This document shows, piece by piece, positions 1-64,000 of a DNA stretch of 64,000 nt. The translations under genes were made by a program, and so were the position numbers. The notes beneath the pieces were generated by a model that saw only the letters and a program-made list of their open reading frames with translations, was not told the DNA's origin and made no database searches. Position 1 is the stretch's first letter, and each line of letters starts with the position of its first letter. This DNA comes from Spirochaetia bacterium (GTDB lineage: Bacteria > Spirochaetota > Spirochaetia > SZUA-6 > Bin103): contig CBDBDQ010000005.1 in the NCBI GenBank assembly GCA_965203905.1, forward strand, positions 7,264,001 through 7,328,000, in the 5' to 3' direction.

Positions 1-10
1 GGCCGGACGC

Positions 11-772
11 GTGTGGCTGTTGCCGGTCAAGCCCTCCCTGGAGGGCTACAAGGCGGTGTTCGAGTACAACGAGCTGTGGCTGGGCTACGGCAACACCATC
101 TTCTACACCGTGTTCGGGACCATCTACAACGTGGTCATGACCATGCTGATCGCCTACCCGCTGTCGCGCCGCGACTGCAAGGGGCGCGGCCTCCTGATGT
201 TCCTGTTCACCTTCACCCTGTTCTTCCAGGGCGGGCTGATCCCCACCTACCTGCTGATCCGCAGCATCGGGCTAATCGACACCCGCGCGGCGCTGATCAT
301 TCCGTTTGCCATCGGGGTGTGGAACGTAATCATCACCCGCACCTACCTGCAGTCCAACATCCCGGGCGAGCTGTACGAGGCGGCACGCGTCGACGGCGCC
401 ACCAACACGCGCATGCTGTGGAGCGTCGTATTGCCGTTGTCCGGTCCGATCATCGCCGTCATCACCCTGTTCTACGCGGTCAACCACTGGAACCAGTTCT
501 TCAACGCGCTGGTCTACATCCGCCGCCAGGAGCTGCGTCCGCTGCAGATCATCCTGCGCGAGATCCTGGTGCTCAATTCGCCGGGAGTGATCGACCAGCT
601 TATGGCCTCCGCCTCCCCGGAGCAGGTGGAGGCCCTGCAGGCGCGCATGTACCTGCAAGGGCTCATCCAGTTCGCGCTGATCGTGGTGGCCACCGCCCCG
701 ATTCTGGCGGTATATCCATTTGTGCAGAAGTACTTCGTGCGCGGCGTGATGATCGGAGCGCTGAAGGGATGA
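11..772 (+). CDS. Carbohydrate ABC transporter permease (MalG/LplC-like), probably 5'-truncated by the window edge
   Basis: Multiple TM segments, EAA loop IPGELYEAARVDGA, C-terminal PFVQKYFVRGVMIGALKG. Confidence 0.93.
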   Translation: MWLLPVKPSLEGYKAVFEYNELWLGYGNTIFYTVFGTIYNVVMTMLIAYPLSRRDCKGRGLLMFLFTFTLFFQGGLIPTYLLIRSIGLIDTRAALIIPFAIGVWNVIITRTYLQSNIPGELYEAARVDGATNTRMLWSVVLPLSGPIIAVITLFYAVNHWNQFFNALVYIRRQELRPLQIILREILVLNSPGVIDQLMASASPEQVEALQARMYLQGLIQFALIVVATAPILAVYPFVQKYFVRGVMIGALKG

Positions 773-871
773 GCCGTCGCGAACCACCAACCACTGCAAT
801 ACTGAGTCCGGGTGTTACCCGGCGCTAAAGGAGACCGCGGCACCAGGCCGCGAAATCAAGGAGCAGCATAT

Positions 872-2596
872 ATGCTCAGATTCATGGGAATCGCACTTGC
901 CGCGTTGCTGGCGGTGGGCGGACTCGCCTTCGCCGCCGGCGACGAAGAAGCCGCGGCCAGCGCGTATCAAGTCAATCCGCCGGGAACCTACCCGGTGGTC
1001 GACGAGAAGGTCACGATCACCGCGATCGCCTACTACTCGTCGAGCACGTCGTCGGGCACCCCCGAAGACGCGGCGTTCGCGACCTACCTGGAGGACCTCA
1101 CCAACGTGCACGTCGACTTCATCGAGATGATCGAGTCGAACGGGGCGCAGGAGAAGTTCAACCTGATACTGGCGTCCGGTGACCTGCCGGACATTCTCAT
1201 TCCGCACGGCTCGATCACCGCGCAACAGGTGTTCCTGCACGGCAGCAACGGCACCTTCCTGCCGCTCAACGACCTGATCGAGGAACGCATGCCGTCGCTC
1301 AAGCAGCACCTGACCGAGGCGCCGTCGATCAAGGCGCGGCTGACCATGCCGGACGGCAACATCTACGCATTCCCGGACGTCGAGGCCAACTGCTTCCACT
1401 GCCAGTTCTCGGCCAAGCTGTGGGTGTACCAGCCGTGGGTTGAGAAATTGGGGCTGAAGTGGCCGCCGGAGACCACCGAGGAGCTGTACGAGACGTTCAA
1501 GGCGTTCAAGACGCAGGATCCGAACGGCAACGGCCAGGCGGACGAGATTCCGATCCTGGGAGCCGTGGACGGCTGGCGCCAGGATCCGTTCACCTTCCTG
1601 ATGAACCCGTTCATCTTCACCAGCCATCCGTACGGCAACAACTACGGCGCGTTCCTGGAGCGCAGCCCGAGCGACGTGCGCTTCGTGGCCAACACGCCGG
1701 AGTGGCGCGAGGGGCTGCAGTACATGCGGCGCATGTACGCCGAGGGACTGCTTGGCGACGAGAGTTTCGTATGGACCCGGCAGGAGGGGATGTCCGCGGT
1801 CGAGAACCCGGACAAGGAGCTGGTGGGTTCCTTTCCGGCCGGCTGGTTCGGGATGATGACCCTGAACGGCGCCGGTACCGGGCGCTTCGCGCACTTCCAG
1901 CCGATTGCGCCGGTGACGGGACCGACCGGACTGCAGCAGACCACGTTCTTCCCGCCCACCATGCGCTATCAGACCCAGATCACCCCGAGCGGCGCCGACC
2001 GCAAGGAGGTCATCGCGCAGTGGGTGGACTGGTTCTACGAGGATCCGATCGTGCACGGCAGCCTGGCCTGGGGCTGGCGCCGCGAAGGCATCGACTGGCG
2101 CTGGCTCACCGAAGAGGAGAAGGCCAAGGGCTGGGTGGCACGCGACGGCAACCCGGCGCAGACGCTGAGCATCAACGTGCACGCCTACTCCCGCGACCTG
2201 TACGACGACGGCTGGCCGCGCACCGCGCCGGGCCGGTTCGACATGATCGCGCACGGCGCCCTGCCGCCGGAGTGGGCCGAGGATCCCTCCAAGCAGGAGT
2301 ACCGCCTGATGGTGGCCACGCGCGACCTGTACGCGCCCTACAAGACCGAGAGCTACATCCCGCCCGACCTGGTGTTCGACGAGACCACGCAGGATGAGTT
2401 GATCGATCTGGCCGAAACCCTGACCAGCCGCACCGGCCTGGTGCTGCAGCGGGCTACCGAATTCATCAACGGCACCCGCGACATCAATGACGACGCGGCG
2501 TGGGACGAATACGTAGCCGAGCTGGAGCGTGCCGGCGTCGGCCGTTACGTCGAGCTGTGGCGCGACACGCTGGCCAACGGAGGCTATTTCAGCTAA
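872..2596 (+). CDS. Sugar ABC transporter substrate-binding protein (LplA-like)
   Basis: AAGGAG RBS at 858-863, ATG 872, signal peptide, NLILASGDLPD and PETTEELYETFKAFKTQDPNGNGQADEIP motifs. Confidence 0.9.
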   Translation: MLRFMGIALAALLAVGGLAFAAGDEEAAASAYQVNPPGTYPVVDEKVTITAIAYYSSSTSSGTPEDAAFATYLEDLTNVHVDFIEMIESNGAQEKFNLILASGDLPDILIPHGSITAQQVFLHGSNGTFLPLNDLIEERMPSLKQHLTEAPSIKARLTMPDGNIYAFPDVEANCFHCQFSAKLWVYQPWVEKLGLKWPPETTEELYETFKAFKTQDPNGNGQADEIPILGAVDGWRQDPFTFLMNPFIFTSHPYGNNYGAFLERSPSDVRFVANTPEWREGLQYMRRMYAEGLLGDESFVWTRQEGMSAVENPDKELVGSFPAGWFGMMTLNGAGTGRFAHFQPIAPVTGPTGLQQTTFFPPTMRYQTQITPSGADRKEVIAQWVDWFYEDPIVHGSLAWGWRREGIDWRWLTEEEKAKGWVARDGNPAQTLSINVHAYSRDLYDDGWPRTAPGRFDMIAHGALPPEWAEDPSKQEYRLMVATRDLYAPYKTESYIPPDLVFDETTQDELIDLAETLTSRTGLVLQRATEFINGTRDINDDAAWDEYVAELERAGVGRYVELWRDTLANGGYFS

Positions 2597-2620
2597 ATCG
2601 CTGCCTGCGGAAAAGATGAT

Positions 2621-2650
2621 GGCCGGCTCGCCCTGAGCCGGCCGTTTCAT
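2621..2650. terminator. Hairpin between convergent genes, likely intrinsic terminator
   Basis: GGCCGGCTC-gccct-GAGCCGGCC followed by GTTTCAT. Confidence 0.65.
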
Positions 2651-2659
2651 TGGTAGGGG

Positions 2660-3769
2660 TTACTTGTAGGGGTCGGCGGCGTCGCGCAGGCCGTCACCGA
2701 CGAAGTTGAAGGCCAGCACGCCGACGATCACAAACACCCCCGGAATCAGCAGCCATGGGTGCAGGGCCACCGTCTGCACGTTCTGCGCCTCGTGCAGCAG
2801 CACGCCCCAGCTCACCACCGGCGGCCGCAGTCCCAGGCCCAGGAAGCTCAAGGCGGTCTCGCCCAGGATCATGTAGGGGATCGCCAGGGTCAGGTCGACG
2901 ATCAGGTAGCTGATGAACGAGGGCAGCAGGTGGCGCACGATGATCGCGAGGTCGCGGGCGCCGGCCACCCGCGCCGCCATGGTGAAGTCCTGCTCGCGCA
3001 GCTCCAGCAGCTTGCCGCGCACCACCCGCGCCAGCCGCGTCCAGCCCACCGTGGAGAGGATGATGGTGATGAAGAAGTAGACCCGCAGCGCCGGCCAGTC
3101 CAGCGGCAGCGCCGCGCTCAGCCCCATCCACAGCGGGATGGTGGGCAGCGCGATGAGGAACTCGATGACGCGCTGGATCGCGGTGTCGATGGGCCCCCCG
3201 TAGAAGCCCGACAGCCCGCCCAGCAGGCAGCCGACCACGAAGCTGAACGCCACCCCGAGCAGTCCCACCGTGAGCGACACGCGGATCGCGTGCAGATTGC
3301 GGGAGAACAGGTCGCGGCCCAGCTTGTCGGTACCGAACAGGAACATCTGCCCCGGCGCCGCGACGCCGAACAGGTGGCGGTCGGTCTCGAACAGGCCCCA
3401 GAAGCGGTATCCGTCGCCTCGCACGAAGAACCGCAGGTCGAGCTTCTGCGCCGGGTCGGGGCGGTAGTCCCACTCCCAGGTGGCGTCGTTGAACTCGCGC
3501 GCGTAGCCGTACACGAACGGGCGCAACTGGATGCGGCCCTCATGCACGAAGCGCAACCGTTGCGGCGGCGCGTAGGCGAACTCGGCGGCGACGGTGCGGG
3601 TGCCGTAGGGCGCAAAGAACCCCGCGAACAGCCCGCCCAGGTAGATCACGCCGAGCACTGCCAGCGCCGCCCGCGCCAGCAGGTGGCGGCCGAACCTGGC
3701 GCGCACCAGGCGCCAGTGGCTGGCCGTGTAGTAGCGTTCCTGCTCCGCCGCCGCGACGCTGCCGCTCAC
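2660..3769 (-). CDS. Dpp/Opp-type ABC permease (DppC-like)
   Basis: FGTDKLGRDLFSR, LGETALSFLGLGL, GDGLRDAADPY; GTG start at 3769 overlaps the upstream stop codon. Confidence 0.92.
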   Translation of the reverse strand: MSGSVAAAEQERYYTASHWRLVRARFGRHLLARAALAVLGVIYLGGLFAGFFAPYGTRTVAAEFAYAPPQRLRFVHEGRIQLRPFVYGYAREFNDATWEWDYRPDPAQKLDLRFFVRGDGYRFWGLFETDRHLFGVAAPGQMFLFGTDKLGRDLFSRNLHAIRVSLTVGLLGVAFSFVVGCLLGGLSGFYGGPIDTAIQRVIEFLIALPTIPLWMGLSAALPLDWPALRVYFFITIILSTVGWTRLARVVRGKLLELREQDFTMAARVAGARDLAIIVRHLLPSFISYLIVDLTLAIPYMILGETALSFLGLGLRPPVVSWGVLLHEAQNVQTVALHPWLLIPGVFVIVGVLAFNFVGDGLRDAADPYK

Positions 3770-4761
3770 CGGTTGCTGCGCTCCATGCGAATGCGAGGAT
3801 CCACCCCCGCCAGCACCAGGTCGGAAACCAGGGTTCCGACCACGGTAAGCGCGCCGATGATCATCACCACGCTGCCGGCCAGGCTCATGTCCTGGAACAG
3901 CAGCGCACTGAAGAAGATCTGTCCGGTAGTGGGCAGCGACAGCACGATCGCGGTCACCGTCTCGCCCGAGAAGATCGCCGGCAGGATCCATGCCGCGGAG
4001 CTGATCACCGGGTTGAGCGCCACCCGCACCGGATACTTGAACAGCAGCCGCCCCTCCACCATCCCCTTGGCGCGGGCGGTGACCACGTACTGCCGGCGCA
4101 GCTCGTCCAGCAGGCTGGCGCGCACGATGCGGATCAGCTCCGCGGTGCCGGCGGTACCGATGACGAAGATCGGGATCGGCAGGTGCTTGAGCATGTCCCA
4201 CACCCGGCCGAGACTCCACGGCGCCGCCACGTACTCCGCCGAGAACAGGCCGGTCAGGCTGACCCCGAACCACTTCAGCAACAGCCACATCAGCACCAGC
4301 GCCAGCAGGAAGTTGGGCGTCGCCAGGCCGAAGAACCCGGTGAAGGTGAACAGGTAGTCGGCAACCGAGTACTGGCGCGTGGCGGAGAGAATGCCGATCG
4401 GGATCGAGACGGCGTAGATGAACAGCAGCGTGACGCTGGACAGCAGCAGGGTGGCGGGCAGCCGCTCGGCGATCAGGTCCGCCACCGCGCGGTTGTGCTG
4501 GAACGAGATGCCCATGTTGCCGCCCAGGAACTTGCCGAACCACTTGAAGTAGCGCACCACGATGGGCGAATCGAGGTCATACAGCCGCATCAGGCGGTCG
4601 ATCTCCGCCTGGTCGATGCGCACGCCGGTGTTGCGCAGGCGGGCGATGTGGACATCCAGGTAGTTGCCGGGGGGCAACTCGATGATGAGGAAGCCCACCA
4701 GCGAGAGGGCCAGCAGGAACAGCACCATGTAGAGCACGCGCCGCGCGAGGAACGGTACCAC
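3766..4761 (-). CDS. Dpp/Opp-type ABC permease (DppB-like)
   Basis: FLARRVLYMV N-terminus, YVVTARAKG, DLVLAGVDPRIR. Confidence 0.92.
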   Translation of the reverse strand: MVPFLARRVLYMVLFLLALSLVGFLIIELPPGNYLDVHIARLRNTGVRIDQAEIDRLMRLYDLDSPIVVRYFKWFGKFLGGNMGISFQHNRAVADLIAERLPATLLLSSVTLLFIYAVSIPIGILSATRQYSVADYLFTFTGFFGLATPNFLLALVLMWLLLKWFGVSLTGLFSAEYVAAPWSLGRVWDMLKHLPIPIFVIGTAGTAELIRIVRASLLDELRRQYVVTARAKGMVEGRLLFKYPVRVALNPVISSAAWILPAIFSGETVTAIVLSLPTTGQIFFSALLFQDMSLAGSVVMIIGALTVVGTLVSDLVLAGVDPRIRMERSNR

Positions 4762-4889
4762 TGGGAGCCTGTGTGCCGAATCGTAGCACAACGCGAGGGC
4801 TTGCGCGGCAGACCTGGGCGTGGCGGGCCGAGCCAGTACCATCCCATGCTGAACGACGTCTGCATCCCGTGTGGGCAAGGGAGGTGATG

Positions 4890-4916
4890 GCCCCTGCCCC
4901 TGCCCCGGCCCCTGCC
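4890..4916 (+). repeat. Short hexamer tandem (GCCCCT/GCCCCG)x4
   Basis: gcccctgcccctgccccggcccctgcc. Confidence 0.55.
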
Positions 4917-5265
4917 AGATCGCCGCCTTCAGGATGCGTGGTTCGTTCGCTGTACGATGTGTCCAGGAATGAGCGGGTTGCCGCCCACCGCAACGCCGGT
5001 CTCCGCCGCTGCGTTGCTGCCGCGTGGGCGCCGCGGTGCAGGATTCTGCAAAGAGCGCAAAAAATAGTGCTCTGAGCACTTGACGGGTTTGGCGCCGCTC
5101 ATAACGGCCCCCTGCCGCACGTTCCGGCCCCTCCTACCCTGCGAACATCCCGCCACGCCCTCCAGGCCCGTCAGCACCCCGTCAGCGCCGGCCTGAGCCC
5201 TTCCCGGTGCCGGTCCCGGGACTTGCCTAAACCTGGCATTTCTCAACCATGTTTATATTTACGCC

Positions 5266-6714
5266 ATGGCTACCGCGACCGCTTCGGGCTTCTCCTCCTC
5301 GCTCTCCGGGCTCCCCGACCAGGTGCTGCTGGCGCACACCAGGTCCCTCGTCCTGCACGAGCAGGCGCTGCAGCTCGCCGTCCTCGACCACCTGCGCGAG
5401 ATCCACGCCCGCCACCTCCACCTGCGCCTCGGGTTCTCCAGCCTGTTCGACTACGCCGTGCACGAGCTGGGCTATAGCGAGGGTGCCGCCTGGCGCCGCA
5501 TAAAGGCGATGCGCCTGTGCTCCGATACCGCCGGGACACGCGAGCGGCTGCAGGACGGCTCGCTCACCCTGAGCGCGGCGGCGCAGTTGCAGAACACCTT
5601 CGATCTCCTGCAGCGCACGGCCACCGCCGCCGCGGACCCCGGCTCGCCACCCGCGGCACCGGAGCTGCTGCCGAGCGGCACGGGGACGGCGCCGGAGGCG
5701 GGGGATTCCGGGACCGGGGCAGCGGCGCCAGCGCGACCGGTGCCGGCGCTGAACGCGGCGCAGCGGCAGGAACTGGTGGCGCAGGCGAGCGGCAAGAGCA
5801 CCCGCGAGGTGAAGCAGTTGTTGGCCGGGGTGGCTCCCGAGCTGGCGCGGCCGGCGGATCGCATGCGGGCGCTGGGCGAAGGCCGCTGGGAGCTGAAGGT
5901 GGCGATCGACTCCGCCTGTCAGTGCGGGATCGAGCAGCTACGGGCACTGCTGTCGCACGTGGACCCGCACCTGACGCTGGGGCAACTGGTGGAGCGGCTG
6001 GTGCAGGACGGCCTGCAGCGCTACGACCCAGGGCGGCCGCCGCGCGGGCGCAGAGGTGGACGCCGGGAGGCAAGCGCGGGCCAGGCGCCGGAGACGAAGC
6101 CGCAGGAAGCGCCGGCGGGCGGAGCGACTTCGCCGGCGAAGCGGGGCACGCAAAAGAAACCCGGAGCGCCGCCGCCGGAGGGCACGAGCGCCGGTGGCAG
6201 CACGCCGGTGCCGGCAGCGCTGTCCGCAGCGGAACCCGCGCACGGGATTGGCGGCGCCGGCACCTCGGCGGTGGCAGCGCCGCCGTCGGGGCGCGAGACT
6301 TGCGGCGCCAGTACCCCGGTGAGTGCCAAACCGGCGGCGCCGGATCGCGATCGCAGCGCTCCTTCGCCAGCGAAGCGGGGAGGGGCGGCACAGCCCGATG
6401 GCCGTTCGCGGCCGCAGCCGGCGCCAGCCGGCCCATCCGCAGGCAGCGCGCAGCCGCCCCACCGGGCGCGTCGATCCCGGTACATTCCGGCACCAGTGCG
6501 GCGCGAGGTGTGGCGCCGCGACAGCGGCTGTTGCAGTTACGTCGATCCGCACAGCGGGCGGCGCTGCGGCTCCCGCTTCCTGCTGGAGATCGACCACATC
6601 GTGCCCTATGCGCTCGGCGGCGGTGCGGAGCCCGCCAACTTGCGCCTCCGCTGTCGAGCCCACCACCGCTTCCGGCATCAGGAGGACGAACCACCGCCCG
6701 ACGGGGCCACGTGA
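5266..6714 (+). CDS. HNH endonuclease with helical N-terminal domain and long low-complexity linker (likely selfish element gene)
   Basis: N-terminal GFSSLFDYAVHELGYSEGAAWRRI; C-terminal RDSGCCSY...RCGSRFLLEIDHIVPYALGG...NLRLRCRAHH. Confidence 0.88.
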   Translation: MATATASGFSSSLSGLPDQVLLAHTRSLVLHEQALQLAVLDHLREIHARHLHLRLGFSSLFDYAVHELGYSEGAAWRRIKAMRLCSDTAGTRERLQDGSLTLSAAAQLQNTFDLLQRTATAAADPGSPPAAPELLPSGTGTAPEAGDSGTGAAAPARPVPALNAAQRQELVAQASGKSTREVKQLLAGVAPELARPADRMRALGEGRWELKVAIDSACQCGIEQLRALLSHVDPHLTLGQLVERLVQDGLQRYDPGRPPRGRRGGRREASAGQAPETKPQEAPAGGATSPAKRGTQKKPGAPPPEGTSAGGSTPVPAALSAAEPAHGIGGAGTSAVAAPPSGRETCGASTPVSAKPAAPDRDRSAPSPAKRGGAAQPDGRSRPQPAPAGPSAGSAQPPHRARRSRYIPAPVRREVWRRDSGCCSYVDPHSGRRCGSRFLLEIDHIVPYALGGGAEPANLRLRCRAHHRFRHQEDEPPPDGAT

Positions 6715-6870
6715 TCGGCGCTCGGCAGGGTGCGGATTGGGCGGTTGGGTGTCGGTCCGATGGCAGCGGGAGCAACGGTTTGCCGGCTTGTCGCGCAGCG
6801 TGGGATAGTCCTGAGGCGGAGCCGGCCGCTACACTGCTGCGATGGATGCGGGTCAGGCGGAACGCATCGC

Positions 6871-7140
6871 CTGTGGCACCGGCAGCCGGCCGCGCGCTGG
6901 CTGGAGGCGCTGCGGGTAGGAAACGAACGGCTCGAGGCCATGGTATTGCACCTGCTGCCCGCCCTGCCGGCGGCGTGGCCCGATGGTGCCATGACCGGGC
7001 TGCGCGCGCGGGGCGGACTGCCGGCGGACCTGAAGTGGCGCGGCGGGCGACTGGTCGAGGCCGTTGCCGATGACCACGGCGCGATCCGCTTTCCGACCGC
7101 CGCGGGCGAGTCCTACCTGGTGCGCGCGCTGGGTGCTGCG
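6871..7140 (+). pseudogene. Collapsed GH95 alpha-L-fucosidase relic (N-terminus fused to C-terminus)
   Basis: LWHRQPAARWLEALRVGNERLEAMV (GH95 N-terminal motif) joined directly to LHLLPALPAAWPDGAMTGLRARGG (GH95 C-terminal motif). Confidence 0.75.
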
Positions 7141-7191
7141 GCAGCGCAAGCTTCACACCGATGGACAAGACCGCCATCATACACACGGGCG

Positions 7192-7389
7192 ATGGATATG
7201 CAGCCGACGTCACTGAAAGCAAAGATGGCTGACCTCATTCGCGATCTTCCTGACGACGGGAATATCGAGGATGCGATGGAGCGGTTACTGCTGCTCTACA
7301 AGATCGAAAAGGGCATTCAGCAGGCCGATCAGGGCAGAACCGTATCTCATGACGAAGCGAAAGATCGATTACGCAAGTGGCTCGACTGA
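7192..7389 (+). CDS. Small antitoxin-like protein (addiction-module component)
   Basis: 65 aa, IRDLPDDGNIEDAMERLLLLYKIEKGIQQADQGRTVSHDEAKDRLRKW; overlaps a ParE-like ORF. Confidence 0.75.
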   Translation: MDMQPTSLKAKMADLIRDLPDDGNIEDAMERLLLLYKIEKGIQQADQGRTVSHDEAKDRLRKWLD

Positions 7390-7529
7390 GGTGGACCGTA
7401 CAAGCCCTCGAAGACCTGGAGTCGATCTGTATCCACACCATCTATCGCAATAGCGGCGAGTCAGTACAGATCCTGACCGTGCATCACAGCGCTCGATTGC
7501 TCGACAGCTCCCGGTTCGAAGCGGGATGA
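7377..7529 (+). pseudogene. RelE/ParE-family toxin with in-frame internal deletion (50 aa)
   Basis: MARLRWTVQALEDLESICIH joined to TIYRNSGESVQILTVHHSARLL; the central part of the fold is missing. Confidence 0.75.
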
Positions 7530-9067
7530 GCCTGCTCACGCTCGACTGCCGGCGCCGCCGTGCCGACGGCCGCGTGGACATTGCGCCTATCCAGGTGCCG
7601 GCGGCGCGCATCGGGGTGGTGGTGATCGACATGTGGAACGGGTACCCGTGCTGCACCGGACGCGGGCTGTTTGCCGCGCTAGTGCCGCGTATGAACCGCG
7701 CCCTCGCCGGGATGCGAGCCGCGGGAGCCACGGTGATCCACGCCCCGAGCGACGTGAGCGACCAGTACGTGGGCTGGCCGCAGGCGGAGCGGGTGGCGGC
7801 CCTGCCGCGCTACGAGCTGCCGCGGGTGCGTGACATTCCGGTGCCGCGCTTTCCGTTCGCGGGACAGACCTGCCTGTGCGGGCCCGGCATCGCCTGTCCC
7901 TACATGCACCATTGGCATGCGGTTCATCCCGACCTCGCGATCGAGGAGCAGGACTTCCTGTTGGTGGGACCGGTCTACGGTGCCGCCGGCACCCAGCGGC
8001 TGCACGCCCTGTGTCGGGACCGGGGACTGACCCACCTGCTCTACCTGGGCATCGCCACCAACAACTGCGTGGTGAGCAAGGCGGCGGGGATGCTGTACCT
8101 GGCGCGTGCGGGCCTGGAGGTGATCCTGGCACGCGACCTGACCGCGGCCTACGACCGCTACGACCCGGCCAGCGGCTACACCAACGACGCCGCCACGGCG
8201 CGGGCGGTGGCGGCCATCGAGGAGCAGTTCTGTGCCACGGTCGATCTCGGCGCAGAGCTGGCAAAGGCCGGACTCTGGCCGAATGCGCCTCCGGTCGATA
8301 TGGTCCACATCATGCCCTGGGGCCAGCGCGATCAGCCCTACCTGTTCGAGGACCGGTTCACCGCCACCCTTACCTTCCCCACCGGCCCTCCCGGCGGGCC
8401 GCAGCGCGGCACCTCCATCCACTACACCCTCGACGGCAGCGCTCCCTCCCCGGCCGCACCGCGCTACGCCGGGCCGCTGACCATAGGCGCTTCCGGGGTG
8501 CTGCGCGCCCAGCCGTTCGCCGCCGGCCGCGCCCGAGGCGCGGAGAGCGTCAGCCACTACTTCCGCCTCGCGCCGCTCCCACCGCTGCCCGAGGTGCACC
8601 TCACCGACCTGCGCCCGTTGCGCGCCACCTCGCCGCGGCTGCTGGACGGCCATACCTACGACGCGGTGGCCCCGGAGGTCGGCTTCGACACGGCTGCCGG
8701 CGGCGGCGCGTTGCGCATCGGCGGCCGCATGCGTGAACACGGCATCAGCGTGCATACGCCCGCGCACGTGGTGTACGCCCTGCAGCCGCACTGGCGCCGC
8801 TTCGTGGCGCTGGTGGGGCTGGACGACTCCCTGCTCGACCAGGACCACGGCATGCTGCGGGCGAGCCGCGTCGCGGTGTGCTTCCGGGTGTTCGTGGACG
8901 GCGCGCAGGTCGCGGCCAGCCCGACGCTGCGCGCGGCGCAGGTGTGGCGCTTCGACCTGCCGCTCGCGCCCGGCAGCGGGGTGATCAGCCTGGCAGCGAT
9001 GAACCTGGTGCAAAGCGGCCACGGCGGCGCGGCTGACTGGGTCGCGGCCGGGTTCCTGGACGCGTGA
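7526..9067 (+). CDS. Isochorismatase-like cysteine hydrolase fused to Fn3-associated and NPCBM carbohydrate-binding domains
   Basis: VVVIDMWN, GIATNNCV, IHYTLDGSAPSPAAPRY, GISVHTPA...FVALVGLDD...ADWVAAGF. Confidence 0.8.
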   Translation: MSLLTLDCRRRRADGRVDIAPIQVPAARIGVVVIDMWNGYPCCTGRGLFAALVPRMNRALAGMRAAGATVIHAPSDVSDQYVGWPQAERVAALPRYELPRVRDIPVPRFPFAGQTCLCGPGIACPYMHHWHAVHPDLAIEEQDFLLVGPVYGAAGTQRLHALCRDRGLTHLLYLGIATNNCVVSKAAGMLYLARAGLEVILARDLTAAYDRYDPASGYTNDAATARAVAAIEEQFCATVDLGAELAKAGLWPNAPPVDMVHIMPWGQRDQPYLFEDRFTATLTFPTGPPGGPQRGTSIHYTLDGSAPSPAAPRYAGPLTIGASGVLRAQPFAAGRARGAESVSHYFRLAPLPPLPEVHLTDLRPLRATSPRLLDGHTYDAVAPEVGFDTAAGGGALRIGGRMREHGISVHTPAHVVYALQPHWRRFVALVGLDDSLLDQDHGMLRASRVAVCFRVFVDGAQVAASPTLRAAQVWRFDLPLAPGSGVISLAAMNLVQSGHGGAADWVAAGFLDA

Positions 9068-12000
9068 GTCTTCCTCTGGCTGCCAAAGCGACGTTCCGGC
9101 ATGGCCCGCAGCGTCCGCGCCGGGTGCCGCTCCTGCCGGGGCTCGACGTCGGGCGCAGCTACTACGACTACCACAGCTACCGCGGTACCCCGAAACGCTA
9201 CCGCGCCGACGGCCCCGACAGCATCGCCATCAGTGACGGCCCCGACCTGTTCAACCAGGTGTTGATGGGCGACGGCGCCTGGTACCTGCACGCGGGAGAC
9301 CGCCCGGCGCTGCGCCTGGCGCACCGCCCTTACTGGCCCAACTCCTACATCAAGCCCGACCTGATACCGGGACTGGGTATTTCCGGCGACCTGTACTTCG
9401 CTGCCCTGAGCGACGGCGAAGAGGTCCCGCTGCACCTCCGGACGCGGGTGGAGGCGCGCTTCAGCCCGGGCCAGGCGGAGTGGGTATGCACCGTCCCGCG
9501 CTCGCACGAGCCGGGCCCGCCCGCCCCGGTGGCGCAGGATACCCACGTCCGGACGACCGCCGCCGAATCGCGCGACGCTGCGCACGCGCCGGGCGGCGCC
9601 GGTGCAGCGCGCCGACCGCGGAACGCGGCAGCGACGACCGCCTCCGGCGCCACGGCCCGCGGCCACCTGCGGTTGCGGGCGCGTCCGCTGGTCTCCACCA
9701 ACGGCTGCGTGCTGCTGCTGGAGGGGAACACCGCCCTGGCGGTCCGGCTCGACCTGGCCGCCGGTGCCGACAGCGCCCGGAAACGGGTACGCACCCCGCC
9801 GGCGCCACGGCGCGGCGACGGTTACCTGGTCCTGGACCATCCCTGGTTCCCCTACACGCAGGTTGCCGTCGGCACTACAGCCGGCGCCGCGACCGCGATC
9901 GAGGTACTCGGCGATACCTGCGCCGTGCTGACGCTGCGTCCCGGCGACGGCTTGCTGTTGGTCTGGGGCTACACCGACCACGACCGCGAGGGGGTGGCCG
10001 CGGCGTACCGCCGGCTGCAGGAGCGCCCGTTCGCGGCGCCCGACTGGGCGGCGCGGATGCGCGAGCGCTGGTTCGAGCACTGGGTGGGGCGCTGCCTCCA
10101 TCCGGAGCGGCGCTTCCGGCAGCTCATGGAGCGGTTTCCGGAGGCCGCCGCCGAGGCGGTCGAGTTCTGGCACCCACGCCGGCGCCTGCACATCGAGACC
10201 CCGGAGCCGGAGCTCGACGCCGTGGTCAACCGGGCCGCGGTGGAGCACCGCTACCAGTTCGAGTACCCGGCGTTCATTCACGGCATCCTGGGCTGGAACA
10301 AGTACGGCAAGATCAACTTCGGCTACTACGCCGCGGACGATGCCGGCATGCACGACGAGGTGTCCGACTCGCTGCACTTCATCTCCGGCAGCCAGGACCC
10401 GGGCGGGCGCCAGCGCTACCTGTCGGCCGCGTTCCACAGCATCAGTTGGGCCGAGGAGGTGGACTTCTACTTCGTCGAGCAGGTGTGGCACCACTACCGC
10501 TGGACCGCCGACCGCGGCTTCCTGGAGGCGCTGTACCCCGCCGCGCGGCGCTCGCTGGAGCATGCGCTGGGGGCGAGCGACCCGGACGCCACGGGGATCA
10601 TGACCGGCTACTACGAGTTCTGGCAGAACGACGCCCACTCCCGCGGCGGCAAGTGCGTGGTCCACGGCGCCCTGGCCTGGGGCGCGCTCAGCGCCGCCGC
10701 CGCCATGGCCCGGGTTCTCCAGCGTGAGGAGGATGCCCTCCGCTACCGCGACTACGCGGCGCTGGTGCGGCGGCGGCTGGAACGCGAGCTGTGGCACGAA
10801 CCGTACGGCGCCTTCGGCTCGGCGGAGTGGAACGGCGACGTGCGGCCGCGGCCGGAGACGCAGGAGCAGTTTCTGCCCTCGCTGCGCAGCCTGGGGTCGC
10901 CGCGGTGGCGGCGGCGCGCGGCACGCTACCTGCGCGACCAGTTCTTCCTGCGCCCCGCCGCCGGGGTCACGCTGGAGCTGATCAATGACTGGTGGCCGAT
11001 CTTCTGGAGCCATCACTACGTGGCCAACGGCGACGCCCTGCTGAGCGTGCTCGCGGCGGCGCGCAGCGGCGACATCGACGGCTACTGGCCGCTGGTGCGC
11101 TGCATCGTCGAGGGCGCCCTGACCAGCAGCGACGGCAGCCTGCGCTCGACCCAGGACAACTCCGGGCGCGGCACCGGCCTGCGCCACACCGCCGAGGTGC
11201 AGGCGCCCCTGCTGCAGATGGTGGCGGAGGGGCTGTTCGGCATCCACCCCGACACGCACGAAAACCACCTGCTGGTACGGCTCGGCTTGCCCCGCCACTG
11301 GCAGCATGCGCGGCTGCAGCGCCCCGGCCTGACCCTCAGCTACCGGCGTGAGGACTCCCCGGAGCCCACCGTCATCCTGGAGGCGACCTGCGACCCACCG
11401 CGGCGGCTCACCGCCGAGCTGCCGGTGCGCGCCGAGGTGCGCGCCGTGAGCGTGAACGGCGCCCCCGTCCCGCCGCGCTTCGCGGCGGACGTGGGTGCCG
11501 CGCGCCTGGTGCTGGACAGCGGCACAGCCGGCGGCAGCCGGCGCCACACGTTCGTGGTGAAACTGGGTCCCGAGGTGGAGATCAGTGCCCCCGAGCGCCT
11601 CGTGGTGGGGGACACCGCAGCCTGCCGGATCAGCGGCGCCCGCGTGCTGGGTTGGGAGGAGCGCAGCGGTCGCGTCGCCGCCGCTGGCGAGGCGCAGCCG
11701 ACCGGCCTCACGCTGCGCGCGGCGGCGGCGGGACGCAGCACCGGCTTCCTGCGCCTGCGCACCGGACAGGCCGCATGGGACGAGCCCGTCGATCTGGAAG
11801 TGGTGCCGCCCTGGGAGCTGGTGGAGCGGCTGTCCCCGGCGCTGGTGAACGATCGTGCGGAAGTGGTCAGCCCGCGACTGGACCTGTCCTCCCGCGCGCT
11901 GCTGCTGGAGTTGCGCAACAACAGCTCGCTCCTGCTGAGCGGTGCCGCCCACGCTCTCGGCTGCAGCGCCACGGTGTCGCTGGAGCCGCGCGCCACCCGC

Positions 12001-12966
12001 GAGGTGCGCCTCGACCTGAGCCCGGCCTGGAGCAGGCTCTCACCGGGCACGCTGCCGGTGACGGTCACCCTCGGCGGCTCCTCCGCAACGGGAGAAGCGG
12101 TAAGCTGGCTGCTGGCCCCGCCGCCGCAACGCTGGAACGGATCGGAGCGGGTCGTACCGGTCGACCTGTCGGCCGCCTACAACGCCGACGCCGGCCACCT
12201 CTACGGCCCCGGCTTCCGCTGGCGGCTGGACTACACCGGCTGTGGCGTCGGGGTGGACCGGCGCCGGCCGCCGCCCGCCCGTGACGCCCGCGGCTACGTC
12301 TTGCACCACTCGCCCATGGGCCAGCTCGCCTGGGGCTGCCTGCCCGAGCACACCTACGGCCTGGAACGGGAGATCCTGCCGGAGTTCGACCTGCAGTGGG
12401 AGTTTCCGCCGCTGCCGCCCGACTACGAGCCGCTGCCGGGCCTGCGATTCCGCACCGGAGGACGCCGGCTGCTGGCCCTGGCCGCCACCGAGCCCTACGC
12501 CCAGTTGCCGAGCAGCGTACGGCTCGACCTCGCCGCCGGCGGCACCGCCCGGGCCCTGGAAAAGCTCTACCTGCTCACCGCCAACCTCACCAAGACGGTC
12601 AAGAGCTACTACCCCGCCGGCGAAATCATCATCCACTATGACAGCGGCGATTCGCAGCACCTGTCCCTGGTGCCGCCGCACACGATCAGCTGCATGGCGC
12701 AGCCATTCTGCCCGCGCGCCTGGCACGTTCCCTACGGGCGCTTCGAGGGCGCACTATCCAGCTACGGCGCTGTCGAGGACGAAAAGATCCCCAACCTCGC
12801 GGTGCAGGACCTGGTGACGGACCCGACCCGCGGAGTGACGGCCCTGGAGTTGCGCTGCGTCGCCAGCGAGACCCTGCTCGGCCTGCTGGCGCTCAGCATG
12901 CTGCCGGCAATCGACGCCGGCGACGGTCAGGTAATGAGCGCCAGCTCCGCCAGCGCCGCCTCCTGA
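9064..12966 (+). CDS. Large uncharacterised (alpha/alpha)6-barrel glycoside hydrolase-like protein
   Basis: 1300 aa; IETPEPELD, VWHHYRWTADRGFLEALYP, LWHEPYGAF, EGLFGIHPD, LPRHW motifs typical of six-hairpin glycosidases. Confidence 0.7.
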   Translation: MSLPLAAKATFRHGPQRPRRVPLLPGLDVGRSYYDYHSYRGTPKRYRADGPDSIAISDGPDLFNQVLMGDGAWYLHAGDRPALRLAHRPYWPNSYIKPDLIPGLGISGDLYFAALSDGEEVPLHLRTRVEARFSPGQAEWVCTVPRSHEPGPPAPVAQDTHVRTTAAESRDAAHAPGGAGAARRPRNAAATTASGATARGHLRLRARPLVSTNGCVLLLEGNTALAVRLDLAAGADSARKRVRTPPAPRRGDGYLVLDHPWFPYTQVAVGTTAGAATAIEVLGDTCAVLTLRPGDGLLLVWGYTDHDREGVAAAYRRLQERPFAAPDWAARMRERWFEHWVGRCLHPERRFRQLMERFPEAAAEAVEFWHPRRRLHIETPEPELDAVVNRAAVEHRYQFEYPAFIHGILGWNKYGKINFGYYAADDAGMHDEVSDSLHFISGSQDPGGRQRYLSAAFHSISWAEEVDFYFVEQVWHHYRWTADRGFLEALYPAARRSLEHALGASDPDATGIMTGYYEFWQNDAHSRGGKCVVHGALAWGALSAAAAMARVLQREEDALRYRDYAALVRRRLERELWHEPYGAFGSAEWNGDVRPRPETQEQFLPSLRSLGSPRWRRRAARYLRDQFFLRPAAGVTLELINDWWPIFWSHHYVANGDALLSVLAAARSGDIDGYWPLVRCIVEGALTSSDGSLRSTQDNSGRGTGLRHTAEVQAPLLQMVAEGLFGIHPDTHENHLLVRLGLPRHWQHARLQRPGLTLSYRREDSPEPTVILEATCDPPRRLTAELPVRAEVRAVSVNGAPVPPRFAADVGAARLVLDSGTAGGSRRHTFVVKLGPEVEISAPERLVVGDTAACRISGARVLGWEERSGRVAAAGEAQPTGLTLRAAAAGRSTGFLRLRTGQAAWDEPVDLEVVPPWELVERLSPALVNDRAEVVSPRLDLSSRALLLELRNNSSLLLSGAAHALGCSATVSLEPRATREVRLDLSPAWSRLSPGTLPVTVTLGGSSATGEAVSWLLAPPPQRWNGSERVVPVDLSAAYNADAGHLYGPGFRWRLDYTGCGVGVDRRRPPPARDARGYVLHHSPMGQLAWGCLPEHTYGLEREILPEFDLQWEFPPLPPDYEPLPGLRFRTGGRRLLALAATEPYAQLPSSVRLDLAAGGTARALEKLYLLTANLTKTVKSYYPAGEIIIHYDSGDSQHLSLVPPHTISCMAQPFCPRAWHVPYGRFEGALSSYGAVEDEKIPNLAVQDLVTDPTRGVTALELRCVASETLLGLLALSMLPAIDAGDGQVMSASSASAAS

Positions 12967-13976
12967 TCGGCCCGCTTGGCGAGCGTGGTGCGCACCAGGT
13001 CGCGGGTCAGTCCCTGCTGATCCGTTGCGGTCAGGCGCTGCGCCTTCTCCACCCAGTCCTCACGGATTCCATCCACTCCATGCAGGGCACCCGCCAGCGC
13101 ACCGCACATCGAGGCGATGGTGTCCGCATCGCGGCCGAAGTTGGCGCCGTAGGTCACGCAGCGCTCGACGTCGCCGCCGGCCAGCTCGAACAGGGCCAGG
13201 GTGATCGGCACCGTTTCGCGCGAATCGCAGCCGATGCGCCGGAACAGCGTGGCGGCGTCGGCATAGGCGCGGTCGCGGAACTCCTCGTAGTTGCCGGCCG
13301 CCCGCGCCAGCTCCAGGAAGCGGTCGATCATGTCCAGCATCTCGGCACCGCTGGTGGCGATGATGTTGGCCTGCGCCGCCTCCACCACCGACTCCACCGT
13401 GGCGCTCACACGGAACGCCTCCGCCACGCCCGCCGCCATGGCCACCGCGCCGTCCTGGCAGAAGCCGACGTCGTGGCCGTGGATCAGGGCCGCCAGGTTG
13501 TACCCCTGCAGCGCGGCGCCGCGCGGGTTGCCGGCGTTGACGATGCCCACCGGCGAGAAGCACATCGCGGTGCTGGAGCTGGGCATGTTGCCCAGAGCCG
13601 CCATGCGCGGCACCGAGTGGCGGCGCAGCTTGTGCGCGGTGTGCGTCACCGACGGAAAGAACTTGTTGAGCTTGGCGCCGAAGATGTCGTCCCAGCGGTC
13701 CAGCCACACCGCCGCCCAGTCGTCGATGGTGGCGTGGCCGTTGGTGCGGATCAGCGCATCCGCCAGCAGGTGCTTCATCACCGTGTCGTCGGTGCCGTCG
13801 GCATCGAAGTCGTCGATCCAGCCCGAGGCCTTCAGCACCTCGAACGACTTGCCCTCCGCTGGTGTCCCGATCGCATCACCGATGAGCCCCCCGAGCAGGC
13901 AGCCCAGGGTCTTCCGATACAGGGTAGTAGTGGTAGTAGCCGCGGCTACCGTCGCGGGCGCGGTTGCAGTTGCCAT
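12927..13976 (-). CDS. ADP-ribosylglycohydrolase family protein
   Basis: GGLIGDAIG, GTDDT, GRDADTIASMCGALAGA. Confidence 0.9.
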   Translation of the reverse strand: MATATAPATVAAATTTTTLYRKTLGCLLGGLIGDAIGTPAEGKSFEVLKASGWIDDFDADGTDDTVMKHLLADALIRTNGHATIDDWAAVWLDRWDDIFGAKLNKFFPSVTHTAHKLRRHSVPRMAALGNMPSSSTAMCFSPVGIVNAGNPRGAALQGYNLAALIHGHDVGFCQDGAVAMAAGVAEAFRVSATVESVVEAAQANIIATSGAEMLDMIDRFLELARAAGNYEEFRDRAYADAATLFRRIGCDSRETVPITLALFELAGGDVERCVTYGANFGRDADTIASMCGALAGALHGVDGIREDWVEKAQRLTATDQQGLTRDLVRTTLAKRADQEAALAELALIT

Positions 13977-14026
13977 TCACGTCCTCCTTTGCAGCGCGTC
14001 CGAATTATCCCCGGCCGCCGCGTCCG

Positions 14027-14812
14027 TTACAACTCGACGGCGCGCAGTACCTCCGACCAGTGCTGCCACATGTCCGCGCACGGCGGCTCGTCCTGGTACG
14101 CCTCCAGGCCGCGCTTGCAGTAGTCGTACAGCACCGCCTGGCGAATCCGCGACGAGTAGTTGTGCCCCGCCATGTGCCCCAGCCGATGATGCCAGAACAC
14201 GATGTCGCCGGCCTTGCCGTGGCAGTCCACCGGCGGTGCCCAGTTGACCCGTTCCTGGGCCGCTTCGTGAGCCTCGGTGGGATCGCGCTGATAGCCGGTC
14301 TGGAAGGTGTGGTAGAACAGCCGGTGGCTCCCCGGCCACACGCTGAAGGCGCCGCCGCCGGGGGCGACGTCGTCGATGTAACCCACCACTCCCAAGTGGA
14401 ACGGGTGGGCGTCGCAGTGGCAACCGATCGGCGGGCGCGGCCGGTCGCCGAACGGCAGGGTGCAGTAGATACCGCGGATCCGTTCCGGCGCCTGCAGCTC
14501 GCCGGCACCCAGCATCTGCTCCGCCATGGCGAAGATCGCCGGGTCGGTCGCCAGCATGCGCACGATCCACGGCTCCGCCCCGATGCGGCGGTAGTTCCAG
14601 CGGTACTCGCTGCGCTTGTTGGCGGAATCGGTGGAGTGGTCCGACTCCGGCAGCGGTCCGACCCAGGTGTCCGGGTCATCCCTCTTCAGCGAGGGCGGCG
14701 GCTCGTCCCACAGCCGTTCCCGCGCCTGCGCCATCAGCTTCGGGTCCATTACCTGGCGCTTGATCAGGTAGCCGCAGCGCTTGAAGAAGCGCAACTCTTC
14801 CGTGGTCAGCAT
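14027..14812 (-). CDS. Phytanoyl-CoA dioxygenase (PhyH) family Fe(II)/2OG enzyme
   Basis: MLTTEELRFFKRCGYL, HCD, VWPGSH, AGDIVFWHHRLGH. Confidence 0.88.
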   Translation of the reverse strand: MLTTEELRFFKRCGYLIKRQVMDPKLMAQARERLWDEPPPSLKRDDPDTWVGPLPESDHSTDSANKRSEYRWNYRRIGAEPWIVRMLATDPAIFAMAEQMLGAGELQAPERIRGIYCTLPFGDRPRPPIGCHCDAHPFHLGVVGYIDDVAPGGGAFSVWPGSHRLFYHTFQTGYQRDPTEAHEAAQERVNWAPPVDCHGKAGDIVFWHHRLGHMAGHNYSSRIRQAVLYDYCKRGLEAYQDEPPCADMWQHWSEVLRAVEL

Positions 14813-14866
14813 CGTCTCGCCGGCCAGGGTAGTAGCTCGGCCGCGCCTCTGCAACGCACGCTGCGG

Positions 14867-14898
14867 GCGCGGCAGGCGCGGCAGGCGCGGCAGGCGCG
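14867..14898 (+). repeat. 9-bp tandem repeat (GCGCGGCAG) ~3.5 copies in divergent intergenic region
   Basis: gcgcggcaggcgcggcaggcgcggcaggcgcg. Confidence 0.7.
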
Positions 14899-14984
14899 TG
14901 ATCGGTTGCCGAGGCTCGCCTTTCGGTGGTGCAACCCGATATCTTAGAGGCCCCCACGAACGACCCGCCTCAAAGGAGCATCAC

Positions 14985-15644
14985 ATGAGTCGCACCCGGC
15001 GCCGCATCCGTCGTTTCAGAGTCGTCACGCTGCTGGTGGCAGCCTGCACCATCGCGGTCGCCACTTCCGGATTCGCTCAGACCGCAACCACCCCTCCGGG
15101 GCAACCTGCCGCGACCGGCCTGGTCGGTCTCAACCTGATCGGACCGATATTCGGCTTCTACAGCGGGTCTCTGGAACTGTCCCTCGACGACAAGTGGAGC
15201 GTGTTCGTGGTCCCCACCTACTTCAACGTGAAGGCGAGTCTGATCGGTGCGCTGTTCGAAAGCGCCGGTGTCGACCGGGACGACTATGACCTCTGGAGCC
15301 TGTCAGGCATGATCGGAGTGAACCACTTCCTGACCGACCCGGCACCCACCGGACTGTTCGTCGGCGCATGGGTGGATCCCGGTTACCTCCACGGAAGGTT
15401 CGAAGACTCCGCGGTTGCCGGCATGGACCCCGTCACCGTGGACTCGATCGTGATCGGCGCGGGCGCACACGTCGGCTACCGGGTGCTCCTGGGACCGCTG
15501 GCCATTACCCCGCGCGTCGGGGCGGCGTACCACCACGTGTTCACCGAGGCGGAAGGCGTGAGCGAGGATCTGAAATCGACCGTCAGCGCCGCCTTCAGCC
15601 GTTTCTCGATCCCGTGGGGAGTAGACCTGACTATCGCCTTCTAA
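14985..15644 (+). CDS. Exported outer-membrane beta-barrel-like protein (DUF3575-like)
   Basis: AAGGAG RBS, signal peptide, alternating amphipathic beta-strands, C-terminal Phe (GVDLTIAF). Confidence 0.65.
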   Translation: MSRTRRRIRRFRVVTLLVAACTIAVATSGFAQTATTPPGQPAATGLVGLNLIGPIFGFYSGSLELSLDDKWSVFVVPTYFNVKASLIGALFESAGVDRDDYDLWSLSGMIGVNHFLTDPAPTGLFVGAWVDPGYLHGRFEDSAVAGMDPVTVDSIVIGAGAHVGYRVLLGPLAITPRVGAAYHHVFTEAEGVSEDLKSTVSAAFSRFSIPWGVDLTIAF

Positions 15645-15663
15645 CCTGACGCCCAATCCCGGC

Positions 15664-15688
15664 CTGGCAGCCGACTGCCGGCTGCCAG
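15664..15688. terminator. Hairpin between convergent genes
   Basis: CTGGCAGCCG-actgc-CGGCTGCCAG. Confidence 0.6.
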
Positions 15689-15713
15689 ACCAAGATCTGC
15701 GCGGCTCCCTGCC

Positions 15714-17777
15714 CTAACGGCGGAAGTATTGCGCCGGGATGTGCGGGATCTGGTAGAAGGTGAAGTAGGTGGCGAAGCCCTTTGAGGCGACGTTGCCCAT
15801 GTCATTCCGGACCAGCGCCGGGTGCGGCAGGTCGCCGCCTACCGTGCCCACCATCCACAGGTTGTCGGCCCACAGCTCGCCGATCTGGTTGGCGATGGCA
15901 ACCCTGTCGTCCTCGCCCGCGGTCTGATTGAACTGCTCCGAGAGTTCGAAGAAGCGCAGCAGGTCCGGCTCCGTGCCGGCGGCGCGCAGCCCGGCGATGC
16001 CCTCGGCGAAGTAGACGTTGGCCAGCTCCTCGCTCCACCAGCCGAACGACGGCGGCGCCCACAATGAGCCGTCGAAGATGCTGTCGGGCAGCATGTCGAT
16101 CACGTGGCTGGCGATCATCACCTCGTCGGCGGAGCGCTTGCCGTCGAACGAGTTGTCCTCGCGGAAGTCGAAGTCGGTCTTGACGCCGACTGCCTCCCAG
16201 TAGTTCTTGACCAGCTCGGCGGTGGAGGTGATCGGCGTCTCCTGCTCGTGGTAGCCCTCGATCTTGACGAACAGCTCCTTGCCGTCGGGACGGCGGCGGA
16301 TGCCGTCGGCGCCCTTCTCCAGGCCCAGCTCGTCGAGGATGCGGTTGGCCTCGTCAGGGTCGTATTCGGCGTCACGCTGGAAGTGCTCGGGCACGTGGTA
16401 GATCGAACCCGGCGGCACCGCCGCCTGTGACGGGATGCCCTTGCCGAAGTAGAGCAGCTCGTTGATCTCCGCGCGGTTGATGGCCAGCGACAGGGCGCGG
16501 CGGAAGCGCTGGTCGCGCAGCAGGCCCTCGATCACCGGATCGGGCTTGTAGGTCTGGCGGAAGAAGTAGTTGACCCCGGCCCCGGCGCGCTTCTGCCACA
16601 GCCGCACGTCGTAGTTGCCGGCCTCGGCGTTCTGGGTCAGCACGGGAAAGTCCTCGATGGTCAGGATCGAGGCCACGAAGTCCACCTCGCCGCCCATCGC
16701 CGCGATCATGAACGACTCCTTGGTGGCGGCTGAGCGGTTCTGCACCCGGTCGAAGTAGGGGAGCTGGTTGCCGGCGATATCCACCTTCCAGTAGAACGGG
16801 TTGCGCTCCCACAGCGCGTAGTCGGTGGCCGCCTCCTGCAGCACCCACGCCTCCAGCACCGGGCGCCCGATGTCATCGGAGCTCTTGCCGTAGGGCCCCT
16901 GGCGGGCGTTGAACAACTGGGTCCAGTTCTCGAAGCCGCCCTCCTTGGCGAGCTCATTGGCCTTGTCGTTGTAGCCGATGTGGAACTGCGACAGGTAGTG
17001 CTTGGGCTCGGCGATGAACCCCATCGACCACATGTAGTGCGGCAGGGTGAGCTGGCGCAACGCGAAGTTGGGCAGCGGCGCCGCAAAGGTCAACTCGAAC
17101 GTGTGGTCGTCGATGCGGCGGCCCTGCGCCGGCGAGCCGCCGACGTTGAGACTGGTCGGCACCGACGGATGCAGCTCCTTGTTCATGTTCATGTCGTCGA
17201 ACCAGAAAGCCACGTCCTCGGCGTCGAACGAATCGCCGTCCGACCACTTCATGCCAGGGCGCAGGCGCAGGGTGATGGTGCGGTCGTCGGCCGACTGGTC
17301 CACCCCTAACAGCCAGTTGGGATACCAGGTCTTGGCATCGGGGCGCAGTTGCACCGGGGGATCCTCCAGCCAGTAGGCGGGGAACCACCACACTACCGGA
17401 CCGTCCATCACGGTGGTGTTCATCTGTCCGCCGTAGCTCCCGATCTGCTCGATCGGCACCACGATCAGCGGCTCGGCGGGCACCCGCTCCGCCACCGGCG
17501 GCAGGGCTCCGCTGCTCACCATCTGCGCCAGCATCGGCGCCTCGCTCAGGGCCGGCAGCGCGCGCCCGGTGGCGGACTGCAGCTCAGCGTGCGAGCCGTA
17601 GCTCCAGGGCCGTTGCGGCGTATCGGGCAACTCGGCGCCCGCGGTGTCGGCTGCGGCTGCTCCCGCGGCGGGCTGGTCGTCGCCCTCCTCCTGGGCTCCC
17701 GCCAGCACCAGGGCCGGCGCCAGCCAGATGACGGCGCTCACCATTGCAATCAAACGGATACCGGCACGGAAATGCAT
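15714..17777 (-). CDS. Family 5 (peptide/oligosaccharide) ABC substrate-binding protein
   Basis: EAPMLAQMVSSGALPPVAERVP, LRPGMKWSDG, ERNPFYWKVDIAGNQLPY. Confidence 0.92.
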   Translation of the reverse strand: MHFRAGIRLIAMVSAVIWLAPALVLAGAQEEGDDQPAAGAAAADTAGAELPDTPQRPWSYGSHAELQSATGRALPALSEAPMLAQMVSSGALPPVAERVPAEPLIVVPIEQIGSYGGQMNTTVMDGPVVWWFPAYWLEDPPVQLRPDAKTWYPNWLLGVDQSADDRTITLRLRPGMKWSDGDSFDAEDVAFWFDDMNMNKELHPSVPTSLNVGGSPAQGRRIDDHTFELTFAAPLPNFALRQLTLPHYMWSMGFIAEPKHYLSQFHIGYNDKANELAKEGGFENWTQLFNARQGPYGKSSDDIGRPVLEAWVLQEAATDYALWERNPFYWKVDIAGNQLPYFDRVQNRSAATKESFMIAAMGGEVDFVASILTIEDFPVLTQNAEAGNYDVRLWQKRAGAGVNYFFRQTYKPDPVIEGLLRDQRFRRALSLAINRAEINELLYFGKGIPSQAAVPPGSIYHVPEHFQRDAEYDPDEANRILDELGLEKGADGIRRRPDGKELFVKIEGYHEQETPITSTAELVKNYWEAVGVKTDFDFREDNSFDGKRSADEVMIASHVIDMLPDSIFDGSLWAPPSFGWWSEELANVYFAEGIAGLRAAGTEPDLLRFFELSEQFNQTAGEDDRVAIANQIGELWADNLWMVGTVGGDLPHPALVRNDMGNVASKGFATYFTFYQIPHIPAQYFRR

Positions 17778-18100
17778 AGAGTCCTCCTGGGATCGGTGAA
17801 GTTGCCGTTCACACTACCACCGCCGCGACAGGTGCTACAATGTGCCGCATGCACTCACCGCCACCGGGGGCTCGCCCCCTCGGCGCTCACGTCGGCCTTG
17901 TTTCGGATCGCTGTCGAGGTCATCGCATGGATCGCGTGCTGGCGGCAGGCGGAAATGCAGCCTATCATGGACCAATGGGACAGCGAGGCTTCCGTAACCT
18001 GCTCATTGTCGGAAGCCAGTTTGCGCACATGACCGCGCGTCGACGATGCGACATGGGAGTTCAACGCAGCCGTGTTCGCAGCCGTTTTAACGACTGAGCC

Positions 18101-19591
18101 ATGACCGCAGGTGCCAACCACGACTACTTGCTCGGTCTCGTGCGCGAGTTGTGCAAGTTACCGCATGAGACCGACTGGGTCGAGTTCAAGCTCAATCAGG
18201 ACACGCCGCAAGAGATCGGAGAGTACATTTCGGCGCTGGCCAATGCCGCGACTCTCCACGGCAAGGCCCAGGCCTACCTGCTGTGGGGAGTCGAGAACGG
18301 CACACATGCAATCGCTGGTACGGGTTTTTCTCCATCCAGTGCGAAGAAGGGAAATGAGCCCCTTGAGACCTGGCTGCTGCGCTTGCTGAGTCCTCGTATC
18401 GATTTCCGTTTCCACGAATTCCTCGTCGAAGAACGACGCGTCGTTCTCCTGGAGATCGACCGCGCTTCGCGACAGCCCGTGGCTTTCAGTGGTGACGAAT
18501 TCGTCAGGGTCGGTAGTACCAAGAGGAAGCTCAAGGACTATCCCGAGAAGGAACGGGCGTTGTGGCGCGTCTTCGACCGGGTGAGCTTCGAAGAAGGCAT
18601 AGCGGCCGAGCGGCTGAGTGGTGAGGAGGTCCTTACCAGACTCGACTATCCCGCGTACTTCGACCTACTTGATACGCCGCTGCCGGACGGCCACGCCGCT
18701 ATCCTCAATGTGCTCCAGCAAGATCGGTTGATCGCCCCCGGCCCGGCTGGCGGCTTCGACATCATGAATCTGGGTGCCATGCTGCTGGCCAGGAATCTCG
18801 CCGATTTTCGGTCGTTGCAACGCAAAGCCGTTCGAGTGATCGAGTACCGAGACTCGGGCCGCACCGAGACCTTAAAAGAGCGGGAAGGCTTCCGTGGCTA
18901 CGCAGCCGGCTTCCGAAACCTGCTCGGATACATCAACGCCAGACTGCCGGTAAGCGAGGTTATTGGTCAGGCCCTGCGCCAGACGATACCGGCATTCCCC
19001 GAGATCGCGGTACGAGAACTGGTGGCCAATGCCTTGATCCATCAGGATTTCCTGGCAACCGGCACCGGGCCGATGGTGGAGATTTTCCCAGGCCGCATCG
19101 AGATCACGAACCCCGGTGAACCACTGGTGGATACCGAACGCTTTCTCGATAGCCCCCCGCGGTCTCGAAACGAGGTTCTCGCCTCTCTCATGCGTCGCTT
19201 TCGGATCTGCGAGGAGCGCGGCAGCGGTATCGACAAGGTAGTATTCGAGATTGAACGCCACCAGCTTCCAGCGCCACTCTTCGAGACTCCTCCGAACTAC
19301 ACCCGGGTGGTGTTGTTCTCCCACAAGGCCCTGGCGGATATGGACAAGACGGAGCGTGAGAGGGCCTGCTATCTGCATGCCTGCCTGAAGTACGTACAGC
19401 GTGGGAGCATGACCAATACGTCGATTCGAGAGCGGTTCGGAATTGACGAGAAGAATCGTGCGATTGCGTCACGCCTGATCCGGGAGGCAGTGGAGGCGGG
19501 CCTCGTCTCCATCCGTCTCCCCGAGGCATCACCCAAGTACCGCGAGTACATACCGTTCTGGGCATCGCCAGAGCAGTCGAGAGCCCTCTAA
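18101..19591 (+). CDS. AlbA_2 (Schlafen-core) domain + HATPase_c_4 + C-terminal HTH protein
   Basis: ETDWVEFK, ISALAN, LLWGVEN, RELVANALIHQD, IEITNPG, SRNEVLASLMRRFRICEERGSG. Confidence 0.88.
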   Translation: MTAGANHDYLLGLVRELCKLPHETDWVEFKLNQDTPQEIGEYISALANAATLHGKAQAYLLWGVENGTHAIAGTGFSPSSAKKGNEPLETWLLRLLSPRIDFRFHEFLVEERRVVLLEIDRASRQPVAFSGDEFVRVGSTKRKLKDYPEKERALWRVFDRVSFEEGIAAERLSGEEVLTRLDYPAYFDLLDTPLPDGHAAILNVLQQDRLIAPGPAGGFDIMNLGAMLLARNLADFRSLQRKAVRVIEYRDSGRTETLKEREGFRGYAAGFRNLLGYINARLPVSEVIGQALRQTIPAFPEIAVRELVANALIHQDFLATGTGPMVEIFPGRIEITNPGEPLVDTERFLDSPPRSRNEVLASLMRRFRICEERGSGIDKVVFEIERHQLPAPLFETPPNYTRVVLFSHKALADMDKTERERACYLHACLKYVQRGSMTNTSIRERFGIDEKNRAIASRLIREAVEAGLVSIRLPEASPKYREYIPFWASPEQSRAL

Positions 19592-19600
19592 GCCCCGTCT

Positions 19601-19688
19601 CTACTTGACCGGTACCACTACCAGACCTTATAGGATATCTCCATATCATTACTGTATAATTAATTACGTTACTTGACGGGCACTTGAT
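19601..19688 (+). repeat. AT-rich ~87-bp site, copy 1 (TACTTGAC-N60-TACTTGACGGGCACTTGA)
   Basis: Aligns without gaps to 20412-20499. Confidence 0.7.
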
Positions 19689-19764
19689 CGAAGCCCACCG
19701 AACCTCAGTGTCAGGTCACACTCGAAGGTTGACCGACTCGCGAGTAATACTTAGTTTTACGGGC

Positions 19765-19992
19765 GTGACGAAGACCATTACCAGGATCGGTAACTCTCAA
19801 GGCATCATCTTCGACGTCGCGTTCATGGACCTGGCTCGTCTCAAGGTGGGAGACCAACTCGTCGTCACGGTCCACGAGGGCGGAACGATCACGCTGACGC
19901 CGGTTCACCCCGCCATCGAGGCCGAGAGGGCCAGTGCCACGGCGAAGCGCCTGATCGGCAAGAACGAGGAACTGTTCCGGCGCCTGTCGTGA
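19765..19992 (+). CDS. AbrB/MazE/SpoVT-family antitoxin
   Basis: KTITRIGNSQGIIFD...LKVGDQLVV...IGKNEELFRRLS; GTGA overlap with the Doc gene. Confidence 0.88.
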   Translation: MTKTITRIGNSQGIIFDVAFMDLARLKVGDQLVVTVHEGGTITLTPVHPAIEAERASATAKRLIGKNEELFRRLS

Positions 19993-20423
19993 GCGCCCGG
20001 CTCATCCATCCGACGGTCTCAGCGGTCAAGGCCATACACGTCGAGGTGCTCGCGGCCCACGGGGGCATGGAGGGACTGCGGGATGAAGCCCTGCTTGAGT
20101 CGGCGGTGGCGGCACCGCAGGCGACGATGTTCGGCAAGCCCTTGCTGGAGGACCCGATCGAGGTCGCGGCGGCGTACCTGTTCTACCTGTGCAACAACCA
20201 CCCCTTCATGGACGGCAACAAGCGGGTTGCACTGGCCACCTGCCTGGTCTTTCTGAGTGAGAACGGGCTGCTTCCCGCGGAGCAACTCGATCCGGACGCC
20301 TGGGAACGGCTGACGCTCGACGTGGCATCCGGTCAGCTCGACCGCGCCGAGACAGCCACTCGCCTTCGCCACCTGCTCGGCACAGCGACAAGTGTCCGGA
20401 CGACGCCGGTTTTACTTGACTGA
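19989..20423 (+). CDS. doc: Doc/Fic-family toxin
   Basis: GGMEGLRDEALLESAV, Fic motif HPFMDGNKR. Confidence 0.92.
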   Translation: MSARLIHPTVSAVKAIHVEVLAAHGGMEGLRDEALLESAVAAPQATMFGKPLLEDPIEVAAAYLFYLCNNHPFMDGNKRVALATCLVFLSENGLLPAEQLDPDAWERLTLDVASGQLDRAETATRLRHLLGTATSVRTTPVLLD

Positions 20424-20499
20424 GAGCCCATTCAGATCCTCAAGTAACATCGTATCTGTCTATCATATAACTGATTACGGTACTTGACGGGTACTTGAC
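20412..20499 (+). repeat. AT-rich ~87-bp site, copy 2 (TACTTGAC-N60-TACTTGACGGGTACTTGAC)
   Basis: Aligns without gaps to 19601-19688; spans the doc stop codon. Confidence 0.7.
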
Positions 20500-20623
20500 T
20501 GGCGCCGGCGCGAGAGTGCCGGAGCGGCGGCACCGGCGGCCCGTGTTTGACGCGGCCCGGTGGCCGTGCTAGCATCGCCGGAACCACCGGCAGCCTGCCG
20601 GACCACCGATAAGGAGTCTACTC

Positions 20624-22573
20624 GTGAAGCACTACCTGAACCTGGCACTCGCGCTGCTGGTGCTGCCCGCGATGCTGGCAGCGGCCGGCGGAGAGGGCGA
20701 GCAGTCGACCGCGGCATCCTCGGACAGCATGATGTCCGACTCGAAGTACAAGGAAGCCCCCATGCTGGCCGAACGGGTGGCCGCGGGCGAGCTGCCGCCG
20801 GTGGACGAGCGGCTGCCGGACGTCCCCGACGTGATCGAGCCGACCGCGGAGGTCGGCACCTACGGCGGCACCATCCAGCTCATCTCCAACCTGCCGGAGT
20901 CGTGGGGCGACGCGACGCAGTTCCTGCGGGCGTTCGTGATCGAGCGCTACATTCACGCCCCGTCGGAATTCTTCCCCGGCCTGGCGCTCGACTGGGACGC
21001 CGCCGAAGACGGCAAGAGCCTCACGCTCAACATCAGGCCCGGCCTGAAGTGGTCCGACGGCGAGCCGTTCGGCGCCGAGGACTTCCGCTTCATGTGGGAA
21101 GACATTCTCAAGCGCGACCCCAACTCGCAGATCCGCTCCTTCAACATCGGCAACTACGGCGGCGACATGGACATCACCGTGATCGACGACCTCACGGTGC
21201 GCTACGACTGGGAGGATGCGAACTACGCCAAGCCGATCTACTTCTCGCACTGGGGCGACTGGTACGGCAGCCAGCAGCACATCTACCAGGCTGCGCACAC
21301 CCTCAAGCAGTGGCACCTCGACTACAACGAGAAGGCCAATGAGCTGGCCAAGGAAGAAGGGTTCGAAAGCTGGATCCAGTTGATCGGGTCGAAGCTGATC
21401 CTCAACGGCACCATGACCCCCGACGTGCCCACCATGGGGCCCTACTTCGTCAAGGAGCTGCTCGCCGACGGCCATCTGCTGGAACGCAATCCCTACTACT
21501 ACCGGGTCGACAGCGCCGGCCAGCAGCTCCCCTACATCGACTACGCCCGCGGCACCTACCGCGCCGACAACGCATCGCGGGTGCTGGCCGTGATCGGCGG
21601 CGAGGTCGACTTCTGGGTCAGCCACCAGGCCTCGATCGAGGACTTCCCGGTGTTCAAGGAGAACGAGGACAAGGGCGGCTACAATGCCTTCCTGCTCGAC
21701 TCGGGCAAGCCGGCCAACATCAACATCCACGTCAACGGCACCTACGCCCCGGAGAACGAAGATCCCTTCCTGACCGAGCTGTTCCAGACCAAGGAGTTCC
21801 GCCAGGCGCTGTCGCTGGCCATCAACCGCCAGGAGATCGTGGACGTCGTCTTTCTCGGCAACGCCGAGCCGGTGCAGCAGACCTTCAACCGCACCGTGAG
21901 CAACTTCAAGGAGGAGTGGCTCCGGTCCTACGCCGAGTACGATCCCGACCAGGCCAACATGCTGCTCGACGGCATTGGCCTGAGCGACCGCGACGGCGAC
22001 GGCTTCCGGCTGCGGCCGGACGGCTCCAAGCTGGAGATCCTGTTCCAGGTGCCGCAGCAGTTGGCGCCCAACGTGGCGGCCAGCGAGCTGATCACCAAGT
22101 ACTGGCAGGACGTGGGGCTGCGCATCCTGCTGCAGGTGCAGGACATCGGCATCGTGGTCGACCACCTGCGCAACTCCACCTATCAGCTCAGCAGCTTCGG
22201 CAACGAGTGGGGCGGCGACATCTTCTACGTGATGTTCGGCTACGCCACCTGGAACACCTGGGCCGGAGCCCAGAAGTACTGGCAGTGGAACCGCGACAAC
22301 TCGACCGGCTGGGAGCCTCCGCAAATCTGGAAAGACATCTTCGAGGCGGAGAGCCGGCGCCAGAAGGTGCCGATGGAGCAGGTGCTGGAAGATGCCACCT
22401 GGATCCTGGACTGGCACGCCGAGAACCTGCTCACCATCGGCGTCGCCGGGTACGCCAAGGCGCCCGGGATCGTCAAGCAGAATCTGGTCAACACCAACCC
22501 CGACGTGCACGACATCTGGGAATGGGACCGGATCAACGCCCACCGGCCCTACCAGTGGTTCTTCAAGAACTGA
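20624..22573 (+). CDS. Family 5 ABC substrate-binding protein
   Basis: AAGGAG RBS, YKEAPMLAERVAAGELPPVDERLP, GLKWSDG, RNPYYYRVDSAGQQLPYID. Confidence 0.92.
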   Translation: MKHYLNLALALLVLPAMLAAAGGEGEQSTAASSDSMMSDSKYKEAPMLAERVAAGELPPVDERLPDVPDVIEPTAEVGTYGGTIQLISNLPESWGDATQFLRAFVIERYIHAPSEFFPGLALDWDAAEDGKSLTLNIRPGLKWSDGEPFGAEDFRFMWEDILKRDPNSQIRSFNIGNYGGDMDITVIDDLTVRYDWEDANYAKPIYFSHWGDWYGSQQHIYQAAHTLKQWHLDYNEKANELAKEEGFESWIQLIGSKLILNGTMTPDVPTMGPYFVKELLADGHLLERNPYYYRVDSAGQQLPYIDYARGTYRADNASRVLAVIGGEVDFWVSHQASIEDFPVFKENEDKGGYNAFLLDSGKPANINIHVNGTYAPENEDPFLTELFQTKEFRQALSLAINRQEIVDVVFLGNAEPVQQTFNRTVSNFKEEWLRSYAEYDPDQANMLLDGIGLSDRDGDGFRLRPDGSKLEILFQVPQQLAPNVAASELITKYWQDVGLRILLQVQDIGIVVDHLRNSTYQLSSFGNEWGGDIFYVMFGYATWNTWAGAQKYWQWNRDNSTGWEPPQIWKDIFEAESRRQKVPMEQVLEDATWILDWHAENLLTIGVAGYAKAPGIVKQNLVNTNPDVHDIWEWDRINAHRPYQWFFKN

Positions 22574-22670
22574 CGCCGGCGGCTCGTCTCGAGGTGGGTG
22601 CCGGGCGCGGTTGAAGCAAGGAGCAACGCGCCAGCCGAGATGCAGCGCCGCTCGATTGCAGCAGACACAC

Positions 22671-22708
22671 GGGGTGTAGCCCGCTTGCGCATTGAGCGGG
22701 CGCACCCC
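22671..22708 (+). promoter_or_regulatory. Intercistronic stem-loop after the SBP gene (mRNA stabiliser or attenuator)
   Basis: GGGGTG-ta-GCCCGCT...AGCGGGC-g-CACCCC. Confidence 0.5.
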
Positions 22709-22735
22709 TGATTTCAGCGGAAGCAGGGTACCGGC

Positions 22736-23728
22736 ATGGTCTCCTACATCCTTCAGCGGCTGGCCTACATGGTGGTGCTCCTGCTGATGCTGTCGGTGGC
22801 GGCCTTCGTCATCATCGAGCTGCCCACCGGCGATGCGCTGAGCACCCAGCTCGCCGGCCTGGCGCTGCGCGGCACTCCCGATGCCGAGCAGCAGATCGAG
22901 ACCATGCGCCGCTTCTACGGGCTCGACCGACCCGGCCACGAACGCTACTTCGTGTGGCTGGGCAACCTGCTGCGGGGGGATCTCGGGAACTCGTTCCACC
23001 ACATGGTGCCCAACACCAAGCTGATCGGTGAGCGACTCCCCGGGACCGTGATCATCTCGATCACCACGCTGCTGTTCACCTACGTCGTCGGCATCGCCAT
23101 CGGCATCTACTCGGCCACCCACCAGTACTCGTTCGGCGACTACTCGGCGACGGTGTTCGGCTTCGTCGGCATGGCGACGCCCAACTTCATCCTCGCCCTG
23201 GTGCTGCTCTACCTGGCCTACGTCTGGTTCGGCGAGAGCCTGCTGGGGCTGTTCTCGCGCAAGTACGCGGATGCTCCGTGGAGCCTGGCCAAGGTGTGGG
23301 ACCTGCTGAAGCACCTGCCGGTGCCGATCATCGTCATCGGCACCGCCGGCACCGCGGGCCTGATCCGGACCCTGCGCGCCACGCTCCTGGACGAGCTGGG
23401 CAGGCAGTACGTGATCACCGCCCGCGCCAAGGGACTGGCGGAACGGCGCCTGACCTTCAAGTACCCGGTGCGGGTGGCGCTCAACCCGATCGTCAGCGGG
23501 CTCGGCGGCGTGTTCGCCACCATCGTGTCCGGTGAGGCGATCACCAGCATCGTGCTCAGCCTGCCGACCACCGGCTCGCTCCTGCTGGTGGCACTGACCA
23601 GCCAGGACACCTACCTGGCGGGAAGCATCGTCATGGTGTTGAGCGCCCTGACGATCGTCGGGTTCCTGGTCTCCGATCTGACCCTGGCGGCCGTGGATCC
23701 GCGGATCCGCCTGGAGCGGGCACAGTAA
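22736..23728 (+). CDS. Dpp/Opp-type ABC permease (DppB-like)
   Basis: YILQRL, YVITARAKG, VDPRIR; close paralog of 3766-4761. Confidence 0.93.
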   Translation: MVSYILQRLAYMVVLLLMLSVAAFVIIELPTGDALSTQLAGLALRGTPDAEQQIETMRRFYGLDRPGHERYFVWLGNLLRGDLGNSFHHMVPNTKLIGERLPGTVIISITTLLFTYVVGIAIGIYSATHQYSFGDYSATVFGFVGMATPNFILALVLLYLAYVWFGESLLGLFSRKYADAPWSLAKVWDLLKHLPVPIIVIGTAGTAGLIRTLRATLLDELGRQYVITARAKGLAERRLTFKYPVRVALNPIVSGLGGVFATIVSGEAITSIVLSLPTTGSLLLVALTSQDTYLAGSIVMVLSALTIVGFLVSDLTLAAVDPRIRLERAQ

Positions 23729-24846
23729 TGGCCAACACGGCCGGCGGGGCTACCGTGGAGGAACGCAGCGAGCGCTACTACCTCGCCACCCAGTGGCAGC
23801 TCATGGCCGCCAAGTTCCGCAGCCACAAGCTGGCCCGGTTCGGTGCGGGCGTGCTGATCGCATTCTACCTCGCGGCGTTGTTCGCGGAGTTCGTCGCCAC
23901 CGAGGACATGGCCCTCATGTACACCGAGACCCCGCACGCACCGCCACGCCGCATCCACCTGTTCGACGAGAACGGCTCGCTGCGCAGCCCGTTCGTGTAC
24001 GCGTTCATCCAGGCACGCAACCAGGAGACGCTGCGCATGGAGTACCAGGAGGACCGCTCGCGGAGCTACCGGGTGCGCCTGTTCGTTGCCGGCGACCCGT
24101 ACCGGATGTGGGGACTGTTCGACGCCAGCGTCCACCTGTTCGGCATCGAAGAGGAGCCGCTCTACCTGTTCGGCAGCGACCGGCTCGGGCGCGACATGTT
24201 TTCCCGCATCGTCTACGCGTCGCGCATCAGCATGACCATCGGCCTGGTAGGCGTGGCGATCAGCTTCGTGCTCGGCACCATCATCGGCGGCATCTCCGGC
24301 TATTTCGGCGGTGCGGTCGACATGATCGCGCAACGGGTCATCGAGTTCCTGCTGTCGATTCCGACCATCCCGGTGTGGATGGCGCTGAGCGCGGCGGTGC
24401 CGCTGAACTGGCCGCCGCTGCGGGTCTACTTCGCCATCACGGTGGTGCTCTCGATCATCGGCTGGACCGGCCTGGCCCGGATCGTGCGCGGCAAGCTGAT
24501 CAGCTTGCGCGAAGAGGACTTCGTGGCCGCGGCCCGCATCGCCGGCTGCCGGGAGATGCGGATCATCAACCGGCACCTGATCCCGTCGTTCATCAGTTAC
24601 CTGATCGTGCACCTTACCCTGGCGATCCCCGGTATGATCCTGGGCGAGACCGCGCTCAGCTTCCTCGGCCTGGGCCTGCGGCCGCCGACGGTGAGCTGGG
24701 GCGTGCTGCTGCAGGACGCGATGAACATCCAGGCGGTGGCGATCTACCCCTGGCTGCTGCTGCCGGTGCTGTTCGTGATCGTGTTCGTGCTCTGTTTCAA
24801 TTTCTTCGGCGACGGGTTGCGCGACGCGGCCGACCCCTACCGCTGA
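23728..24846 (+). CDS. Dpp/Opp-type ABC permease (DppC-like)
   Basis: FGSDRLGRDMFSR, GDGLRDAADPY; paralog of 2660-3769. Confidence 0.93.
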   Translation: MANTAGGATVEERSERYYLATQWQLMAAKFRSHKLARFGAGVLIAFYLAALFAEFVATEDMALMYTETPHAPPRRIHLFDENGSLRSPFVYAFIQARNQETLRMEYQEDRSRSYRVRLFVAGDPYRMWGLFDASVHLFGIEEEPLYLFGSDRLGRDMFSRIVYASRISMTIGLVGVAISFVLGTIIGGISGYFGGAVDMIAQRVIEFLLSIPTIPVWMALSAAVPLNWPPLRVYFAITVVLSIIGWTGLARIVRGKLISLREEDFVAAARIAGCREMRIINRHLIPSFISYLIVHLTLAIPGMILGETALSFLGLGLRPPTVSWGVLLQDAMNIQAVAIYPWLLLPVLFVIVFVLCFNFFGDGLRDAADPYR

Positions 24847-24868
24847 GCGATCGCTCAAGGAGGCAGCG

Positions 24869-25702
24869 ATGGAGTTCATACCCCTTACCGACGTGCAGCA
24901 GCGCTCGTTCGACGAGCATGGCTTCGTGGTGGTGCGCAACGCCATCGACGCGGACGTGGTGCAGCGGCTGACCGCCGCGGGCGACCGCTTCATGGAGACC
25001 GCGGGACCGGTCCACAACTTCTACGCCAACCGCTACATCGACATGTGGTACGACGACACCCTGCTGGGCCTGGCCACCAATCCGCGCATCCTGCCGCTGA
25101 TCGTGCAGCTCCTGTCGCCGGGCATCCAGCTCACGCGCACCCACATCATCTACAAGCACCCGCAGCCGCGCTCGGACGATCCGCTGTACCCGGACGGCGA
25201 CGGACGCTCGTTCCGCAACTGGCACCGCGACCTGAACAACTTCGCGCCCAACCATCCAATCCGCGGCACCGTGTCGATCCGGGTCGGCTACTGTCTGACC
25301 GACTTCACCGAGCCTTGTTCGGGTGTAACCCTGCTGGTCCCCGGCAGCCACCGCCTGGTGGAGCAGATACGGATTCCCAAGGGATCGTTGGATCCGACGG
25401 GCTACGTGGAGCTGCCGCTGCAGCCGGGCGACGCCTACCTGTTCAGCAGCTCCTGCTACCACTTCCCCGCGCTCAACTTTCAGCGCAGCCCGGCCAAGGG
25501 CATCCTGGTGACCTACGCCTACCGCTGGTGGAGCCACCGTCACCCGCGCCCCGCGGACGAGCTGCTGGAGACGCTGGATCCGATTGCCCGCCAACTCTTC
25601 GGCGACGCCCCCGACGACGAGGAACAGCTCCCGCTGCGTCACTGGGCGCGCGAGCACGGCCTGCCCAACGCCGAGGTCCCGCCGATGCGGATCTTCGTGT
25701 AG
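24869..25702 (+). CDS. Phytanoyl-CoA dioxygenase (PhyH) family protein
   Basis: FDEHGFVVV, WHRD, LVPGSH, PGDAYLF...YH. Confidence 0.88.
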   Translation: MEFIPLTDVQQRSFDEHGFVVVRNAIDADVVQRLTAAGDRFMETAGPVHNFYANRYIDMWYDDTLLGLATNPRILPLIVQLLSPGIQLTRTHIIYKHPQPRSDDPLYPDGDGRSFRNWHRDLNNFAPNHPIRGTVSIRVGYCLTDFTEPCSGVTLLVPGSHRLVEQIRIPKGSLDPTGYVELPLQPGDAYLFSSSCYHFPALNFQRSPAKGILVTYAYRWWSHRHPRPADELLETLDPIARQLFGDAPDDEEQLPLRHWAREHGLPNAEVPPMRIFV

Positions 25703-27868
25703 GTGGCGGGCGCGTACTACCGGGACGATGAACGGCGGCGGGTGCTCGGCAACGGGCGCTGCCGGATCGTGTGGACCCGGAACGGAGATGGGGGCGCGGC
25801 GGTCGGCAGGTGCAGCGAGTACCAGATCCGGGCCGCGGACGGCTGGGAGACCCTGGCGCGTGGCGGGCTGCCCGACTCCGGCCCGGTGCAGGTGGTGGCG
25901 CAACTCGCCGAAGGGGTGTTTGCCGACCGCGACTTCGAGCGCCAGTTCCGCACCACCGGCATGTGGCGGGACGGACCGATGCAGTTCACCTACCCGCACC
26001 AGGTCCTGCACCGCGCCGGCGCCGCCGAGTGCAAGCCGGTCGAGACCGCCGACGGGGCCAAGGAAGTGTGCTGGCGGTATACGCTCGGGGCCGGCGGGGA
26101 GTGGCAGGTGGAGAGCCGCCACACCGTGTGGGCCGACTCCCCGCACGTCCTGGAGCGGGTGCGCGTTACCCGCGGCGCCGCCGGCGGTCCCGTGCGGGTG
26201 CGCTGCGCCTGGCACGTGGAGCACATCCCGCCGGAACTGACCAGCAGCTCGATCAAGGCGGTCACCCACGCCGGCTGGCGCCTGCCCGCCGGGACCTTCC
26301 TGGTGCTGGCCCAGCAGGTGGACGCCCGCCGCTGGACCCCGCTGTCGGGCGGCGGTGGCATGGTCAACCTCACGCTGGGCGACCGCAGCGGCGATCCGCA
26401 GCAGTACATCGACGGCAAGTACCAGGTCTCGCCGCGGCAGGCGCTGCTGCACCAGGCACCGCCCTGCATGGACAGCCAGGGCTGGCTGGAGCTGCGCCCC
26501 GGCGACAGCTACGAGCTGGCCCACTACGTGATCATGCACCCCGAGTACCCGTTCACGCGCTCCTTCATCGATTACCTGCACTGCCTGCAGCCGCAGGAGT
26601 ACCTGCCGCCGCGCTATCCGTGGAGCCACTTCATCGCCAAGTGCAGCTGGACCCTGCGCCACACCCCGAACGGCTACGAGGACGGCGGCGACTGGGGCCT
26701 CTACTGGAAGAACTGGTACAACCTCACCGCGGATCCGCGCTGCCCGAAGACGGGCATCGAGAAGGTGCACAGCCTCGACTGGGGGGCCTCGTGGGACATC
26801 TGGACCGCCTGCTTCCTGCTGCTCTACGCGGAGCGCTACGACGACGCGTGGAGCCGTGAGCGCTACACCCGGCTGCGCAACGCCATCGTCGACCTGCCGT
26901 GGCAGATCGACGATCCCGCCTCGCCGGTGGACGGCGCCTACTGGATGGAGCGCGACGAGCACGGCGACTTCCACATCTCCAACTGGATGGCGAACCGCTA
27001 CAGCCCCAGGACGCTGTGGGTGTGCGACGCCGGCAAGGTGGGCTATTTCCTGTGTCTGCTGTACGAGAAGACCGGCGACGCGGTGCTGCTGCAGCGGGCG
27101 CGCAAGGCGGCGGCCTTCCTGCTGCGCCGCCAGCAGGCCGACGGCGACCTGGACTGCAGCGTGATGCTGCAGGAGGGGACCGCGATCTGGCCCTCCAACC
27201 TCGGCGGCGTGACCTGCGCCGTGCTGCTGTGGGCGAAGCTGTACGCCGTCACCGGTGAGCTGCGCTACCTGGAGGCGGCGCGGCGGGCGGCGGCCTTCTC
27301 TCACCGCGCCTGGCTGTCGAACGACCGCTGGCAGATGCACGGCGGCGAGATCGACTCCTTCGGCCTGCCCGACTCCACCACCGCCATGTACGCGACCATG
27401 GGCTACGCCGCGCTCGCCCTCGCCGGCGGCGAGGAAGCGCACCGGGCGATGACCCGCGACGCCGCCAACTACCTGGTGGCGCAGCAGTGGCTGTTCGACA
27501 TCAACTACGGCTACTACCGCAAGGAGGCGCGCTGGAACGGAATGGACTGCAAGACCGTGGGCGCGCTGCAGGGCTGGATACGGCCCGAGTGCACCATGTG
27601 CATGTACCTGGCCTTCAAGGCCACCGGCGACCCGCGGTACCGTTACAGCATGGAGCAGCACGCGGCCTGGATGACCTACATGCAGTACGACAACCCGGAC
27701 AGCCCCAGAACCTTCGGCGGCGGCCACGAGGTGTTCGAGGTGCCGGCCGACCAGATCAACGGCTTCGGCTCCAACTTCTGGCCGGAGACCGTGGGCCAGG
27801 CGGTCGCCATGCTGCTGCTGATGGCCGACGACGAAGCGCAGGAGGGACAATGGAACAGCATTCGATAG
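25703..27868 (+). CDS. Uncharacterised protein with C-terminal alpha/alpha-toroid (six-hairpin glycosidase-like) domain
   Basis: LYEKTGDAVLLQRARKAAAFL, LYAVTGELRYLEAARRAA, AFKATGDPRY helical-hairpin repeats. Confidence 0.65.
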   Translation: MAGAYYRDDERRRVLGNGRCRIVWTRNGDGGAAVGRCSEYQIRAADGWETLARGGLPDSGPVQVVAQLAEGVFADRDFERQFRTTGMWRDGPMQFTYPHQVLHRAGAAECKPVETADGAKEVCWRYTLGAGGEWQVESRHTVWADSPHVLERVRVTRGAAGGPVRVRCAWHVEHIPPELTSSSIKAVTHAGWRLPAGTFLVLAQQVDARRWTPLSGGGGMVNLTLGDRSGDPQQYIDGKYQVSPRQALLHQAPPCMDSQGWLELRPGDSYELAHYVIMHPEYPFTRSFIDYLHCLQPQEYLPPRYPWSHFIAKCSWTLRHTPNGYEDGGDWGLYWKNWYNLTADPRCPKTGIEKVHSLDWGASWDIWTACFLLLYAERYDDAWSRERYTRLRNAIVDLPWQIDDPASPVDGAYWMERDEHGDFHISNWMANRYSPRTLWVCDAGKVGYFLCLLYEKTGDAVLLQRARKAAAFLLRRQQADGDLDCSVMLQEGTAIWPSNLGGVTCAVLLWAKLYAVTGELRYLEAARRAAAFSHRAWLSNDRWQMHGGEIDSFGLPDSTTAMYATMGYAALALAGGEEAHRAMTRDAANYLVAQQWLFDINYGYYRKEARWNGMDCKTVGALQGWIRPECTMCMYLAFKATGDPRYRYSMEQHAAWMTYMQYDNPDSPRTFGGGHEVFEVPADQINGFGSNFWPETVGQAVAMLLLMADDEAQEGQWNSIR

Positions 27869-29424
27869 TGCCCGAAGTGACGCGCACCGGCGGCCGGCTG
27901 CACGACCCCGCGGCGCGCCCGCGGGTGGCGATCGGTGCCATCTTCACCGAGTGCAACCACCTCGGCGGCGCCCCGATCGACCGCTCCTGGTACGAGCGCT
28001 ACGAGCTGCTGCGCGGCGAGGAGCTGCTGGCCGGCGCCACCGGGGCGGTGGCCGGCATGCTGGGCGTGCTGCGCGAGCGGTACCTGGCGCCGGTGCCGCT
28101 GCTGTACGCCAGCACCTGCGCCGGCGGCCCGCTCACCAGGGACACCTACGAGGAACTGAAGGGCGAGATTCTCGGGCGGCTGCAGGCGGCGCTGCCGGTG
28201 GACGGCGTGTTGCTGCCGTTGCACGGCGCCGCGGCTGCCGAGCACGTGGGCGACCCCGAGGGCGATCTGATCGGTGCGGTGCGCGCGCTGGTGGGCGCGG
28301 ACACGCCGGTGGTGGCCAGCCTCGACCTGCACGCCCACGTCACCGCGGCGATGGTGGGCGGGGCCGACGCCCTGGTGGCCTGGGAGACCTACCCCCACCG
28401 CGACGCCGTCTCCACCGGGCAGCGCGCCGCGCGGCTGCTGGCCGACGCCGTGGCCGGGCGCTGCCGGCCCACCATGGCGCTGGCCAAGGTGCCGGTGGTG
28501 ACCGGCGCGACCAACGGCTCCACCGAGGGCGCCGGCCCGTTCGCCGACCTGATGCGCCGCGCCAAGGCGCTGGAGGAGAATGCCGGCGTGCTGTCCACCA
28601 GCATGTTCCTGGTGCACCCCTACCTCGATCTGCCCGACATGGGCAGCGGCGCGCTGGTGGTCACCGACGCCGACCCGGAACGCGCGGCGCAGCTCGCCAC
28701 CGAACTAGCGGAGGAGTACTGGCAGCGCCGCGCCGAGCTGGAGCCGGAGGTCCACACCCCCGAACAGGCGGTGGCCGCCGGGCTGCAAGTGGAGGGCACG
28801 GTGCTGCTGGTGGAGACCGCCGATTGCTGCGGCGGCGGCGCCGCCGGCGACAGCGCGGCTTCCCTCAAGGCGCTGCTGGAGGCCGCCCTGCCCGGCCCCG
28901 CCCTGGTGCCGGTGGTGGATCCGGCGGCGGCGCGCGCCTGCCACGACGCCGGCGCCGGGAACCCCGTCACCGTGGCCGTGGGCCACGCGCTCGATCCACA
29001 GTGGGGCGAGCCGGTCACCGTGACCGGCCGCGTGCTGCGCCTCGGCGACGGCGGCTTCCGCTACCGCGGCGGCATCTGGGACGGCGTGGAAGGCGCCATG
29101 GGCCCGAGCGCCGTGCTCGAAGTCCCCTCCCGCGGCGGTCCCGGCGCCGTGCGCATCCTGCTGGCCACCCACGCCACCTACGACTGGGCCGACGAGCAGT
29201 TCCGCTCCGTGGACCTCGACCCGGCCGAGGCCAAGTTCATCGTCGCCAAGAATCCGATGAACTACCACCTTGCCTACTCGCCCATCGCCGCCGCCACCTA
29301 CATCCTGGACACCCCCGGCCCCACCCCGGCCACCGTTCGCAACGTCCCCTTCCGCAACCTGCAGCGCCCCTGGTTCCCCGCCGACCCCGACATCCCCAAC
29401 CTGCGCCCCACCCTCCTCACGTAG
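27850..29424 (+). CDS. M81/MlrC-family metallopeptidase
   Basis: [38 protein letters not shown]. Confidence 0.9.
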
Positions 29425-29489
29425 TACCAGAAGGATCGAGTACCGGTACGCCGGTTGGTTCGAAATGCCGGACATTGGACATTGCGGGT

Positions 29490-29585
29490 CACCACCGTCA
29501 GGCCGAGGAAGCGCGCCAGGTGATCCTGCTCCCGCTTCATGTCGGTGTTGAGCAGCGTCGCGTAGCCCTCGCGGCCGCCCCAAAC
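29490..29585 (-). pseudogene. xylA: ~30-codon xylose isomerase fragment
   Basis: [27 protein letters not shown] matches the class II XylA signature; no flanking XylA sequence. Confidence 0.8.
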
Positions 29586-29720
29586 ACGTAGTGTCTTCCA
29601 TGGCAACTCCCGGAACCTACGGCAACAACACGTGCCCGGTGGGCAAACCCCGAGCCGGCGGGTACCATCCGCGCTTGTCACGCCACTCCTGCCGATCGGC
29701 ACCCGCTTGATCACGAACAG

Positions 29721-29778
29721 TTGACATGCAAGCACACGCTTGCATATATTGGGCCTTGACATGCAAGCAAACACTTGC
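29721..29778 (+). promoter_or_regulatory. Tandem ArsR operator/promoter
   Basis: Two copies of TTGACATGCAAGCANACNCTTGC (29721, 29756); the first contains the palindrome ATGCAAGC-acac-GCTTGCAT. Confidence 0.75.
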
Positions 29779-29792
29779 CGGAGACTGGTCTT

Positions 29793-30077
29793 GTGGACGT
29801 GTATCGCGCGATCGCTGACCCAACCAGGCGAGCCATCCTGGATGAACTCGTCGATCGGTCAGGTCAGTCGCTCTTCGAACTCTGCGCACGCCTAACCATG
29901 AAGCACGGCATCAACTCCTCACGGCAGGCGATCACGCAACACCTGGGCGTCTTGGAGGCCGCCGGGCTGATTCGCACGAGGCGCGAGGGGAGGTCGAAGC
30001 TCCATTGGTTCGAGACCAGCCCGCTGAAGGCCATCGCGGAACGTTGGCCGATCTCAACAGATGAAAGGGAGATGTGA
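29793..30077 (+). CDS. ArsR/SmtB-family transcriptional regulator
   Basis: [34 protein letters not shown]. Confidence 0.9.
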
Positions 30078-30080
30078 AAG

Positions 30081-30476
30081 ATGAGGATTCACCTGGCCGG
30101 CGTCTTCGTAGACGACCAACAGAAGGCGCTTCGCTTTTACACCGAAACGCTTGGCTTCCAGCTCAAGCACAACATTCCCTTGGGCGAGTACGCCTGGATC
30201 ACGGTGGTATCCGCGGAAGACCCTGAGGGGACGGAGTTTCTGCTTGAGCCTGATGCCCATCCCGCGGTCCGTCCGTTCTTGAAGGCGATTGTGGAGGACG
30301 GGATCCCCAGTACCTCCTTCGCGGTCGACGACGTGCAAGCCGAATACGAGCGTCTCGTGGCAAAAGGTGTGCGATTCGTACAGCCGCCAACAGACCTCGG
30401 GACGGTCATCACCGCGATACTCGACGATACGTGCGGCAACTTGATCCAGATCCAAGAGGAGAAACCCCAACCGTAA
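30081..30476 (+). CDS. VOC/glyoxalase family protein
   Basis: VFVDDQQKALRFYTETLGF, DDTCGNLIQI. Confidence 0.93.
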   Translation: MRIHLAGVFVDDQQKALRFYTETLGFQLKHNIPLGEYAWITVVSAEDPEGTEFLLEPDAHPAVRPFLKAIVEDGIPSTSFAVDDVQAEYERLVAKGVRFVQPPTDLGTVITAILDDTCGNLIQIQEEKPQP

Positions 30477-30780
30477 CGACCTTGCCAAGAACGCGGTCAT
30501 CCGGCTCGCCTATGCGGTGGCCGCCGACCTTCACGCCCACCAGGTCACGGCGTTGGCGCTCACGCCGGGCCTGATGCGCTCCGAGGCGGTGCTCGACCAC
30601 TGCGGGGTCACCGAGGCGAGCTGGACTCCATTGCCGCGGACCCGTACTTCGCCAGTCCGAGACGCCGTGCTGCGTCGGGCGGGCGGTGGCGGCCCTACTA
30701 GCCGCCGACCGGGACGTCGGGGCCAGGAGCGGCGGCCTGTTCTCGATCTGGGGGACTGGCGAAGGAGTACGGCCTCACCG
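30477..30780 (+). pseudogene. Frameshifted C-terminal half of an SDR oxidoreductase
   Basis: DLAKNAVIRLAYAVAADL...LTPGLMRSEAVLDH / SETPCCVGRAVAALLAAD / KEYGLT spread across frames. Confidence 0.7.
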
Positions 30781-30888
30781 GCGAGCGCCTGCGCATGCAC
30801 CGGGGCGCGGCGCTGTTGCCGCTCGATGCCGCGCTCCGCTGCCGCCGACCCCTTGCCAGCGGGCCGCACGCGTCCCCACAGTAGCGGC

Positions 30889-31935
30889 ATGAACCAGCGA
30901 ACCAAATTCGATCCGCTCAGGCTGCTGGACGCGCTGCACGCGGGAGCGAAGCGCGACTGTGCCTTCACCGCCACGAGCGCCGCCGCCGCACGCGCATGGC
31001 AGGCACACGCCGGGCCCGTGCTCGCCGGGCACCTGGGCTTCCTCGACCGGCCGGCGCCGCCGGTGGAGGCCGAGCTTGAGCAGACCGTCGACCGCGGCTC
31101 CTACGTCCGCGAGCGGGTGGTCCTGCGCACCTGGCCCGATGCGACGATGCCGGTCTACGTGCTGGTGCCGAAGGGCCTCACCGGGCCGGCGCCGTGCGTG
31201 CTGGCCCTGCACGGGCACGGCTACGGCGTGCGCGACATCGTCGGGCTGTGGGAGGACGGATCCGAGCGCTGGGAGCCGGATGGCTACCACAAGGACTTCG
31301 GCTGCGCCCTGGCCGAGCGCGGCTTCGTAGTCGTGGCGCCCGAGATAAGCTGCTTCGGCGAGCGGCGCGCCGACTATTCGGCGCTCGCGGACGAGCTCGC
31401 CGGCACCGCGCCGACCACCTGCCACAACGCCGCCACCTACGCCTCCATGCTGGGCGGCTCGATGCTGGGCTTGCGCGTCTGGGACGGGATGCGCGCCGTC
31501 GACTACCTGGCCACGCGGCCGGACGCCGACAGCGTCCGCCTGGGGGCCATGGGCATCTCCGGCGGCGGCGCGCACGCCTACTTCTCCACCGCGTGCGACG
31601 ACCGCATCCGTGCCTGCGTCATCTCCGGCTACTTCTGCGACTGGCGGCAGAGCATCCTCACCTTCCACCACTGCACCTGCAACTTCGTGCCCGGCCTGCT
31701 GCGGCACGGCGAGCTCAGCGACTTCGCGGGACTGATCGCCCCGCGCCCCTGCCTGATCGAGGCGGGCCGGCGGGACACGATTTTCCCCATCGACGGCGTG
31801 CGCGCGACGGTACAGCGGGCGCGGGCGGCGTGGCGCGCCTTCGGAGCCGAGGACGCGCTCGTCACCGACGAGTTCGACGGCCGCCACCAGATCAGCGGCC
31901 GGCTCGCCTACGACTTCCTCGCCCGCCACCTCTGA
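30889..31935 (+). CDS. Alpha/beta hydrolase (dienelactone hydrolase/acetylxylan esterase-like)
   Basis: LALHGHG, nucleophile elbow GISGGG, GRRDTIF, DGRH. Confidence 0.88.
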   Translation: MNQRTKFDPLRLLDALHAGAKRDCAFTATSAAAARAWQAHAGPVLAGHLGFLDRPAPPVEAELEQTVDRGSYVRERVVLRTWPDATMPVYVLVPKGLTGPAPCVLALHGHGYGVRDIVGLWEDGSERWEPDGYHKDFGCALAERGFVVVAPEISCFGERRADYSALADELAGTAPTTCHNAATYASMLGGSMLGLRVWDGMRAVDYLATRPDADSVRLGAMGISGGGAHAYFSTACDDRIRACVISGYFCDWRQSILTFHHCTCNFVPGLLRHGELSDFAGLIAPRPCLIEAGRRDTIFPIDGVRATVQRARAAWRAFGAEDALVTDEFDGRHQISGRLAYDFLARHL

Positions 31936-31961
31936 CCGCGCGCACGAAAGGCAGAGCGTTC

Positions 31962-32063
31962 GTGTTGTTGTTGGATATACTTGAGCTCCTCGTCGGATTT
32001 CTGATGGGCCTGTTCCGCAGGCGACGGCGGTACCGCAAGCCGCCGCCGAATCCCCGGCAGTGA
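31962..32063 (+). CDS. Putative 33-aa small membrane peptide
   Basis: MLLLDILELLVGFLMGLFRRRRRYRKPPPNPRQ; stop overlaps the next start (GTGA). Confidence 0.35.
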   Translation: MLLLDILELLVGFLMGLFRRRRRYRKPPPNPRQ

Positions 32064-32491
32064 TCGTGCATTCGGCAGTTACCGTCTTCGAGGCCGGTGT
32101 GGAGCGGGTCGCGGAGCTCGCCGAGCTGAATCGGCAGCTACGGGACGACGAGGGCTACCCCGATCCAATGACTCGCGCCCAGTTTGTCGAACGCATGACG
32201 AACTGGTTGCAAGACGGCTATCGGAGCTACCTGGCGTGCGAGGACGGCCACACGGTGGGCTACTGCCTGTTCCGGGAGACCGCCCGGTACTACCAACTCC
32301 GTCACTTCTTCGTGGTCCGGGACCGCCGCCGGCGTGGAATCGGGACCGCGCTGCTCGACTGGATGTACGCCCACGTGTGGTCGGGCAAGCCTGTCCTCTT
32401 GGAGGTGTTTTCGCACAATGCGCCGGCGGTCGCGTTCTACCGCGCCTACGGCTTTCGCGTTCGCACCACCGTGCTGCGGATGGAGAAGTGA
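32060..32491 (+). CDS. GNAT N-acetyltransferase
   Basis: FFVVRDRRRRGIGTALL, NAPAVAFYRAYGF. Confidence 0.88.
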   Translation: MIVHSAVTVFEAGVERVAELAELNRQLRDDEGYPDPMTRAQFVERMTNWLQDGYRSYLACEDGHTVGYCLFRETARYYQLRHFFVVRDRRRRGIGTALLDWMYAHVWSGKPVLLEVFSHNAPAVAFYRAYGFRVRTTVLRMEK

Positions 32492-32952
32492 GGGGTCTTC
32501 TCCAGGGCCACCACCTCGAAGCTGCCGTGCCGCCGTCTGCCCGTCTCTCGATAGCCGCTTCCCGTATACAGGCGTAGCGCGGCCACCTGCTCGGCCGTCG
32601 TCTCTACCAACAGCCTGGTGACGCCGCGTTGACGGGCGCATCGTTCAAGGGCCACGAGCAACCGAGTGCCCAGGCCGCGCCGCTGAACGTCGGGATGCAC
32701 CCGCATCCGTGTGATCTCGGCACAGCGATCGGTATGTCGCTTGAGCGCTCCCATCGCGACCACCCGCTCGCCGATCACGCCGACCAGGAAATCGCCTCCG
32801 GCGGCCAGGTACTCGGCCTCGATGCGGTGCAGATCCCGATCCCACTGCCCGCTCCCCGGATGGGCGCCGACCTGGCGCAACGCCAGGTTGTGAAGCCGCC
32901 ACACGGCACCACGGTCCCCGCACCGATAGCGCCGGATCTGCATTCGTTCCAC
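32446..32952 (-). CDS. GNAT N-acetyltransferase
   Basis: MRVHPDVQRRGLGTRLL, ALRLYTGSGY. Confidence 0.88.
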   Translation of the reverse strand: MERMQIRRYRCGDRGAVWRLHNLALRQVGAHPGSGQWDRDLHRIEAEYLAAGGDFLVGVIGERVVAMGALKRHTDRCAEITRMRVHPDVQRRGLGTRLLVALERCARQRGVTRLLVETTAEQVAALRLYTGSGYRETGRRRHGSFEVVALEKTPHFSIRSTVVRTRKP

Positions 32953-33113
32953 GAGCTTGCCCGCTCAAATGCCGAACGGTCGTGACGAACGTAAGAGAGT
33001 GCGCGATGGGGTTTCACTTGCGACGGAATCGATAGCAGGTTTTATGCTCGTAAGAGTAAAGATCAAGGAAAAACGCACTTTCGATTGCGCTGGGAAAGGC
33101 GCTTCCTACTCTT

Positions 33114-33362
33114 TCACATGCTCCCAAGCGGAAAAAATGCGTACGCGTGGACACCTTGGTTGCCTTTCTTGGACCAATCCCCAGCTCTGTGAGCATTGGC
33201 CGCGCTTGCTACAAGCAACTGAGTCTTGAATGGATGATCGACCTCAACTGCGATCGTTGCAAATCCAAGATAATTCGCCGAAAGCGGAATATCGTTGTTT
33301 TGGTGCAGTTCAGGACTTGAAATCTCCTTGAAATCGCCCAACGGAATAAGCGGAGTATTCAT
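33114..33362 (-). CDS. Small hypothetical protein downstream of the protease
   Basis: Strong GAGGAGGT RBS before GTG-ATG; low GC like the adjacent protease gene. Confidence 0.45.
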   Translation of the reverse strand: MNTPLIPLGDFKEISSPELHQNNDIPLSANYLGFATIAVEVDHPFKTQLLVASAANAHRAGDWSKKGNQGVHAYAFFPLGSM

Positions 33363-33404
33363 CACGTACCTCCTCGGAGCTAAACCTTTCAACATGGCAC
33401 CAAC

Positions 33405-34604
33405 CTAATCGTCTGTCATCTCGCGTTGCCATGACGTATTATATTGTACTGTCTGGAATCCTTGTTGTGGCATCGATTTTATTAACTGATTCGTAATTTC
33501 GTCGGCTGCTTCCTTAATTTGTGCATGAATCGCTGGAACGACCAACTTGTGCAAGTACTCATTGATCTGTTGCGCATCCACTGCCATATTCTCTGGGAAA
33601 GATGGAACTCCTAGTTGCACATTCGGAAGACTAACTGTCACTTGGGGAGGAACCTGTCGTAGTCGTGTAACTCTAAGGTCAGTCTTAAAGACGTCCTTTG
33701 CATGCGTGCTCTCGATAGCTGCTAGTCGTAGGCCTTCCCAAGTCTTCGCCTCAAGGTCTTTAGCGATCAATTCTCCCTGGCCTTCAAATGGGCTCTCCAA
33801 TTCTAGCATTGTCGCGTATTCAGACAAAAGCATCAGCAACTCGTCGTTTATGTCCACATCCTCAGCATTGACGGCAAAGTTAATTCCGATTTCGCGGGCC
33901 TCTGATCGTCGTATCACATGTGAATGACTGCCAATCTCAGAGGCCAGAGCGTCGACAATCCGCTTAATTTTCTCATCACCTAGATCCTCTTTTCGCATTC
34001 GGATCAATTGCTCAGCAACCCGTCGTGTTTGCGACAACAGACGGTTTATTGCACCAAGTCCTAAAGGTGGAACCTGCTTGGCCAAGTCGGAAAATGCTTG
34101 GATTCTTTCGTCAGAGTCGTTAAAACGAAATAGATCCAACAACTCCATATAGCCACGTACATCTTCCACAGACATTGGAAGTGGGTCGCCCGAACTTGGG
34201 TCACGAGGGTTGTGAGGACCGACTTGGATGGTGGCATCAATAGGTCCTAGTTCTGCCATCGGTGTCATGACTATCTCATCCGCACCTACGGCTATTACGG
34301 TGGCTGCACTGTGAGCTCTCGATGGAATAAGCACACCGAATGATCGCTCTTCTAAAAGCTCCCTAATCAGGGTAACGATGCTCCAAGGTGTATCACTATG
34401 ACCGCCGCGACTATAAAGGAAGAGATCAATTTTCTTTGAATCATCCCGGAGCAAGGCGCGGAGGTGTCGCTCAATCATCGGCAAAACATCCGGCGCAATA
34501 CGTGCTTCAACACCCTGCCGGTCACCCGTAACGTAAGCCAACACCTTGGACCGCCGCTTACGCTCAATCTCCGCTAACAGATCAATCCGTTTTGACCGGG
34601 ACAC
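33405..34604 (-). CDS. SDH_sah-family ClpP/crotonase-fold serine protease
   Basis: LFLYSRGG, IPSRAHSAATVIAVGADEIVM, LGPID, SHSHVIRRSEA; markedly lower GC than flanks. Confidence 0.85.
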   Translation of the reverse strand: MSRSKRIDLLAEIERKRRSKVLAYVTGDRQGVEARIAPDVLPMIERHLRALLRDDSKKIDLFLYSRGGHSDTPWSIVTLIRELLEERSFGVLIPSRAHSAATVIAVGADEIVMTPMAELGPIDATIQVGPHNPRDPSSGDPLPMSVEDVRGYMELLDLFRFNDSDERIQAFSDLAKQVPPLGLGAINRLLSQTRRVAEQLIRMRKEDLGDEKIKRIVDALASEIGSHSHVIRRSEAREIGINFAVNAEDVDINDELLMLLSEYATMLELESPFEGQGELIAKDLEAKTWEGLRLAAIESTHAKDVFKTDLRVTRLRQVPPQVTVSLPNVQLGVPSFPENMAVDAQQINEYLHKLVVPAIHAQIKEAADEITNQLIKSMPQQGFQTVQYNTSWQREMTDD

Positions 34605-34858
34605 TATGTCCTCATTCGATTCGCCAACCTGCGACTATACTGGCGGCAGCAACCCTGTTCGATCGCTGGCGATACAGGAGCGTCTGTCTCTGAGGGTTCC
34701 CATACGTACTCACCCCCCAACGTCCGTCGCCGGCTCATGCGGCGCATCCGGGGACTAGTCCACTGAGGCTACACAAACCTGCATGAGCTGGCAACTAGCC
34801 TATCCCACGCGGCCTAGCCTGACCCAGTCCCAAGCCGTGGGTGCTCCATAGTCCTCGC

Positions 34859-36688
34859 CTAGTTGCGGGCCCACTCTTCATACAGCCGCTCCACCTGGCG
34901 CACCACCCGCCGCAGGCGAGCGGTGTAACGCCGTTCCAGGGTCCGGTCTCCCGACTGCAGCGCCCGCGTCACCTGACGCTCCAATTCCAGCTTCTCGCTC
35001 TCCAGCCGCTCGATCCGGACTTCCAGCGATTGCTGCGGAACCTGGTGGCCGCCCCCGTCGGCGGTAGCCGCAACCGGACGCCGGGGCTTGCGCTCGGCCC
35101 AGTACTCCGAGAACCCGCCCGCGAAGCGATGCAGCCCCTGGTCGCGCACCTCTACCACCGCGGTCGCGATGCTGTCGAGGAGATAGCGGTCGTGGCTCAC
35201 CAGCAATACGGTCCCGGTGAACTCCAGCAGCGCGTCCTCGATCGCTTCGCAGGAAGGGATGTCCATGTGGTTGGTCGGTTCATCGAGGATCAGGAAGTTG
35301 GCCCGGCGCTGCACCGCCGCCGCAATCTGCAGGCGGTTGCGTTCACCGCCCGACAGAACGCCGATCTGCTTGTCCAGGTCGGCCCAGGTGAACAGGTACC
35401 CCCGCAGGGCGCCCAGGACCTCCCGCCGGTTGCCCAGCCCCAAGTCGATGAACGCGTCCAGAATGGTCTGTTCAGCGGCGAACGTGTCCTGGTTCTGAGC
35501 GCAGTAGCCGACGGTCAGGCTCGGCCCGACGCGCAGCACCGGGTGCTCCCACGCACCGTGGGCAACGATGTCGCGCAGCAGCGTGCTCTTGCCGCAGCCG
35601 TTTGGCCCCACCAGCGCGACCCGCTCCCCGCAGGAGATCTCCAGGCGCGCGTCCCGGAACAGCACGCGGTCGCCGAAACGCCGCTCGTAGCCGAATACCT
35701 GCAACGCCACGTTCGCCCTGCTCCGATCCTGCGGCAACACCACCGACACCCGCTCCTGCCGCAGCTCGGGCCGCGCCACGGCCTGGCTCTCTTCCCGCGC
35801 GAGCTGCGTGCGCCGCGCCCGCAGGCGCCTGCCGTGCGCCTTGTCGGAACGCACGGCGGCAACCGCCGCCAGCCGGGCGACCAGCGCGTTGAGCTGGGCG
35901 ATCCGCTTCTGCGCGGCCACGTAGTCGGCGCGCTGGGCGACCAGCGCCTGCAGTCGGGTCAGCCGATAGTCGGTGTAGTTGCCGCCGTACTCACGGATGT
36001 GTCCGCCGGTGAGTTCCAGGATGCGGGTCACGGTCCGGTCCAGCAGGCGCCGGTTGTGGGACACCAGCAGCACGGCGCCCGGGAAGCCGGCGAGCATCTC
36101 CTCCAGCCACTCCAGACCGGCGTAGTCCAGGTGATTCCCCGGCTCATCCAGCACCAGCAGCCCGGGATCGCCCAGCAGCGCCCGTGCCAGGGAGAGCAGG
36201 TTGCGCTCGCCGCCCGACAGCAGGCCCACGGCTTTGGCGCCCGCGCCGGCCAACCTCACCCGCTCCAGGGCACGTTCCGCCTGCCACGCCGCCTGGTCGC
36301 CGTTCAGGGCATCATAGCGATCGCGTGCCGCCTGGTAGCGGCGCAGAGCAGCGTCCATCCGTTCCTCGCTCGCTCCCGCCAAAGTCTGCTCTGCCGCCCG
36401 CAACGCGTGCTCGGCGGCCGCAACCTCACCCAGCAGGTACTCACGCACGTGCTCCGTCGCCGCCGCGTCCAACTGTTGCGGCACGAATCCGATCTTGAGA
36501 TCCGGGTCGGCCACCACCATGCCCGAGCTCGGCTGCTGCACACGCCTGAGCAGGTGCAGCAGCGTCGACTTGCCGGCACCGTTGGCGCCGATCAACCCCA
36601 GCTTGTCACCCGGATTGACCTGGAAGGAGATGTCGCGCAGGACATCATGGTCTGCGTAGTGCTTCGAGACCTGGTGAAAGCTCAACAC
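34859..36688 (-). CDS. ABC-F family ATPase (two NBDs, no TM domain)
   Basis: GANGAGKS/LSGGE/LDEPGNHLD and GPNGCGKS/LSGGE/LDEPTNHMD; YGGNYTDY linker. Confidence 0.92.
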   Translation of the reverse strand: MLSFHQVSKHYADHDVLRDISFQVNPGDKLGLIGANGAGKSTLLHLLRRVQQPSSGMVVADPDLKIGFVPQQLDAAATEHVREYLLGEVAAAEHALRAAEQTLAGASEERMDAALRRYQAARDRYDALNGDQAAWQAERALERVRLAGAGAKAVGLLSGGERNLLSLARALLGDPGLLVLDEPGNHLDYAGLEWLEEMLAGFPGAVLLVSHNRRLLDRTVTRILELTGGHIREYGGNYTDYRLTRLQALVAQRADYVAAQKRIAQLNALVARLAAVAAVRSDKAHGRRLRARRTQLAREESQAVARPELRQERVSVVLPQDRSRANVALQVFGYERRFGDRVLFRDARLEISCGERVALVGPNGCGKSTLLRDIVAHGAWEHPVLRVGPSLTVGYCAQNQDTFAAEQTILDAFIDLGLGNRREVLGALRGYLFTWADLDKQIGVLSGGERNRLQIAAAVQRRANFLILDEPTNHMDIPSCEAIEDALLEFTGTVLLVSHDRYLLDSIATAVVEVRDQGLHRFAGGFSEYWAERKPRRPVAATADGGGHQVPQQSLEVRIERLESEKLELERQVTRALQSGDRTLERRYTARLRRVVRQVERLYEEWARN

Positions 36689-36714
36689 GGCGATGAAACC
36701 TGGGCGCGGCGGGC

Positions 36715-37137
36715 CTACCAGCGGTCAGGAACGATCCGGAACCGGCGCCGTCGGTGGATGCGGTAGGTCAGGAAGTCGTCATGGTCGATGGTGAACACCG
36801 TACTGACTCCGGTACGGTTCGCCGTATGCACCAACGTTGCGTCGGCGAAGTCCATGGGGCGGTCGGCGTAGCGCTGCATCAATTCTTCGAGAGCAGGCAG
36901 GTCGTCATCGACGACAGGAAACACGGCGATAGCATCCGACCTGAGCAACCGCCAGGCCGCGGGCACACCTCGCGGATCGCCGCCGAGCAGATGAAACAGC
37001 TCGGCCAGAACGGCGGCGGTAGTCCCAAGTGGCAGACGCAGACGATCGAACGCCGCGACACAGCGACCATGCCACTTGTCGTCCGCGTCGAGGAAGGCCA
37101 GCAGAGCGCCGGTGTCGGCGAGTCCCTCAATGCGCAC
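36715..37137 (-). CDS. vapC: PIN-domain VapC toxin
   Basis: ADTGALLA, VLAELFH, MDFADATL, FTIDHDDF. Confidence 0.88.
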   Translation of the reverse strand: MRIEGLADTGALLAFLDADDKWHGRCVAAFDRLRLPLGTTAAVLAELFHLLGGDPRGVPAAWRLLRSDAIAVFPVVDDDLPALEELMQRYADRPMDFADATLVHTANRTGVSTVFTIDHDDFLTYRIHRRRRFRIVPDRW

Positions 37138-37411
37138 GTCTGGCTTCCAACGCCGCGCGCACACGACGGCTCGCCTGTTCCGCACGGTCGGGATCGCCAC
37201 CGCGGATCGTCCCCGCGCAGCGCAGCGCCTGGTTGCGCATCCGAAGTTGGGACTCCGCGTCCTCTCCGGGTGCCGGGTTGCTGGCCAGCCAGTCGGTGAC
37301 AATCGTTCGCAGCAGATTCGCCACGCTCGTGTTGTCGGCGCGGGCAGCCCGCTCCAGCGCCTCCTTCAGCGCGGTGTCGAGCCGCCAGCTATAGATCTCA
37401 TTGTTGGGCAT
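37127..37411 (-). CDS. RHH-type antitoxin (VapB-like)
   Basis: YSWRLDTALKEALERAARADNTSVANLLRTIV; overlaps the vapC start. Confidence 0.8.
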   Translation of the reverse strand: MPNNEIYSWRLDTALKEALERAARADNTSVANLLRTIVTDWLASNPAPGEDAESQLRMRNQALRCAGTIRGGDPDRAEQASRRVRAALEARRAH

Positions 37412-37429
37412 GCAATACACGGTAGTGCA
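37411..37429. promoter_or_regulatory. Probable VapBC autoregulatory operator
   Basis: TGCAATAC-acg-GTAGTGCA imperfect palindrome abutting the antitoxin ATG. Confidence 0.5.
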
Positions 37430-37579
37430 CTTCCTTCGCGCAAGGCAATTGGTCCCGGTCAACGCGGTCAACGCCTACTCGACGGAGCCCCGTCCGAGGG
37501 TCAGGAACGATGCGCCTGGGGCGCCCGTCGCAGCGGGGCCGGTAGACTCCACGCGCCGTGCGCGGTAACGTCTCGATCA

Positions 37580-37981
37580 ATGTCGATGAGGATCTACATC
37601 ACGAGCATTTTCGTGGACGACCAGGCCAAGGCGTGTGCGTTCTACACCGGCAAGCTTGGCTTCCGGGTCAAGCATGACATTCCGCTGGGCGAGTACCGCT
37701 GGCTGACGCTCACCACGCGAGACGATCCCGATGGCACGGAACTTCTGCTGGAGCCGAGCAATCACGCCGCCGTCCCGCCCTTCAAAGCCGCGCTCATGGC
37801 CGACGGCATTCCCTTCGCCTCCTTCCAGGTAGACGATCTGGACGCCGAATCCAGCCGTCTCCGCAACCTGGGAGTCGAGTTCGTGCAAGCCCCCACTGCC
37901 GCTGGCGACGTCAAGGTGGCCATGCTCAACGACACCTGCGGCAACCTCGTCCAGCTTGTGGAGACACCGCCCGACGGCTAA
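37580..37981 (+). CDS. VOC/glyoxalase family protein
   Basis: IFVDDQAKACAFYTGKLGF, NDTCGNLVQL; paralog of 30081-30476. Confidence 0.92.
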   Translation: MSMRIYITSIFVDDQAKACAFYTGKLGFRVKHDIPLGEYRWLTLTTRDDPDGTELLLEPSNHAAVPPFKAALMADGIPFASFQVDDLDAESSRLRNLGVEFVQAPTAAGDVKVAMLNDTCGNLVQLVETPPDG

Positions 37982-37985
37982 ACGA

Positions 37986-38615
37986 ATGCCCCCGGATCGG
38001 GCCGACGCGACCCCGACCCCTCAAGCAACGAGACGTCAAGCAGTCGTGATCTCCGCCAGCATGGCCGAACCCAGCAGAAGCCGGGCCCTTGCACACTTGG
38101 CCCAAGATCTGGTGGCACGCGATCATCGGTGGACCTGCAGCATGATCGATCTGCGCGAGTTCGACGCCCCGAATTTCGACGATCGTTCGATCTACCGCTG
38201 GCCGGGCTATCGTCGTACCCATCGTATGGTCAGCGGGGCCGACGCCGTCGTGATGGCCAGCCCGGTCTACAACTGGGGATGCTCCTCGGAACTCAAGAAG
38301 TTCATCGAGTACGTCGGATCGACGCCGCCGGACGGGAGCTTGGTAGGCGCCCTGTTCGACAAAGTGGTGACCCTGCTCACCGCCGGCGGAATCTCCGAAA
38401 GCTACATGGCGTTTACCAACACGGCGACGTCGCTGATGCTGGACTTCAAGTGCGTAATCAGCCCCTACAACGTCCATGTGCCGGAAGACGCGTGGAATGC
38501 GCAGGGTGAGCTCGATGACCGCTCGCAGCGCCGCCTGAGGAAGTCGATGGGCGTGATGATGGAACTGGGAGATCGCCTGGCCGACCGCACGTATACCTCA
38601 GGCTGGGAAATTTGA
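37986..38615 (+). CDS. NADPH-dependent FMN reductase family protein
   Basis: ISASMAEPSRS, ADAVVMASPVYNWG..SELKKFIE. Confidence 0.85.
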   Translation: MPPDRADATPTPQATRRQAVVISASMAEPSRSRALAHLAQDLVARDHRWTCSMIDLREFDAPNFDDRSIYRWPGYRRTHRMVSGADAVVMASPVYNWGCSSELKKFIEYVGSTPPDGSLVGALFDKVVTLLTAGGISESYMAFTNTATSLMLDFKCVISPYNVHVPEDAWNAQGELDDRSQRRLRKSMGVMMELGDRLADRTYTSGWEI

Positions 38616-39340
38616 CAGTGCAAGAAAGAGGGGCGGAACCGACCCGCAAGAGGGTTGCCATCGTAACCGCGGCCAGCCGGGGAATCGGCGCGGCCTGTGC
38701 ACGGCAGCTCGCGGCCGACGGGTACTGCGTTGCCCTCATGGCTCGCAGTGAGCAGGTGCTTGCCGTCGCAGAGGAGGTGAACGGCTTCGCGGTGCGCGGC
38801 GATCTGACGCAGCCGCCGGACATTGCCAGGCTGATCGATGCCGTCGGAGAACGCTGGGGCCGGCTCGACGTACTGGTGAACAACGCCGGCGACCCACCCG
38901 GAGGCGATCCGCTGACGTTGCCCGACGCCGCGTGGTTCGATTCGTTCGAGTTGTTGTTCATGAGCGCATTGAGGCTTACCCGTGCGGCTATGCCGCTGTT
39001 GCGCGCGGCCGGCGGCGGCGCCATCGTCAACATCTCCGCCGCGGACGGGTTGGAACCGACCCTGATGTTCCCGATCGGCGGCTCGATGCGCGCCGCGCTG
39101 AGCGCCCTTACCAAGCTGCTCGCGCGTCGGCTGGCAAGCAACCGCATCCGCGTCAACTCGGTACTGCCGTGGGTGGTGCTCGACCCGGACAGCGAGTGGC
39201 GTTCGGAGGAGATCCCGCTGTCGCGTGCCGCCACCCATGCCGAGGTCGCGCAGGTGGTTTCGTTCCTGTGCAGTCCCGCGGGCTCGTACCTCACGGGGGT
39301 CAACCTCCCGGTTGACGGCGGCTGGTCGCGGCGATTGTAA
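38612..39340 (+). CDS. SDR oxidoreductase (atypical, lacks YxxxK)
   Basis: VTAASRGIG, LVNNAG, YLTGVNLPVDGG. Confidence 0.88.
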   Translation: MTVQERGAEPTRKRVAIVTAASRGIGAACARQLAADGYCVALMARSEQVLAVAEEVNGFAVRGDLTQPPDIARLIDAVGERWGRLDVLVNNAGDPPGGDPLTLPDAAWFDSFELLFMSALRLTRAAMPLLRAAGGGAIVNISAADGLEPTLMFPIGGSMRAALSALTKLLARRLASNRIRVNSVLPWVVLDPDSEWRSEEIPLSRAATHAEVAQVVSFLCSPAGSYLTGVNLPVDGGWSRRL

Positions 39341-39346
39341 GGCGCC

Positions 39347-41077
39347 TTACTCCGGTTCCGATGCGAACAGGGTGCGGTACTTGTCGCTGGTGCGCAGCAG
39401 CTCGGCGTGGCTGCCATCCGCAGTGATCCGTCCACCGTCGAGGACCAGGATGCGTGGCAGGTCGACGATCGTGCTCACCCGATGCGCGATGATGATCACC
39501 GTTCCCAGGTAGCGCTCGCCGAGCAGCTTCTGATTGATCGACCGTGCGGTGGGGTCGTCGAGTTGGGAAGTCGCCTCATCCAGAACCAGGATCGGACGAT
39601 CGAGCAGCATGGTACGGGCGAGAATCAACCGTTGCCGCTCCCCGGCCGAGAGCCTGCGCCCCCGTTCGCCGACGACCGCGTCGAGACCTCCGGGCAGGCG
39701 CTTGACGAGCTCCAGGAGCTGGGCATCCGCGCACACCGCCAGCAGCTCGCCGTCGCTACTTCGAGGGCGCGCCAGCAGGAGATTGTCCCTGATCGACATG
39801 TTGTAGACGACGCTGTCCTGGCCGATGAGAATTGCGGTCCCCAGTGCCCGCATGCCGTCGGAAGGCCGCAAGCGGCGGCCGCCGATGCGCAACTCGCCCG
39901 ATGTCGCCAGTTGCTGCCCGGCGACGATGCGCGCAATGGATGACTTTCCGCTGCCGGACGAGCCCACGATGGCTATCCGGGTGTTGGCGGGTATGGCGCA
40001 GTCGACGCCATGCAGAACAGGCTCGGCGCCTTCGTACGCGAGGGTCACATCATGCAGCTCGATGTCGGGCGCGCGAGCAGGCACGAGCCGCGCACTCGGC
40101 GGTGGTATCTGCGGCCACCCGGCTACTTCGAAGGAGCGTTGCAGGCGCGGCTCGAGGTTGCCCAGCTCGACGTTGAGTGCGTTGATTCGATCCGCTGCAT
40201 CCAGGACGCGTACGAAGTAACGCATGAACGCAATCAAACCGCCCAAGGTCAGTGCCCCGGCGAAGATCAGTATGCCGCCGAGAAAGTACAGCGTTGCTTG
40301 CGAGACGTAGTGTTCCTGTAGGCGTCCTATGGCGTGCTGCAGGTACGTAAAGGTGTGGCTTGCCCCACGCAGCCGGTCGATTCTGCGCAGCCAGCCCGCC
40401 ATCTTCGCCCTCTGTGCCTCCTCGATCGCCAGCATGCGCACTTCGCGCCAGCCGAGCAGCGATTCGTGCAGCCACGCGGACCATCGTCCCAGCGCTTCCC
40501 GGTGCGCGCGACTGCGCACGCCGGCTTGCCGCTTGATCCACCTCCCCACCAGCCAGATGACGGTCGTGAGCGCGGTTGCGGCCAGTGCGAGCTGCCAGCT
40601 CATGGCGACGCAGACCACGCCCCCGACGACTATGAGACACCAATTGAAGATGCGCTCGATCCGCTGCAGCAGCAGTGCGCCCAATTCCTCCGTGTCGTCC
40701 TCCACCCGTTTGAGCAGCTCACCGGGGGCGTGACGCATCAGCTCGCTCCATGGGAGCCGCTGCATGGACCGAAAGACCCGCATCCGCTGACGGAAGACCA
40801 CGCGGTGCACGGCGCGGTTCTGAACCCAGATCTCCACCGCCTTGAGTATGGTTTCCACCACGTAGACCGTGATGAATCCACCCAGCAGAAGCCACAGGCG
40901 ATCGGCGTTCCGACCGACCAGGACCTCGTCGACGATCAGCCCGATCAGCGCCGGCGGGATGAGCGTAGTGGCGACCAGGAGGCCCTTGAGCGCCACCAGC
41001 AGCATGGCCAACCGGCGCGCCGGACGCAACGCGACCTTGGCTTGGCTCCGCATGCGGGCGGAAGCGTCGATTTTCAC
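39347..41077 (-). CDS. ABC exporter, fused permease/ATPase
   Basis: N-terminal TMD; GSSGSGKS, LSAGERQR, LDEATSQLD. Confidence 0.9.
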   Translation of the reverse strand: MKIDASARMRSQAKVALRPARRLAMLLVALKGLLVATTLIPPALIGLIVDEVLVGRNADRLWLLLGGFITVYVVETILKAVEIWVQNRAVHRVVFRQRMRVFRSMQRLPWSELMRHAPGELLKRVEDDTEELGALLLQRIERIFNWCLIVVGGVVCVAMSWQLALAATALTTVIWLVGRWIKRQAGVRSRAHREALGRWSAWLHESLLGWREVRMLAIEEAQRAKMAGWLRRIDRLRGASHTFTYLQHAIGRLQEHYVSQATLYFLGGILIFAGALTLGGLIAFMRYFVRVLDAADRINALNVELGNLEPRLQRSFEVAGWPQIPPPSARLVPARAPDIELHDVTLAYEGAEPVLHGVDCAIPANTRIAIVGSSGSGKSSIARIVAGQQLATSGELRIGGRRLRPSDGMRALGTAILIGQDSVVYNMSIRDNLLLARPRSSDGELLAVCADAQLLELVKRLPGGLDAVVGERGRRLSAGERQRLILARTMLLDRPILVLDEATSQLDDPTARSINQKLLGERYLGTVIIIAHRVSTIVDLPRILVLDGGRITADGSHAELLRTSDKYRTLFASEPE

Positions 41078-42840
41078 CCAACCTGTTCCTGGAAGAGCCG
41101 CTGATAGGGGGCGCAGTCGCGGATCAATTCGTCGTGCGAGCCGGATGCGGCAATCACGCCGTCGTCGAGGACCAGGATGCGCCGACAGTCGATGATCGAA
41201 CTCAGACGATGGGCAATGATGATGGTCGACTGGCGCCGATCGGCGTCGAACAGCCGACGATAGATGGAGCGCTCCGTGTCGGGATCGACCGCTGAGAGGC
41301 CCTCGTCGATCACCAGCACGGCCGGTTGCCGCAGTAGCACTCGGGCCAGCTCCAGCCGCTGCTTCTCGCCCGCTGAAAGCGTCCGGCCCTCCGACCCGAT
41401 CATTGTTTCCAGTCCGTCCGGGAAGCTGCGCAGGGTGTCACTGATCTGTGCTATCCGGCAGGCATCCCACAGCGACTCCTCCGAGATTGGCTCGGCGTCC
41501 CCATTCGACACTTCCAAGCAGAGATTTGCACGCGCGGTATCGCTGAATATCAGCGGATCCTGCTGCACGAACCCAAACCACTTCCGCACCGACGCGGGGG
41601 AATAGTGGGCGAGCTTGTGCGCATCGATCGTGATCGAGCCAGTCTCGGGGTCGCGCAGCCGTGCAAGCAGCGTCACGATCGATGACTTGCCTGCGCCGCT
41701 GCTTCCCACGATCGCCACCTGTTCGCCGGGCTCGACCCGTAGCGAGATCCCCTGCAGCACCGGGACCTCCTGCCGATAACAAAAGCGCACGTCATCGAAG
41801 ACGACCGCGCGTGGGGTCGCGTCGAGGGCGGGGCCGGCGTCTATCTCGGCCGGCAACTCCAGCACAGCGCGGATGCGGTCCACTCCGACCGAGTAGGTAC
41901 GCATGCGAAACAGCATGTCGCTGAGTTCACTGAGCTCCGTGCGGGCCGTTACGAAGTAGGTTGCCACCGCGATGTATCCACCGATCGTGAGACGGTCGGA
42001 CAGGACCAGCGCACTCACCGCTACGAAGAAAGCGATCTCCAGCGCCGTCGCGAGCAGTTCGCGAACCCGTTCCGCGGAGAGCTCCACCAGCGACTGTCTC
42101 ACCTTGAGTTGAATCAAGCCCCGTAGCCTGGCCACCAGCCAGCGCGCCACGGTGGAAGTGGCTCCCATCTGCTGGAGATCGGCGGTGCCGCGGATGATCT
42201 CGAACAGCCAGCTCGAATAGCCGCCGTACCGCGTACGAAGCGCGTCGGCCACGCGCCGCCCGCGCAGGCCCATCAGATGAGCGAGGAGAGCGGTAAGGGG
42301 CGCCGCTATGGCAGCCATGAGCGCCAGCAGCGGGCTGATGGCTCCCATGAACAGCAGCGCGATCACCAGGCCAATGAACGCATCCGGTATCCAGATGCCG
42401 AACACGTCCACGTACCAGGTGATCTGCTGCGCATCGGTCTCCACCGTCTCGGCCAGGTCGCCGGTCTTCCTGCGCTCGAGCAACTCGCTCCGGACGGAGA
42501 GAATGCGGCGAAATATGCGCCGTCGCACCTTGGAGTCGAAGTCGGTGACCTTGTACACCCAGGAGACGTGACCGATGGCGAACAACCCTTCGTTGGCAAC
42601 CAGCATCATGGCGAAGCACAGCGCCAGCGCCGGGACCAGCGACAGGTCGCGGTGGGTAATCACTTGGTCGACGACCAGCGCGTACACGATGGGCAGCAGA
42701 GCGCGGAAGAAGTGGGTGAACAGGGCATTGACGAGCGACGTGACCCACGCCATCCGGTCGCCGCGCGCCATCCGCCATGCGAACGCCAGACGGCCGCGGT
42801 GCCCTGTCGTGGTGGAGGCGGCGTCGGGGTCGGGGCTCAT
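41074..42840 (-). CDS. ABC exporter, fused permease/ATPase
   Basis: TMD; GSSGAGKS, LSAGEKQR, IDEGLSAVD. Confidence 0.9.
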   Translation of the reverse strand: MSPDPDAASTTTGHRGRLAFAWRMARGDRMAWVTSLVNALFTHFFRALLPIVYALVVDQVITHRDLSLVPALALCFAMMLVANEGLFAIGHVSWVYKVTDFDSKVRRRIFRRILSVRSELLERRKTGDLAETVETDAQQITWYVDVFGIWIPDAFIGLVIALLFMGAISPLLALMAAIAAPLTALLAHLMGLRGRRVADALRTRYGGYSSWLFEIIRGTADLQQMGATSTVARWLVARLRGLIQLKVRQSLVELSAERVRELLATALEIAFFVAVSALVLSDRLTIGGYIAVATYFVTARTELSELSDMLFRMRTYSVGVDRIRAVLELPAEIDAGPALDATPRAVVFDDVRFCYRQEVPVLQGISLRVEPGEQVAIVGSSGAGKSSIVTLLARLRDPETGSITIDAHKLAHYSPASVRKWFGFVQQDPLIFSDTARANLCLEVSNGDAEPISEESLWDACRIAQISDTLRSFPDGLETMIGSEGRTLSAGEKQRLELARVLLRQPAVLVIDEGLSAVDPDTERSIYRRLFDADRRQSTIIIAHRLSSIIDCRRILVLDDGVIAASGSHDELIRDCAPYQRLFQEQVG

Positions 42841-43244
42841 CGGTCGCGCCGAAAGAGCACCGTCACGGCGTAGCTGAGCAGCGATCGCTCACTCACGGCG
42901 AGCTCGATGGTGGCCTCGGGAGTGTCGATACTGGCGTTCGGGCGTGCCCACACGCGGGTTCCTGTCACCGTGCTCTCGCGACGGAACAGCATCGCCTCAT
43001 GCCGCCGCCCATTGCCGTCGACGATCGATACCCGTTCCGTGGAGGCTTCCGGTGGCGCGGGAAAGTCGGCGACGAACAGCCCGTCATCGGTCGGGCTGGC
43101 CACTGCCGAGACGAACTCCGGGACGGTTGTCGCGGTCGCCACCAGCCACAGGCCATAAAGGGTGGCGACCGACAGGATGATGCCGACCACCGGGGTCTTG
43201 GCCACCAGCACGCGGAGGCGCCGGCGGAAGATGTCTGATGGCAA
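42837..43244 (-). CDS. Small membrane-anchored accessory protein (minimal HlyD/MFP-like)
   Basis: N-terminal TM helix, beta-rich core, C-terminal ATIELAVSERSLLSY; ATGA overlap with the ABC gene. Confidence 0.55.
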   Translation of the reverse strand: MPSDIFRRRLRVLVAKTPVVGIILSVATLYGLWLVATATTVPEFVSAVASPTDDGLFVADFPAPPEASTERVSIVDGNGRRHEAMLFRRESTVTGTRVWARPNASIDTPEATIELAVSERSLLSYAVTVLFRRDR

Positions 43245-43498
43245 CGATCTACTCGGCGTCCATCAGAGGCTGGTCCGCACGGGCCCATCGCGGACAGACT
43301 TTCGATCATCCGTGCAACGAGGGGTTTGCATCGTCATTCTTCGGGCTCGCCTCACCACTGTGACACGAAAGCACTCTGGCGTCAGCCGGTTCAACCGATC
43401 CGGGCGCAGCCGTCGTTGCCGCCAGACGATCGCGATCCAGAGTCGCCTGACATACCTGGCTCCGCCTCGCACTGCGGTCCACAGTCCTCTCCGCGGCC

Positions 43499-43534
43499 AC
43501 TCGCCGCCCTTACTCGCCGCCCCCTCGCCGCCCT
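43499..43534 (+). repeat. Three copies of CTCGCCGCCC in divergent intergenic region
   Basis: actcgccgccctt-actcgccgccc-cctcgccgccct. Confidence 0.5.
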
Positions 43535-43599
43535 GTCGGCACTTGCAATCGAAAGTCGGATAGGTGACACTCTCCGCCCGGTGTTCTCGGATTTCCCGT

Positions 43600-44598
<999 letters not shown>

Positions 44599-44603
44599 GC
44601 GCC

Positions 44604-45395
44604 GTGCTGCGCATCTACTGGATCTACTTGAAAACCGCGCTGGCGGAACAGCTTCAGTATCGCTTTGCAGCGGTGATCTACATGTCGAACCGCGTTATCG
44701 AGCCTACCGTGCTGCTCGCGATATGGAGTGCAGTCGCTACCGCTCGTGGCGAGGTAGGAGGTTACTCTGCAGCCGATTTCGCGGCATATTTCATCGCCAC
44801 GATGGTGGTCAATCAGCTAACCTACTCGGCGACCTTCCACTACTTCGAGTGGAGGGTACGGAGCGGAGAGCTGTCCCTTGAGCTGCTCCGGCCGCTGCAT
44901 CCGATTCATGCCGATATCCCGGCGAATCTTGGCGAAAAGTCATTCACTCTGTTAGCCATGATACCGGTGGTAGTGGTGCTGTCCATTCTGTTCCAGCCAT
45001 CATTTGACAGTAACCCTACTATGTTCTTACTGGCATTCGCAGCCCTTGTCCCAGCGTATTGTATTCGTTTCTTTACGGATTGGACATTTGCGATGTCCGC
45101 TTTTTGGACCACCCGCGCATCGGCTTTAGCTGAGATCTACCTGGTGTTCGAACTGTTCTTCTACGGTCGCTTTGCGCCGCTGGAGCTGCTTCCGCCGTGG
45201 CTTGAGCGAATCTCCTGGCTGCTGCCATTTCGGTGGGCAGTATGGTTTCCGGTCGAGTTGGCACTGAATCGTCTGAGTCACGACGAAATCGTAACTGGTT
45301 TTCTGATGCAGGCGCTCTGGTTGGTAGTGACGCTGGTCTGTCTACGTATCGTCTGGTTACGCGGATTGCGCAAGTTCACGGCAGTGGGTGGATAG
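44604..45395 (+). CDS. ABC-2 family permease (DUF990/ABC2_membrane_6)
   Basis: LQYR, VRSGELSLELLRPL, LPF, RGLRKFTAVGG. Confidence 0.88.
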   Translation: MLRIYWIYLKTALAEQLQYRFAAVIYMSNRVIEPTVLLAIWSAVATARGEVGGYSAADFAAYFIATMVVNQLTYSATFHYFEWRVRSGELSLELLRPLHPIHADIPANLGEKSFTLLAMIPVVVVLSILFQPSFDSNPTMFLLAFAALVPAYCIRFFTDWTFAMSAFWTTRASALAEIYLVFELFFYGRFAPLELLPPWLERISWLLPFRWAVWFPVELALNRLSHDEIVTGFLMQALWLVVTLVCLRIVWLRGLRKFTAVGG

Positions 45396-46181
45396 ATGCA
45401 GCGAGTACGCATCGTGTGGACGTTCTTCAAGATCGGTCTGCTCAACGAGTTCGCCTATCGCGCCAATCTCTACCTGCAACTGGTCCAGTCTTGTGCCGCG
45501 GTGGCGATGGCGTTCGGCGGGTTGGTCGTTGTCTTCGGCCACACCGAAACGATCGGTGGGTGGGGGCCTGACGAGGTACTTGCGGTACTCGGAGTGTACT
45601 TGATCATGGGCGCGGCCATCTCCGGCGCAATAGCGCCGAGTATGCGGAAACTGATGGAGGATGTGCGCCGGGGTACGCTGGACTACACATTGACCAAGCC
45701 TGAGGGAAGTCAGTTTCTGGTCAGCATCGGCGAATTCCGCGTATGGAAGCTGGTCGACGCGGTGATCGGGATGATAGTACTGGGCGCAGCACTGCGCCAA
45801 CATGGAGTGGCACTGGGGGCGGCTGATGCCGCCTTGTTCGGAGCCACGATGGTGGCCGGAGGGGCGATCATTTACAGTTTCTTCCTGACCATGGGCGCCT
45901 TGTCATTCTGGTTCCTGCGTATTCAAAACATCATGCTCATCTTCCACAACATGTACCAGGCGGCGCGCTGGCCCATCGGTGTATATCCGCGCTGGCTACG
46001 TATCATTCTGACGTTTGTCGTACCGGTGGCGATTGCTATCACGGTACCGTCAGAGGCTCTCGTATCGCGCCTTACGAGCGAACGGGTCGCGGCAGTCGTG
46101 CTCGCCACACTGCTCTCTTTGACAGTATCCCGGCTGATTTGGCTGCGCGGAGTCAGACACTACTCCGGGGCATCTGCATAA
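45396..46181 (+). CDS. ABC-2 family permease
   Basis: AYRANL, VRRGTLDYTLTKP, RWPIGVYP, GVRHYSGASA. Confidence 0.88.
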   Translation: MQRVRIVWTFFKIGLLNEFAYRANLYLQLVQSCAAVAMAFGGLVVVFGHTETIGGWGPDEVLAVLGVYLIMGAAISGAIAPSMRKLMEDVRRGTLDYTLTKPEGSQFLVSIGEFRVWKLVDAVIGMIVLGAALRQHGVALGAADAALFGATMVAGGAIIYSFFLTMGALSFWFLRIQNIMLIFHNMYQAARWPIGVYPRWLRIILTFVVPVAIAITVPSEALVSRLTSERVAAVVLATLLSLTVSRLIWLRGVRHYSGASA

Positions 46182-46338
46182 TCGAGTACGTACCACGGCC
46201 ACAACGAAGTGTATGACGGTTGGTTATGTCTACTGATTCTCACCCACCGACGCCCCTGCGTACGACGAAATGATCGAATCGCCGTGATCAAAGTTGCTGC
46301 GCCCCACCGCGCCGTCCGCAGGTCGTAAGGGCTCCCGG

Positions 46339-46839
46339 GTGGAGATTCAGCGCGGCGGGTTTCACCTTCGGAGGTTCGTTATCGGCGACCTCGCTGGGGT
46401 GCTTGGGCTCGTCCACATGACTGTCGACCGGTCGTACGCGACAACCTACTGCCTCGAAGCGCGCGCCGCGTTCAAGGAATACGCCTCGGCGGACCGGATC
46501 GCGGCGGATGCGAACGCCGGGCTCACCTTGGTCGCCGAGTCCAACGGCGAGGTGGTTGGCACCGCGTCACTGGTCGGCGATGAGATCAGCAGAACCTACG
46601 TGCATCCCGACTACCAGGGCCACGGTCTGGGGAAAGGGCTCATGGCGCTCCTGGAACGTGAGGCCCTGCAACGCGGGCTGGGCGAGGTACGTCTGCACTC
46701 CTCACTCAACGCTGAACGGTTCTACCTCGGCTTGGGATACGAAGTAACCGAGACCGGCGCCATCCCTGTCGCAAACGGACAGGAGCTACCCTATTTCCGC
46801 ATGCGCAAACGATTGTCATCTCCTGACTTGTATCGCTGA
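46339..46839 (+). CDS. GNAT N-acetyltransferase
   Basis: YVHPDYQGHGLGKGLM, SSLNAERFYLGLGY. Confidence 0.88.
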   Translation: MEIQRGGFHLRRFVIGDLAGVLGLVHMTVDRSYATTYCLEARAAFKEYASADRIAADANAGLTLVAESNGEVVGTASLVGDEISRTYVHPDYQGHGLGKGLMALLEREALQRGLGEVRLHSSLNAERFYLGLGYEVTETGAIPVANGQELPYFRMRKRLSSPDLYR

Positions 46840-47015
46840 ACGTTGATCTCGCTCGAGCGTTGTGAGCGCATCTGTGCAGCGTCATACCACGCCAGCATCC
46901 GCAGCAGCAGGTCCATGCCCACGTCGAACGCCTTCTCGATACGCAGCGCCATCTCCGGCGACAGCACGGCTCTGCGGTTCAGAAATTCCGAAAGCGTCGC
47001 CTGGAGCACCCCCAC
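46791..47015 (-). pseudogene. higA: 5'-truncated HigA antitoxin
   Basis: GVLQATLSEFLNRRAVLSPEMALRIEKAFDVGMDLLLRMLAWYD; N-terminal HPG segment and higB absent. Confidence 0.75.
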
Positions 47016-47121
47016 AGTATTGTGTATTGTATTGAGCGCGGCCTCAACAAAGCTGTGGAACGCATGACAGTCTGACGAGCCGCCCCGATACTCGAAGAAA
47101 ATAGTTTGGAGACGCTGTTCG

Positions 47122-48108
47122 ATGGACTCGCCCGTGGTCGTGGCTCGCGCTTTGACCAAGGACTTCAAGGTCGCACAGAAGACGAGTGGCCCGTTGAGCA
47201 CGCTACGCCACTTTGTCCGCCGCCGGTACCGCTTGGTACGCGCCGTCGACTCGGTTTCCTTCGCGATACGCGCGGGGGAGCGAGTGGCCATATTGGGTGC
47301 CAACGGCGCCGGCAAGACCACCTTGGTCAAGCTGATGTGCGGCCTGCTGCGCCCCACCGGCGGCCGCGTCGAGTTACTCGGCACGGAGCCGATCACACGT
47401 GAGATCTCCGTTCGCCGGCAAACGGGCTTGGTCTTGGCGGGGCGGGTCCGTCTCTGGCCCGAGCTCACCGCAAACGACAATTTCGAGTTGCTGTACTCAC
47501 TCTACGGCCTGGATGCCGCGGCACACGCCAAGCGCACGGCGCGGCTCGCCACGCTTCTGGGAGTTTCCGGCGACCTGAGTGCCCAAGTGCGGAAGCTGTC
47601 GTTCGGGACGCGCACCAAGCTGGAACTGATTGCTGGGCTACTGCACGCTCCGCGAGTCGTATTCCTGGACGAGCCGACCGTCGGGGTGGACAACCGTACC
47701 CGCGAGGCGCTGCACGACTTTCTCGGCTCTGATCGCGCGGACGGTCTTGGTCGTGACGTGGCGCTGGTGCTCACGTCACACAATCTCGCCGACATCACCC
47801 GCATCGCCCGCCGAGTCCTCCTGATCCGGGAGGGTCGCCTGGTATTCGACGGAATGTTGAGCGACGTGGTCGCCGCGGCGCGAGAAGCAGTGCGCATCAA
47901 GGTGAGAGGTCGCCGTCTGCGAGAGGCAGCGCTGCCCGATGCCCGCGTGGTCAGGAACACGCCGGACCAGTTGGAGCTTGCCGTCCACCCGCACGCCGTC
48001 CGCCGGGTCTTGGCGGCGGTTACCGAGCTACGGGACGTGCAGGACGTGCATACCGACGTGCCGAGCGCGGAGGAGGCGCTACAGGAATTGTACCGACACT
48101 ACGGATGA
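47122..48108 (+). CDS. ABC-2-type exporter ATP-binding subunit
   Basis: GANGAGKTT, LSFGTRTK, LDEPTVGVD. Confidence 0.9.
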   Translation: MDSPVVVARALTKDFKVAQKTSGPLSTLRHFVRRRYRLVRAVDSVSFAIRAGERVAILGANGAGKTTLVKLMCGLLRPTGGRVELLGTEPITREISVRRQTGLVLAGRVRLWPELTANDNFELLYSLYGLDAAAHAKRTARLATLLGVSGDLSAQVRKLSFGTRTKLELIAGLLHAPRVVFLDEPTVGVDNRTREALHDFLGSDRADGLGRDVALVLTSHNLADITRIARRVLLIREGRLVFDGMLSDVVAAAREAVRIKVRGRRLREAALPDARVVRNTPDQLELAVHPHAVRRVLAAVTELRDVQDVHTDVPSAEEALQELYRHYG

Positions 48109-48920
48109 ACACTTTCCGCCGTATGGTCGTGGCCATCGGAGAGGCGCCTAGGGTGACCTGGAGCCTGACCACGGCACTCGTCACCCAGTCGATGGAATAT
48201 CGCGCTGACTATCTGCTCAACTTTGGAATGTCGCTGTTGCCGACCCTGATGCTCACATTCGTCTGGTGGTCGATCGAGGGAGCGCGCGGCCCTGATCGTT
48301 GGGACCTGCTGGCGTACTTCCTGGCCGTGCTGCTGTTGGAGCAGCTCACCAACTCTGACAATTTCCAGTGGCGACTGGCGCGGCGCATTCAGAGCGGTGA
48401 TGTCGAACTGGAAGCGCTGGTCGGTACCCCCTTGAGCACCGTTTGGTTCGGGACCGCACTTGGTATGCGAGCCGGACAGTTCCTCGCCAAGAGTCCGGGC
48501 TTATTGCTGCTCGCCGCGGGAGTGGTGCTGGCTGGCTCATGGCAGAGCATCGGGCACTTTGGATACGCGGTTCTGGCCATCTGTGGTGCCTTCGTCGTTC
48601 GCTTCCTTCTGTCCGTCACGGTGTCGGCACTCACATTCTGGATCGATGACGTCGCCGGCATCTACTTCAGCATCCAGTTGGCGGCGAGCGTGTTGTCCGG
48701 CCGTCTGATCCCGATCGACCGGCTCGGCGCGCCGGTCGAGTCGGTGCTCGCGATGACGCCCTTCTACTACATGGTCTTCGCGCCGGCGACGGTGCTGGCA
48801 GGGAGCATCCCGGAGCATCCCGTCCTGGTGGGGCAACTGGTGTGGACGGCGCTTCTGCTGGCCACGGCCTGGGTACTCACACGCGCCGGCCTCCGGCGCT
48901 ATGCGAATGTCGCCGCGTAA
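48105..48920 (+). CDS. ABC-2 family permease
   Basis: MEYRADY, IQSGD, LSGRLIPI, TPF, AGLRRY. Confidence 0.8.
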   Translation: MNTFRRMVVAIGEAPRVTWSLTTALVTQSMEYRADYLLNFGMSLLPTLMLTFVWWSIEGARGPDRWDLLAYFLAVLLLEQLTNSDNFQWRLARRIQSGDVELEALVGTPLSTVWFGTALGMRAGQFLAKSPGLLLLAAGVVLAGSWQSIGHFGYAVLAICGAFVVRFLLSVTVSALTFWIDDVAGIYFSIQLAASVLSGRLIPIDRLGAPVESVLAMTPFYYMVFAPATVLAGSIPEHPVLVGQLVWTALLLATAWVLTRAGLRRYANVAA

Positions 48921-49698
48921 CGCTGTTGAGGTGGCCGCGGCGGTGCTCAGGGCGAGCGTGCAGGCCGACACGGCGTATCGCGGCGCCTTCCTGGCGCGCG
49001 CAGCAGAGGCCATCGCCAGTCTGGCCCTGTCGATAGCATTCTACGGCCTGATCTACAGCCACACGAGTGGGATAGGCGACTGGAGCTACGCCAACATCCT
49101 GGCCCTCGCCGGGACCTTCGAGATCATTCGCGGCATCGTGCATGGGCTGTTCATGCGCAACCTGCCCGGCCTGCAGGACCGGATTCGGACCGGGACGCTG
49201 GACTACGATCTGATCGCTCCAGTCAACACGCGTTTCCTGGTCTCGTGCCGCCGGCTGTACGTGATGAACTTGCTGAACGTTCTGCTCGGTGTATTCCTGG
49301 TGATCGCGGCGGCCGGCCTCGGAGAATCGTGGCCTGCGCCGGCCGGCGTGGCCGGCTACGTGGTCATGCTGATCTTCGCCGTGGTCGGCAACTACTGCCT
49401 GTGGTTCATGGTGATGTGTTCCGCGTTCTGGCTCGAGAAGGTCGACGGGCTCCAGGAACCCTACCTGGAGATATTGAACCTGTCCCGCTATCCCCCCACC
49501 GTCCTTCCGCGGCCGGTCAGGGTAGCCGTGACGGTGTTGCTACCGGCGTTGGTTAGCGCAGCGCTGCCGGCATCGATGCTCTGGGGCGGGTTCGGCGGGC
49601 ACGTCCTGGGGTTCGGCGCCGGAGTGGCGGCCACTGCCATGCTGTCCTCGCTCGTATTCCGGCGCGGCCTCTTGCGTTACGAGGGGGGCACCGCCTGA
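48907..49698 (+). CDS. ABC-2 family permease
   Basis: AYRGAF, IRTGTLDYDLIAPV, RYPPTVLP, RGLLRYEG. Confidence 0.85.
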   Translation: MSPRNAVEVAAAVLRASVQADTAYRGAFLARAAEAIASLALSIAFYGLIYSHTSGIGDWSYANILALAGTFEIIRGIVHGLFMRNLPGLQDRIRTGTLDYDLIAPVNTRFLVSCRRLYVMNLLNVLLGVFLVIAAAGLGESWPAPAGVAGYVVMLIFAVVGNYCLWFMVMCSAFWLEKVDGLQEPYLEILNLSRYPPTVLPRPVRVAVTVLLPALVSAALPASMLWGGFGGHVLGFGAGVAATAMLSSLVFRRGLLRYEGGTA

Positions 49699-49989
49699 GT
49701 CTCCCACGTCACCGCGGTGGTATGGAAGAATGTGTTGGTCGCCGAACCTTGAGTTCCGCCACTCGCCCGAGTACTGCCGGCCGTGGCCGGTGGGCAGCAG
49801 TTTCATGGCGGGCTACCGGTCAAAGGGGCAAACACCAGGAGGCCGCCGCCTGATCTGTTACACACCTATTCACGGAATCTTTGAGCCATCCGTGTGACCC
49901 GCAATGGTACTTGGCCTGACTGCACACCGGAAGAGAGGGTGTTGCGGCGTGAGACGGTTGAAGGTGCCACTGAATGCTATGGTGGGATA

Positions 49990-50856
49990 GTGGTCCATTG
50001 TCGGGAGACCCTGTACGTATCGGATATGGACGGAACGTTGCTCCGTACCGACGGATCGCTGTCGCCCTACAGCGTTCGGACGCTGAACCGCCTGATCCAC
50101 GATGGCATGCGGTTTACGGTAGCAAGTGCCAGAGGCTGTGGCCCAATCCGGATCGCTCTGGACGGTCTCCGCCTGGCCCTGCCGGTCATCAACCAGAACG
50201 GCGCGTTCGTTTCGGATCTCGCGACAGGCCGCCATCTGGCGATCCATGCCATGCGACCACAAGTCGCGCATGGCTTGTGGTCGCTGCTTGATCGGGCTGG
50301 GAGCAGACCGTTTCTGATGACCTTCGATGGTGGCCTCGATCGCCTTTACTTCAACGACAGTGTCCTGCGCAACCACGGCATGCGGCGGTTTCTCGAGGAC
50401 CGACAACGGAACCAGGATCCGCGGCTTGCGCACCTCGACCACCTGCAGGACGGCCTGGAGGATCAGGTAGTCTGCCTCACTGCCATCGACCCACTACCCC
50501 GGATTCGGCACTTGGAGCAAGCGATCAGGCTGCGCTACGGCCGATCGGTCGCTTCGCACAGTCACGAGGAACACGGACTCTGGCTCTTGGCGATCCACGA
50601 CTCCTGCGCCACCAAGGAGCAGGGCATAGCCCATGTGCTCCAAGGGCAGAACCTGCCGTTACCTCGCTTGGTGGTGTTCGGCGACCAGATCAATGATGCC
50701 GGCATGTTCCGCATGGCCGACGAAGCGTACGCGGTGGCCGGCGCTGTGCCCGACCTCGCGCAACATGCCACCGCCGTGATCGGCTCCAACGATGACGATG
50801 CCGTGGCCCGATGGCTGGACGCCCACTGGCGCTGTTATGCCCGTTGCGGTGAATGA
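49990..50856 (+). CDS. Cof-type HAD-IIB hydrolase
   Basis: SDMDGTLL, ASARG, KEQGI, FGDQINDAGMF; start uncertain. Confidence 0.88.
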   Translation: MVHCRETLYVSDMDGTLLRTDGSLSPYSVRTLNRLIHDGMRFTVASARGCGPIRIALDGLRLALPVINQNGAFVSDLATGRHLAIHAMRPQVAHGLWSLLDRAGSRPFLMTFDGGLDRLYFNDSVLRNHGMRRFLEDRQRNQDPRLAHLDHLQDGLEDQVVCLTAIDPLPRIRHLEQAIRLRYGRSVASHSHEEHGLWLLAIHDSCATKEQGIAHVLQGQNLPLPRLVVFGDQINDAGMFRMADEAYAVAGAVPDLAQHATAVIGSNDDDAVARWLDAHWRCYARCGE

Positions 50857-50917
50857 CGCGAAAAAAGACCCCGGCGCCGCGCGGTTACGTTGGCACATCG
50901 GTGGGAAACCGGTAAGC

Positions 50918-51643
50918 ATGCTTCGGACGATCTTTTTCGATGTTGACGGCACACTGCTGGACGACGACGCCAACTGGCGCTCAGCGGTGGCGGCAACCGC
51001 GCGACTAATCGCCGATCGCTGCCCTCCGCTCGGCCGTGAGGAGCTGACCTCGGCGTATTGCGACGCGGCCACTGAGATCTGGCGCACGATCCGAGACGCA
51101 CAAGAGGCGCCGTGGGGCAACATGGACGATCCTGGCATCGTCCGCAGGGTTTGGCACTCCGCACTCGCGGGCTTGGCTGCCTCAGGCGACGATTCCTCCG
51201 AATATGCGGCACACGCCTACGCCCGGTTCAGGCTCGCGCGAGTCTCAGTGTTCGCCGATGTCAGGGGCTGTCTGGCGAGCCTGCAGGACAAGTACCGGCT
51301 CGGGGTGATAACGAACGGTTCTAACGCCACCCATCTCCCCAAGATCGCTGCGGCCGGTCTGGATGAGTACTTCGAATCGGTTACTACCACCGACTGCGGG
51401 GCGGGCAAGCCGCTGCCCACCATCTTCAATCACGCCCTTGCAGGGCTGGATGCCAAGCCAGCGTCCAGCGCCTTCGTCGGAGACTCGCTGCACTGGGACA
51501 TCGCCGGCGCCAACCAGGTCGGTATATTCTCCATCTGGCTTAACCGAGCCGGCACACAGCGCGCGTCCCGTGACCCAGTACCGCGGGCCGAAATCGCCTC
51601 TCTCCACGAACTTCCCGAGTTGCTCAGCCGAGCCGACCCATGA
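50918..51643 (+). CDS. HAD-IA hydrolase (YigB/YjjG-like)
   Basis: FDVDGTL, ITNG, GKP, VGDSLHWDIAGA. Confidence 0.9.
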   Translation: MLRTIFFDVDGTLLDDDANWRSAVAATARLIADRCPPLGREELTSAYCDAATEIWRTIRDAQEAPWGNMDDPGIVRRVWHSALAGLAASGDDSSEYAAHAYARFRLARVSVFADVRGCLASLQDKYRLGVITNGSNATHLPKIAAAGLDEYFESVTTTDCGAGKPLPTIFNHALAGLDAKPASSAFVGDSLHWDIAGANQVGIFSIWLNRAGTQRASRDPVPRAEIASLHELPELLSRADP

Positions 51644-52048
51644 ATATCAGTCGCACCGCCAAGGCCCCCCAGCACCCCAACCCAGCCTCCACTTATGTTC
51701 GCGCGCGGGCGACCGCCGCGGCCAGCGTCCGATATTGTAGCCGCGAGCGCAGGCACGAACGGGCGCGCGGAGCTGTACATGAAGGGCAAGCGGCAGGACT
51801 GCGCGCCCGCGTCACGCGCTTGCGTAGCGCGGGCGGGTCCAAGACTACCCGTCGAGGGGCATGATGAAAATCGGTGTATTACCGCCTGGCACCACGGCAA
51901 TCCCATGGATAGCCTGAGAAGAACGTCCTCACGTTTGCTTTCTGTGGGTAACCGAACATACTTGGTGACAGCCGCCCGACGGGCAGTGTCAATTCGAAAA
52001 ATAGGAGACGGCTTGACGCCGATTCGGCGCGGTTGGCATTCTTTCCTC

Positions 52049-52720
52049 GTGAGTTCTGCCGAGCCTTTCTGGGAACGGGCCTATCGGGACGACAGAGCGG
52101 ATACCTTTGGTCGTCCCAGCTCCGAGATCGTTTCGCTGGCGGACCGCCTGACGAGAGGGGCGTTGGTCCTGGACATGGGTTGTGGCGAGGGGCGGAATGC
52201 TCGATTCTTGGCCACGCGCGGGTTTCAGGTGGACGCCTTCGACGTGTCGGAGGCGGGGATCAACAAGCTCACGCGCATGGCTGCCCTAGAGGAGGTGAGC
52301 GTAAACGCATGGGTAGCCGACCTGAACACTTTTTGGTTCTCTCGTGCCTACGACGTCATCATCGCCCACGGAGTCCTGCATCTGCTCAAACGGGAAGTGT
52401 GGTCACGGCTAATCACTGAAATGAAGGAAAGCACTCGGACCGGCGGCGTCAACGCGGTGTCCGTGTTTACCGATGAGATTCCCCCCCCTCCTGATATGGC
52501 GCCGTTTACTGTAGGGATCTTCAAGGTCGGAGAACTGGCCGGTCAGTACGCCGACTGGCACCAGGAACAAGCCACGTCCTATATCCTCGAGGACGAGCAT
52601 CCCGGCGGTCTTCGCCACCGTCACTCCATCGACAAAGTCGTCGCCTGGAAAATAACGGAAGAGGCAGATAGCGCGTCCAAACCCAATCAGGGCCAAGATC
52701 GACCGGAAGCGCAACCGTGA
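52049..52720 (+). CDS. Class I SAM-dependent methyltransferase (TehB-like)
   Basis: VLDMGCGEGRNARFLA; C-terminal EDEHPGGLRHRH. Confidence 0.88.
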   Translation: MSSAEPFWERAYRDDRADTFGRPSSEIVSLADRLTRGALVLDMGCGEGRNARFLATRGFQVDAFDVSEAGINKLTRMAALEEVSVNAWVADLNTFWFSRAYDVIIAHGVLHLLKREVWSRLITEMKESTRTGGVNAVSVFTDEIPPPPDMAPFTVGIFKVGELAGQYADWHQEQATSYILEDEHPGGLRHRHSIDKVVAWKITEEADSASKPNQGQDRPEAQP

Positions 52721-52946
52721 CGGCACGATTCTAAAATGACACACTACCCGGGCAGGCGTTAACTCGGGCGCAGTTCGGCAGTCCGCGTGGTGAACATCGG
52801 TCGCGTTTACGTTGGATACAGTTCGCGCCACGTCGCGCAAATCTCGTCTACCGAACCACGGGCTACGAAGAGTCAGGTTGCTTTATCAAAAATTTGCTGT
52901 AACACTGGCCGCGAGTCTCACCAGTTGGCTCAGGAGGTATACCCCA

Positions 52947-53408
52947 ATGAGAGGAGTAGCGGTAGTGGCAATACGCCAGACCACGAGGGATCACGAGGTT
53001 CTGTTGCTTCGAAGAACTCAGAGCAACGCTGGCCAGTGGTGTCAGATTTCTGGGAAGATAGAGTCTGGCGAGACAGCGTCGCAGGCTGCGCTACGCGAGA
53101 TGAAGGAGGAGACGGGGCTGATACCAAGCCGGTTCTATTCCGCTGACCTGTGCGAACAATTCTACGAGATCGGAAGGAACTCTATCTGGCTCGCTCCAAT
53201 CTTCGTCGCGTACGTGGAACCCGAGGTCACCGTCACGTTGAACGAGGAACACAGCGAGTACTTCTGGACCTCGCTCGGCCGTGCTATTGAATTGCTGCCG
53301 TTTCCCGGTCAGAAGTCGATGTTGATGCACATTCGTCATTGGTTCGTGGAGCGTGAACCTTCTCGGCTTCTCGAGATCGACGTCAGCTCGGTCGTACGGG
53401 CGAAGTGA
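52947..53408 (+). CDS. NUDIX hydrolase
   Basis: Nudix box GKIESGETASQAALREMKEETGL; LNEEHSEY. Confidence 0.9.
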   Translation: MRGVAVVAIRQTTRDHEVLLLRRTQSNAGQWCQISGKIESGETASQAALREMKEETGLIPSRFYSADLCEQFYEIGRNSIWLAPIFVAYVEPEVTVTLNEEHSEYFWTSLGRAIELLPFPGQKSMLMHIRHWFVEREPSRLLEIDVSSVVRAK

Positions 53409-53723
53409 CAATAGTGAGACGATATACCGCTGAGACGGTGGCAGCCACTCTGCGGCGGAGGCTTGCTGCTCGACCGCGGATCTTCGGAGGATAGGCATCC
53501 GCGTCACGGAGTTAGCGTCGGGATCGGCATGAAAATGCGCTGCGACCGCGTTTCGCAACGAGAAGTGAGCCGGGATGCGATTTTTTCCATGGGCGCGAGT
53601 GTAACTCCTGGTGCTGCTCGAGTTCCAGAATAGAGTGGTTGGCAAGAGGCGGAGAATCCCGGACAGATCCGCCCGACGAATGGATTGAGATTTTCCCGCG
53701 CAGCCGGCCGCGCGACCATGCCA

Positions 53724-53875
53724 AGCTGCGAGGTCGCTCATCCAACCAGGACCGGACGATCCAGCAGCATCGAGGGGGCGAGAATCAATCTCTGGCGTGC
53801 GCCGGCCGAGAGTCGGCTCGCTCGCCAATTGCCGCATCGAGCCCCGCGCAGCTCGCCGAGCCAATAGAGTTGGCG
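53724..53875 (-). pseudogene. Decayed ABC nucleotide-binding-domain fragment, homologous to 39565-39720
   Basis: RLSAGARQRLILAPSMLLDRPVLV versus RLSAGERQRLILARTMLLDRPILV; several small deletions. Confidence 0.75.
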
Positions 53876-54113
53876 AGTGATCGAATTGACCATACTACCT
53901 GGACTCACTACATTTCGGCATGGAGTCAGCTCGGCACACCGACGCATGCAGCGTCCTGCACCACCGCAGGACGGTTGGCATCTTGTGGGCGCCACGGCGG
54001 GAGCTGTACGAGGGCATTTCCGGGCACATTGGGCCGAACCTGCGGACCAGTAGCCTGATCAAGTCGACGTTCGCTTCGGTACGTCAGCCGGCACTCTCTT
54101 AAGATCGGATAGC

Positions 54114-54911
54114 ATGCGGCCCCGGCTCTACGGCCATATCCTCAAGACACGATTTCTGTCGAGCCTTGCGTATCGAACGGAGTTGGTGTTCCTCGTTCTG
54201 ACAAGCTTCGTCGTGGTGCTCGGAATGTCGTTTCTTTGGAAAGCCCTCTACGGCGACCAGGGGAGCGGGCGCGCCCTGACCCTCAACCAGATGCTGGTGT
54301 ACCTCATCGTCGCCCAGATGATGAATCAACTGCTGTTCTCCAACCTGCCCGAACGGATCAACGAACGTGTCTACCACGGCAACATCAGCATCGACCTGAT
54401 CCGACCGGTGCCGCTGTGGGCGGCGTGGGTGGCCGAGGATGTGGGCGACGCGTTGAGCCGGCTGCTTATCCGGGGCATTCCGCTGCTCATAGTTGCGTCG
54501 GTCCTGATTGCGCTTCCGCAACCGGCGAGTGGGTCGCTGTTCCTGTGGTTCCTGGTCAGTCTCGGTCTCAGCTACGCGCTTATGACGTCAATCGGCTACA
54601 TCGTCGGCCTCACGTCCATCTGGTACATGGACTTCGGCGACTTCGGCAAAGTGGTTCGCGCGAGCGTTGTATTCCTATCCGGAAGCGTGGTGCCGATCTG
54701 GTTCTTCCCTGAGTGGTTCCAGCGGATCTCGTCGCTTCTGCCCTTCATCTATATCTATCAATTCCCGATCGGGATCTACATCGGGAAGTACTCGATCGGC
54801 GAGATCCTCAATGGTCTCGCGGCGCAGCTCTTTTGGATTGCACTGGGTGTCCTCGGTGGCCTGTTGATGTGGAATCTGGTCAAGAAGAAGATCGTGGTCC
54901 AGGGCGGATGA
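54114..54911 (+). CDS. ABC-2 family permease
   Basis: LAYR, GNISIDLIRP, LSGSVVPIWFFP, KIVVQGG. Confidence 0.88.
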   Translation: MRPRLYGHILKTRFLSSLAYRTELVFLVLTSFVVVLGMSFLWKALYGDQGSGRALTLNQMLVYLIVAQMMNQLLFSNLPERINERVYHGNISIDLIRPVPLWAAWVAEDVGDALSRLLIRGIPLLIVASVLIALPQPASGSLFLWFLVSLGLSYALMTSIGYIVGLTSIWYMDFGDFGKVVRASVVFLSGSVVPIWFFPEWFQRISSLLPFIYIYQFPIGIYIGKYSIGEILNGLAAQLFWIALGVLGGLLMWNLVKKKIVVQGG

Positions 54912-55723
54912 TGAGCACCCTCCGCCGACACCTCCGCGTCAGCCTGTTCTACACGAAGCTGTCGTTGATCCGCCTCATTGAGTATCCGGTCTACCTCCAG
55001 AGCACTTTCTTGATGAATCTGACCACCGCCGTAACCGGCTTCTTCGTCCTCCGCGTGATGTTCACGGAGTTCCAGGCGATCGGCGAGTGGGACATCGCCA
55101 GCGTGTCGTTTCTCTACAGCTTCAATCTCATCACCCACGGGATCGTGCTGGTCGTAGCGCAACCGATCTGGTACATGGGGCGGAGGATCTTGAGCGGCGA
55201 TTTCGACCTGATGCTGGTGCGCCCGCTCGACACGCTCTGGCTCCACATCTCACGTGGCGTCAACTACATGGACCTGGCCAACCCCATCCTGGCGCTGCTC
55301 ATGATCATCTACAGCTTGGGCGAGCTTGGTTTCACTCCAACGATCAGCAACGTGGTCGGGTTGGTGCTGCTTGTTTTCTTGTGCAGCGTCATCCGCGCCG
55401 CTCTCTACTTGATCGGCTCGACGACATGCTTCTGGTGGCGCAACCGCGAGTCACTCAAGGAGTTCTCGGCGACGCTGATGAACGACATCGGCCGCTACCC
55501 GCTGACCGCCTACCCGTGGGCGATGCAGTTCATCCTCACCTTCCTCATACCAACGGGCTTTGTTGCATTCTACCCGGCGTCGGCGGTGCTGCACATCAAG
55601 GATGGTCTCGTTGCCGGCTCTGCGATCTACGTGACCCTCGCGATCATGGTCGTAGTACTCTCGATAGGTTCCTACCTGTTCTTCCGCCTTGGGCTCAGGT
55701 ATTATGAAAGCGTCGGGCACTGA
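54908..55723 (+). CDS. ABC-2 family permease
   Basis: IEYP, SGDFDLMLVRP, RYPLTAYP, GLRYYESVG. Confidence 0.88.
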   Translation: MMSTLRRHLRVSLFYTKLSLIRLIEYPVYLQSTFLMNLTTAVTGFFVLRVMFTEFQAIGEWDIASVSFLYSFNLITHGIVLVVAQPIWYMGRRILSGDFDLMLVRPLDTLWLHISRGVNYMDLANPILALLMIIYSLGELGFTPTISNVVGLVLLVFLCSVIRAALYLIGSTTCFWWRNRESLKEFSATLMNDIGRYPLTAYPWAMQFILTFLIPTGFVAFYPASAVLHIKDGLVAGSAIYVTLAIMVVVLSIGSYLFFRLGLRYYESVGH

Positions 55724-55724
55724 G

Positions 55725-56729
55725 ATGGGCATCATCGAGACGACACGTGTCTCCAAGACTTTCAAAGTAAACCAGAAGAAGAAGGGACTGATCGGCGCAG
55801 TTAAGGGACTGCTGTTCCCTGACATTCGCCACATCGAGGCGGTCAAGGACGTATCGTTCAGTATCGAGGAAGGCGAGATCGTGGGCTACATCGGTCCGAA
55901 CGGATCCGGAAAGAGCACCACCATCAAGATGCTTTGCGGCATCCTCCATCCATCGGCGGGCGCTGTCAAGGTGAACGGTCTTGATCTTCCCAGGCAGCGA
56001 CGCCACTTGGCGATGGACATCGGTGTGGTGTTCGGCCAACGCAGTCAACTGTATTGGGACATCCGACTGGGGGAAACATTCGAGCTATTCAAGCGCATGT
56101 ACGACATCAGCGACGCCGACTACACCCAGCGCATGGGCGTCTTCCACGAATTGCTCGACATCGGGGATTTCGTCGACCAGCCGGTGCGCCAGCTCTCCCT
56201 CGGCCAGAGCATACGGGGCAACTTGGTGAGCGCGTTCCTCCACTCCCCCAAGCTGCTATTCCTGGACGAGCCGACGATCGGCCTCGATATCGTCGGGAAG
56301 AAGAAGATTCAGACGTTCATCAAGGAGATGAACCGCGAGTACCACACGACCGTCGTCCTGACGACCCACGACCTGTCTGACGTCGAGAAGCTCTGCGAGC
56401 GCGTCATCGTGATCAACCACGGTGAGATCGTCGAGGACGACAGACTTGTGAACATCACTCGCAAGCTGGCTCCCTACAAGCTCATCCATGTGCTGACTGA
56501 CGGTACCATTCCGCCCATCAACGTAGCTGGGTGCCGGCTGCGATCGGTGGACGGCAGCAGGATGTGTCTCGAATTCGACCACCATCGACACGACTCCGTC
56601 GAGCTCATCGCAAAGCTTTCACGCCTCATGCAGATCAATGACTTCAGCATCGTCGATCCTGACATCGAGGAGGTCATTGGGACTTACTACGGAGCACCAC
56701 CGGCGGATCGCGCCGATGGACTGTCGTAG
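55725..56729 (+). CDS. ABC-2-type exporter ATP-binding subunit
   Basis: GPNGSGKST, VFGQRSQL, LSLGQ, LDEPTIGLD. Confidence 0.92.
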   Translation: MGIIETTRVSKTFKVNQKKKGLIGAVKGLLFPDIRHIEAVKDVSFSIEEGEIVGYIGPNGSGKSTTIKMLCGILHPSAGAVKVNGLDLPRQRRHLAMDIGVVFGQRSQLYWDIRLGETFELFKRMYDISDADYTQRMGVFHELLDIGDFVDQPVRQLSLGQSIRGNLVSAFLHSPKLLFLDEPTIGLDIVGKKKIQTFIKEMNREYHTTVVLTTHDLSDVEKLCERVIVINHGEIVEDDRLVNITRKLAPYKLIHVLTDGTIPPINVAGCRLRSVDGSRMCLEFDHHRHDSVELIAKLSRLMQINDFSIVDPDIEEVIGTYYGAPPADRADGLS

Positions 56730-56927
56730 CCTCGCAGTCGACCGTTGCCGTCCTGGCGCCGGCGACGCGGGCCAGTCCGGTGTACAACACGGCCTTGGGG
56801 CGGCACCACGATGCGCACACGCGTGACTATTGACGCTGGTCATGGTACCCTCCTGATCGGAAGCTGGAAAGCCCGCTGACGCTGCCGATTCGTGGTCAGC
56901 TCGGGTGCTGTTCTCCTCCATACTTCG

Positions 56928-57707
56928 ATGCGTACCCGACACTTGAACATGACCATTGACGAGTTCCACCTGATGGCGAGAGAGCCAGGATGGAAGTATG
57001 AGTACTGGAGCGGGCAAGCGCATATCTCTCCCGCCCATCGGTCAGTCTCCGCGTCCCTCGAAATCGAACCACGTGCATGCCGATCTCCTTGTCGGATCCG
57101 GCCCGCGGAAAGCAGCTACGAGCGGGCGACGATTGCCGCTTTCGTGGCCGCCTTCAGAGATACCATCGATTTTTGTGACTGGGAGGAGACGAGAATCGCC
57201 GATTCGGCAAGAGACAACGTGATCGGATTCTTCTCCGGCGAACGCGGAGAGCCTCATCCGGCGTCGCGCCTGGCGTTGGTCGCCCATCCGGAAGTCGAGC
57301 AGGAGTCAGTCGTTGGTGCTGCCCTCGTAGCCGAAATGAAAGACGAGTCCGTGCGGTTGGATCTACTATTCGTGACGCCGGAGTGGCAACGAATGGGTGT
57401 AGCTACAGCCCTTGTGACAGCGACTCTCAATCAACTGTATGAGAGCGGCCACAGGACGTTGAAGAGTCGATACAACCTCGGTAATGCTGGGAGCAGGGCA
57501 TGGCACAGAGCGTTCGGGTTCGTAGACGATTGCGACCTGTTGTTGGCAGAATCGTACTATCGCCTGGCTAAACATGAGCTTTGGCGAAGAGAGAAAGTCG
57601 GCGATCTCACACAGGTAGAGCGCCAGAAACTGAACCTGGAGATCGATCTCTGGAGAGTCCAGGCTGACAAACTGTCGGTTGCTGCAAGGCGTTGGCGCGC
57701 GCATTGA
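56928..57707 (+). CDS. GNAT-domain protein
   Basis: LFVTPEWQRMGVATALV, GNAGSRAWHRAFGF. Confidence 0.8.
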   Translation: MRTRHLNMTIDEFHLMAREPGWKYEYWSGQAHISPAHRSVSASLEIEPRACRSPCRIRPAESSYERATIAAFVAAFRDTIDFCDWEETRIADSARDNVIGFFSGERGEPHPASRLALVAHPEVEQESVVGAALVAEMKDESVRLDLLFVTPEWQRMGVATALVTATLNQLYESGHRTLKSRYNLGNAGSRAWHRAFGFVDDCDLLLAESYYRLAKHELWRREKVGDLTQVERQKLNLEIDLWRVQADKLSVAARRWRAH

Positions 57708-57895
57708 GTTCGGTGCGCCGCGCACTACGCCATTGCGGCCGGGACGCAGCCACAGGGCGATTCGGCTTGCCTGTAATCGAAAGGCGCAATTTTTTTTGAA
57801 GCTTTCGCCGATTTTTTCTCGTTCATGGGTTGACACGGTATTGGCCGTCCGATCCGACGACATTCCCGACCGGGCACGAATCTAGCCGAGAATAC

Positions 57896-57925
57896 GCGTG
57901 GCGGGCGCTCTGTCCCCCGCCACGC
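57896..57925. promoter_or_regulatory. Perfect 10-bp stem-loop in the leader of the DUF222-HNH gene
   Basis: GCGTGGCGGG-cgctctgtcc-CCCGCCACGC. Confidence 0.5.
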
Positions 57926-58016
57926 AGCCAATGATCCTGAACCTCAAAAGTCGGCATCCGACCGCTCTACGGGGCGTCAGTGGGTGGTCGAAATCCGGGT
58001 GTACGATAGCCCCATC

Positions 58017-59684
58017 ATGGAACACGACACGAGGACGACCGCGCCCCAGGCCACGGCACGAGCCGCGGTCGAGTGGGCTGAGCCCACGGCGACCGAGCTG
58101 CCCGCGGGCGCGGTCGCTGCGGCTAAGCCCGCTCACGGGACGCCGGTGGAGAGTTGCGTTGCGACGTCGCCCACTGCCGTGGACGCGGCGCCGCCGGAAG
58201 CTGCCGAGCCACCCGACCTGGACCAGCTCGGTGACCAGATAGCCGCGCTGTCGGCACGCATCGACGCCGCCACCTACGAGCTGCTGTGCCACCTGCACCG
58301 TTTCGACCGCCACCACGGCTGGGAGGGCTTCCGGTCCTGCGCCCACTGGCTCAACTGGCGCACGGGCCTCGATCTCGGCGCCGCCCGCGAAAAGCTGCGC
58401 GTGGCCGCCGCGCTGGCCGACCTGAACCACATCGCTGCGGCGCTGGCGTGCGGGCAACTCTCCTACTCGAAGGTGCGTGCGCTGACCCGGATCGCCACGC
58501 CGGGCACCGAAGCGCGGCTACTGGCTGTGGCCTTGAGTTCCACCGCGGCGCAGGTGGAGCGGCTGGTGCGGGGGTGGCGGCAGGCGGACCGCGAGGCGCA
58601 GCCCGATGCCGAGCAGGTGCGCTTGGCCAGCCGCGGTCTGAGGATGGAGGTGGACGAGAAGGGGATGGTCGTGGTGCGCGGGCGACTGACGCCGGAGGTT
58701 GGCGCGGTGCTGCTGCGCGCGGTGGAGGCGGCGCTGGAGCAGGTGCCCGCGCCCGCCGAGGGCGAGCAGGCGACGTTGGCGCAGCGGCGGGCGGATGCGC
58801 TGGGGCTGGTGGCGGAGAGTGCGCTGGCCGGCGGGCTCGATCCGGGCAGCGCCGGCGACCGGTTCCAGGTGACGGTGCACGTGCCAGCGGAAGCGCTCGC
58901 CTCCCGCGAACCGGCCACTGCGGCCCCCGGCGCAATTTCCGCGGAAACGCGCGCCGCGAGCCAGGCGGCAGCGGAAGCGACCGTTCCGGCGCCGCCGTAC
59001 GGGCAGCAGGTCGCCGGACGCGCCGCGGCCGGAGGAGCGGCCGGCGCTCTGCAGCGCGTTTCCGCGGAAGGGTGCGAGCTCGGCGTGGTGGCGCCGGAGC
59101 CTCCGGGACCGGCAACCGACCGCGACGCCGGTCAGGCGGTGATCGAGCAGGCCGGCGGACTTCACGTCGGCCGCGACGCGGTGCGCCGCGTGGCCTGCGA
59201 TTCCGGCCTGGTGGTGCTGGGCCATGGCTCCGACGGCGAGGTGCTCGACGCCGGCCGCAGGACCCGTACCGTCCCCACCGCCCTGCGCCGCGTCCTGCAG
59301 GACCGCGATCGTAACCAGTGCCAGTTCCCCGGCTGCGAGAGCCGCCACTGCGACGCCGATCACGTCGTGCACTGGGCCGACGGTGGCGAGACTCGGCTGA
59401 GCAATCTGGTTTTGTGCTGTCGTTTCCATCACCGCGCCCTGCACGAAGAGGGCTTCCGGGTGGTGGCGACCGATGACGGCCGGTTCCAGTTCCTGCGCCC
59501 GGACGGGGTGCCGCTGCCGGCGGTGCCGGCGGCGGCGCGCTGGGCGGGGGCGCCGCGGGCGCCGACCGATGCACGGCTGGAGGCGGCCGGGATCAGCATC
59601 GGTCCGCATACCGCGACGCCCGAGTGGTACGGGGAACCGCTGGAGCTGGCGGCCGCGCTCGACGTCCTGTGGGAGCCCCCGTAG
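58017..59684 (+). CDS. DUF222 (13E12-repeat) domain + HNH endonuclease
   Basis: GFRSCAHWLNWRTG, GQLSYSKVRALTR, RRVACD, RDRNQCQFPGC...DHVVHWADGGET.LSNLVLCCRFHH. Confidence 0.9.
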   Translation: MEHDTRTTAPQATARAAVEWAEPTATELPAGAVAAAKPAHGTPVESCVATSPTAVDAAPPEAAEPPDLDQLGDQIAALSARIDAATYELLCHLHRFDRHHGWEGFRSCAHWLNWRTGLDLGAAREKLRVAAALADLNHIAAALACGQLSYSKVRALTRIATPGTEARLLAVALSSTAAQVERLVRGWRQADREAQPDAEQVRLASRGLRMEVDEKGMVVVRGRLTPEVGAVLLRAVEAALEQVPAPAEGEQATLAQRRADALGLVAESALAGGLDPGSAGDRFQVTVHVPAEALASREPATAAPGAISAETRAASQAAAEATVPAPPYGQQVAGRAAAGGAAGALQRVSAEGCELGVVAPEPPGPATDRDAGQAVIEQAGGLHVGRDAVRRVACDSGLVVLGHGSDGEVLDAGRRTRTVPTALRRVLQDRDRNQCQFPGCESRHCDADHVVHWADGGETRLSNLVLCCRFHHRALHEEGFRVVATDDGRFQFLRPDGVPLPAVPAAARWAGAPRAPTDARLEAAGISIGPHTATPEWYGEPLELAAALDVLWEPP

Positions 59685-59828
59685 CGGCGGTCCGGCGCAG
59701 CGCTGCCCGCGCACTGCCTGGGGCTTGTACCGGCGTGCCGCCCGACCCGCTCGAGTACGGATTCGCGGAAGTGCGTCAGTTTTGAAAATCCACCCTGTTG
59801 GCACTGCACGCCACGCGACGAGCTAACG

Positions 59829-60494
59829 TTACTCAATCCTTCTCCGCTCACGGTGGCGGTGAGCCCGGGGATCGAAGTTGTGGGCGTGTGCCCACATGCC
59901 GCGCTTCGCTTCACGCGCCCCCCGCTCGAGTTGTTTGTAGCGGTCATGGTAGGCGGCGATAGCAAGTCCTTCCCACACCATCCATTCACCGATGTCTCTG
60001 CCCTCGCAGGTCACAGTGCCGACTATCCGCCCGAACTTATCCACGCTCTCGACCGCCACACTGACATGCTTGCCGCCAATTTTCTGAATGAGCGCGCTCT
60101 TCACGCGCCTCCCGTGGTTGAACCAGTATCCGTCCTGATGTTTGGCCTTCTGATCCCATTCGGGCGCGTCGAGTCCGGCGAGGCGCACTTCCTTTCTGGC
60201 CACCCGTATCCCGTCGCCGTCGGTCACATACGCTTTGCCCGTGATCGTACGGGTAGGGCTCTCTACCCAGCGAGCGGGGAAGGCGGGTGTCTCGACCCGA
60301 TGCGCGGGGCGGAGCTGCGCTCCAGATGACCGGTAGTCCACGCGTCGCTGCTCTGGTCCTGTTCCGCTCGAATGCCCCTTTTTCTTCTGCCGGTGAGAAC
60401 GCTTCCCTGGGATGAGCAGGATGACGACAACGACAACGAGAGTAATCAACCACCACCACTTCGCGACCCATCCAGAGAACGCATCGAACAGCAT
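59829..60494 (-). CDS. Membrane-anchored thermonuclease (SNase family)
   Basis: N-terminal TM; VTDGDGI, VRLAGLDAPE, DKFGRIVG, AREAKRGMW. Confidence 0.9.
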   Translation of the reverse strand: MLFDAFSGWVAKWWWLITLVVVVVILLIPGKRSHRQKKKGHSSGTGPEQRRVDYRSSGAQLRPAHRVETPAFPARWVESPTRTITGKAYVTDGDGIRVARKEVRLAGLDAPEWDQKAKHQDGYWFNHGRRVKSALIQKIGGKHVSVAVESVDKFGRIVGTVTCEGRDIGEWMVWEGLAIAAYHDRYKQLERGAREAKRGMWAHAHNFDPRAHRHRERRRIE

Positions 60495-60713
60495 GTCCCT
60501 CGAATATCGGGGACATGGAGTGCTGGCTTTACGGGCACCACTATCCCTCGCCACCACGATCGGCGTCTCTGTCGTCCCTCCGGCTGGTCGCCAGCGGCGC
60601 TCGCTGGAAAAAAGCGATGCCGCTCGATGGAGGGGGCTGCTACCCAGGCTCTGATTTCAAACTGACGCACTTCCCAAGCTTGACTCTGTAAACGGGTCCG
60701 CTTATATCTCGGC

Positions 60714-61535
60714 ATGGAGCCGGAGCGACACGCCGAGGGATGCAACGTCCTGCAAGCCCACCGGTCGGGTGAGGCACTTGGGCGGGTTGCCGGCGCCGCC
60801 TCGCGGAGCAACGAGTTCGGCCAGCCGATCGGAATGCCGGTTGCCGGCTGGAAGCCACCGCCGGCTCCCGACCGCTCCATCCGAAGGGGACAGTACTGTC
60901 AGTTGGAGCCGCTGTGCGAGGAAGCGCACGGCCGTTCCCTGTTCGACGCCTTCGCCGCCGACGCGCGTGGGGTCAACTGGACCTACATGCCGTACGGGCC
61001 GTTCGCGGCGTACGCGGACTTCAGCCGCTGGCTGGGCTGGGCCTGTGAGGCGACCGATCCCCTGTTCTTCGCCGTGCTCGACGCGGCCCGCGGGAGGGCG
61101 GCGGGGTTTGCCTCGTATCTCAACATCGACCCGGCCAACGGCTCCATCGAGGTGGGTCACATCCACTTCTCCGAGGAGCTCAAGCGGACCCGCGCCGCCA
61201 CCGAGGCGATGTACCTGCTGATGAAGCACGCCTTCGATCTCGGCTATCGCCGCTACGAGTGGAAGTGCGACGCGCTCAACCGGCCGTCGCGCGCCGCGGC
61301 GCGGCGTCTCGGGTTCCGCTTCGAAGGGCTGTTCCGCAACGCCGTGGTCTACAACGGGCGCACCCGGGACAGCGCCTGGCACTCGATCGTCGACCGCGAG
61401 TGGCCGCGCCTGGACGCCGCCTTTCGCACCTGGCTGGCCGCGGCCAACTTCACCGCCGGCGGGCATCAGCGTCAGAGTCTGAGCACGCTCACCGCGCCGC
61501 ACTCCACCGACATCGTCGCGGTAGTCGGCGGCTAG
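60714..61535 (+). CDS. RimJ/RimL-type GNAT protein
   Basis: NEFGQPIG, IEVGHI, LGYRRYEWKCDALN, GRTRDSAW. Confidence 0.9.
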   Translation: MEPERHAEGCNVLQAHRSGEALGRVAGAASRSNEFGQPIGMPVAGWKPPPAPDRSIRRGQYCQLEPLCEEAHGRSLFDAFAADARGVNWTYMPYGPFAAYADFSRWLGWACEATDPLFFAVLDAARGRAAGFASYLNIDPANGSIEVGHIHFSEELKRTRAATEAMYLLMKHAFDLGYRRYEWKCDALNRPSRAAARRLGFRFEGLFRNAVVYNGRTRDSAWHSIVDREWPRLDAAFRTWLAAANFTAGGHQRQSLSTLTAPHSTDIVAVVGG

Positions 61536-61539
61536 CACG

Positions 61540-63396
61540 ATGGCATCCGAGTTCACCGCGGCTGCCGCCTCGGCGCCGCGCGCTACCCAATTCGATACCC
61601 GTTCCCCGGGACGCTGGATCGTGTCGCATCTGCGCTGCTATCCCGTGGTGTTCGTTCTCGCGATCGTGCTCCAGCTCACCTCCTGGTCGTTGTTCGCCTC
61701 GATGCCGGTGATGATCGGCCGCGCCGCGCAGGGGGTCATCGACGGCCTCGGCAGCCGCGAACTGCTGCTGGCGGCCCTCCGCCTGCTGGGCGTCATGGCC
61801 GGCAACTCCGCGGCGCTGATCGGCGTGATGGCATGCGCCGCCAGCCTCGGGCACCGCCTGCAGCGCGACGCCCGCGACGAGCTGTACCGCGGCCTGCTCG
61901 GCAAGAGTCAGACCTTTCACAACCGCCAGCGCATCGGCGACCTGGTGGCGCGCGCCACCGACGACACGCGCCTGGTCAACGAGATGATCAACCCCGCCCT
62001 CGTCTACCTCACCGACCTGCCGATCGGCTTCGTGGTGACGCTGACCTACGTGATCCTGATCGATCCGGTTCTGGCGCTCGTGCCGGCGCTCTACGGCCTG
62101 GCGTTTGCCGCCGCGGTGCGCGACCACATGCGCCGCGTGGGTCCGGCGCTGGCGGAACAGCGCACCCAGTACGGGCGCCTGGCCGCGGTGGCCGAAGAGG
62201 TGATCACCGGCATCGAGGTGGTCAAGGCCACCGTGCGCGAAGCCTGGGAGCAGCGGCGCTTCCGCGGCGCCGCCGGCGTGCTCCGCGACCTGATGGTGCG
62301 CCAGGGCAGGATCGAGGCGCTCAACGTGGCGTTGCTGGCGTTCGGCATCGCGACGGCGCTGGCGCTGCTGCACGGTATCGTGGTGCTGCACGCGGGCCGC
62401 ATCGAGCTGAGCGAGCTGATCGCCTTCGTCGGGCTGATGGCGCTGTTCCGCAACCCCAGCAACAAGGCGACCACGGTGTTCTCTCAGCTTCGCAACGGCG
62501 TCGCGGGGGCGCGCCGGATCCTTGCCCTGCTCACGGCGTCCACGGAGCTGGACCAGAACACCGGTGGCCACGAGGCCGCGATGCGCGGGGAAATCGCGTT
62601 CGAGCGGGCCTCCTTCGGCTACCACCGCGGACAGACGGTGCTGGCCGACGTCGACCTGCACATCGCCGCCGGCGAGACGGTCGCGCTGGTCGGCCAGACC
62701 GGATCCGCCAAGACCACCCTCACCCAGTTGGTGAACCGCACCTACGACCCCGGCGCCGGACGCATCGCCATCGACGGCGTCGACCTGCGCGACTGGAACC
62801 TGACCAGCCTGCGCTCACAGATCGCCACCATCGAGCAGGACGTGTTTCTGTTCTCCCTGTCGATCGCCGACAACATCGCCTTCGCCCGCCCCGGCGCCCG
62901 CCGGCAGGACCTGGAAGCCGCGGCCCGCGCTGCCGCCGCGCACGACTTCATCGAATCGTTCACCGACGGCTACGACACCATCATCGGCGAACGCGGCGTC
63001 ACCCTGTCCGGCGGCCAGCGCCAGCGCATCGCCCTGGCGCGCGCCTATCTGAAGGACCCGCGCATCCTGATCCTGGACGACTCCACCAGTGCCATCGACA
63101 GCGCCACCGAGGACGAGATCCAGCGCGCGCTCTACACCGTACAGCGGGGGCGCACCACGCTGCTCATCACCCACCGGCTGTCGCAGATCCGCTGGGCCGA
63201 CCGCGTACTGGTGCTCGACCGCGGCCGGGTGGTGGCCAACGGCCCGCACGACGAGCTGCTGGCCACCTCGGAGGTCTACCGCCGCATCTTCAGCCACTAC
63301 GAGATAGACCTGCCGCCGTTGCGCGGCCCGCGTCCCGGCGCGGCAACGCCCAAGGGAGGCGTCCCCGTGGGCGACGCAACCGGGAAGGCACGGTAG
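61540..63396 (+). CDS. Heterodimeric ABC exporter subunit 1
   Basis: TMD; GQTGSAKTT, LSGGQRQR, ILDDSTS. Confidence 0.9.
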   Translation: MASEFTAAAASAPRATQFDTRSPGRWIVSHLRCYPVVFVLAIVLQLTSWSLFASMPVMIGRAAQGVIDGLGSRELLLAALRLLGVMAGNSAALIGVMACAASLGHRLQRDARDELYRGLLGKSQTFHNRQRIGDLVARATDDTRLVNEMINPALVYLTDLPIGFVVTLTYVILIDPVLALVPALYGLAFAAAVRDHMRRVGPALAEQRTQYGRLAAVAEEVITGIEVVKATVREAWEQRRFRGAAGVLRDLMVRQGRIEALNVALLAFGIATALALLHGIVVLHAGRIELSELIAFVGLMALFRNPSNKATTVFSQLRNGVAGARRILALLTASTELDQNTGGHEAAMRGEIAFERASFGYHRGQTVLADVDLHIAAGETVALVGQTGSAKTTLTQLVNRTYDPGAGRIAIDGVDLRDWNLTSLRSQIATIEQDVFLFSLSIADNIAFARPGARRQDLEAAARAAAAHDFIESFTDGYDTIIGERGVTLSGGQRQRIALARAYLKDPRILILDDSTSAIDSATEDEIQRALYTVQRGRTTLLITHRLSQIRWADRVLVLDRGRVVANGPHDELLATSEVYRRIFSHYEIDLPPLRGPRPGAATPKGGVPVGDATGKAR

Positions 63397-64000
63397 TGCG
63401 CTCTCCCTACGACGGCCTCTCCGCCGAGGGATACGACCGCCGCTACCGCGACCGGGAGCTGGTTAACCGCATCCTCGGCTTCTTCCGCGCCGAACGCCGC
63501 GCCATGCTCATGGTGTCGACGGCGATCGTGGCCGGCTCGCTGATCGGGGCGGCGCTGCCCATCGTGTTGTCGCGCACCATCGACCAGGTGGCGACCGCGG
63601 GGTTCTCCCTCGGCGCCGTGGCCGTGGCCGTAGCGGCCATCCTGCTGTTGAGCCTGTCGGACTGGGGCTTCAGCGCCCTGGACCGGACCGTGGCCGCCCG
63701 TGCCGTGAGCAACGTGGTGCTGCGCCTGCGCCGCGCCGTCTTCGACGCGGTGCTCCGCCACGACCTCTCGTTCTTCGACCGCTACCCTACCGGCGGCATC
63801 GTCAGCCGCGTGCTGTCCGACACGCAGGCGTTCTCCGAAGTCGTGACCATGACCATCCAGGTGGTGAGCGAGGTGATCCTGACCGCGCTGATCTTCGCCT
63901 ACCTGTTCACCATCGACGTGCCGCTGACGCTGGTCGCGCTGCTCCTGGTGCCGGCGACCTGCTCCGTGGCGCTCGGATTCAGGCGCCTCTCCCGCCGCGT
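63396..64000 (+). CDS. Heterodimeric ABC exporter subunit 2 (3'-truncated by the window edge)
   Basis: GTG overlaps the preceding TAG; EGYDRRYRDRELVNRI, HDLSFFDRYPTGGIVSRV. Confidence 0.85.
   Translation, partial: MRSPYDGLSAEGYDRRYRDRELVNRILGFFRAERRAMLMVSTAIVAGSLIGAALPIVLSRTIDQVATAGFSLGAVAVAVAAILLLSLSDWGFSALDRTVAARAVSNVVLRLRRAVFDAVLRHDLSFFDRYPTGGIVSRVLSDTQAFSEVVTMTIQVVSEVILTALIFAYLFTIDVPLTLVALLLVPATCSVALGFRRLSRR

Follow-up and report, generated by a model that had tools for sequence, protein, structure and literature searches.

A candidate multi-site operator of phased 11-bp words linked to an AlbA_2/GHKL-like/winged-helix gene

The C proteins of type II restriction-modification (R-M) systems are Xre-type helix-turn-helix dimers of about 80 to 100 residues, whose inverted-repeat C-boxes lie upstream of their own gene. 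Winged helices of the OmpR/PhoB type bind tandem 11-bp direct repeats, such as the pho boxes. The parC locus of plasmid R1 has a promoter with a set of 11-bp direct repeats on each side; its DNA-binding protein, ParR, is a small ribbon-helix-helix protein, and ParM is the motor. Phased direct repeats with AT-rich DNA near the gene of the binding protein are a feature of iteron origins as well as of R1 parC. Regulators of the BrxR/CapW type (WYL), which belong to defence islands, recognize inverted repeats that precede their own gene. To our knowledge, the transcriptional control of type I restriction is poorly understood.

The locus considered here lies in a window of 64,000 nucleotides (C5:7264001-7328000, the whole stretch that was analysed) of the 8-Mb genome of a Spirochaetia bacterium. 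It contains two sites of about 87 bp, each of which is probably one unit of a cis element that belongs to the neighbouring AlbA_2/GHKL/winged-helix gene and serves as its cognate multi-site operator. Such a cis element is not described in the literature searched, which included PMC10561277 and PMC7641849 apart from their supplementary tables.

Two repeat units and the gene pair between them

The original prediction described the two sites correctly when checked against the sequence. TACTTGAC is indeed present at 19602, 19670, 20413 and 20481, with an extra copy at 20492 (Table 1). The claimed 68-bp spacing is found in both sites, and the second copy continues as GGGCACTTGA in site 1 and as GGGTACTTGA in site 2. 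Both sites keep CAGA and the block TATAAyTrATTACG, an inverted TCAAGTA is present at 20440, site 1 begins 10 bp past the stop codon of the AlbA_2 gene (TAA, 19589-19591), and the doc stop codon (TGA, 20421-20423) falls within site 2. Aligned without gaps, the two sites are identical at 56/90 positions; their G+C content is 42-44%, compared with about 57-78% in the rest of the window. The five exact matches to TACTTGAC in the window, all within the two sites, exceed the 0.58 expected, and 0/100 shuffles gave five. Similarly, the 18-mer TACTTGACGGGYACTTGA occurs twice with an expectation of 0.04.

Table 1. Features of the locus, in window coordinates
Feature	Position	Strand	Remarks
AlbA_2 gene	18101..19591	+	496 aa: Schlafen/AlbA_2 (N-terminal), GHKL-like HATPase_c_4, winged helix-turn-helix (C-terminal)
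Repeat unit 1	19602..19688	+	5' word, AT-rich spacer, 3' word pair
Words of unit 1	19602-19609; 19670-19677; 19681-19688		TACTTGAC; TACTTGAC; CACTTGAT; last two 11 bp apart
Inserted TA segment	19705..20380	+	in inter-unit spacer; left edge approximate
TA promoter/operator	19729..19760	+	TTGACC, then palindrome GTAATACTTAGTTTTAC
MazE/AbrB-type antitoxin (doc partner)	19765..19992	+	GTG start
Doc (Fic-fold) toxin	19989..20423	+	Pfam Fic 4.4e-17; NCBIfam DOC_P1 8.1e-10
Repeat unit 2	20413..20499	+	5' word, AT-rich spacer, 3' word pair
Words of unit 2	20413-20420; 20481-20488; 20492-20499		TACTTGAC at all three

Over the whole genome, TACTTGAC has 93 matches, with 79 expected from composition, and clusters of it within 150 bp occur at the two sites only. 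No further genomic copies came from short-query blastn, nhmmer or a scan for clusters of the exact motif; with a two-copy profile, nhmmer reported nothing below E = 1 in the whole genome beyond the two sites. A match to the 18-mer with two mismatches lies at C5:5885192. Rfam has nothing for 19400-20700 with E values up to 1. Folding of site 1 and of site 2 as single-stranded DNA, each on both strands and with DNA parameters only, gave no significant hairpin (z of -0.28, +0.37, -1.33 and -0.67 relative to 200 shuffles). A promoter consensus scan of 17700-20700 found none inside the sites, its sole promoter-like match being at 20547-20575, upstream of the SBP gene.

Known kinds of recombination site were considered and rejected. 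An integron attC site forms a single-stranded hairpin from imperfect inverted repeats (R''-L''/L'-R'); here the hairpin is missing, since the single-stranded folds are not significant. As for the GTTRRRY core at the cassette boundary, reading of the sites shows a single word-adjacent GTT, in GTTACTT (19668-19674), where a C stands in place of an R. An IntI-type recombinase would be expected to match PF00589, which has 28 matches in the genome and none in C5:7264001-7328000. Of an XerCD dif/pdif site, a 28-bp sequence whose inverted 11-bp arms enclose a 6-bp spacer, there is, again by reading, just a TAA-N4-TTA dyad, which is lost in the relative G007 (AAATGAATTA), and the conserved elements are direct repeats.

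A toxin-antitoxin (TA) pair lies between the units. Its antitoxin matches Pfam MazE_antitoxin (8.2e-5) and NCBIfam doc_partner (2.2e-7), both below the cut-off. In the loci of 6 relatives with TA homologs, the match is confined to a stretch running from window position 19726 or 19744 to 20357 or 20379. The TA promoter/operator is kept in 5/5 aligned TA copies, in loci without a nearby site. Both flanks of the TA segment, window 20381-20412 included, are homologous to the 50 bp that separate units A and B in the relative G004, and the last 14 or so codons of doc are encoded by array spacer and the first word of unit 2. By these sequence comparisons the MazE/Doc operon (0.65 kb, with its own promoter) is a secondary insertion in the spacer between two tandem units. 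Insertion into a tandem operator array is one way to arrive at the order gene, site, TA pair, site with no cassette machinery. A crossover between the near-identical 3' word pairs could excise the TA insertion again.

The TA pair has its own conserved palindrome and word pairs are present at 0/6 TA-homolog loci, so the site was rejected as a type II TA operator. The same count speaks against the claim that such sites close each TA or defence unit; they are tied instead to the AlbA_2 gene. The contigs of four runs (X1-X4) show several low-depth or short-sided joints, for example 17845>19728 (side 28) and 20381>20482 in X3.

Linkage to the AlbA_2 gene and architecture of the element

The site lies 3' of the AlbA_2 gene in 9/10 family loci, with or without a TA pair. 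In relatives, the gene is followed by one to three tandem units with no TA pair: one in G007, G011, G020 and G018, two in G004 and G010, and three in G009 and G012. In G001 the site after the AlbA_2 gene is truncated. Unit 1 has unit A of G004 and the only unit of G007 as its orthologs; the ortholog of unit 2 is unit B of G004, TGAGA following the 5' word and TGG the last word in both. The unit of G006 is a hybrid, A at its 5' end and B at its 3' end.

This linkage extends over many phyla. Among the best 80 of 556 relatives, 69/80 orthologous loci carry 11-bp-phased words just 3' of the AlbA_2 stop codon, defined as three or more word copies in the 400 bp that follow the stop, with one or more pairs spaced by 11 bp. 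By the same definition, words were found in 4/78 upstream control regions and in 4/68 control regions lying 1.5 kb downstream. At least two word pairs are present in 48/80 loci (best 80 of 556), as opposed to 0/78 and 0/68 of the controls. The 11/80 loci with no word signal, again among the best 80 of 556, include L035 and L094, which have less than 140 bp of downstream sequence each. The first word frequently overlaps the AlbA_2 stop codon.

The AlbA_2 gene and the element travel together as a single block. Between G000 and G007, only window 18094-19687 is held in common and the flanks are unrelated; in close pairs (n = 9), the end of homology is no more than about 7 bp from the last word. 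The block is found on 63 plasmid records, the sampled loci lying otherwise in complete chromosomes. In L047 and L050 a unit is split by about 300 bp of non-coding DNA, and of the best 80 of 556 loci, scanned over their whole length, this locus is the only one with a gene between units.

The word itself is 11 bp long, with the consensus TRNTTGAYGGK, in which position 9 (G/T) is G in 98% of units. A unit consists of one to four 5' words, an AT-rich spacer and two or three closing 3' words, and the word clusters lie 66, 77, 88 or 99 bp apart. Measured in the best 80 of 556 loci between the last 5' word and the first 3' word, the separations have their peaks at 66 (17 cases), 67-68 (11), 76-79 (32), 88 (10) and 98-99 bp (3). 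Spacer length thus varies by 11-bp steps, and A/T content within the spacer rises about every 10.5 bp, with peaks at 20-21, 31-32, 40-42, 51-53 and 62-64 bp, counted from the 5' word. Position profiles of the spacer contain no position-conserved -10 or -35 element and no TAnnnT signature; thus, a promoter internal to the spacer lacks support.

A common setting of the element is a type I R-M operon, with the layout hsdM-hsdS-AlbA_2 gene-element-hsdR, in which the element is the entire gap before hsdR. The downstream gene product is HsdR in 27/80 loci (best 80 of 556; assigned by clustering, with one representative checked in Pfam), and the upstream one is HsdS-like in 23 of the best 80 of 556 loci (three checked in Pfam). 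The start of hsdR is 3-23 bp past the last word in 18/26 loci, and in 10/26 the last word lies 12-13 bp before that start, fused with a GGAG-type ribosome-binding site. The phased architecture directly before hsdR implies a wrapped multi-protomer complex. Among the neighbours in the sampled loci are HsdR, a PLD-SNF2 helicase, HsdM and patatin. In the present genome, gene and element are an orphan, with no R-M genes. Here, as in G007 and G004, a convergent gene or TA pair follows the element, and there is no obvious target gene. A position 3' of its own gene is unusual for an operator.

The AlbA_2 protein and its covariation with the words

The AlbA_2/HATPase_c_4/winged-helix family, which we take to be COG2865, is widespread, and we know of no function for it. 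Orthologs of the AlbA_2 gene product are 56-73% identical over many phyla and one archaeon (best 80 of 556 relatives), which implies frequent transfer of the gene. Pfam recognizes SLFN_AlbA_2 (9.3e-18) and HATPase_c_4 (2e-23) in the protein and no other families, NCBIfam has no match for it, and PADLOC yields weak partial matches only, to Aga_SIR2-PNTD models at about 1e-5. The AF2 model (pLDDT 87) contains helices at residues 416-432, 439-446 and 453-465 and wing strands at 469-471 and 483-485. Fold matches are to 3lmm, to the N-domains of SLFN13, SLFN11 and SLFN14, and to the CA domains of histidine kinases.

The variable bases of the word covary with residues of the winged helix that are predicted to contact DNA. 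The columns most informative on these bases are all within residues 454-483; the top five covarying columns are 479, 436, 471, 441 and 478. In the AF2 winged helix the covarying residues fall in helix 2, at the beginning of the recognition helix and in the wing. Across 34 edge-disjoint sequence pairs from the best 80 of 556 relatives, residue 479 has changed in 18/20 different-word pairs versus 2/14 same-word pairs (p = 1.3e-5 over 489 columns), different-word pairs being also more diverged overall (tree distance 0.56 versus 0.36). On starred branches, with test columns picked after the informative-column result had been seen, word TAC goes with Pro479 in 7.5/8 independent pairs and never the reverse (p = 0.008), and A/G at word position -1 is paired with Lys454 in 6.5/7 (p = 0.03). 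Of the four residue-base tests, two fell short of significance (p = 0.25), as did control columns 253, 204 and 387, which are 3 of 6 controls (the others being 54, 158 and 239). The coding region of the winged helix adjoins the element, and a recombination event that swapped the two jointly would give the same association without any contact.

An operator, its alternatives and known systems

From the sequences we infer both that the protein binds the element and that this has a regulatory outcome. Several copies of the protein would bind the words through their C-terminal winged helices, on the same face of the DNA, and the bound proteins might bend or loop the AT-rich spacer. Binding of several copies to the words would make the element a multi-site operator. 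Since the element takes up the interval ahead of hsdR, its last word touching the ribosome-binding site of that gene, it most likely controls the downstream defence gene, either by activation or by blocking. A multi-site operator for the AlbA_2-HTH protein had been offered as the alternative in the original prediction, and linkage, phasing and covariation all favour it, while the cassette recombination system that it put forward as its main interpretation has not stood. With the operator, the AlbA_2/HATPase_c_4/winged-helix family would gain a candidate DNA target, the conserved-core 11-bp word, whose variable triplet tracks residues of the wing and the recognition helix. If true, this also gives a bacterial Schlafen relative a defined nucleic-acid partner, and if the element gates hsdR expression, it would constitute a controller mechanism for type I restriction.

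It is very unlikely that a new cassette system recombines at these sites, with a recombinase acting in trans that moves defence and TA cassettes in and out between them. Such a system would account for the layout of gene, site, TA pair and site, for the two sites of G004 with only 50 bp between them, for the one site in G007 and in G006 with its hybrid unit, and for the units of L047 and L050 interrupted by non-coding DNA. However, the sites occur only after the AlbA_2 gene, never after other defence or TA genes, and the further copies predicted to follow such genes in this genome did not appear in profile and motif scans; the gene between units is peculiar to this locus among the best 80 of 556. 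The motif is thus the homologous 3' flank of a single gene family, a finding named beforehand as one that would refute the idea, and the cassette inference fails. In addition, the conserved parts are direct repeats and not inverted arms around a crossover spacer, no hairpin is significant, G007 does not retain the TAA-N4-TTA dyad, and the TA junctions fall in the inter-unit spacer, not inside words. No tyrosine recombinase lies nearby either: the window has no Phage_integrase match, and the nearest of the 28 in the genome is about 600 kb away. Loci with one site or without the TA pair do exist as anticipated (one site in G007 and G006, two without a TA pair in G004), but ordinary recombination between near-identical 3' word pairs is enough to produce these patterns. 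A joint of site 1 to site 2 is present in no contig of 4 runs, contigs being blind to rare forms.

Other readings assign the element a different role beside the same protein. The AlbA_2 protein could be an enzyme, a Schlafen nuclease with a GHKL ATPase, aimed by its winged helix, that cuts or recombines the array, so that the module moves and becomes a hotspot of gene capture and loss. Although the sharp boundaries of the shared block at unrelated chromosomal places, the spread of 56-73% identical orthologs over many phyla and an archaeon with the frequent transfer that this implies, the resemblance of the N-domain to SLFN nucleases, and a variable array that takes up insertions and is found on plasmid records would fit, this is unlikely. 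Sharp boundaries may merely reflect conserved functional DNA beside non-conserved flanks, the loss of a unit in G006 is explained by a crossover inside 20 bp of near-identity, and the module is mostly at a fixed place in type I R-M operons. That gene and array make up a self-mobilising gene-capture platform, with the enzyme in cis, the TA pair as a captured passenger and no relation to tyrosine or serine recombinases, is quite improbable. We give a similarly small chance to the element acting as RNA, the words lying in the 3' UTR of AlbA_2 and the 5' UTR of the next gene and the AlbA_2 domain controlling hsdR translation: in 10/26 loci the last word, 12-13 bp ahead of the start of hsdR, does run into a GGAG-type ribosome-binding site, the first word is often over the stop codon, and Schlafen domains act on RNA (to judge from the titles of the fold matches), but 11-nt phasing, 11-bp spacer steps and A/T periodicity of about 10.5 bp are properties of double-helical DNA, covariation is in the winged helix and not in the AlbA_2 domain, and there is neither an Rfam match nor a stable fold (DNA parameters only). 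Phased direct repeats around AT-rich DNA beside the gene of a likely binding protein, in tandem arrays of one to four units, would also suit an integrated element's iteron-type origin of replication, with the AlbA_2 protein as initiator, or its centromere-like partition site, to which that protein binds. This is extremely unlikely, given that the loci are part of complete chromosomes and of type I R-M operons, with one locus in this genome, and that the adjacent protein matches only AlbA_2 and HATPase_c_4 in Pfam and no Rep family.

Several described systems share features with the proposed operator. Like attC or pdif sites, the repeated sites bracket a small TA module, and gene plus site form a compact, promoterless-looking unit; unlike them, they have no hairpin inverted repeat and no 11-6-11 dyad, no integrase or Xer gene is nearby, and one gene family only is involved. 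PDB 3lmm (DIP2311 of Corynebacterium diphtheriae, a structural-genomics entry titled uncharacterized protein) shares the three-domain family (Foldseek E = 4e-20; phmmer E = 8e-4) and differs in carrying neither a function nor a DNA site. With ParR-parC the element has in common 11-bp repeats in two clusters, in one helical register and beside the gene of the binding protein, a likeness that by analogy would imply a cooperative, wrapped nucleoprotein complex; in contrast, no partition genes were seen in the window, and the loci lie in chromosomes as well as plasmids. As with BrxR/CapW regulators, the regulator gene accompanies diverse defence systems, although the protein family differs. The winged helix and the repeats in 11-bp register, with a conserved core and variable flanks, resemble OmpR/PhoB systems, whereas the AlbA_2 protein is without a receiver domain, the element is 3' of the regulator gene, and 66-99 bp of phased AT-rich DNA separates its two word clusters. 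Finally, unlike a C protein, the regulator has 496 residues with Schlafen-like and GHKL-like domains, at least four direct repeats lie downstream of its gene, and the system is of type I. As with C proteins and their C-boxes, however, the gene of the putative regulator is inside an R-M operon just before the restriction gene and its proposed operator adjoins it, an arrangement that, by analogy, would let restriction trail methylation.

The units and the gene they follow

Reading the region confirmed the sequence details of the original prediction exactly. The two stretches of about 87 bp align without gaps, with 56 of 90 positions identical, and both have a G+C content of 42-44% within a window that otherwise ranges from about 57 to 78%. 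TACTTGAC occurs five times in the 64 kb versus 0.58 expected (five are reached in none of 100 shuffles), and the 18-mer TACTTGACGGGYACTTGA twice versus 0.04. The two-site observation is real and non-random. Across the whole 8-Mb genome, TACTTGAC is not enriched (93 copies versus 79 predicted from composition) and clusters only at the two sites. An nhmmer search with the two-copy profile finds no further site below E = 1; neither search yields the additional genomic copies that had been expected.

Features of the locus and of related loci (plain coordinates, window; C5, the contig of the window)
Feature	Position	Remarks
AlbA_2 gene	18101-19591	496-aa protein; SLFN_AlbA_2 and HATPase_c_4 domains
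Unit 1	19602-19688
Unit 2	20413-20499
TACTTGAC	19602, 19670, 20413, 20481, 20492
MazE/AbrB-type antitoxin	19765-19992
Doc	19989-20423
Family-5 solute-binding protein (SBP) genes		both flanks of block
Promoter-like TTGACG-17-TAGCAT, upstream TG	20547-20575	precedes downstream SBP gene, outside unit 2
Match to toxin-antitoxin (TA) homologs	19726/19744 to 20357/20379
TA insertion	about 19705-20380
Spacer-like stretch	20381-20412	homologous to right part of G004 inter-unit spacer
Doc tail	20381-20423	last ~14 codons: array spacer plus first word of unit 2
Variant in run X3	20381-20482	doc 3' end to 3' word pair of unit 2
Stretch in common with G007	18094-19687	gene plus one unit
ACGACTGAGCC	18090-18100	just 5' of AlbA_2 start codon
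ACGACTGAGCC, recurrence	C5:5327710-5327722	stop codon of sulfatase-like gene
'Empty' version of G007 location	C5:5327.7-5328.7 kb
Absent from G009 junction	17766-27909	~10 kb: AlbA_2/TA block and ABC-transporter operon
Partial AlbA_2 paralog (L112)	C5:5077394-5078373	79% DNA identity
Truncated AlbA_2 copy (L114)	G001:C1:4441426-4448500
Tandem AlbA_2/HATPase_c_4 genes (L027)	5158-6957	also in L088
Non-coding insert (L050)	4593-4885	also in L047

Relatives were covered by a DNA search of 60 genomes and the family by a pattern search, after which 3' flanks were read. Every good copy of the double word lies directly 3' of an AlbA_2 ortholog. Within the family, one unit follows the gene in G007, which lacks the TA, and in G011, G018 and G020; two follow it in G010 and in G004, where they are 50 bp apart and the TA is again lacking; and three in G009 and G012. 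The words are TGTTTGAC / TGCTTGAC in G009, G010 and G012, and TAGTTGAC / AAGTTGAC in G018 and G020, where the first word overlaps the stop codon. The unit is truncated in G001; G006 has a single unit, preceded by what remains of the gene, its last ~30 codons. The site goes with the AlbA_2 gene rather than the TA: the predicted placement after stop codons of variable TA or defence genes failed, with word pairs at 0 of 6 TA-homolog loci.

Two incomplete copies of the gene were also seen. The partial paralog of this genome has a single TACTTGAC word 13 bp past its stop codon, then unrelated sequence. The truncated G001 copy, missing its first ~140 codons and retaining only the first word, has a copy of an SCP2-like gene end on either side; downstream are ORFs, named by eye, for a Phd/YefM-like protein, a 646-aa rve-type transposase-like protein and an AAA ATPase.

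Phasing and genomic context across phyla

The cross-phylum sample comprised 80 orthologs (the best 80 of 556; 56-73% identical) from Latescibacterota, Nitrospirota, Acidobacteriota, Chloroflexota, Pseudomonadota, Planctomycetota, other phyla and one archaeal MAG. A motif-blind test sought any 8-mer that recurs 11 bp further on with no more than one mismatch and is present in three or more copies. Among these best 80, the 400 bp after the stop codon were positive in 69, with at least two pairs in 48; the upstream control was positive in 4 of 78 and the control 1.5 kb downstream in 4 of 68, with two or more pairs in 0/78 and 0/68. The element is family-wide across phyla. Its 11-mer consensus is T-R-N-T-T-G-A-Y-(G/T)-G-K, with a triplet that varies across the sample (TAC in 21 loci, TGT in 18, TAT in 13, TAA in 9, and others). 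Distances between the last 5' word and the first 3' word cluster at 66-68, 76-79, 88-90 and 98-99 bp, in steps of 11, and A/T content between the word clusters peaks about every 10.5 bp. Such phasing is a property of double-helical DNA bent and bound on one face. L088 has further word pairs on the upstream side, at positions -1546 and -3037 relative to the stop codon of the gene.

By clustering, with Pfam on one representative, the downstream gene is HsdR in 27 of these best 80 loci; others, again from one representative each, include PLD-SNF2 helicase, HsdM, a second AlbA_2 gene, patatin, pentapeptide-repeat protein and DUF1638. The preceding gene is HsdS-like in 23 of 80 (Methylase_S confirmed on three). 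The first word starts from 4 bp before to about 25 bp after the stop codon, and in 18 of 26 loci hsdR starts 3-23 bp past the last word, usually preceded by a GGAG-like stretch. Because the words adjoin both the stop codon and the hsdR start, the element fills the entire gap. Position profiles across loci and a promoter scan of this region found no position-fixed -10 or -35 signal; the predicted complex may activate an internal promoter or block read-through. The module is also found on plasmids (63 records), with a complete unit on one enterobacterial plasmid.

Covariation of the word with the winged helix

In the AF2 model of the 496-aa protein (pLDDT 87), the C-terminal end is a canonical winged helix (helices 416-432, 439-446 and 453-465; wing strands 469-471 and 483-485), and the remainder resembles 3lmm, Schlafen N-domains and histidine-kinase ATP-binding domains. 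The columns most informative on word positions -2 and -1 all fall within residues 454-483. A tree built on residues 1-440 only implies at least 35 word changes and gave 34 edge-disjoint pairs. At residue 479 a difference is seen in 18 of 20 different-word pairs versus 2 of 14 same-word pairs (p = 1.3e-5; 489 columns tested), the former being somewhat more divergent overall; the next columns are 436, 471, 441 and 478. Residues 451-485 differ by 0.44 in different-word versus 0.18 in same-word pairs, and residues 1-300 by 0.28 versus 0.21.

In independent-pair sign tests, on columns chosen after inspecting the most informative ones, word TAC goes with Pro479 (7.5 of 8 pairs the same way, 0 the other; p = 0.008) and A or G at -1 with Lys454 (6.5 of 7, 0; p = 0.03). 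G at -2 gave p = 0.25 both with T/S/A at 479 (2.9 of 8, 0.1) and with Leu461 (2.9 of 8, 0). Three of six control columns (253, 204 and 387) had no significant association. Because the winged-helix codons directly adjoin the element, co-transfer of the two could mimic contact.

History of the locus and nature of the element

Unit 1 matches the first G004 unit (A): in both, CGGT follows the 5' word and TCGA the last one. Unit 2 matches the second (B), the same places being taken by TGAGA and TGG, and the spacer-like stretch matches the G004 spacer. The array therefore had its two units before the TA segment was inserted into the inter-unit spacer. TA homologs elsewhere in relatives carry their own conserved TTGAC promoter and a GTAAAACTTAGTTTTAC palindrome. 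The Doc ORF now runs on through spacer DNA to a TGA inside unit 2, and lacks the native 3' end of other doc copies.

Outside their common stretch, the flanks in G007 and this genome are unrelated, and in nine close pairs homology ends no more than about 7 bp from the last word. The insertion place of G007, G004 and G006 has an 'empty' counterpart in this genome, marked by the sulfatase-like gene; CTGAGCC precedes the ATG in G007, as here, and the ACGACTGAGCC repeat may reflect the way in which the module moved. In G009 the left-flank SBP ortholog abuts a homolog of window 27910-29003, and therefore ~10 kb is absent from that junction.

The original prediction read the sites as candidate novel cassette recombination sites. 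A single-site relative without the TA does exist, in G007. The G006 unit resembles A at the 5' end, and over 28 nt at the 3' end it is identical to B, which fits a crossover within near-identical 3' word pairs; the same crossover here would delete the TA. Yet a scan of the best 80 of 556 loci over their full length shows a gene between units only here. In L050 and L047, about 300 bp without a convincing ORF, which may be a small mobile element, separates the two 3' words of unit 1, and downstream come a second complete unit and hsdR. Single-strand folding gave no significant hairpin, Rfam gave no family match for the site region, the expected tyrosine recombinase is absent from the 64-kb window, and no contig of four public runs joins unit 1 to unit 2. 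Contigs of relatives in runs X3 and X4 keep the order gene-unit 1-TA and doc-unit 2 as here; one X3 contig (depth 9.6, side 37) lacks ~100 bp or has other sequence in its place, possibly a strain variant of unit 2. Recombination sites are thus unsupported.

The alternative offered alongside, a multi-site operator for the AlbA_2-HTH protein, is supported by gene linkage, 11-bp phasing and winged-helix covariation; both binding and a regulatory outcome are inferred. No published description of the cis element was found in the literature searched, supplements aside. The element is best described as a phased operator with multiple sites, the predicted cognate of a Schlafen-like/GHKL/winged-helix protein. 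In this genome it is orphaned, duplicated and interrupted by the TA operon; its normal place is before hsdR in type I R-M operons.
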